The notes beneath the pieces are model-generated. The model did not search any database and was not told the origin of the DNA. It was given only the letters and a program-made list of their open reading frames with translations. The position numbers were made by a program, and so were the translations under genes. Shown here piece by piece: positions 1-30,505 of a stretch of DNA of 30,505 nucleotides. Numbering within the stretch: position 1 is the first letter of the stretch; each line of letters opens with the position of its first letter. This DNA comes from a virus. Taxonomy: Duplodnaviria; Caudoviricetes. The DNA lies in the IMG/VR virus record IMGVR_UViG_3300043932_000276, positions 1 through 30,505 of that record; one strand, given 5' to 3'.

Positions 1-1
1 T

Positions 2-127
2 TGGGCCAAACTTCCTTATGAGGTGCTTGCGCGCATCTCAGCTCGTATCGTCGATGAGGTCGAAGGGGTTAATCGAGTAGTTTATGATGTGACCTCAAAG
101 CCACCTGCGACTATTGAGTGGGAATAA
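2..127 (+). CDS. guaA: GMP synthase, 3' end (partial, host gene)
   Basis: Frame from nt 2 reads [41 protein letters not shown], the canonical GuaA C-terminus. Confidence 0.97.
115..123 (+). repeat. attL core TGAGTGGGA
   Basis: Lies in the guaA terminal codons and is identical to 30413-30421 (TA[T/C]TGAGTGGGA, 11/12 match). Confidence 0.85.
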
Positions 128-246
128 TTTTCGGGCTTTTACAGTCCGCAACGCTTTGCTACAAAAGGCAACATTTCCGCAGGTCAGATAGGTTGAGAAG
201 AGTTTTGAGAAGCAACGCTTCGCAACGCTCCAAAACGCTTGGTTCG

Positions 247-274
247 GGATTATTAGTGGCAGAATTAGTGGCAG
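247..274 (+). promoter_or_regulatory. Probable integrase arm-type sites, left (tandem ATTAGTGGCAG)
   Basis: GGATTATTAGTGGCAGAATTAGTGGCAG is nearly identical to 30325-30351; both copies lie inside the att cores. Confidence 0.7.
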
Positions 275-325
275 GGTCGGAGCGGACGGACTGAAACGCT
301 TCTAGCACAGAGTGACACAGAGACG

Positions 326-367
326 GTGGCGCGGCTTCCCCGAGGGAGTCGCGCCACTTTCATTTTT
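326..367 (+). terminator. Intrinsic terminator blocking guaA read-through
   Basis: Hairpin GTGGCGCGGCTTCCC-CGA-GGGAGTCGCGCCAC followed by TTTCATTTTT. Confidence 0.75.
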
Positions 368-540
368 GATTGGCTGGGGTATGGGCCCGCCCTCGCAGAG
401 GAGGCCGCACAGGGGGAGGGGGTGCTGCACACCCCCTCGCGCGCAGGGGACGCGCGCTCACCCCCTTGCTGCCCTGCGGCGGACGTGCGGTGAAGGGGCA
501 CACCGCACGCCCGCCGCAGGGAGTCGGAGGATTCCGAAGC

Positions 541-651
541 TCAACGTCCCCCACTGGCTGCCCACAGCAGGAGCGCTAGGGGAGCGACGAGCGCGCAGAG
601 GGCGGCGGCAACGAGCATGGCCACCGCCCAGGAAAGCTCGTCCCGCGTCAC
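541..651 (-). CDS. 36-aa hydrophobic membrane peptide
   Basis: The GTG start overlaps the endolysin TGA (GTGA). MTRDELSWAVAMLVAAALCALVAPLALLLWAASGGR contains one TM helix. Confidence 0.5.
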   Translation of the reverse strand: MTRDELSWAVAMLVAAALCALVAPLALLLWAASGGR

Positions 652-1466
652 GACAGGAGCTCGTTCACCCGTCGCTGAACTGCCGCGTAGTTCGCGCCGA
701 GGCGCCGCCTGCGCTCCTCTCCGTTTCCGTAGTCGCCCCTGATTACCGCACGTGCGAGGGCGTCCACGTCCACGACCTGGGAACGCGGCCTCGCGCCGGC
801 ACCCAGGATCTCGTTCACGCGTGCTTGGACGCGGTCGTAGCTCGCGCCGAGCGCCTTGCGGCGGTCGTCGCCGTTGCCGTATTTGCCGGCGATCACCTCG
901 CGGGCGAGGGCGTCGATGTCGGGGGAGGGCACGGTCGGTGCGGGGCTCGCGGAGGCTGCGCCGCCGGAGCCCATGCGGTCGTACCACAGCTGGGCGCGCC
1001 CGATGTAGGCGCCCCTCTGCGAGCCGTAGATCTGGCCCGGACAACTCGTGCTCGCGAAGTGGCTGTGGGGGAACACGTTGACGTTCCATTCCGGCCGGCC
1101 GAGCCCGTAGAGCCTGCAGAGCGCGGCCACAAGGTGGGCGCCGTTGTCGAGGCAGGCCTCCGAGATCGTGCCGTCCGAGCGGTTGGCGTGCTCGATGCCG
1201 ATGGACCTCAGGTTCTCCGCCCAGAGGCCGGCGTGCCAGGCGGTGTCGCGGTCCCACACCAGCTGGCCAATGCGCCCGGAGCTCTCGACCTGGTAGTGGG
1301 CGGACGCTTTGCGCGTCTGCCACCAGTTCCACACGTCTTCGATGGAGCCGTCCGCGTCGTTGTAGTGTACGACGACGTGCTGGATCCTCGCGCCGCTGCG
1401 GCCATGGCTGAAGTGCTTGTTCATGAGCCTCACGACGTCGGCTTCGCAGCGTGCCCAGTCCCTCAT
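648..1466 (-). CDS. Endolysin: Amidase_2 N-acetylmuramoyl-L-alanine amidase with two CW_7 (Cpl-7) repeats
   Basis: VVHYN..SAHY..AWHAG..SIGIEH..PHSH..CPG amidase motifs, plus two DALAR.VI.G.YGNG..RR..LGA.Y..VQ.RVNE repeats. Confidence 0.93.
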   Translation of the reverse strand: MRDWARCEADVVRLMNKHFSHGRSGARIQHVVVHYNDADGSIEDVWNWWQTRKASAHYQVESSGRIGQLVWDRDTAWHAGLWAENLRSIGIEHANRSDGTISEACLDNGAHLVAALCRLYGLGRPEWNVNVFPHSHFASTSCPGQIYGSQRGAYIGRAQLWYDRMGSGGAASASPAPTVPSPDIDALAREVIAGKYGNGDDRRKALGASYDRVQARVNEILGAGARPRSQVVDVDALARAVIRGDYGNGEERRRRLGANYAAVQRRVNELLS

Positions 1467-1702
1467 CGCGCATCACCCCGCTCGATTTCGGGCGCGTCCT
1501 CGTCGACGCGCTTGCCTATCTCCGCCATCACCGGCGAGAGCACCGCCATCACCAGGGCAACCACGAGCGCCCTCCACTCCGTCGGGAGCGTGGTCGCCCC
1601 CACCAGCATGTCCAGGTTCGCCACGACGACGCCCAGGACGCCCTGGACCACCGTGCGCGCGAGACGCCAGTACCACTCGTTTCCGCCTAGGAAATCAGCC
1701 AT
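1463..1702 (-). CDS. Putative holin (79 aa)
   Basis: MADFLGGNEWYWRLARTVVQG... has two TM segments and overlaps the endolysin start. Confidence 0.75.
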   Translation of the reverse strand: MADFLGGNEWYWRLARTVVQGVLGVVVANLDMLVGATTLPTEWRALVVALVMAVLSPVMAEIGKRVDEDAPEIERGDAR

Positions 1703-1922
1703 CCCTGTCCGCCTTCCTCTCGAGGCCGTCGACGTCGTTTCTGAGGAGCGCCACGTCCCGCTCGAGCTGGTACGTGCGCTCGACGAGGCAGTTGTGCTTC
1801 TCGACCCTGCGCGTGAGCTCGTCAATCTTCTGCTCCGTCACCGCGCGCGACTTCGAGTTGCTGACGATGACGCCGGCAAGCGTCATGCCGCCGGATATGA
1901 GCGCCACGAAAACCGACTCCAA
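1695..1922 (-). CDS. Holin-like/lysis accessory protein (N-terminal TM + coiled coil)
   Basis: TTG start with a GAGGAG RBS. A TM helix is followed by ..IDELTRRVEKHN.LVERTYQLE; it is the first gene of the lysis cassette. Confidence 0.7.
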   Translation of the reverse strand: MESVFVALISGGMTLAGVIVSNSKSRAVTEQKIDELTRRVEKHNCLVERTYQLERDVALLRNDVDGLERKADRDG

Positions 1923-1957
1923 GCGAGGCTCCTCTCGACGACGTCCTGTCGCGCACC

Positions 1958-1976
1958 ATGGTCCCAGGAGGTCACA
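1958..1976 (-). promoter_or_regulatory. Putative late promoter for the lysis cassette
   Basis: TGTGAC-CTCCTGG-GACCAT matches the motif shared by four late modules. Confidence 0.65.
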
Positions 1977-1986
1977 ACCGGGGGGA

Positions 1987-3360
1987 CTATCCCGCGGTCA
2001 GGTAGCCTGCCTGTCCGGCGCGGTCGATTACGGCCATGTTCGCGCCCGTCTTGGTCGAGGAGAACTTCGTGCCGTTGCCGCCCACGAGGAGGGTGTCGCC
2101 GTAGAAGACGTTCGCGCTCGAGGCCAGGGGAGACGGCAGCGCCCAGCTGTCGGACACCAGGATGGTCGTGAGCGCGCTCATGCCCGCGAAGGCGTTGGCC
2201 CAGCGTGTGCAGGTCGAGGGCGAGAGCCCGCGCAGGTCAAGCGTCTTGAGGTTCACCGAGCCGTTGAAGAGGAACTCGGCGCTCACGGGATGGAGGTTCC
2301 CCCAGCCGGAGAAGCTCATGGCGTTGGACTTCGTGTTGTAGAACCAGTAGTCGATGCAGAGGTTGTCGACCGTGGACAGCCCGCTGCCAAAGAAGACGTA
2401 CGCCACTTTGTCGCGGAAGTCGTGCCACGGCATGGAGCCGAGAGCGTTGTAGCGCGCGTTCACGCAGAGGGAGCCGGATGCCATGAGGTCGGGCGTCGCA
2501 CTCTCCCAGCTCGTGTCGATCACGAGCTTTCCGTTCGAATAGAGTCGGGCCTGCGCCCACTGGCGGGCGTCGTCTCCGTCGCAGACGAGCAGCCCGTTGG
2601 CGCCGGTCGTGAACGCCGACGCCCCCGACGTGTCCTTCGCCACAGCGAGATGGCCGCCGACGAGCTTGCGGCAGCCGTAGAACGGGATGCTCGCGCTCGC
2701 GATCGCGGGGCTGTGCGGCGCGTCGCACGAGATGGACCTCAGCTCGGAGTCGCCAGAGAACGCCTGGTTCGCCTTCGTCACCCCCGTGATGCGGTTGAAG
2801 CCCGTCACGCTCGTGAGCGCCGTCATCCCCTGGAACCAGTGGGAGATGTCGGGGAAGCTGACCTTTCCGAGGGACTCGTCGACGCGCACGGACCGGATCT
2901 GCTCGCGGCAGTCGTGCCAGGGCACGTCGGTGTCCCTGGCGTAGCCGGTGGGGGAGAGCTCCCACGACTGCTCGACGTCGTCGCCGAAGTAGGTCTGGGG
3001 ACCGTCGAGGTAGTTAAGCTCGAGGTTCCTCCCGCCGTTGTAGAGGACGGCGCGCGGCTTGAGACCCGTGTCCCAGGAGAGGTCGCGGATCGCCTGGGCC
3101 ATCTCGCCGGGGCGGTACTTCGTGGCGAGGCCGTTCTGGCCTCGTATCGCCCCGGCGATTGACGAGAAGACCGAGTCGGACACGACCCCGCTGCCGCCTC
3201 CCAGGGCGCGTGTCGTGCCCTTGCCCGACTTCGTTCCGTCGAGTGCCGCTATTGCGGCGGCCATGTCAGTCGGCTTATAGGTTGTCGCCGTGCCGTTCTG
3301 CTCGCGGATCGCGTTCGCGATGTCGCCCAGGACGGACTCGCCGATCATGCCCATACCCAT
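1987..3360 (-). CDS. Putative receptor-binding/tail fibre protein with BspA/DUF285-like repeats (457 aa)
   Basis: The ATG overlaps the upstream TGA. It has a duplicated N-terminal IA.AIR.QNG..T.Y.P..MA.AI..L unit and repeated PWHD..., WF.GM.ALT units, and is the last gene of the baseplate cluster. Confidence 0.65.
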   Translation of the reverse strand: MGMGMIGESVLGDIANAIREQNGTATTYKPTDMAAAIAALDGTKSGKGTTRALGGGSGVVSDSVFSSIAGAIRGQNGLATKYRPGEMAQAIRDLSWDTGLKPRAVLYNGGRNLELNYLDGPQTYFGDDVEQSWELSPTGYARDTDVPWHDCREQIRSVRVDESLGKVSFPDISHWFQGMTALTSVTGFNRITGVTKANQAFSGDSELRSISCDAPHSPAIASASIPFYGCRKLVGGHLAVAKDTSGASAFTTGANGLLVCDGDDARQWAQARLYSNGKLVIDTSWESATPDLMASGSLCVNARYNALGSMPWHDFRDKVAYVFFGSGLSTVDNLCIDYWFYNTKSNAMSFSGWGNLHPVSAEFLFNGSVNLKTLDLRGLSPSTCTRWANAFAGMSALTTILVSDSWALPSPLASSANVFYGDTLLVGGNGTKFSSTKTGANMAVIDRAGQAGYLTAG

Positions 3361-4523
3361 CAGTAGCTCACCCCCGAGAGGTCCGGGAACTGTGAGGAGA
3401 CCCACGCCTTCGTGGCGTACGCGGAGAGGTCGGGGGTCGCGCCGTCTGCGCCCCGCGGACCCGTGGCGCCGGTCGCGCCTGTGGCGCCGCGCTCGCCCTT
3501 GAGCCCGGAGAACGCGAACGAGAGCGTCCTGGCGGACGGCGTCCCGCCGAGCGTGACGGAGACGGCGGGCGCGCCCGTCGTGGCGTCCACGGTGGCGGAG
3601 GCGTCCGCGATCGTCGCGTCCGCACCGGCGGGTCCGGTGGCGCCCCTCGCCCCGTTCGCGCCGGCCTCGCCCCTGGGCCCCTGCGGACCCGTGGCGCCGG
3701 TCGCGCCCCGCGGCCCGGTCTCGCCGCGCTCGCCCTTGGGACCTACGAGCGCCGCGAGCTGCTCGGGCGTGAAGTCCGCGTAGGTGAACGCCTCGCCCTT
3801 GGGCCCCGTCGCGCCCGCCGGCCCCTGCGGCCCGGTCGCGCCGGCGTCGCCCTTGGAGCCGCGCAGGTCCGAAGAGCTCGAGCCGCTCGCCGAGGTCACC
3901 GTGAGGACGGTGCCCTCCCACGAGTGGGTGCAGCTCACGCCGTCACTTCCGTCCCTGCCGGCGGCGCCGGCGTCGCCCTTGGGACCCGCGGGTCCCGGCG
4001 CGCCGCGCAGCTCGCCGGCGTCGCGCGCGGCCCGCAGCTCTGCCGCGACCGCAAGGGCGTCCGCCGCCGCGTCCTCGTAGCGCTTGATGGCCTCGACGAA
4101 CAGCGTGAAGCCGTCGCGCACCGCGAGCGTCCCCACGAGGGAGGTGCCCACCTCCACGTCGAAGGCGGGCGTCGCGAGCGTCCTGTCGCTCCAGCTCAGG
4201 ACCACCTCGCACTCCACCGATCCCTCGGCGGCGCACATCGCCGCCGGCCAGAACACGCGGAAGGCACCAGAGGCGGCGTCTGCCGCCTCCATCGGCTCGC
4301 ATCCGCGCGCGTGCGTCTGGCGGTGTCGCCACAGCAGGTAGAGCCGGGTGCCGTCGCCGGAGAGGTCCAGCGGCTCGCCCCCGCGCGTCACCCGCAGCAG
4401 CATCCCTCGCCCGCGCGCGTCCTGCGGCGAGGCCGCGAGGCGCCCGGCAATCGGGCCGTCGCACGCGTCCCACGTGACCTCCGCCAGGCCGTCCGAGTCC
4501 AGCGTCTCAGTCGTCGTTGCCAT
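3360..4523 (-). CDS. BppU-like upper baseplate protein with collagen (GXY) repeats
   Basis: N-terminal Q.D..GR...L.VT.GG.PLDLSG BppU-like domain followed by three Gly-X-Y tracts. Confidence 0.78.
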
Positions 4524-4524
4524 G

Positions 4525-5703
4525 TCAGTACTCCTTGCCCGAGAGGTCCTCGAACGACGAGACCGCGTCCGAGGCCTTCGCCGCCGTCTCCTCGACCGCC
4601 GACACGCGCCGCACGATCTCGGCGCTCGCCTCCCACGTCGCGCGCTCGACGCTGCCCAGGGTCACGTGCACGCGGGCGCGGCCTGCGCCGAACGTGCGCA
4701 CCCTGCGCACGCAGCGCGCCGTGAGCCGCCACTCCGGCGAGCGCGAGCGGTCCACGACCGCCACGTCGTCGCCGAGGCCCACCGGGACGCCACTGTCGAG
4801 CATGGCCACGTCGCACTCGTACGAGACGCGCGGGTGGCATCGCCTGGCGAGCTCCGCCCTGGTCAGCGCCAGCAGCTCGGCGGGGTCATCGCAGTCCGGG
4901 AACACGACGTCCCCAAAGGCGTGCGTGCGTTCGCCCCGCGTGGCGTCCCAGCGGCCCCAGCGCAGGCGAGCCTCGTCGTCCCCGACCCACTTGACCGAGC
5001 CGTTCACGGACTCGAACGAGATCCGGCGGGTGTAGCCACCGGTCGCGTTGCCCTGCTCGTCCTCGATGGGGAGGCCCTTGCCCCAGCCGTAGAGCGCGGT
5101 GCACACCTCGTCCTCGAGCACGGTCCGCGTGCAGCCCGCGAGGTTCACGCCGTACGCGAAGCGCGCCCCCCTCCAGCCGCCCTGGCGGGGGAGAAGGGCG
5201 ACGGCCCGCCTCGCGACCCTGCCGCCCGCGACCTCGCACGAGCACTCGAGCTCGCCGCCCCACACCGACTCGACGCGCCGGAGAGCCGCGAGCGCGTTCG
5301 TGTGGTACAGGAGCGCCCCGCGCCTGGCGTCGCCCACGCCGACCTCGCCGGGCGACCAGCGCGTGTGTGAGAGCACCGCCGCCATCGCCTGCGCGGCGGT
5401 CCTGCTCACCAGCTGCTCCTCCTCCACGTAGTCGCGCAGGAGCTCGCAGAGCGACGACTCCGCGTACACGCGGCACGAGCCGCCCTCGGCCTCGTCGGTG
5501 CGCACGACCTCGTGCTCGCGCCAGGCGCCGGTCTCGGGGTCGCGCCACACGATCCGGTCGCCCTTGCCGGGCGCCTTCGCGCAGGCCAGCTCCAGCGTGT
5601 CCTCGCCGCCCAGCTCCTCGGCGTGCGTCACCGAGCCCAGGGTGGCGAGCACGCCCAGGCGCTCGTCCCAACGGTCGAACAGGTACAGGGTCGGAACCGC
5701 CAT
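4525..5703 (-). CDS. Tal / prophage tail endopeptidase-like baseplate hub (392 aa)
   Basis: [19 protein letters not shown]...[11 protein letters not shown]...WGGEL...RFAYGVNL...TALYGWGKG...P.VSYECDV; follows Dit. Confidence 0.85.
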
Positions 5704-6422
5704 CACGCCCACCTCTCCCGCCAAGAGACCAGGTGAGAAGAGCAGCCCTCGAACGCCAGCGCGGCGCGTCCCGGCGCGAGGCGGAAGAAGTCGCTCCCCA
5801 GGGTCACGTCGGCCGTCGCGTCGGCGCCGTTCACCGTTACCGTCTGCGCGCCGCAGTCGATGTGGACCAGGTCGCCCGCCGCGAGCGCGCGTGCCAGCTC
5901 GACGCGCTCCCCCGTCCCCGTGCACGCGACGGAGGCGCCCGAGCCCGCCGTGGCCGTCAGCTCCATCACCGGCCGCGTCGGCCAGGTCCCGCCCACGTCG
6001 AACGCGTCGCCCGCCGACGAGCGCTCGGCGCCGTAGGCCATGGGGTCCAGGCACAGGAACGTCACGGTCGCGGAGGCGTCCGCGAGCGGCCCCGTCCAGC
6101 CCGTGGATCCCGCGCATACGACGTCGCGCCACTCGAGCCCCGGCTCGCCCGGCACCACGAGCGTCCCGCCGCCGTCGGCGAGGAGCCATGCCCGGATCGT
6201 GCGCCGGACCCCGGCGCGCTCCGCGGCCGTGAGCGCCTCCGGGGCGTCCAGGTGCAGGCGCACCCGCAGCTCCAGCGGCTCCACGTCCGACGAGACGAGC
6301 GCGAGCCCCGGCCTTCCGGGCACCCGCGCCGTCTCCGCCGCAAGCGAGTGCGCCGCTGGCCACTCCAGCTCCGCGCTCACGTAGGGCGAGAGCGGACGGC
6401 CGCAGAACGTAAGCGAGCTCAC
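5703..6422 (-). CDS. Distal tail protein (Dit, Sipho_tail family)
   Basis: LTFCG...VPGRPG...TVTFLCLDPMAYG...GTWPTRPV...SDFFRLAPG...WRERW is a typical Dit pattern. Confidence 0.88.
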   Translation of the reverse strand: MSSLTFCGRPLSPYVSAELEWPAAHSLAAETARVPGRPGLALVSSDVEPLELRVRLHLDAPEALTAAERAGVRRTIRAWLLADGGGTLVVPGEPGLEWRDVVCAGSTGWTGPLADASATVTFLCLDPMAYGAERSSAGDAFDVGGTWPTRPVMELTATAGSGASVACTGTGERVELARALAAGDLVHIDCGAQTVTVNGADATADVTLGSDFFRLAPGRAALAFEGCSSHLVSWRERWA

Positions 6423-6595
6423 AGCTGGCCCCGAGCCCTGGCGTACGCCGTCGCCCTGCGCTGCTGCTCGCGCCCGAGGCGGTCCGCCTCGGCGGGGGCG
6501 CCGCGCCGGTCGGCCTCGCGGATGCCCTTCCGGAGCGTCTTCGCCACCACGTCGCGGTCGTCCACGCCGCGTCCTCCGCGCACCTTGTCAGCCAT
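6419..6595 (-). CDS. 58-aa protein in the tape-measure position (mini or vestigial TMP?)
   Basis: Not in the ORF track. MADKVRGGRGVDDRDVVAKTLRKGIREADRRGAPAEADRLGREQQRRATAYARARGQL* overlaps the upstream gene by 8 nt and Dit by GTGA. Confidence 0.65.
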   Translation of the reverse strand: MADKVRGGRGVDDRDVVAKTLRKGIREADRRGAPAEADRLGREQQRRATAYARARGQL

Positions 6596-7001
6596 CCTGG
6601 ACCACCACCGTCATCGTCATCCCAACGTCCCAGACCCAGCGCCCCGATCGGTCGCGCCCGTAAAGGCGCGGCAGACCCACGTCGCAGGCAACGATGCGCA
6701 TGCGCGGCGGGGCGGCGGCGTGCGCCCAGTCGATGCCCCTCAGGCCGCGCGACACCTCCCGCGCCGTCACGCGGGCGTCCGTCCTGTCGTCGCAGCACAC
6801 GTGGGCGAGAAGGGCGCGCCGCCCGCGCTCCGAGCCGTCGTCCTGCCTGCACTCGCGCTCCCAGTCGCCCATGGAGACGACGATCGGCTCCGTGCAGAGC
6901 CGGGGCGCTACGGGCGCGTCGTAGGCGTTCGCGTAGCCCAGCGAGCGCAGCGCGTCGCGCACGACGCGCGCCTCGTCGGGAACTCCCGTCGTCCAGGCCA
7001 T
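6588..7001 (-). CDS. Tail terminator / minor capsid-like neck protein (137 aa)
   Basis: Synteny, TGATG coupling and a C-terminal P.L.GRD.SGRW.W motif. Confidence 0.65.
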   Translation of the reverse strand: MAWTTGVPDEARVVRDALRSLGYANAYDAPVAPRLCTEPIVVSMGDWERECRQDDGSERGRRALLAHVCCDDRTDARVTAREVSRGLRGIDWAHAAAPPRMRIVACDVGLPRLYGRDRSGRWVWDVGMTMTVVVQDG

Positions 7002-7327
7002 CACCCGACCTCCAGCTCCCAGTGGTGCACCTGTCCGCGCACCACGCAGCACCGCCTGCACCTCAGCACGCGCATGCCGGGGAGCGACCCCACGACCACG
7101 CGGCTGCCTGCGGGCACCTCGAAGGCGTCCCGGCTGTTCACGGCGTCCACGAACACGCGGCCCGAGCGCGCCGAGTCCCTGTGCGGGTCGTCCGCGACGT
7201 CGTCTGCGAGCTCCAGGCGCACGTGGCGCACCATGCGGGCGTCCCCGTAGCCGCCCTGCCCGTCGGAGGGGAGCACGAGCATGTCGTCGGGCAGGAGCCG
7301 CCTCGGGATGGGCCTCAGGTACCTCAT
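7001..7327 (-). CDS. Head-closure / minor capsid protein (108 aa)
   Basis: MRYLRPIPRRLLPD...VFVDAVNS...VHHWELEV; ATGA-coupled; synteny. Confidence 0.7.
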   Translation of the reverse strand: MRYLRPIPRRLLPDDMLVLPSDGQGGYGDARMVRHVRLELADDVADDPHRDSARSGRVFVDAVNSRDAFEVPAGSRVVVGSLPGMRVLRCRRCCVVRGQVHHWELEVG

Positions 7328-7719
7328 GGGCAGCCCGCCCCCGAGAAGGCGAGCCCCGTGCCCGCGAGCTCGGAGAGCGCGGCCGCGCGCGCCACCTCCA
7401 GGCCGGTGGTGCCCTTCTCCATGTAGTTCGTCACCCTGAAGTCGCCTATCGCGTAGCCGCCCACGCGCCCCTCGCCGAACTCGGCGAACGCCTCGGCGGC
7501 GGCGCAGCAGGCGCGCGCCCAGGCCTCGAGGTCGGCGGTCTCCAGGCCGTCGTCCGCGGCCCCGCCGCACAGCTCGCGCACACACCTCAGAGCGGCGGGC
7601 ATGGCGTCCGAGAAGGACGCCGCGTCGAGGGAGCCGCCGTACGAGTCTCGGTAGAAGGCGAAGGAGGGGCCGGCCGCGGCGGCCCCGCCCGCGACGCCCG
7701 ATGCCTGCGGGAACCCCAT
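7324..7719 (-). CDS. Head-tail adaptor/connector
   Basis: FAFYRDSYGG...ACCAAAE...IGDFRV...LAGTGL.F.G; directly follows the capsid gene. Confidence 0.72.
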   Translation of the reverse strand: MGFPQASGVAGGAAAAGPSFAFYRDSYGGSLDAASFSDAMPAALRCVRELCGGAADDGLETADLEAWARACCAAAEAFAEFGEGRVGGYAIGDFRVTNYMEKGTTGLEVARAAALSELAGTGLAFSGAGCP

Positions 7720-7723
7720 GGCG

Positions 7724-8608
7724 CTACGCCGCCGGCGCCGCGCTCACGGCCACGCCCGCGAGCTTGTTGTCCATGAGCTCCACGATGCCGTACTTGCGGT
7801 ACTTCATCATGTAGCTATCCAGGTTCTCCAGCTCGTCCGGCGAGAAGACGCGCGAGGCGACGTGCTTGTCGAACTTGATGACCGCACTCTTCTCCACGAC
7901 CATGAAGTTGATGGCCCGTCCGTCCGTCGCCTTCGCGTAGCCGAACTTCTCCGAGTCGCCGGAGTTGAGGGCGATCTTCGTGTAGAAGCGCGCCTGCGGC
8001 ACCTCCACGACGCGGCAGAAGCGCGTGAGGACGCGGCTGCTCATGTTCGGGTTCGCGAGCGAGTAGTCGTCGAGCACGCCCTTGAGCGTCGGCGTGATGA
8101 ACAGGTAGCGCGAGCCCGGCGTCACCTGGGCCTCGTCCATCGCGTTCGTGACGGAGCGGAGGGCCGCCAGCACGTCCGTCGCCTTGGCCTTCGAGAGGTC
8201 GGCCTCGGTCACCGAGACGCCCTCGTGCGAGGCGATGGTCGCGTAGGTGAAGGCGTCGGCCTCCGGCGCCACCTGCGTGCGCTGCAGCTCGGCGCCCGCC
8301 TGCACGAAGCAGTCAAGGACGCCCGCCTCCTCGACGTCCATCACGTCGGCGAGGAGCTTGATACCGCGGTCGTAGTTGAAGGCCTTGGTCTCGTAGGCGA
8401 AGTCGATCGAGCCCGTCTTGTAGCCCACGTTGCGCGTGTAGTCGCCGAGCCCCGTCACGGATATCCTCGGGATCATGATCTCCTTCGCGTTGCGCCCCGC
8501 GCGTGCCATGCGTGCGGGCGAGTTCAGGTACGAGCTCGTCGCCTCCCGCTGGTAGACGCGGTCCAGGATGGTCGTGTAGTTCTTGATTGCTGCGATGCTG
8601 TTGGCCAT
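7724..8608 (-). CDS. Major capsid protein
   Basis: MANSI....Y...LD.VY...I.IP.I...GLGDY.R..GY..G...DRG....D.MD.EE...PE.DA pattern; follows the scaffold gene. Confidence 0.9.
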   Translation of the reverse strand: MANSIAAIKNYTTILDRVYQREATSSYLNSPARMARAGRNAKEIMIPRISVTGLGDYTRNVGYKTGSIDFAYETKAFNYDRGIKLLADVMDVEEAGVLDCFVQAGAELQRTQVAPEADAFTYATIASHEGVSVTEADLSKAKATDVLAALRSVTNAMDEAQVTPGSRYLFITPTLKGVLDDYSLANPNMSSRVLTRFCRVVEVPQARFYTKIALNSGDSEKFGYAKATDGRAINFMVVEKSAVIKFDKHVASRVFSPDELENLDSYMMKYRKYGIVELMDNKLAGVAVSAAPAA

Positions 8609-8611
8609 GCC

Positions 8612-9157
8612 CTAGCCCTCCTTGCCCTCGTCGGTGAGGCCTGCGATTCTCTCCCAGCGCTTCATGTACTGGTCGTCAGAGCCACCGGATGCGCCCGCCG
8701 GCTCCAGACCGGTGGCGCCGCCTTGGCCCGGGTCTCCGGCGTCGAAGAGCCACGGCTCGGCCTTCGCGAGCGCGGCGACGTCTCCGTCGTGCTCTGCCAG
8801 GAGCGCCTTCGCGGCGGTGACGGAGCGGGCGCCCGCGCTTCTGAGCGCGAACTCCGTGCGCTCGTCGGCGAGGCGGGCCTTCAGGTCGGCGATCTCCTTG
8901 CCGAGCGCCTCGGTGGCTTCTGCCGTCTTGGCGGCCTCGGCAACCTTCGCCTGGAGCGCCTCGATCTCGGCGTCCTTGGCCTTGAGCTGTGCGACGTAGT
9001 CGGTGCCGTCGTCCCCGTTCACCGCGTCCTTCTGGGGCGCCTGCTGGCCCTGCTTCGACTGCGCGCCGACGCCCTGCTCCTGCCCGCCCTGGTGCTGGTT
9101 CTCGCCCTGCCCGACCTGGTCCTGCGCCTGCTGCACGCCACTGGGCTCATCCTCCAT
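8612..9157 (-). CDS. Capsid scaffolding protein (181 aa)
   Basis: RBS GAAAGG, acidic coiled coil with AL..AGA....AAKALL...EPWLF, immediately upstream of the capsid gene. Confidence 0.82.
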   Translation of the reverse strand: MEDEPSGVQQAQDQVGQGENQHQGGQEQGVGAQSKQGQQAPQKDAVNGDDGTDYVAQLKAKDAEIEALQAKVAEAAKTAEATEALGKEIADLKARLADERTEFALRSAGARSVTAAKALLAEHDGDVAALAKAEPWLFDAGDPGQGGATGLEPAGASGGSDDQYMKRWERIAGLTDEGKEG

Positions 9158-9185
9158 TGCGACCGCCTTTCCGCGTCGTGCGGGC

Positions 9186-9221
9186 AAAGAAAAATGCCCG
9201 CACCTTCTAGGTACGGGCATT
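9186..9221 (-). terminator. Intrinsic terminator after the Abi gene
   Basis: Minus strand reads AATGCCCGTACCTAGAAGGTGCGGGCATT followed by TTTCTTT. Confidence 0.75.
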
Positions 9222-9237
9222 GTCCTGGGGTGTCACA
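9219..9237 (-). promoter_or_regulatory. Putative late promoter for the head/baseplate operon
   Basis: TGTGAC-ACCCCAG-GACAAT. Confidence 0.65.
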
Positions 9238-9268
9238 AGGGGGTCCTAGGATGCGAGGATTAAGGGCG

Positions 9269-10105
9269 CTACTTCAACAATCCTTGGCTTTTGCGCCACT
9301 CATACGTCTCCCAGTAATACTCAACGAGAGTCAGGCAGCTCCCAACGGCGAGCTTTGCGTGGCGAACGGGAAGGGGCTGAAACTGTGCGGTGTGCCCATG
9401 GCCGTCCCCATAGGCATTGCGAAATTCAATGACGCCGGTCGCAAGACCCTGAAGGCTACCGAGGATTTGCTTAACGATCTTACCTTCGGGACCATTCGTA
9501 TCTACATCGCCGACGGCGACTTTGAGCAGCTTCGCAGCCTCTTTAGATAACCTCGGGGCATCCCAGTCGTCTGGTATGCCAATGCCTTGGTTGGCAAGAA
9601 TCGTCTTGCAGCAGCTCTCGAGAACTTCTTTTGATTTGCCAATGGCATCAGTCGGATGCTCGGTGCGCATCTTCATAAGAAGGTCGATCTGCTCGTTCAT
9701 GGACTCGCTTGAGAATTCTTTCTTGATGAAGTCTGCCGATTGCTTGTACGGCGATGCGATAGATTTCTCGCGCTCAACGAACTTCTTGCATTGACGGTAT
9801 CGGGGACCGTAGTTCCTGTCCGCATACTGGGGATGCGGGTAGTCATCCCAGCTCTCAAACTCGCACTGGTATCGAGTCTCGTAGTATTCGAAGAGGTCGA
9901 AAAGAAGGTGCTGTGAGTCGACGAGGCTGGCTTCGTTGATATAGGCAACAAGGGACTTCCCCTTTGAGAGTCGATAGTGCTCGCACAGGGGGATTCCCAC
10001 TGAGCCCAGGGTAAAGGTGTCGAACTCATTCGTGCTGAAGTCGAGAACCCAGCCGCCCCTGTTAAAGAGGTCGCAGAGAAGGCCCATTTCGTTCTTGCTA
10101 AGCAT
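9269..10105 (-). CDS. Abortive infection family protein (AbiJ-like N-terminus + Abi_C/HEPN-like C-terminus)
   Basis: FNRGGWVLDFS...F..FT...SKGKSL at the N-terminus and AIGKSKE.LESCCKTIL...E.RN.YG.GHG at the C-terminus. Confidence 0.85.
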   Translation of the reverse strand: MLSKNEMGLLCDLFNRGGWVLDFSTNEFDTFTLGSVGIPLCEHYRLSKGKSLVAYINEASLVDSQHLLFDLFEYYETRYQCEFESWDDYPHPQYADRNYGPRYRQCKKFVEREKSIASPYKQSADFIKKEFSSESMNEQIDLLMKMRTEHPTDAIGKSKEVLESCCKTILANQGIGIPDDWDAPRLSKEAAKLLKVAVGDVDTNGPEGKIVKQILGSLQGLATGVIEFRNAYGDGHGHTAQFQPLPVRHAKLAVGSCLTLVEYYWETYEWRKSQGLLK

Positions 10106-10115
10106 ATGGGGCGTC

Positions 10116-10925
10116 CTAACTCAGAAACTTTCCTAGGGCCCCCATAGCCAAAGGAAGTAGCACCTTGGCCAGGTCAGAGCTGCTCTTTGCCAGGCTTGCC
10201 AGCTTCTCGAGCTTTTCCGAGAAGGTCATTTGGTCACGGGTGCTGGAAGCGGCATCAAGATCCTTGGCCGCCTTGAGAGCCTGCTCCTTCAAACCGCTGT
10301 CAACGCCATCTATGTCTATGATTGCCTTCAGCGTTGTAGTAAGGGAGACGTCCTTGACGTTTACACTGGAGTCGGAGGAAGACTCAGCGTGCGAGGCGGC
10401 ATCGATGTTAATCGTGGGAGTGAACTTGTTGATGATTTTGGTGCCGCTTTCCGAGCCCATCTGATCTAGGAACCATCCTTCCGCATAGCTTCGGCCATTG
10501 TCGGTCACGATGGCCGACGTGAGCGTGTCGTCCGCTGCTAGTCCGTCTATGAGCCCGTGTCGCTTCAATGTCCAGTAATCGACGATGCGGTCTTCGTCCA
10601 CAGTGACGAACTGCATTTCGCCTGCTTTCTTGAGGGCCTTATCCTCGGCTGCCAGCTCAAGAGCGAGCTCGTCTGCCTCATCGTCGAAGGCTATGAAGGC
10701 GCGGCGCTGTGCCCTGGCTGTATCATAGTGCGATGCGCCAGAGCTGGTCAGGTTCTGAAAGTAGACATGGCCGCTAAAATCGGCCTCAGCCTTTATGAGT
10801 CCCCGCTCTCTGAGTGTCATCGCCCCGCGGGAGTGCTTCTTGCATACCGGCTGGCCGAAAGGGCCATCCTGGTGCAGGTACAGGTAGGCGAGGGCCGCCT
10901 CCTGCTCAACAGTCAAACCGTTCAA
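10116..10925 (-). CDS. Hypothetical cargo protein (269 aa)
   Basis: TTG start with an AGGAG RBS. Two winged-helix-like segments and an amphipathic C-terminus; 10 bp upstream of the Abi gene. Confidence 0.7.
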   Translation of the reverse strand: MNGLTVEQEAALAYLYLHQDGPFGQPVCKKHSRGAMTLRERGLIKAEADFSGHVYFQNLTSSGASHYDTARAQRRAFIAFDDEADELALELAAEDKALKKAGEMQFVTVDEDRIVDYWTLKRHGLIDGLAADDTLTSAIVTDNGRSYAEGWFLDQMGSESGTKIINKFTPTINIDAASHAESSSDSSVNVKDVSLTTTLKAIIDIDGVDSGLKEQALKAAKDLDAASSTRDQMTFSEKLEKLASLAKSSSDLAKVLLPLAMGALGKFLS

Positions 10926-11086
10926 ATAAAACTCCTAGTCATCCAAATACCGCTAAGGCGATGTATGGGGTTGAAAGCACCGCCAGGGTGTTTTACCTTG
11001 CTAGATGTAATGGAGGAGGCAAGCCCGCCAGAACCCGCCTCCTCACGCAGTGCATAGGGCCTCGAGGGGAGAGTACCTTTGGGGCC

Positions 11087-11197
11087 CTACTTCTTTCTCA
11101 CGCGAACGTGAACGTGCCGGGTGACGGTGCCGGTCTTCACGATGCGACCGCTCTTAGTAACCCGGAACTTGGGAATTCGTACCTTAACCGTAGCCAT
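11087..11197 (-). CDS. 36-aa highly basic micro-protein
   Basis: RBS GAAAGGTGG precedes MATVKVRIPKFRVTKSGRIVKTGTVTRHVHVRVRKK*. Confidence 0.6.
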   Translation of the reverse strand: MATVKVRIPKFRVTKSGRIVKTGTVTRHVHVRVRKK

Positions 11198-11398
11198 AGA
11201 ACACCACCTTTCAGCGCTATCGAAATCGTTCCGTTCCGTCTGGGGCCGTGGTTTGCCGGTCACCTCCTCGCGAATTGGGACACAGCTCGGGCGTCTATGG
11301 GGAAGATAGCAGGAAGTCATGTGATTTACAATCCTTGTCCCAAAACAAGTTTACTTTGTCCTATACTGTCTTTGTCAGGAACTAGGATAGGGACAGCC

Positions 11399-12445
11399 AT
11401 GAAGAAGCGCAACGTCATCAACCTCATCAGGTATCACGAGGAACGCAACGAGTCCGCCTTCCGCAGCGAGGCGGCCGAGATAGCGCGTGACTTCGACGCC
11501 AGCGGGGACTATCAGCTCGCCGAATACATCATGGCGCTCGTCTCGGACGCGAATGCCTTCGTGCCGCAATCCGATGACGAGGGCGGATTCTTCCGCAAGC
11601 TCGAACCCTCCTCTTCGCCGCTGCCGCTGCCCGAGGCCATTTCGGCGGACGTGACAGGCATCTGCAACGCCATCGCGCACAACGCCGGCGTCAACAAGTT
11701 CCTCTTCCAGGGCCCTCCGGGGACGGGTAAGACTGAGACGGCGCGACAGATTTCCCGCATCGTCGGCCGGGAGCTCTTCGCGGTCGACTTCAACGTGGTC
11801 ATAGACAGCAAGCTCGGCCAGACGGCCAAGAACATCGGAAGCCTCTTCGAGCAGATCAACTCCCTACGCTTCCCCGAGCGCGCAATCATCCTCTTCGACG
11901 AGATCGATGCCCTCGCACTCGACCGCATCGATACGCATGACGTGAGGGAGATGGGACGGGCGACCTCGGCGCTGCTGCGGGAGCTCGACGCTATGAGCGA
12001 CCAGGTGGTGCTCATCGCGACGACGAACCTCTACGGCTCCCTGGACAAGGCGCTTTCGAGGCGCTTCGACGCGATCATCGACTTCGGGCGATACACGCGC
12101 GAGGACCTGCTCGATATCGCGGACGTGCTCCTCAGCGGGCTCCTCCAGAGGTTCAGGGGGGCGGGCCGCGACATGCGCCTGTTCAGGAAGATCATGTCGC
12201 AGATGGAGGAGATTCCCTATCCCGGTGAGCTCAAGAACATGCTCAGGAGCGCTCTGGCGTTCAGCAGCCCCGATGACCCCTACGACTACCTGCGCAGGCT
12301 CTATGCCCAGGCCTGCCCCGGATCGCCTGTGAGCGATCTCGCGCGCCTGCGGGAGCAGGGGTTCACGATGAGGGAGATCGAGAAGCTGTCGGGCGTCCCG
12401 AGGAGCACGGTGTCACGCGAGCTGAAGGGGGGCTCCGATGAATGA
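11399..12445 (+). CDS. AAA+ ATPase with C-terminal HTH (IetA-like)
   Basis: Walker A GPPGTGKT, Walker B ILFDEID, ATTN..LD.AL.RRFD, and C-terminal GFTMREIEKLSGVPRSTVSRELK. Confidence 0.9.
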   Translation: MKKRNVINLIRYHEERNESAFRSEAAEIARDFDASGDYQLAEYIMALVSDANAFVPQSDDEGGFFRKLEPSSSPLPLPEAISADVTGICNAIAHNAGVNKFLFQGPPGTGKTETARQISRIVGRELFAVDFNVVIDSKLGQTAKNIGSLFEQINSLRFPERAIILFDEIDALALDRIDTHDVREMGRATSALLRELDAMSDQVVLIATTNLYGSLDKALSRRFDAIIDFGRYTREDLLDIADVLLSGLLQRFRGAGRDMRLFRKIMSQMEEIPYPGELKNMLRSALAFSSPDDPYDYLRRLYAQACPGSPVSDLARLREQGFTMREIEKLSGVPRSTVSRELKGGSDE

Positions 12446-14645
12446 CCTCCTCGAGCTCAAGGGCCAGTTCCAGCACAGCAAAGCCCAGCAGCCCGGCGCC
12501 CCGGAGCTGCCGAGGGGCCAGAAGGTAACCTCGGATAAGTTGCGCTCGCTCGCCAGCGACTTGTCCCGCATCCGGGACTACTTCGAGGAACAAGGCGTAT
12601 CGTTCGGCCCCCTCGTGAGCGCCCACTACAGGACGGTCGTGGCAAAAAGCAACCGGATTCGCAGAATCCTGGGGAGCGACGGCAACGCGAGCAGGCACAT
12701 CGTCGGGGCGAGGTTCGAGGGCGAGGGTGCTGACACGCACCATGTCATCACCTACTGCGTCGGCGCAGACGTGCTCGACGAGAGCATCGACGTTCTGGCG
12801 GCGTGCGCCAACGTCGTAGACGAGCGCTTTGCTGGGGCGATTGACGACGAGGGCCTGAGGAGGGTCAACGCGGGGGGACTGAGGGAAGACGCGGGCATCA
12901 AGAAGTCGGCATTCGCCCAGATAATACGCGACGCTCACTACGTGACGCGGTTCGACGTGCAGACCACCACGAGGGACATCGACGAACCGGCAGTCGTGAG
13001 CATATACGACGTCGGATATCGTGACGTGCGAGCCTTCCTCGCGGACCTCGGCCTCGCCCTCACACCCGACAGGGTGCTGGGCAACTCGTTAAGGCTCAAT
13101 GCCGACGAGTACGCGAGGCTCGCTTCCCGCTATCCCTACCTGGTGTCGATGGCCGTATCGGACATTTCGCTCCTCACACAGGACGATTTCGATATAGAGC
13201 GGCCAGAGGTCGCAAGCATTCCCGAACCCGGCGACGAGCCGATCATCGGCGTCATCGACACCCCTTTCGATGACCGGGTCTACTTCGCTGACTGGGTGGA
13301 GGACCACAACCTCATTCCGGAGGAGATCGGAACAGAGTATAGCGACATGGTCCACGGGACGGCTGTGACGTCCATCATCGTCGACGGGCCGAACATCGAA
13401 CCCGACCTCAATGATGGCTGCGGGCGCTTCCGTGTCAGGCACTTCGGGGTCGCCAAGGGAGAGCGTTCGAGTTCGTTTGGCTTCATGAGGCGGGTCAAGG
13501 AAATCGTTGAGCAGAACCGCGATATCAAGGTGTGGAACATCTCGCAGGGGTCGATGCTAGAGATAGAGCGCAACTCCGTGTCGCCAGAAGGCGCCATCCT
13601 CGATGACCTGCAGGCAAGGTTCGATGACATCGTGTTCGTGGTGGCGGGGACGAATCAGACGATCAATGGGAACCAGGTCAAGATTGGTGCACCGGCTGAC
13701 TCGATAAACTCCCTCGTCGTGAATGCGACGGACTTCTTAGGTCGGACGGCGAGCTATTCGCGTAGGGGCCCGGTCCTCGACTTCTTCAAGAAGCCGGACG
13801 TGTGTGCGGTCGGTGGCGACAGGGACCGGCCCATGCACCTTTGCGTGGGCACTGGCGAGACCTTCAAGTCTGGCACGTCCTTTGCGGCCCCCTGGGTTGC
13901 GCGCAAGATGGCCTACCTCATGCAGGTGATGGGGCTGCCCCGCGAGGTTGCGAAGGCGCTTATCATCGATTCGGCGGCTGGCTGGGACTACAGGGCCGAC
14001 AGGTATCGAGGCTATGGCCAGGTCCCGATAAGGATTGAGGACGTGGTGGAGGCCCAGAACGACGAGATAAGGTTCTTCCTCGCTGGGTCGGCTGACGAGT
14101 TTCTCACCTACAACTACGGCATCCCCGTGCCAATAGTAAAGGAAAAGTATCCCTACGTGGCCAGGGCAACACTCTGCTACTTCCCGAAGTGCGACAGGCG
14201 CCAGGGCGCGGACTACACCAGCACGGAGATGGACCTCCACTTCGGGCGAATAGACAACAGGGGGAAATTGAAGGCGCTCGATAACAACCGCCAGGGCGAG
14301 GAGGGCTACACGACCACCGAGGAGGTTGCGCGAAAGAACTACCGCAAGTGGGACAACGTCAAGCACATCGGCGAAGCGTTCGGGGGCAACGTTCGCGAGC
14401 GCAAGGCCTACGACACGGGGATGTGGGGAATCAAGATACGTACGACGGAGCGCGGAGATGAGAAGCTTGGCCGTGGCATGAGATTCGGTGCGGTAGTCAC
14501 GTTGAAGGAAATCAACGGGGTTAACCGTATAGATGACTTCATCCAACGGTGCGCCCTCAGAGGTTGGATTGTCAACCGGGTTGACGTCCAGAACCGCATT
14601 GATATATACAACGCCGCCGAAGTAGTTCTACATTTTGATGAATGA
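12438..14645 (+). CDS. S8 subtilisin-like serine protease (IetS-like)
   Basis: Catalytic triad motifs IGVIDT, HGTAV and SGTSFAAP; 8-nt overlap with the ATPase gene. Confidence 0.92.
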   Translation: MNDLLELKGQFQHSKAQQPGAPELPRGQKVTSDKLRSLASDLSRIRDYFEEQGVSFGPLVSAHYRTVVAKSNRIRRILGSDGNASRHIVGARFEGEGADTHHVITYCVGADVLDESIDVLAACANVVDERFAGAIDDEGLRRVNAGGLREDAGIKKSAFAQIIRDAHYVTRFDVQTTTRDIDEPAVVSIYDVGYRDVRAFLADLGLALTPDRVLGNSLRLNADEYARLASRYPYLVSMAVSDISLLTQDDFDIERPEVASIPEPGDEPIIGVIDTPFDDRVYFADWVEDHNLIPEEIGTEYSDMVHGTAVTSIIVDGPNIEPDLNDGCGRFRVRHFGVAKGERSSSFGFMRRVKEIVEQNRDIKVWNISQGSMLEIERNSVSPEGAILDDLQARFDDIVFVVAGTNQTINGNQVKIGAPADSINSLVVNATDFLGRTASYSRRGPVLDFFKKPDVCAVGGDRDRPMHLCVGTGETFKSGTSFAAPWVARKMAYLMQVMGLPREVAKALIIDSAAGWDYRADRYRGYGQVPIRIEDVVEAQNDEIRFFLAGSADEFLTYNYGIPVPIVKEKYPYVARATLCYFPKCDRRQGADYTSTEMDLHFGRIDNRGKLKALDNNRQGEEGYTTTEEVARKNYRKWDNVKHIGEAFGGNVRERKAYDTGMWGIKIRTTERGDEKLGRGMRFGAVVTLKEINGVNRIDDFIQRCALRGWIVNRVDVQNRIDIYNAAEVVLHFDE

Positions 14646-16893
14646 CCATTCTGGGGTAATTGCGATAGTGGTAGGAAAAAGAGAAGAAAAGAGCGACATG
14701 AACGATAACGCAGGAGAAGAATATACGGCAATAATGCCTTTTGACAGCCTATATCAGGCTTCAAAAAAAGAGGCAAGTAGGAAAAAGCCAGTCTTTTTCA
14801 TACATAAATACTTCGCTCGAAGAATAACTGCTAATTTCAGAATGGCCTTGTTAGGTTTTATGGCAAGTCGAAATGACGACGTCTTAAAACAATTCTATGA
14901 GCCTTCACCTAATCGGGAAGATATTACTGTTTTAGACCCGTTTATGGGCGGTGGTACGACAATCCTTGAGGCCCTCAGATTTGGATGCAAAGTAATAGGC
15001 AATGACTTACAGCCACTGTCTTTATTCGTGACGAGAGCTCTCGTAGAGCCAATGGATACAAAAGCCGTTGATGCAGCGGTAAGATACCTCGGGAGAACAG
15101 TCGGCAAAGAGATACAAAACTATTACAAGACAAAGTGCCCTTGCTGCGGTGAAACAGCAGATGTCATGTATACCTTTCATGTCAAAAAGGTAAAAACAGG
15201 GGGACAATGCAAAGAGCATAGATTTTTTTCAACTTTTATTTTGGCATATAAAAAGGGCGAATTTACTGTCGTATGTCCAGAATGCGGGAGAGTATCCAAG
15301 ACAACGTTCAAGGACGGTCCTTTCCACTGTGAGTGTGGATGGGAACTGAAGGATCCTCATAGTTCATATGTCAAGAACGGTGTATTTACATGTCCGAAGT
15401 GTGGCGAGTCGAGGGTTCTATCCGAATACAGTAATGACCCTGACTCTGGGTATCCTTTTGCAACAGATATCGTTGCTCTAGAGTATTACTGCCCAAATTG
15501 TGGCGCCCATGATTACAAGCAGCCAGACTACGAAGACAAAGCTCTCTATGAAAAAGCAAAGGCTGATTACTGCAAGTATGCTGAATCACTTCCGATACCC
15601 CAGCAGGTGATTCCAGCGGGCTATAACACAAACCAGATAATTAACCATGGATATCGAAAGTTCAAGGAGCTTTTTAATGAACGGCAGCTGCTTTGCTTAG
15701 GTCTACTTTTAGATGCGATTAACGGAATAGATGACAAGCAGACCCAACTCTGGTTACAACTCGCATTCTCCGGAATGCTAGAAATGAATACGATGTTTTG
15801 CCGATACCAACAGAATGCGTATAAGATATGCAACATTTTCTTTAATCATGCCTATGTTCCTATCACTATGCCAGTCGAGAATTGTGTTTGGGGAACAAAG
15901 CTGGGAACCGGAACCTTTATCAAAACAATCAAGAAAATTGAGCGTGGAAAAAAGTTCAATAGCAATATGTATGATATTTCAGTTGTGAAGAATAATGAAG
16001 GTAGATATGATTCGGTGAAGAACTTCAACGGGGATCAGGTAGCTGCTACACCAGTTACAGTATTCGATAAAGTTGACGGACAACACCCACTTTTAAGATG
16101 CTCGGATTCCCGAGATCTTTCTTTTATTCCGGACGCTTCAGTAGATTTGGTACTGACTGACCCTCCTTATGGGGCAAATGTCATGTATTCAGAACTAATA
16201 GACTTTTTTCATGTTTGGAATTATAAAAGCACGCTGGCCGACGACTTGGGCTTTACGGAACCGCTTTCTCCTAAATCAAAAGAGATTGTTGTTAATCCGG
16301 TCGCCGGAAAAGACATTCAGTATTACGAAGAGGGTCTCACGAAGGTACTTGAAAGATGCCATGATAAGGTACGGGATAGTGGGTATTTAGTCTTCTCGTT
16401 TCACGATAAGCATCTGGAAAGTTGGCTGGCGGTTCTGGAAAGTGTCTGCAAAGGCGGTTTCAAGTTGGTGAAATGCTACCCGGTGCAGTCTGAAACAAGA
16501 ACTGGCGCGCATACATCAAACAAGAATTCAATAGGAATTGATTTAATGCTTGTTTGCAAGAAGATTTCGTTAAACGATGCGGGTGGCACCGTGCCAGGGA
16601 TAGATGTAAAAGACGCCAGTTTACAAACGATGAAGTATCTTTGCAAAACACTCGATAGGCTAGAATCCGTAGAGGCGGAGATAACGTTGCCTGATATGCA
16701 AAACATTGCTATCGCGTACTACTATTCCGTACTGCCTACAGCTTGCCTTACTGACGAAAACTGGCGACGCGTTGCAGTTAAAGAACTTAAGCAAACCCTG
16801 AGAAATGTAGAGGGGTTGTCAAAAGACTACACAATCGCTGATAAAAGGACTGGCTGGTGGTCTGAGCTCTATAAAAAGAAATGGGATGTATGA
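14638..16893 (+). CDS. Large amino-methyltransferase, probably m6A, with Zn-ribbon insert (COG1743/DUF1156-like); alternative start at 14698
   Basis: HKYFARR, motif I DPFMGGGT, multiple CxxC and motif IV TDPPY; visibly AT-rich. Confidence 0.87.
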   Translation: MNDHSGVIAIVVGKREEKSDMNDNAGEEYTAIMPFDSLYQASKKEASRKKPVFFIHKYFARRITANFRMALLGFMASRNDDVLKQFYEPSPNREDITVLDPFMGGGTTILEALRFGCKVIGNDLQPLSLFVTRALVEPMDTKAVDAAVRYLGRTVGKEIQNYYKTKCPCCGETADVMYTFHVKKVKTGGQCKEHRFFSTFILAYKKGEFTVVCPECGRVSKTTFKDGPFHCECGWELKDPHSSYVKNGVFTCPKCGESRVLSEYSNDPDSGYPFATDIVALEYYCPNCGAHDYKQPDYEDKALYEKAKADYCKYAESLPIPQQVIPAGYNTNQIINHGYRKFKELFNERQLLCLGLLLDAINGIDDKQTQLWLQLAFSGMLEMNTMFCRYQQNAYKICNIFFNHAYVPITMPVENCVWGTKLGTGTFIKTIKKIERGKKFNSNMYDISVVKNNEGRYDSVKNFNGDQVAATPVTVFDKVDGQHPLLRCSDSRDLSFIPDASVDLVLTDPPYGANVMYSELIDFFHVWNYKSTLADDLGFTEPLSPKSKEIVVNPVAGKDIQYYEEGLTKVLERCHDKVRDSGYLVFSFHDKHLESWLAVLESVCKGGFKLVKCYPVQSETRTGAHTSNKNSIGIDLMLVCKKISLNDAGGTVPGIDVKDASLQTMKYLCKTLDRLESVEAEITLPDMQNIAIAYYYSVLPTACLTDENWRRVAVKELKQTLRNVEGLSKDYTIADKRTGWWSELYKKKWDV

Positions 16894-16953
16894 TTGTTTG
16901 GGATTCATTAGCTAGTTAGTTAGTCAAACCGATTGGCGATTATTCCGTTGGAG

Positions 16954-16994
16954 ATAGATAACGGGACCATACAAGGTATGGTCCCGTTATCTAT
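16954..16994. terminator. Perfect 19-bp inverted repeat between the convergent MTase and REase genes
   Basis: ATAGATAACGGGACCATAC-AAG-GTATGGTCCCGTTATCTAT. Confidence 0.75.
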
Positions 16995-17001
16995 GGGCGT
17001 T

Positions 17002-17592
17002 TTACCTCCCGTAAAGCAGCTTTAGCTTGTGATTCCAGGCATCATTGTCAAGAGTCGAATTCTGACCAGTGGCAGCAACCTGAGCTTTCCAATCATTGTG
17101 ATCAAGCCACCCAAATTTTATTCTCTTTATTGAAGGAGTTGGGTTCGAGACTTCGTATTTTTCAAAGTTGATTGCTAGGTAATACCCGTATTTCTGTTTA
17201 CCAGAATTATGGATACTATTCTTTTGTCCATAGCTACGGTTGCCGAAGATCTTGTTTTGAGATGACGTTTTAATCTCAATCGAATAACTATCATCTGGAA
17301 TATAAACAACATCCTTGTCGCTTTTATCTTGTTCTGCTTTCCACTCAGCAGGATGGCTAATGGCTAAAAGTGCTGCGATAAGCATGTGGAGGTAGTTTCC
17401 AGTTATTTGCGGACTCGGAAATACATCTTTGCCTATTTGGAGGAGTCCACCAATCTTCGTATCCCTGATGCGCTCCCAAGCATCAATCGTGACATTGACT
17501 ATTTCCTTTTCGCTAAGAGGATGCGCATTGATAAGGTTTTGTGTTATTCGGTCCCACTCTTGAACTGGATGGCCATAGTAAGGTGATTCCAT
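17002..17592 (-). CDS. ScaI-family type II restriction endonuclease (196 aa)
   Basis: SPY.G....EW..IT..LI..HPL...P.PQI.G..LH...DKD.VY.PD...SIEIKTSS...IFGNRSY (PD-(D/E)xK); convergent with the MTase. Confidence 0.82.
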   Translation of the reverse strand: MESPYYGHPVQEWDRITQNLINAHPLSEKEIVNVTIDAWERIRDTKIGGLLQIGKDVFPSPQITGNYLHMLIAALLAISHPAEWKAEQDKSDKDVVYIPDDSYSIEIKTSSQNKIFGNRSYGQKNSIHNSGKQKYGYYLAINFEKYEVSNPTPSIKRIKFGWLDHNDWKAQVAATGQNSTLDNDAWNHKLKLLYGR

Positions 17593-17986
17593 ATGCATAC
17601 CTCGCTCGTTCGGTGGCTTCATTTTTGTGCATCATGCGGCAGTAATGCCACGGCATGACACATTGAGCTCATGATATGACTCTGCAAGCTGTTATGCATC
17701 CGAAGAGCTGGCTCAGCGATTAAGCACCAGAGCCTGATGTATTCAGATGGGAATAAATCAACAAACACCTTTCGCCGATTCCCTCGAGGCGAGCACGTGG
17801 AGATACGTAGCTCACGCAGTGGCCCGGTCGAATCTGAGTGGTGCCACCAGTTAGAGCCTTTGCTCAAGAGGTGACAAAAAAGCGGCTGCAAGCAGCATGC
17901 CGCTCGCGGTGAACGCCCAACGCGGCTAGATAACGGCGGGTATCCAAGAATGACGGCCATCAATACGAGGAGATAGGAGTCAGCCC

Positions 17987-18298
17987 ATGGCAGACGAGAA
18001 GACCATGGTGATGGAGAGCGGCACCGAGAATCGAAAACTCTTTTGGGGCGTCATGCCCGAGGGCAAGGCCTACGTGCGCGAGACGAGCAAGGGCGACCTC
18101 ACCGAGATAATGTTCGACGCCGCCGAGCGCGAGACGACCGTCACGTTTGAGCCGACCGATGACTACTCGCTTGCCGACGTCGCCGACACCGTGGAGGGCC
18201 ACGCCGACGACTGCTTCATAACCGACTTCGAGGATGCTCTCACGCTCTGGGGCATCCCGTATACACGAGACGAGAAGGTCATACCGCTTGACGCATAG
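17987..18298 (+). CDS. Small acidic hypothetical protein (103 aa)
   Basis: AGGAG RBS, GC-rich codon usage, 25 D/E versus 9 K/R. Confidence 0.78.
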   Translation: MADEKTMVMESGTENRKLFWGVMPEGKAYVRETSKGDLTEIMFDAAERETTVTFEPTDDYSLADVADTVEGHADDCFITDFEDALTLWGIPYTRDEKVIPLDA

Positions 18299-18419
18299 AG
18301 GCCAGCCGACAAGGACGACGATGGCGACGCGCCGCGCGGAAACGCACGGCGCGCTTTCGTATGAGGAGAAGAACACCCAAGCCCGAAGCCATACGGCAAA
18401 GTGAGGAGAAGAACCCTTT

Positions 18420-18964
18420 CACGTCCCACCGCCCGCCGCACGCTCGCCGGAGGGTCCGGCACCGCCGCGTGCTCGTCATCGCGAGTTGCCCGCGCCCAGC
18501 GCGGGCCGGGCCGTGCGGGGCGCGGGCCTCCGCGCGCCCATGGGAGTCTTCCTAACCTGGGGGGAGCGGCCTGGGCGCGGGGCTTCGCGTGCGGGCCTCC
18601 AGCAGCCGCCTGCGCTTGCCGGGCTTGCGCCGCCCGTGCCAGCCGCCGCCCCTGGCCGGTCTTCGGCACGGCCCGTGGCAGCCGGCAAGCCGTCTGCCAC
18701 GGGCTTCGGCCTCAGCCGAGGCCAGGGTCGCCGTCTGTCACGGGTCCCCGTCGCAAGCTCGGCAAGCTACGGCGTCTGCTTCCGGCACCGCGCTCAGCCC
18801 CACGCTCAGGCCGCATAACCTGCGAGTCACGGAGGGGGCGCGCTTCGGCCCGCGTCGCGCCCGTCCACACGGCCCGCGCTGGGCGCTCCATCATCGTCCT
18901 CGTCCGCACGCGGCGGTGCCGGACCCATGCGGGGCCGTCTCGGTGCGGCGGGCGGTGGGACGTG
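18420..18964. repeat. 545-nt nested imperfect palindrome (candidate structured RNA/ssDNA element)
   Basis: Concentric complementary blocks, for example 18420-18441/18943-18964, 18452-18472/18906-18926 and 18492-18508/18870-18886. Confidence 0.8.
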
Positions 18965-19114
18965 CCGTTGCCGCAAGTGGCACGTACCTGACGGCGCACC
19001 ATGTTCGCGACGATCCATCAGCGACGGCATCCCCGGCACGGGTGCCCCAGACGAACCTGGAAGCCTAAGACCGCGCCGCGCCACCTACAAGCGCTACCGA
19101 TGGCGCGGGTAACG

Positions 19115-20503
19115 TCACCGAACCCGCGAGCCAGCCTCCGCGCCAGTGCCGCCTGCAGCGTCCCCGTACCAGCACGAACGGTACTCCTCGCGCGTCATGA
19201 GTCCGGCGGCCACCTCCGCCATGTCCTGCTGCTTCTCGGAAGCCGTATCCTGGACGATGGAGTCGTCGTATATGACGCCCACGTCTCCCTCGTTGGGAAG
19301 GCCTACACCCATGTAGCGCGAACATGCCATCACTGCCCTGGAGACGTCCACGAGCGCCCCCTGTAAGGCGTTCTCGTTCTTCCTGATGTTGCGCATGAGC
19401 GCCGAGTTATCCGACGACACCTCCGTGGCCGTCTTCACGTACCCGACATTGTCCGTGTCGAAGTAGTTGACCCCCAGGCCCACGAGATCCCCGAGTACCT
19501 GCAGGGCCAGCCTGAACGCCTTCCCCTGCGCCTCGGTGCGGAGAGCCGGTGCGAATTCCGTGATCGTGTCTTCGGTGCTCATGACCTTCCTGAACACGGT
19601 GCAGTCGCCCTTGCCAAAGGGGATGGGGATCCTCTTGCCGTCCGCTGTCTTCTCTTGGTCGAACATGACGTCGGAGAGGAACACCCTCATCTTGCCAGCG
19701 TCTATCTCGTTGATCAGTGCGTCGTAGGCGAGATCAACGCTCTGCACCGCATCCACGGCATCGGCGAACACGCTCTGCCCATAGGGGGAGAAGTCCACCC
19801 GCGTGTTGGGCACGGCTGGTCTGACGATGCCGAAGGTTGGGAAAGACGAGCCCGTGTCCACCTCGTCGGCCACTCCCGGCACCGAGACGATTCGCCCGTC
19901 CTTGTCGAAGCACGCCGTGCGAATCCGATAAGCCCCGCCATCGCCAACGACGTGCATCTGCAGCTGGTTGATGCTTTCGCCGTTGAGAAACGCCCGCGTG
20001 ACAAAGGCACACTCCCTCACGCCCTCGGAATCCCAGCTGAGAGGAACGACCATGCGCGCGTCGTAATGCCGAACCTTGACGATCTTCCTGCCAATGTCCA
20101 TCCAAACCGCGAGCGCCCCCGTGCCCAGCCCGAACGCCCGCACCACGGTCTCCTGTGCCCTTCCCCAAAAGTTGGAGGAGGAGAAGAACGACTCGAGCCA
20201 GTCTGTGCACGTCTGGTTCTCGCAGGCAATCGTCGTCTTCTCGTCCAGGAGCAGGCTGCCCCACTCCCGGCACACCCGCATCGCCGGCATGATGGTCCGC
20301 CTATGCACCTGGTACACCCTTCCGAACCCGTCGGTGTCCCTGTAGTCGTAGAACTCCCCGACGGCCCGCATCCACGAGTCCCACTCGCGCACGTGGGGCT
20401 CCATGTCCTCCAGCGCCTGCGTCGAGTACCCGGCCGCCCTCAGATACGACCTCACGCACTCCGGCACCCAGTACTCCTCGCCGCCGATCCCGTCTCCCGC
20501 CAT
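19115..20503 (-). CDS. Portal protein (SPP1 gp6/A118-like)
   Basis: 462 aa, follows TerL; N.....SPYG.S.F..A......D..YD...E...GK, TATEV.S.NS and V..DDSI..D motifs. Confidence 0.92.
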   Translation of the reverse strand: MAGDGIGGEEYWVPECVRSYLRAAGYSTQALEDMEPHVREWDSWMRAVGEFYDYRDTDGFGRVYQVHRRTIMPAMRVCREWGSLLLDEKTTIACENQTCTDWLESFFSSSNFWGRAQETVVRAFGLGTGALAVWMDIGRKIVKVRHYDARMVVPLSWDSEGVRECAFVTRAFLNGESINQLQMHVVGDGGAYRIRTACFDKDGRIVSVPGVADEVDTGSSFPTFGIVRPAVPNTRVDFSPYGQSVFADAVDAVQSVDLAYDALINEIDAGKMRVFLSDVMFDQEKTADGKRIPIPFGKGDCTVFRKVMSTEDTITEFAPALRTEAQGKAFRLALQVLGDLVGLGVNYFDTDNVGYVKTATEVSSDNSALMRNIRKNENALQGALVDVSRAVMACSRYMGVGLPNEGDVGVIYDDSIVQDTASEKQQDMAEVAAGLMTREEYRSCWYGDAAGGTGAEAGSRVR

Positions 20504-20535
20504 CTGTCCTCCGCTCTCTAGAGTTGGTCGAGAAG

Positions 20536-20554
20536 ATCATCCGTCCCGGTCACA
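20536..20554 (-). promoter_or_regulatory. Putative late promoter for the portal gene
   Basis: TGTGAC-CGGGACG-GATGAT. Confidence 0.65.
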
Positions 20555-20855
20555 GGCCCTCGCGGGCGTGCGGAAGGTCACGGTCGAGAAGGGCATGGCG
20601 GGGAAGCCCTGTTTGGCGATTGGGTGGGCGAGAAGGACAAGGGGTCTTTTGCCCAACCGCCATCATGTATGCGAGTCCAGCCGCGCCCGCGACCACGCTG
20701 ACGTCGAGAAGGCCACGGGTGTGTCGCCCCAACCCCTGCCATCCCTGCTCCCGTGCTCCGTCGTCGCTCTTGTGTCATTGCCTGGGGAACGTCTCTCAAC
20801 CTCGTCAGGCGGCCATGATCACGACGCGTAGAAGGTCTCGTCCTTTGATCTCATT

Positions 20856-20945
20856 GTCGAGAAGCCCTATGGGGGAGAAGGACAAGGTCAAGACGTCGAG
20901 AAGCCCCTTGGGGGAGAAGAGCAAGGCTAAGATGTCGAGAAACCC
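20856..20945. repeat. 39-bp tandem repeat (2.3 copies) abutting the terL stop
   Basis: GTCGAGAAGCCCTATGGGGGAGAAGGACAAGGTCAAGAC / GTCGAGAAGCCCCTTGGGGGAGAAGAGCAAGGCTAAGAT / GTCGAGAAACCC. Confidence 0.85.
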
Positions 20946-22232
20946 CTACGTCCCGCGCAGCACGTCGTCCATCACGGCATACCGCACGGCGTCGATGCTG
21001 TGGTCGTTCCCGTCCGGGATCTCGTCCACCCAGGTGCCGTCGCGGTCCCGCTCGAACTCCTTCAGGCGGAACTCCTCGTACGCCAGCGGGCACCGCACGG
21101 GGTCGATTACGATCTCCCTCAGCCCCGCCAGCCACTCGTAGCTCAGTCGCCTCATGTTGCTCTTCCGGGCGGGACGCACCCTCAGCCCCAGCTCGCGCCG
21201 CCACACCGCCATCGACTGCTTGCCGTCCGGCGTGTCGTCCGCCCATATCAGCTCGTCGTGCTGGTAGGCATCGCCGCCGGGCTCGTCCGCGTACGTCAGC
21301 GCCTCGGCCGCCATGGCCCCGGTCTCGGCCGGCGTCTTCCTGTTGGCCGAGAGCTCCTGGAACAGGAACAGCCGCCGCTCCCCGGGCACCCACCCGCACC
21401 GCACGAAGCGCCACGGGCCCGGGAACCACCCCCAGTCCACGCCGTTTCGCGTGCGAGAAAAGCCTCTGCACTGCGCGTCGGTGAGCCGTCTGCCCACCAC
21501 GTTGCCGAACACGGAGCCGCCGGTCCCCGTCACCTCGCCCAGGTACTCGCTGCGCCACGCGCGCTCGTCCACGTCCCTCAGGTACTCGGCCTCCTCCACG
21601 AAGGGCGCGCCCAGCCACTCCGGGTGCGTCCCCACCACGTCCAGGTAGCTCGAGCGCCGCACGAGCGTGTCCGAGCGCCGCTCGCGCTCCAGCTCCTCGC
21701 GGTTCACCCAGCTCCACAGCGTCCGCGGCGGGTTATACGTGTAGAAGATCCAGAAGTCGTCCCCGCCGCGCCTGAGCGAGTTCAGTATCGAGCGGACCGC
21801 GTCGATCCCGTCGAACTGGTCAAGCTCCTCGAACCACACCACGGCGGCGTAGCCGCGCCCGAACTTCGTGCCCTTCAGCTTCAGCGGGTCATCCGCCCCG
21901 CGGAACACGATCCGCTGCCCGGTCGGCAGGTACGTCAGCTCCATCGGAGACACCCGCGCCCTGAACCACCGTTCCAGCCCCAACTCCGCTATCGCCCACT
22001 GCACCTGCTCGAACACGGAGTCGCGCAGCGTGTTGCTGAACCGCCGCACCACCACCGCGTTCGCCTCCGGCTTTGCGAGGACGAGAAGGACTATGGCCAC
22101 GGACACGAAGCTCGACTTCGTGCTCCCGCGCCCACCGTGCAGCCAGTAGTGCGTGTGCCCGTGCGCCATCACGTCGCCCAGCACGTCGTGGAACGCCGGG
22201 ATCACCAGCTCGCTCGCGTCCACCGCCGTCAC
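20946..22232 (-). CDS. terL: Terminase large subunit, PBSX/SPP1 family (428 aa)
   Basis: GGRGSTKS (Walker A), VWFEE (Walker B), YNPP, GVDWG and NDHSIDAVRY; GTGA overlap with terS. Confidence 0.95.
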   Translation of the reverse strand: MTAVDASELVIPAFHDVLGDVMAHGHTHYWLHGGRGSTKSSFVSVAIVLLVLAKPEANAVVVRRFSNTLRDSVFEQVQWAIAELGLERWFRARVSPMELTYLPTGQRIVFRGADDPLKLKGTKFGRGYAAVVWFEELDQFDGIDAVRSILNSLRRGGDDFWIFYTYNPPRTLWSWVNREELERERRSDTLVRRSSYLDVVGTHPEWLGAPFVEEAEYLRDVDERAWRSEYLGEVTGTGGSVFGNVVGRRLTDAQCRGFSRTRNGVDWGWFPGPWRFVRCGWVPGERRLFLFQELSANRKTPAETGAMAAEALTYADEPGGDAYQHDELIWADDTPDGKQSMAVWRRELGLRVRPARKSNMRRLSYEWLAGLREIVIDPVRCPLAYEEFRLKEFERDRDGTWVDEIPDGNDHSIDAVRYAVMDDVLRGT

Positions 22233-22747
22233 TCGTCCCCCTCCTCTTCCGAGCTCAGGGGCTGATGAGAAGGCCGAGCGGGGCGAGAAGGGCCGCCCCC
22301 TCCGCCTGGGCCTCCGTCGGCGCCATCGTTGCCGTCGCCCATGGCGGAGGAGAGGTCCAGCCGCTCCTGCACCGGCTGGGCGACGACGCCGAGCACGATG
22401 CGCGGGGCGTCGCCGCCCTCGTCCTCGTCGCGCCGGCGGTCCGCCTTGCCGTACTCGTCGGGGTACTTGCGCTCGAGCAGCCACGCCGCGGCGGTCCAGT
22501 ACTGGTTGCGCGCGAGCGCCGCCGCCCGGATCGTCGTCAGGAGCGTGTGCTTGAACTCGGCCTCCTCCTTTTTTAGTCCCTCGCTTAACTCGCGTTGCAG
22601 CCGGTTCTTCGGCTCGCCCACCCAGCGGTAGAACGTGGACTCGTGGATGCCCAGCGCACAGATGATGTCGCCGTTGGAAAGTCCGTCGGCCTTCAGCCTG
22701 ATGGCCTGATCGACCATCTCCTGTGTGAGCTTCGCCCTCCTCGCCAT
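22229..22747 (-). CDS. terS: Terminase small subunit
   Basis: N-terminal HTH (GIHESTFYRW) and W.AAAWLLERKYP.EYG; coupled to terL. Confidence 0.87.
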   Translation of the reverse strand: MARRAKLTQEMVDQAIRLKADGLSNGDIICALGIHESTFYRWVGEPKNRLQRELSEGLKKEEAEFKHTLLTTIRAAALARNQYWTAAAWLLERKYPDEYGKADRRRDEDEGGDAPRIVLGVVAQPVQERLDLSSAMGDGNDGADGGPGGGGGPSRPARPSHQPLSSEEEGDE

Positions 22748-22788
22748 GCCAGGCCACCTCCTCCAAATCTCGGGGTCTCGCAGCCTGA

Positions 22789-22807
22789 ATCATCGGATGC
22801 CGTCACA
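22789..22807 (-). promoter_or_regulatory. Putative late promoter for the terminase genes
   Basis: TGTGAC-GGCATCC-GATGAT. Confidence 0.65.
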
Positions 22808-22877
22808 GGCTGGGGCGCGGTTGGAAAGCCTTGTCTGCGAACATCGATATGTACGCAAAAAAGAGTTCATAAAAATA

Positions 22878-22906
22878 TGGACATAAATATACAGACGTTA
22901 TAGTAT
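22878..22906 (+). promoter_or_regulatory. Sigma70-type promoter of the moron
   Basis: TGGACA-17 nt-TAGTAT in an AT-rich patch. Confidence 0.6.
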
Positions 22907-22948
22907 GAGCATGAAGATGCGAGCGATGGAGGTTGGGAGGCTGATGCC

Positions 22949-23605
22949 GTGAAGGAAGAGTACACGGTCAAGGAGATTGCGGACCTGCTTGGGGTAAGCC
23001 AGGTCAGCATCCGCAGAAAGATACAGAGTGGCGAGATCAAGCCCCAGCCCACGCCAAGGGGGAAGGATCCCAACAAGGCAACGAAAAAAGTCGGTGCTTC
23101 GGACCTTTTGGACTATCTCAAGAAGCATCCGTCGCAGATAGCCGCGATTACAAGTGGCACGGTGATGGTCGCCGCGGGAGGCGCCCTCTCTGGCGTCGCG
23201 TTGGAGGTCATGCTTTCAAGCCTAATCGGAGTGATTGCAGCGCTGCCGTCGCGTGCGAAGGTCGACGCGGACGATTTGAGGGTCTCCTCTCAAGAGCTTC
23301 GACGAATTGTCGAACGCAAGAGGGAGGAGCAGCGTGAGCAGCTCGATGCTCTTCAGAGCGAGATTGATGATCTCGAGAAAAGGCTTGACGAGGTCGACAC
23401 GACCATCCTTCGCTGCAATTGGGTCATAGATCAGCTCGATTCGGTGGCTGGCGAAGGGGTCCTCGTGGGACCTGAGGGGGGCGAGTGCGCGTCGGATGCC
23501 GATGCGGCGAGTGCGATTGCAAAGATTGCGAAGGCGCTGACGACGGCGACGGATCCGAAGCCAGACGAGCAGGTGCAGAAGCCTGAGAAGGAAGAGGGGG
23601 TCTAA
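22949..23605 (+). CDS. Moron protein: N-terminal HTH, hydrophobic Gly/Ala segment, coiled coil
   Basis: YTVKEIADLLGVSQVSIRRKIQSGEI (HTH_17-like), GGAGG RBS, opposite strand to the late genes. Confidence 0.8.
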   Translation: MKEEYTVKEIADLLGVSQVSIRRKIQSGEIKPQPTPRGKDPNKATKKVGASDLLDYLKKHPSQIAAITSGTVMVAAGGALSGVALEVMLSSLIGVIAALPSRAKVDADDLRVSSQELRRIVERKREEQREQLDALQSEIDDLEKRLDEVDTTILRCNWVIDQLDSVAGEGVLVGPEGGECASDADAASAIAKIAKALTTATDPKPDEQVQKPEKEEGV

Positions 23606-23607
23606 GA

Positions 23608-23826
23608 ATGATGGAGAACGAGAGCTGCATGCTTCCTGTCCAGAATGCCGCGGAATACTCCAATCCATTAGGGCGGGCGTTCTATAGTCTTGGCGAAGAT
23701 AACAGGGCGAACGTCATGATTGTGGCTATCCTCGGCATCACCGTGGTGCTTGGGTTAGCGGTCCACGGGCGCGTGCCCCTACGGGCGAGCCTTGGTAACG
23801 CTGAGGTGGCAATCAACTGTACCTAG
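23608..23826 (+). CDS. Small single-TM protein (72 aa)
   Basis: Starts 2 bp after the upstream stop; VMIVAILGITVVLGLAV is a TM helix. Confidence 0.6.
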   Translation: MMENESCMLPVQNAAEYSNPLGRAFYSLGEDNRANVMIVAILGITVVLGLAVHGRVPLRASLGNAEVAINCT

Positions 23827-23913
23827 GGGTTCCACGGTTGGAGGGCGGAGTCGGGGGGGATCGTTAGCCGACGGCCTTTTGAATTGGCCGCAAGTGAGGC
23901 GCGTAAGAGCGTC

Positions 23914-24333
23914 TCACTTGCGCCTGCTTCTGCTCGGCAGCCCGTACCTCCTGCACGTGCGGCTGTTGCGCTGCCGCTGCGCATCCCGCTCGCGCCTGGC
24001 CTCGGCGATCCTCCCCGGGTCCTCCGCCTCGGCCCGCTCGCGCTCCAGGACCTCGGCGAAGGCCCTCTCCTGCTCCAGGTGGTAGCGCTCCGTGCACAGG
24101 CGGCACAGCCCCGTCTGGCGGTTGATTACCACGCCCACGGCCCCGCACTCCGGACACACGGTCTGCACCGCGAGCGAGCAGTGGATCCTGCTCGCCCTGA
24201 GCTCCACGGCGTGGAGCGTGTGGGCGGTGCCGCAGCGCCGCTCGATCTCGTCGCGGGCGTAGGCCGCGCCCCTGAAGCTGCACTCGCGCAGCACGTCGTC
24301 CTGCTCCTCGCTCCACCTCACGGTGCGCGCCAC
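23914..24333 (-). CDS. Zn-ribbon protein (139 aa), candidate late-gene regulator
   Basis: GTG start after GGAAGG. Myb-like WSEEQDDVLRE start, CPEC...CRLC and a basic C-terminus; lies between the replicase and terS. Confidence 0.65.
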   Translation of the reverse strand: MARTVRWSEEQDDVLRECSFRGAAYARDEIERRCGTAHTLHAVELRASRIHCSLAVQTVCPECGAVGVVINRQTGLCRLCTERYHLEQERAFAEVLERERAEAEDPGRIAEARRERDAQRQRNSRTCRRYGLPSRSRRK

Positions 24334-24343
24334 CTGCCTTCCC

Positions 24344-24570
24344 GAAGACGCCCCGCACGCGGTCCCACCTGCGCGCACGCCCGGCGTCTTCACGTCTTCA
24401 CCGGGTCTGGGGCGAGCCGCCCTCGCGCCCGCGCCCGCGCGCCCGCGCGCACGAATCCTCACTAGCAATAAATCAGCGAAGACGGTGAAGACGGGGCAGG
24501 GATTGCGCCCTCGACCGGCGTCGCTCCCGTCTCCACCGCCGTCTTCACCGAGGGGTCTCCGCCGAAGACG
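24344..24570. other. Putative replication origin (GAAGACG iteron cluster around an AT-rich core)
   Basis: About 8 copies of GAAGACG/CGTCTTC in both orientations flank AATCCTCACTAGCAATAAATCA at the replicase 3' end. Confidence 0.6.
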
Positions 24571-27322
24571 CCAGGGCGACGCCCGTGGCGTCCCCCGAGC
24601 CCCGGTCGAGGAGCTCCTCCAACCTCGCGTTGTCGATGCACACGCAGTAGCGCCTGGTCCCGCCCTTGAAGCGGCGCTGCATCGTGAACCGCCTGCCCGA
24701 GCCCGTCACCAGGACGCCCTCGTCGTCCATGCGGCGCAGGGTCTTCTGGCGGTCGTAGTTCTCCGCCTCCAGGGCGCGGTCGAGGACCGACGAGAGCACG
24801 CACCAGGTGAAATCCTCCTCGCCTGGACGGCGGGATATCTCGCCCCAGCGCTCCATGCGGTCCATCTCCGCCGAGTCCTCGAAGTGGAGGCTGTTCCTCG
24901 TCAGCCACTCGGCCACGAACTGGATCGCCTTGAGGTCAGTGTCGCCCGCCTCGGCGCCGGTCGAGTTTGCGAGCGCCCAGCGTGCCATCTCCAGGGCCTG
25001 CCGCACGCACTCGTCCCAGTCAGCGACGCCGAACACGTAGAACGAGGAGAGGGCGTCCGCAAGGGCCAGGAGCGCCACGTTGTCCGCCTGCGGGTGGCCC
25101 GCGGCCATGCCGCCGACGGCGTCGCGCAGGCGCGCGTACTCGTCCGTGTACCACCCGGCCGCGTTGCGGCGAAGCGAACGAACATATGTTCTTCCCGCGG
25201 TGCCGTGCTGCGCCGCGACGAGGTGGTGCATCTCCTGGGCCTCGCGCACGTCCGAGAAGGGCTCCGCGTTCAGCTCCAGCGTGCGGTTGGCCGCTCCCTG
25301 CTGGGTGCTCCCGCCCACGATGGGGATCTCGCCGGTCGCGATGGTGAGGCATTTCCACGAGCCGGCGCGCATCATGGAGCGGTCAGAGTTCAGGGCCCCG
25401 CGCTCGTGTCCGAGCGAGAGCGAGTACAGGAGGTCCTCCACGACCTGGCGCTTCGCCCCCTGACCGCCCGGCGCGCCCTTGCTCTGCAGCTCGTCCACGA
25501 TCACGGGTACGTCGTGCAGGAGCGCGGCCGCGCGCACGATCGACTTCGGCGTGTCGGCGAAGGTGCGGAAGTACGAGTCCGCTCCCTCGGTCGGGTCGCC
25601 CCACACCGAGCCCGCCGCCTTCAGCGTCGGCGTCTTGCCGCTGCGCGAGCGGCCCCAGAGATACACGATGAAGGTCTGGACGCCCACGACCGACACCAGG
25701 GGAGAGGCGAAGCTGGCCGCAAGCACGCAGCGGAAGGCGGGCGACGCCTCCCTCGCCGGCGAGACGCCGGCGACCCAGGCGTCGAGCGTGCCCTCGGGCT
25801 CCATGAACGGCCGGGCCTTCACGGCCTCGTCGGGCGACGGGTCGAAGCGCACCGCCGTCGCCCCCTCGCCGCGCTCGCCGCCAGTCCCGTCCGCGTCGAA
25901 GGGCATGAACGCGCCGAGCGGCCCGTCCGCCCAGCCCAGGTGCGTCACGCTCTCGTAGCGGGGGCGCTTCCAGCCGAAGCGCTTCTCGCAGTCCGTCAGG
26001 TAGCGGATGACCTCCTTGCAGTTCGAGGACGACACGTTCGCGCCGAGGGGCGCCAGCACCCCGATCACCTTCGTCTGGTTGAGGAGGACGTCGCGTCCCA
26101 CGGCGCGCTCGCGGACGCCCCCGGGCACCCGCACGCGCACGAGCGCGCGCACGTCGCGCGTGTCCACGTCCACGAGGTCGCAGGCTATCCACGGTGCGGT
26201 CGAGGTCACCGTGTAGCGCAGCTCCCCGTCGCGCCCGACGACCCAGAGCCTGCCGTGCGGGTCCACGTGCCAGCCCTCCACCGAGGGGGCGCGGTCGGGG
26301 TCGAACGCCGGCTCCTCCGCCTCGGGGGACGTCCGTGCGGGATGACGGTTCCCGCGTGGGACTGTCCCGTCGGACGAACATCTGTTTGTGTCACGGGGCG
26401 CGGGCCTGCCCGCCGTCGTCGCGACGCCGGGCCTCCGCCTCCTGGGGTCGTAGAACTCCGTGCAGCCCTCCAGCGCCCGCGCGATCGTCTGCGCGCCGTA
26501 GGTCGAGTCCCCGCGGCGCGAGTCCCACTTGTCGCGCATCAGGCCCGAGGAGCGGAACATCCGGTCCATGCGGCCGGCGTCCCCCGCGCACCAGAAGGCG
26601 AGCGAGGAGCACAGCGCCATGTCCGCCGCGGAGTGGTCGCCGCCGTAGGCGGACATGTCACCGTCGAGCAGGGCTCCGATCGCCGCGCCGTTCCTGCTCG
26701 CGCGCATGCGGCGCACGAGCTCGGCGTCGTCCGGGAGGCCCGCGTCGGTCGCGCGGCCGGCCTCGGTCACCGTCGCCTGCCGCCCGGCCGCGGCCGGTGA
26801 CGCCTCGATCCAGGTCCGGTAGGCGCGCTCCACGACGCGCGGGTTCTCGCCCAGCCCGGAGTTGCCCTCGAAGACGTTACCGGTCACGGTGAAGAAGCGG
26901 TCGTGGTCGTACATCTCCACGCAGCCGCGCCGGCAGCGCGTGGCGCCCTCGGGCTTGGGGCCGCGGAATATCAGGTGCAGGCCGTCCCCCGAGGGGGAGA
27001 CCTCGCAGTAGGTGTGTGCCTCCGAGACCACCCAGCGGTAGGCGTCGGCGAGGACGCCTCCGCTCAGCACGTGGTCGAGGTCGAGCCCGGTGTAGGCCCG
27101 GTCGGGCGCGAACACGAAGCCGATGCCGGAGGCGTGCCAGCGCCCCACGGCCGCGACCGCCGTGTCGAAGTCGGACCAGGTCGAGGCGTCGGTGCTCGAC
27201 GCCATCCTCCCCGTGCTCGGGTTCACGGGGAGCTTCGTCGTGCGCCCGTCGCGGGACTGGGCGCGCCAGCACACCCAGCGAGGCTCCGCCCTCAGCTCGG
27301 CGGGCACCCTGCTCAGATCCAT
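24545..27322 (-). CDS. Replicase: NrS-1-like prim-pol + helical bundle + DUF927/helicase fusion
   Basis: P.EL....RWVCW, GLDLD, EVSPSGDGLH, EMY...RFFTVTG, DHSAAD.AL...LAFW, Walker A GRSRSGKT and IVDE. Confidence 0.9.
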   Translation of the reverse strand: MDLSRVPAELRAEPRWVCWRAQSRDGRTTKLPVNPSTGRMASSTDASTWSDFDTAVAAVGRWHASGIGFVFAPDRAYTGLDLDHVLSGGVLADAYRWVVSEAHTYCEVSPSGDGLHLIFRGPKPEGATRCRRGCVEMYDHDRFFTVTGNVFEGNSGLGENPRVVERAYRTWIEASPAAAGRQATVTEAGRATDAGLPDDAELVRRMRASRNGAAIGALLDGDMSAYGGDHSAADMALCSSLAFWCAGDAGRMDRMFRSSGLMRDKWDSRRGDSTYGAQTIARALEGCTEFYDPRRRRPGVATTAGRPAPRDTNRCSSDGTVPRGNRHPARTSPEAEEPAFDPDRAPSVEGWHVDPHGRLWVVGRDGELRYTVTSTAPWIACDLVDVDTRDVRALVRVRVPGGVRERAVGRDVLLNQTKVIGVLAPLGANVSSSNCKEVIRYLTDCEKRFGWKRPRYESVTHLGWADGPLGAFMPFDADGTGGERGEGATAVRFDPSPDEAVKARPFMEPEGTLDAWVAGVSPAREASPAFRCVLAASFASPLVSVVGVQTFIVYLWGRSRSGKTPTLKAAGSVWGDPTEGADSYFRTFADTPKSIVRAAALLHDVPVIVDELQSKGAPGGQGAKRQVVEDLLYSLSLGHERGALNSDRSMMRAGSWKCLTIATGEIPIVGGSTQQGAANRTLELNAEPFSDVREAQEMHHLVAAQHGTAGRTYVRSLRRNAAGWYTDEYARLRDAVGGMAAGHPQADNVALLALADALSSFYVFGVADWDECVRQALEMARWALANSTGAEAGDTDLKAIQFVAEWLTRNSLHFEDSAEMDRMERWGEISRRPGEEDFTWCVLSSVLDRALEAENYDRQKTLRRMDDEGVLVTGSGRRFTMQRRFKGGTRRYCVCIDNARLEELLDRGSGDATGVALASSAETPR

Positions 27323-27352
27323 TTCTGCCTCCCGTGCGAGGGGGACTCGGGC

Positions 27353-27574
27353 CTAGTCGATTCCACGGTTGCGCCCCCTCGGCTGACGGGGCCCGCACCC
27401 GGCGCGCCGGGCGTTCGGGAGCACGCAGTCAATCGGGATGAGCCAGCGGCCGTTCACCTTGTCCGCCGGGATGCGGCCCTCCCGGATGCCGCGCGTGATC
27501 GACCCTACGTGCTCGCCCGTGAGCTCCGAGAGCACTCGGGGAGTCACCAAGGGAGGGAGATCGCTGATGCCCAT
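27353..27574 (-). CDS. Excisionase/Cro-like HTH protein
   Basis: 73 aa, ...SITRGIREGRIPADKVNGRWLIP; divergent from the repressor. Confidence 0.82.
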   Translation of the reverse strand: MGISDLPPLVTPRVLSELTGEHVGSITRGIREGRIPADKVNGRWLIPIDCVLPNARRAGCGPRQPRGRNRGID

Positions 27575-27735
27575 GGGTCGCCTTCCTTTCTCGAATCATG
27601 CCTTTGGAATGGGGCGGGCGCTGCTGGCGTGCCACCCGATGGTGCACCATTGCCTCCCGCGACGTGTAGGTTAGCATAGAAAATATCACTGTGTGAGGAC
27701 GTCCGCACATAGTGGTAGAATTAGGCGACAAACGC

Positions 27736-27764
27736 TTGTACGAATTGTCATAGTCTGATAGACT
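27736..27764 (+). promoter_or_regulatory. Repressor promoter with overlapping palindrome
   Basis: TTGTAC-17-TAGACT with an extended TG; the AGTCT-GAT-AGACT palindrome covers the -10. Confidence 0.65.
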
Positions 27765-27839
27765 TTGTTGCGAAGTGTTACGTCCCGAAATCGGCGAACG
27801 GCATCGGGGCGCCACGGAACGTCCACGGAGGGAAGGGCC

Positions 27840-28508
27840 ATGTCCAGCAGGCTGCTCGAGATACGCAAGGCGGCGGGGTACGCCACGGCAAGGGAGTTCG
27901 CCGAGGCCTCCGGCCTGGCGGAGTCCACCTACACGCGCTACGAGTCGAACCCCGAGAGGATCCCGCTCAAGGTCGCCTGGGACCTCGCGGACCGGTTCCA
28001 CGTGACCATTGACCAGGTGGTCGGTCGCGACACCGAGGCCAAGGGCGACCCGCGCGGGGCGCAGCAGAGGGCGTTCGACGCGCTGTCGCCGCGCTCGCAG
28101 GAGGAGACGGCCGACTTCATGGCCTACCTCGCCGAGCGCGACGCCCGCAGCAGGGAGGCGCAGTCCGAGAGGGCGAGGCGCGTGTGGGAGGTCGTCTCCT
28201 CGCGCATCGAGCGCGCCTACCTAGGCAGACTCTCCGAGAAGCCGGGCGGGCCCGACCCGGTCCTGCTCACGGGGAGCGACGCGGAGCTGCGCGAGGGGTT
28301 CCGGAACCTCGCCCGCGCGTGGGTCGTCGGGGCGAAGGGACCGCTCAACCGGTTCGCGCCCCAGGTGCGCGACGAGGAGGCGCTCGAGGAGGTCATGGCT
28401 GCCTACGATCGCATGCACGGGTCGTTCGTGGACGACCACGGCATGCTCGTCAGCTGGTCGCAGGAGGCGGGCCCCGGCTACGAGGGGGGAGGTCTCGCCG
28501 GGAGGTAG
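27840..28508 (+). CDS. XRE-family HTH repressor (222 aa)
   Basis: LLEIRKAAGY.TAREFAEASGLAESTYTRYE...TIDQVVGR. Confidence 0.87.
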   Translation: MSSRLLEIRKAAGYATAREFAEASGLAESTYTRYESNPERIPLKVAWDLADRFHVTIDQVVGRDTEAKGDPRGAQQRAFDALSPRSQEETADFMAYLAERDARSREAQSERARRVWEVVSSRIERAYLGRLSEKPGGPDPVLLTGSDAELREGFRNLARAWVVGAKGPLNRFAPQVRDEEALEEVMAAYDRMHGSFVDDHGMLVSWSQEAGPGYEGGGLAGR

Positions 28509-28599
28509 CCCGAGAACGAAGGCGGCCCGCGGGAGCTGGCACTCCCACGGGCCCGTTGTCCATTCCAAAGGCATATTCCAGAAAGGACGGTGACAGTAT

Positions 28600-28995
28600 A
28601 TGTCATCTCCCACCACCACGCACACGCCCGAGGGCGGGGGCGGCCCCGTCGCGGGCGGCAGGAGGACCCTGCAGAGGCTCAGGAGGGGCGCCGGCTACCC
28701 CAGCGCGAAGGTGTTCGCCGCCGAGCTCGGCATCCCCGAGACCACCTACGCCCGCTACGAGAGGGCGCCCGAGACGCCGCAGTGCGGCATCCCCATGGCC
28801 AACGCCTGGGCGATCGCCGACAAGCTCGGCTGCTCTATCGACCTCGTGGTCGGCCGCGAGGACATCGACAGGCCCCGACCCGTCACCCTCGACGACAGGG
28901 CTCGCGCCCTCACGCGCGAGAGCCGCCGCATGCTCGACGACTACCTCGACTACCTCGAGCACCGCGACGCCGAGGACTCCCGGGCGAGGCGGTAG
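28600..28995 (+). CDS. Second XRE-family HTH protein (131 aa)
   Basis: LQRLRRGAGYPSAKVFAAELGIPETTYARYE...SIDLVVGRE. Confidence 0.87.
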   Translation: MSSPTTTHTPEGGGGPVAGGRRTLQRLRRGAGYPSAKVFAAELGIPETTYARYERAPETPQCGIPMANAWAIADKLGCSIDLVVGREDIDRPRPVTLDDRARALTRESRRMLDDYLDYLEHRDAEDSRARR

Positions 28996-28997
28996 CC

Positions 28998-30209
28998 ATG
29001 GCAGCGAGGAACGGGACCTCGGGCGGGTCCATCATCCAGCGCGAGAAGGACAGGCCCAAGAGCAGGTGCAAGAAGTGGGAGCTCAGGGTCCCGATTGGGC
29101 TCGACCCCCGCACGGGAAAGTACAAGGCGAAGTCGCGCCGCTTCAACGGCTCCTACACGGAGGCGAAGAGGGCGCTGCGCGAGTTCCAGGACGAGGTCGA
29201 GGGCGACCGCGTCCAGGGCAAGACCGGCTACACCTTCCAGCAGTACTGCGAGCGCTATCTCGAAATCCGTGAGGCGAAGAGGGAGGTAGCGCCCACGACG
29301 CAGGTGCGGCAGCGCTGGCAGTTCAAGGCAGCCTGTCGCCACATCGGCCACGTAAAGCTCGAGCAGGTCACGCCCACGATGCTCAGCGACATGTACATCG
29401 CGATGATGCGGGGCGACACCATGTCCGGCAAGCCCTCCAGCGGCTCGTACGTTAATCAGATCCACGACAACATAACCCTCGTGTTCGAGGCGGCGAAGGC
29501 CGAGGGGATCCTGATCGAGAACCCCTGCGACAAGGCCACGCCGCCCAAGATGGACACGCGTCCCAAGAAGGCGGTGCCGCCCGACAAGGCGCGCGCGTTC
29601 ATAGACTCGCTCGATCCGTCGAACCCCCACGAGCTCGCCTGGCTCATAGCCGCCACGATGGGACTCAGGCGGGGAGAGGTATGCGGGCTGTCATGGGGCG
29701 ACGTCGACTTTGACCGCAGGGTCGTGAGCATCCGCCACTCCTACGACGAGCTCGGTAACCTCAAGGGCACCAAGACGAAGGCCGGCACGCGCCTGCTGCC
29801 GCTGCCCGACATCACGGCCGAGGGACTCCTCACGGCAAAGGGGCTCCAGGCCGAGTACTTCGAGCGCATCAACGAGTCGCGGCGAAAGAAGGGAAAGACC
29901 GGCCCCGAGTGGCACCTTGAGCAGACCGACGAGACGCCCGTGATTACGACCAAGTACAGCGACCGCATAAAGCCGAGCTCGCTGTCGCGATGGTGGTCGT
30001 TGGAGCGCGGCAACTACGGCCTCGACGACTTCTCCCTCCACGAGCTCAGACACACCTACCTGACACTCCTCGCCGAGAAGGGCGTGCATCCCAAGGTCAT
30101 GCAGGAGCTGGCGGGCCACTATAGCTCGCAGATCACGATGGACGTGTACACCCACGTCAACATGGACGCGAAGCGCGAGGCCGTCGCGGCCGTGTCCAAG
30201 CTCTTCTGA
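28998..30209 (+). CDS. int: Tyrosine integrase (403 aa)
   Basis: GLRRGEVCGL.W.D, KT, HELRHT and GH.....T..VY catalytic motifs; next to attR. Confidence 0.96.
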   Translation: MAARNGTSGGSIIQREKDRPKSRCKKWELRVPIGLDPRTGKYKAKSRRFNGSYTEAKRALREFQDEVEGDRVQGKTGYTFQQYCERYLEIREAKREVAPTTQVRQRWQFKAACRHIGHVKLEQVTPTMLSDMYIAMMRGDTMSGKPSSGSYVNQIHDNITLVFEAAKAEGILIENPCDKATPPKMDTRPKKAVPPDKARAFIDSLDPSNPHELAWLIAATMGLRRGEVCGLSWGDVDFDRRVVSIRHSYDELGNLKGTKTKAGTRLLPLPDITAEGLLTAKGLQAEYFERINESRRKKGKTGPEWHLEQTDETPVITTKYSDRIKPSSLSRWWSLERGNYGLDDFSLHELRHTYLTLLAEKGVHPKVMQELAGHYSSQITMDVYTHVNMDAKREAVAAVSKLF

Positions 30210-30324
30210 TTGCGTCGCCAGTTAGCGTGCCGGACGGGCGGTCCCGAGCGACGGGGCCGCCCGTCCGCAGTCACCACTGAGTGGCGCCGCCGGTCCCCGC
30301 CCTGCGTGGCAGGGATTGGCGGGA

Positions 30325-30351
30325 GGATTATTAGTGGCAGATTAGTGGCAG
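30325..30351 (+). promoter_or_regulatory. Probable integrase arm-type sites, right
   Basis: GGATTATTAGTGGCAGATTAGTGGCAG sits between the integrase stop and attR. Confidence 0.7.
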
Positions 30352-30412
30352 CCCACCCCATTGGTCTGACAGACGTGCTGGTAGATTGAGTGTTTGCAAC
30401 CGACGCAAATAC

Positions 30413-30425
30413 TGAGTGGGAGTAG
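30413..30425 (+). repeat. attR core with the displaced original guaA end (GAG TGG GAG TAG = EWE*)
   Basis: TGAGTGGGAGTAG encodes the same EWE-stop as the left end and lies ~200 bp after the integrase. Confidence 0.85.
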
Positions 30426-30505
30426 TCTACCACCCAGATGGTGAGAGATAGCTTGCGAAGCTTGGTCTGGTACAGCTCAAGGGCGCTCGCTGTCACCAGC
30501 GCCTT

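Follow-up and report, generated by a model that had tools for sequence, protein, structure and literature searches.

Tail tube and tape measure count as essential to a Dit-Tal tail, and this locus raises the question of what particle an element with head, neck and tip genes could make when both are missing. The window, by which we mean the whole stretch of 30,505 nt analysed, is a complete prophage of ~30.3 kb integrated in guaA. A preliminary description had noted a gapless run of genes from scaffold to Tal and no ORF resembling a major tail protein (MTP) or tape measure protein (TMP), and had proposed either a satellite that borrows a helper's tube and tape measure or a particle with no tube at all.

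Gene content of the guaA prophage

The genes from scaffold to Tal are indeed contiguous on the minus strand, with overlapping or near-abutting junctions (Table 1). Tube, chaperone and tape-measure families (PHROGs/Pfam) gave no match among the 32 window ORFs scanned, and profiles of the same genes made from tailed sister phages found nothing in the window either. The window also has no minor head or tail-completion (Ne1) gene, an absence overlooked earlier; the element has a type-1 neck and a Dit-Tal tip without a tail-completion gene. The terminator-Dit junction is not an assembly artefact, since a single contig spans it in each of two runs (X1, covering 98-8594, and X7, covering 3949-8594). 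Read depth in X7 is ~506 over the head-tip genes, with no host flank for comparison.

Table 1. Features of the window in order of position
Feature	Position	Strand	Basis or remark
att core	115..123	+	guaA 3' end; repeat TGAGTGGGA; read from sequence
28-bp direct repeat	247..274, again ~30325-30351	.	likely integrase arm sites
Endolysin (Amidase_2 + CW_7)	648..1466	-	profile matches
Holin-like, two hydrophobic segments	1463..1702	-	phrog_443, E 0.002
Small membrane protein, first in lysis operon	1695..1922	-	putatively holin-like
Late-promoter motif before lysis genes	1958..1976	-	TGTGAC-N7-xANNNT
BspA/LRR-like protein	1987..3360	-	Atlas score 0.97 to LRR cluster
BppU-N + collagen fibre	3360..4523	-	domain match; C-terminal DLxxxxF/Y tag
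Tal, 392 aa	4525..5703	-	PF06605
Dit	5703..6422	-	phrog_33, PF22768
58-aa basic mini-ORF, tape-measure position	6419..6595	-	no family match
Tail terminator, 137 aa	6588..7001	-	orthology and fold
Head closure / stopper	7001..7327	-	phrog_793
Head-tail adaptor	7324..7719	-	phrog_541
Major capsid protein (MCP)	7724..8608	-	phrog_422, E 3e-69
Scaffold protein	8612..9157	-	profile match
Late-promoter motif before scaffold	9219..9237	-	marks cargo edge
Cargo, portal to scaffold	9269..18298	.	Abi_C protein, IetAS, methylase, ScaI-like nuclease, unknowns
SPP1-type portal	19115..20503	-	profile matches
Late-promoter motif before portal	20536-20554		upstream of portal
TerL, PBSX type	20946..22229	-	profile matches
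TerS	22229..22747	-	profile match
Late-promoter motif before TerS	22789-22807		upstream of TerS
Myb-like + Zn-ribbon protein, 135 aa	23914..24321	-	candidate late activator
Primase-helicase (prim-pol + DUF927)	24545..27322	-	profile matches
Excisionase/Cox-like	27353..27574	-	profile matches
Two XRE-type HTH repressors	27840..28995	+	domain match
Tyrosine integrase	28995..30209	+	profile matches
Second att core	30413..30421	+	displaced guaA stop then follows

A neck ORF that was really a tail tube protein had been envisaged as one way out of the puzzle; the 137-aa ORF is a true terminator by orthology and by fold, which matches a GTA particle chain with Z 11.9, and the tube assignment is thereby ruled out. 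The window MCP matches that of Eggerthella phage PMBT5 at 41%. Tal and the BppU fibre share the DLxxxxF/Y end tag, and the BspA/LRR-like protein is, from its gene position, likely the receptor-binding protein. No membrane segment is predicted in any virion protein of the element, against four in the tape measure of the sisters, and the tip has neither a membrane-spanning nor a wall-hydrolase domain.

The guaA 3' end occupies 1-127, its reading frame stopping at 127 (...KPPATIEWE, then the stop), and a displaced copy lies at about 30400-30425; the att core was placed by eye, global alignment of both window ends not having located it. The replication module is minimal, a domain scan found no S24 domain on the two XRE-type repressors, and Rfam gave no match within the window.

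Conservation of the terminator-Dit junction

Carriers of related elements are Coriobacteriia of gut, rumen and digesters, cultured isolates included; none of 50,697 GenBank phages is a family member. Among 121 distinct related Coriobacteriia loci, 119 have less than 400 bp between terminator and Dit and the remaining two are tailed sister phages; in the family only an ORF of 45-66 aa stands between these genes. The tailed sisters encode a minor head protein, a tail-completion protein, the tube, a pair of chaperones and a tape measure; sister-type versions of these (minor head, Ne1, MTP, TAC1/2, TMP) were found in none of 146 family loci, 13 whole regions or 5 further family records, and two tailed control records matched all six profiles. 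The adjacency is thus conserved across divergent copies, as the preliminary description had suggested checking, and the genes from MCP to Tal are under purifying selection (dN/dS 0.16-0.24, 24 disjoint pairs). The family forms a single clade in five trees, of Dit (support 100/99), Tal (made with FastTree), MCP, closure and terminator; the Dit, Tal and terminator clades are long-stemmed, and the trees show no exchange of tip genes with tailed phages. Covariation between terminator and Dit (MI-APC) showed no excess over control pairs in 74 paired loci, at an effective depth of only 21.

These loci, far from carrying MTP and TMP at the junction as relatives of a recent deletant would, make the adjacency an old, widespread lineage trait and not a recent deletion. 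It is very improbable that the element is a defective prophage, or a domesticated defence island, in which a deletion has left the phage genes to decay. Of 12 genome regions, 4 are truncated and without terminase, portal or replication genes, and G412 carries a 46-kb insertion, both of which speak for decay, and a neck or tip gene is shortened in 13 of 89 loci; however, every neck and tip gene is under purifying selection, the junction is the same in relatives whose Dit identity falls to 32%, and the losses are two, separate and clean, one on each side of the retained terminator. Decay is also hard to reconcile with att sites at guaA, tRNA-Glu and tRNA-Val, guaA being one among several, or with 94.6% DNA identity between elements in isolates of different host families, and as a general account it is already contradicted. 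The lysin-then-int order in G409/G410 was considered as an excised circle and rejected, and we dropped it as evidence of activity because G409 is a provirus between flanking 55-bp tRNA-Val repeats; no circular form of the element came to light.

The mini-ORF sits in the tape-measure slot, with the same 4-bp overlap with Dit. Its C-terminal motif, RRAxAYxRARG, is under purifying selection (pN/pS 0.07 over the last 20 codons, with normal synonymous change), and this end motif is selected as protein. Its hhalign comparison with tape-measure ends reached 0.7%, which is not significant; its best window was the TMP C-terminus in 3 of 22 TMPs, and a search of longer proteins gave 7 matches with no TMP, the six inspected being mis-started or fused family ORFs. 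The mini-ORF is missing in at least two lineages (L019/L098, L263) and most degenerate in L006, and the Tal end tag is absent from the same lineages.

Relation to known phages, satellites and transfer agents

Some tailed siphophages of Coriobacteriia have a phrog_422 capsid (L101/G404, L093/G405, L122; PMBT5), and in these the genes for TerL, portal, scaffold, MCP, adaptor, closure, terminator, Dit and Tal are homologous to those of the family and in the same order; the family inherited its morphogenesis genes from tailed siphophages and not from PICIs. The tailed phages differ in having genes for the minor head protein, Ne1, MTP, both chaperones and a TMP of 770-1000 aa, a different late motif and a longer Tal (median 748 aa against 406 in the tube-less family, ~340 aa shorter), and four near-complete tailed records measure 37-38.5 kb against 30-35 kb for the tube-less family. 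PMBT5 itself holds 30.9 kb in a 56-nm head, the size of the tube-less elements. Judged as siphophages, these elements lack a tube gene, and the tape measure and chaperones expected between terminator and Dit.

Like cf-PICIs (bioRxiv 2022.09.08.507074), the family has integrase, repressor, primase-helicase, its own capsid and terminase and defence cargo, with neither tube nor tape measure, and the window element combines capsid, portal, connectors and terminase with the int/repressor/primase module, as a cf-PICI does. The cf-PICI prototype, however, is 15.4 kb, has zero tail genes and depends on helper tails (bioRxiv 2022.09.08.507074), whereas the family elements span 30.3-34.7 kb from att to att, use a PBSX-type TerL and SPP1-type portal in place of HNH-terS-terL packaging, and encode holins, endolysin and, under selection, terminator, Dit, Tal, BppU fibre and adhesin. 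The PICI-like traits first remarked upon (guaA site, minimal replication, defence cargo) are real, but guaA is only one of the att sites in use and the morphogenesis genes are siphophage-derived.

The Streptomyces satellites MiniFlayer and MulchRoom (PMC10690885) are likewise actinobacterial with their own capsid, and the MiniFlayer tail is short and bears fibres; both satellites lack primases and are small-capsided, and the consulted part of their description mentions no Dit/Tal tip, whereas the tube-less elements carry replication and lysis genes of their own. An adaptor-stopper-terminator-Dit-hub stack, predicted for the family, is also the plan of RcGTA and other short siphophage-type tails. 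RcGTA still has a short tape measure and rings of tube protein, and the DNA it packages is that of its host, while in the family the tube gene is absent and the element mobile. We reject a gene transfer agent in view of the integrase, primase-helicase, varied att sites and cross-family spread. In the literature searched we found no description of a tube-less Dit-Tal virion, nor of a satellite that keeps its own tip on a borrowed tube and tape measure.

Late expression, particle assembly and DNA entry

The motif TGTGAC-N7-xANNNT precedes the terminase, scaffold and holin genes of the family (TerS 8/8, scaffold 25/26, holin 41/41, versus MCP 0/84 and Dit 0/86); two tailed records have GCGACAC in its place. 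The 135-aa Myb/Zn-ribbon protein, present in 5/5 family records and 0/5 tailed records, may switch on the terminase, head-tip and lysis operons at this motif; it has no PDB sequence match (best E 0.06), and its Atlas matches are all under 0.9. A hairpin lies before the scaffold gene (z -3.6).

Both readings proposed at the outset remain live, and we now favour the tube-less particle over the satellite in view of the full tip under selection, the lysis genes and the family's own late regulon. There is about an even chance, judging from genes alone, that the element makes a self-assembled, stub-tailed virion with the terminator directly on Dit. After what would be headful packaging, portal, adaptor, stopper, terminator, Dit and Tal would stack with zero tube rings, the terminator ring being predicted directly atop the Dit ring; the basic mini-peptide might plug Dit/Tal in place of a tape-measure end, and the LRR protein might dock onto Tal and BppU at their DLxxxxF/Y tags. 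By our estimate such a stub would measure some 25-30 nm. The beta-hairpin stacking platform common to terminator, tube and Dit (PMC10747895) counts for such a contact. TP901-1 counts against it, since without its tube that phage makes capsids that have no tail and have lost Dit (PMC4493119), and a tube-less design would therefore require adaptation. The truncated regions and shortened neck or tip genes weigh on the same side. The S24-less repressors, minimal replication module and hypervariable cargo also appear more like those of satellites, and virion proteins free of membrane segments leave DNA entry unaccounted for; candidate routes are the uptake proteins of the host, or entry together with a second phage.

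More tentatively, a siphophage lineage may have become podophage-like by tube deletion, the terminator capping Dit and a 50-60 aa peptide replacing the tape measure, and may infect four Coriobacteriia families by an entry without a tape-measure channel, having traded tail genes for defence and metabolic cargo. The ~6 kb of lost genes would make room for 8-14 kb of cargo, which across the family is hypervariable and defence-rich; restriction-modification, IetAS, Abi, glycosyltransferase and DmsA-like genes travel with the elements between Coriobacteriia of gut and rumen. Here is a whole natural lineage without tube or tape measure that is still under selection and mobile, and either live reading would be new. 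A zero-ring tail, if real, would be a living transition from long to short tails and a direct test of the tape measure's part in DNA entry.

The main rival, possible if rather unlikely, is that the element is instead a satellite which encodes head, neck, terminator, tip and lysis proteins itself and relies on a co-infecting siphophage for the tail-completion protein, the tube, its chaperones and the tape measure; it would then steal the shaft alone and retain its own tip. Long-tailed particles with the satellite's receptor specificity would be expected, and the mini-peptide would serve either as an adaptor or as a decoy jamming the helper's tip. The missing genes belong to a single physical module centred on the tape measure, whose N-termini the TCP binds (PMC11661146), a helper would supply the missing membrane conduit, and tail theft has its precedent in cf-PICIs; the lack of S24, the variable cargo, the several copies seen per genome and the cross-family spread point the same way. 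Olsenella sp. An293, for example, has three copies; no TMP was found in it, and its only phage tips detected are of the tube-less type. At least 3 of 16 carrier genomes contain another tailed prophage, which would suit a satellite, although the co-residence data are neutral on helper dependence. No tape measure was found in four of five host genomes tested (G234, G179, G003, G004), which tells against a helper, though such searches miss genes and satellites need not co-reside with one. A satellite is also hard to square with lysis genes kept under the same late motif, costly if particles are incomplete, with a motif unlike that of the tailed sisters, with a selected peptide in the tape-measure slot, and with Dit, Tal and terminator that have not been exchanged with tailed phages though they would need to fit a helper's tube.

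More doubtful is that tube-less particles are made but cannot inject alone, releasing DNA for host uptake, riding a helper virion or acting as decoys while the element moves otherwise. DNA entry by RcGTA requires host competence genes, which favours this, as do the bare tip and short Tal. MiniFlayer offers a precedent in a short-tailed satellite on its helper's neck (PMC10690885); the present element, unlike MiniFlayer, has its own primase-helicase, and its LRR protein family and fibre resemble ordinary cell-surface adhesins.

The terminator-Dit junction in Coriobacteriia prophages

The preliminary description reported that the terminator adjoins Dit in this element, in the place where siphophages carry a tail tube and tape measure, and the observation was correct: the arrangement defines a conserved family. 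A query with the major capsid protein (MCP) returned 49 viral loci, in 38 of which the terminator adjoins Dit (Dit identity 32-99%); in nine others the MCP is distant and these neighbours are missing, and in two the match covers part of the MCP only. With further loci added by Tal, Dit and terminator queries in three collections, the terminator-Dit gap is below 400 bp in 119 of 121 loci with distinct terminator DNA, the two exceptions being tailed phages with a gap of 4,312 bp; since the loci were gathered with family-derived queries, this count measures uniformity of the family and not its share among phages. Close relatives do not have tube and tape measure genes at this junction, which speaks against a prophage broken by a recent deletion. 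Named hosts are Coriobacteriia in nearly all cases; a family-type Dit is present in 16 of 401 Coriobacteriia genomes (arrangement confirmed in 9 of the 16), and the terminator profile matches 108 clusters at E<=1e-10 (50%-identity representatives, fragments counted too). In many family loci (L007-L013, L015-L016 and others; MCP at 10001-11040) the MCP is 337-347 aa, not 292-294 aa, through an insertion of about 45 aa.

It had also been considered that a neck ORF might really be a tube protein. The family of the 137-aa ORF aligns over the full length with the gene directly before the tube gene of the tailed phage L101 (98.5%, E 3.5e-15) and gave no match to the L101 tube (E 0.86); its predicted model (pLDDT 92) matches neck chains of lambda gpU, T5 p142, GTA and SaPI1 (Z 10-13, rmsd about 3). 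Orthology and model together rule out a tube protein.

A full-text search that took in few subscription papers returned no account of a prophage that carries terminator, Dit and Tal yet neither tube nor tape measure. The searchable text of PMC8778435, which found a tape measure in 6 of 10 E. lenta prophage clades and did not discuss the others, gave no match to the family, whose members its supplementary tables might list.

Layout and proposed late gene control

The whole integrated element is contained in the single 30,505-bp record. Its minus strand carries, in order, the 135-aa ORF, TerS, TerL (PBSX type), an SPP1-type portal, 9 kb of cargo, scaffold, MCP, adaptor, closure, the 137-aa ORF, a 58-aa mini-ORF, Dit, Tal, a BppU-collagen fibre, an LRR protein, two holin-like genes and an amidase; integrase, two XRE repressors, excisionase and primase-helicase stand at the right end. 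The two guaA ends, 30.3 kb apart, have a 9-bp core in common, and two public runs have contigs that span the neck-tip junction unbroken. In run X14 a contig departs from the window at 126, where guaA ends; a related host in which this site is empty or occupied by something else would be expected to give such a contig. The TerL-portal spacer has repeated CTTCTCGAC words and in relatives contains variable genes, e.g. a UzuA-like gene in genome G001.

Positions of features in the window
Feature	Position	Strand	Remark
guaA end	127
Late motif site	1958-1976		before holin
BppU tag	3360-3385
Tal tag	4525-4550
Mini-ORF (58 aa)	6419-6595	minus
Terminator (137 aa)	6588-7001	minus
Overlapping inverted repeats and U-run	9160-9225	minus	between late motif and scaffold start
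Late motif site	9219-9237		before scaffold
Cargo	9269-18298
Late motif site	20536-20554		before portal
TerL-portal spacer	20550-20945		~400 bp
Late motif site	22789-22807		before TerS
Myb-like/Zn-ribbon ORF (135 aa)	23914-24321	minus	before TerS
Displaced copy of guaA end	near 30400-30425

The window has four copies of the late motif, TGTGAC-N7-xANNNT, against 0.43 expected. Across loci TGTGAC lies upstream of TerS (8/8), scaffold (25/26), holin (41/41), BppU (40/75) and portal (8/15), and never of MCP (0/84) or Dit (0/86), with 2-6% in shuffles; two tailed records lack this motif and carry GCGACAC sites. The hexamer of this family-specific motif stands seven bases before a -10-like hexamer. 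We infer that the motif is a promoter, with the 135-aa protein, encoded before TerS in 5/5 family records vs 0/5 tailed records, as its presumed activator; this uncharacterised protein may represent a novel kind of late activator in phages. The inverted repeats before the scaffold (z -3.6) resemble hairpins that recur in many relatives, a possible terminator/antiterminator switch.

Lost genes and the form of the particle

Tailed relatives have a minor head protein, the tail completion protein Ne1, a tube, two chaperones and a tape measure. Profiles of these six genes matched nothing in 146 family loci, 13 whole regions or 5 more family records, and all six matched in two tailed controls; no tail families appeared among 85 cargo ORFs from 8 elements. 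There are two separate losses, Ne1 and the tube-to-tape-measure block, on either side of the retained terminator, and because a completion protein is described for 80alpha as binding tape-measure N-termini (PMC11661146), the lost genes form one module. A single branch sets the family apart in a Dit tree of about half of the loci (39 vs 23 rows, 100/99), and likewise in Tal, MCP, closure and terminator trees (FastTree 100, 99, 82, 99), which took in about a third of the loci and carry long-branch warnings.

The reading that we rank first, at about even odds, is that the family builds its own stub-tailed virion. Terminator, tube and Dit are described as having a common stacking hairpin (PMC10747895), so a zero-ring stack, in which the terminator would sit on Dit, is geometrically plausible. 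DNA entry is the weak point of a stub-tailed virion: four membrane segments are predicted in the sister tape measure against none in the virion proteins of the family, and tube mutants of TP901-1 are reported to yield bare capsids (PMC4493119). Assisted entry, or decoy particles, seems improbable to us. A satellite, one of two alternatives in the preliminary description, would remove the problem of DNA entry and agrees with the cargo and with repressors that lack S24. It leaves to be explained, however, why the lysis genes stand under the same late motif, why the tip never mixes with that of tailed phages and why the tape-measure slot holds a peptide under selection; we regard this reading as possible though on the unlikely side. 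No tape measure or cos terminase was found in 4 of 5 host genomes by a search that missed known Tal genes in two genomes, and genome G331 holds two co-resident tailed prophages; co-residence does not decide between the stub-tailed virion and the satellite.

The mini-ORF, mobility and cargo

The mini-ORF, present in 37 of the first 38 loci gathered, occupies the tape-measure position of tailed relatives. Its 72 distinct versions (45-66 aa, net charge about +7) include 70 with the motif R[RK][AS]xx[YH]xRARG. Over the last 20 codons pN/pS is 0.07 and synonymous change is ordinary, so the target of selection is the peptide, not the Dit ribosome site. Similar words occur at the ends of some sister tape measures (profile comparison not significant). 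In loci L019/L098 and L263 the mini-ORF is absent and the terminator abuts Dit. The ends of Tal and BppU nearly always have a DLxxxxF/Y tag in common; the Tal tag is missing in these mini-less loci and in L006, which has the most degenerate mini-ORF, and also in L005, where the mini-ORF is normal. A mini-ORF-Tal link, read from three events in the sequences, is a hint, no more. Both tags in the window are short and acidic-hydrophobic (identical in L007) and probably serve the LRR protein as a common dock.

The family is alive: dN/dS is 0.16-0.24 for MCP, adaptor, closure, terminator, mini-ORF, Dit and Tal (24 disjoint pairs, 64 loci); att repeats span 30.3 kb (guaA), 30.5 kb (tRNA-Glu), and 33.0 and 34.7 kb (tRNA-Val); closure-to-Dit DNA of Gordonibacter and Kribbibacterium isolates is 94.6% identical, and that of Collinsella and Olsenella 90.9%; and each copy has different cargo (IetAS, type II R-M, Abi, glycosyltransferases, DmsA-like enzymes). 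Against this count the truncation of 4 of 12 regions and a shortened gene in 13 of 89 loci; decay we consider very improbable.

The portal-scaffold interval of G412 (L245-L248) contains an insertion of 46 kb in which many long ORFs run in one direction; perhaps this is a conjugative element lodged within the cargo slot. The cargo of L231 holds two DmsA-like molybdopterin oxidoreductases and a ferredoxin (7060-13911), and this locus has a QacE-like match at 15436-16068. Glycosyltransferase clusters in L207, L210 and L213 (G234 and both G179 copies) could possibly serve surface modification. G409 and G410 (L252-L255) represent an early-branching lineage without the mini-ORF, in which the integrase follows the lysin at the far end and there are two BppU genes; G409 is inserted in tRNA-Val.
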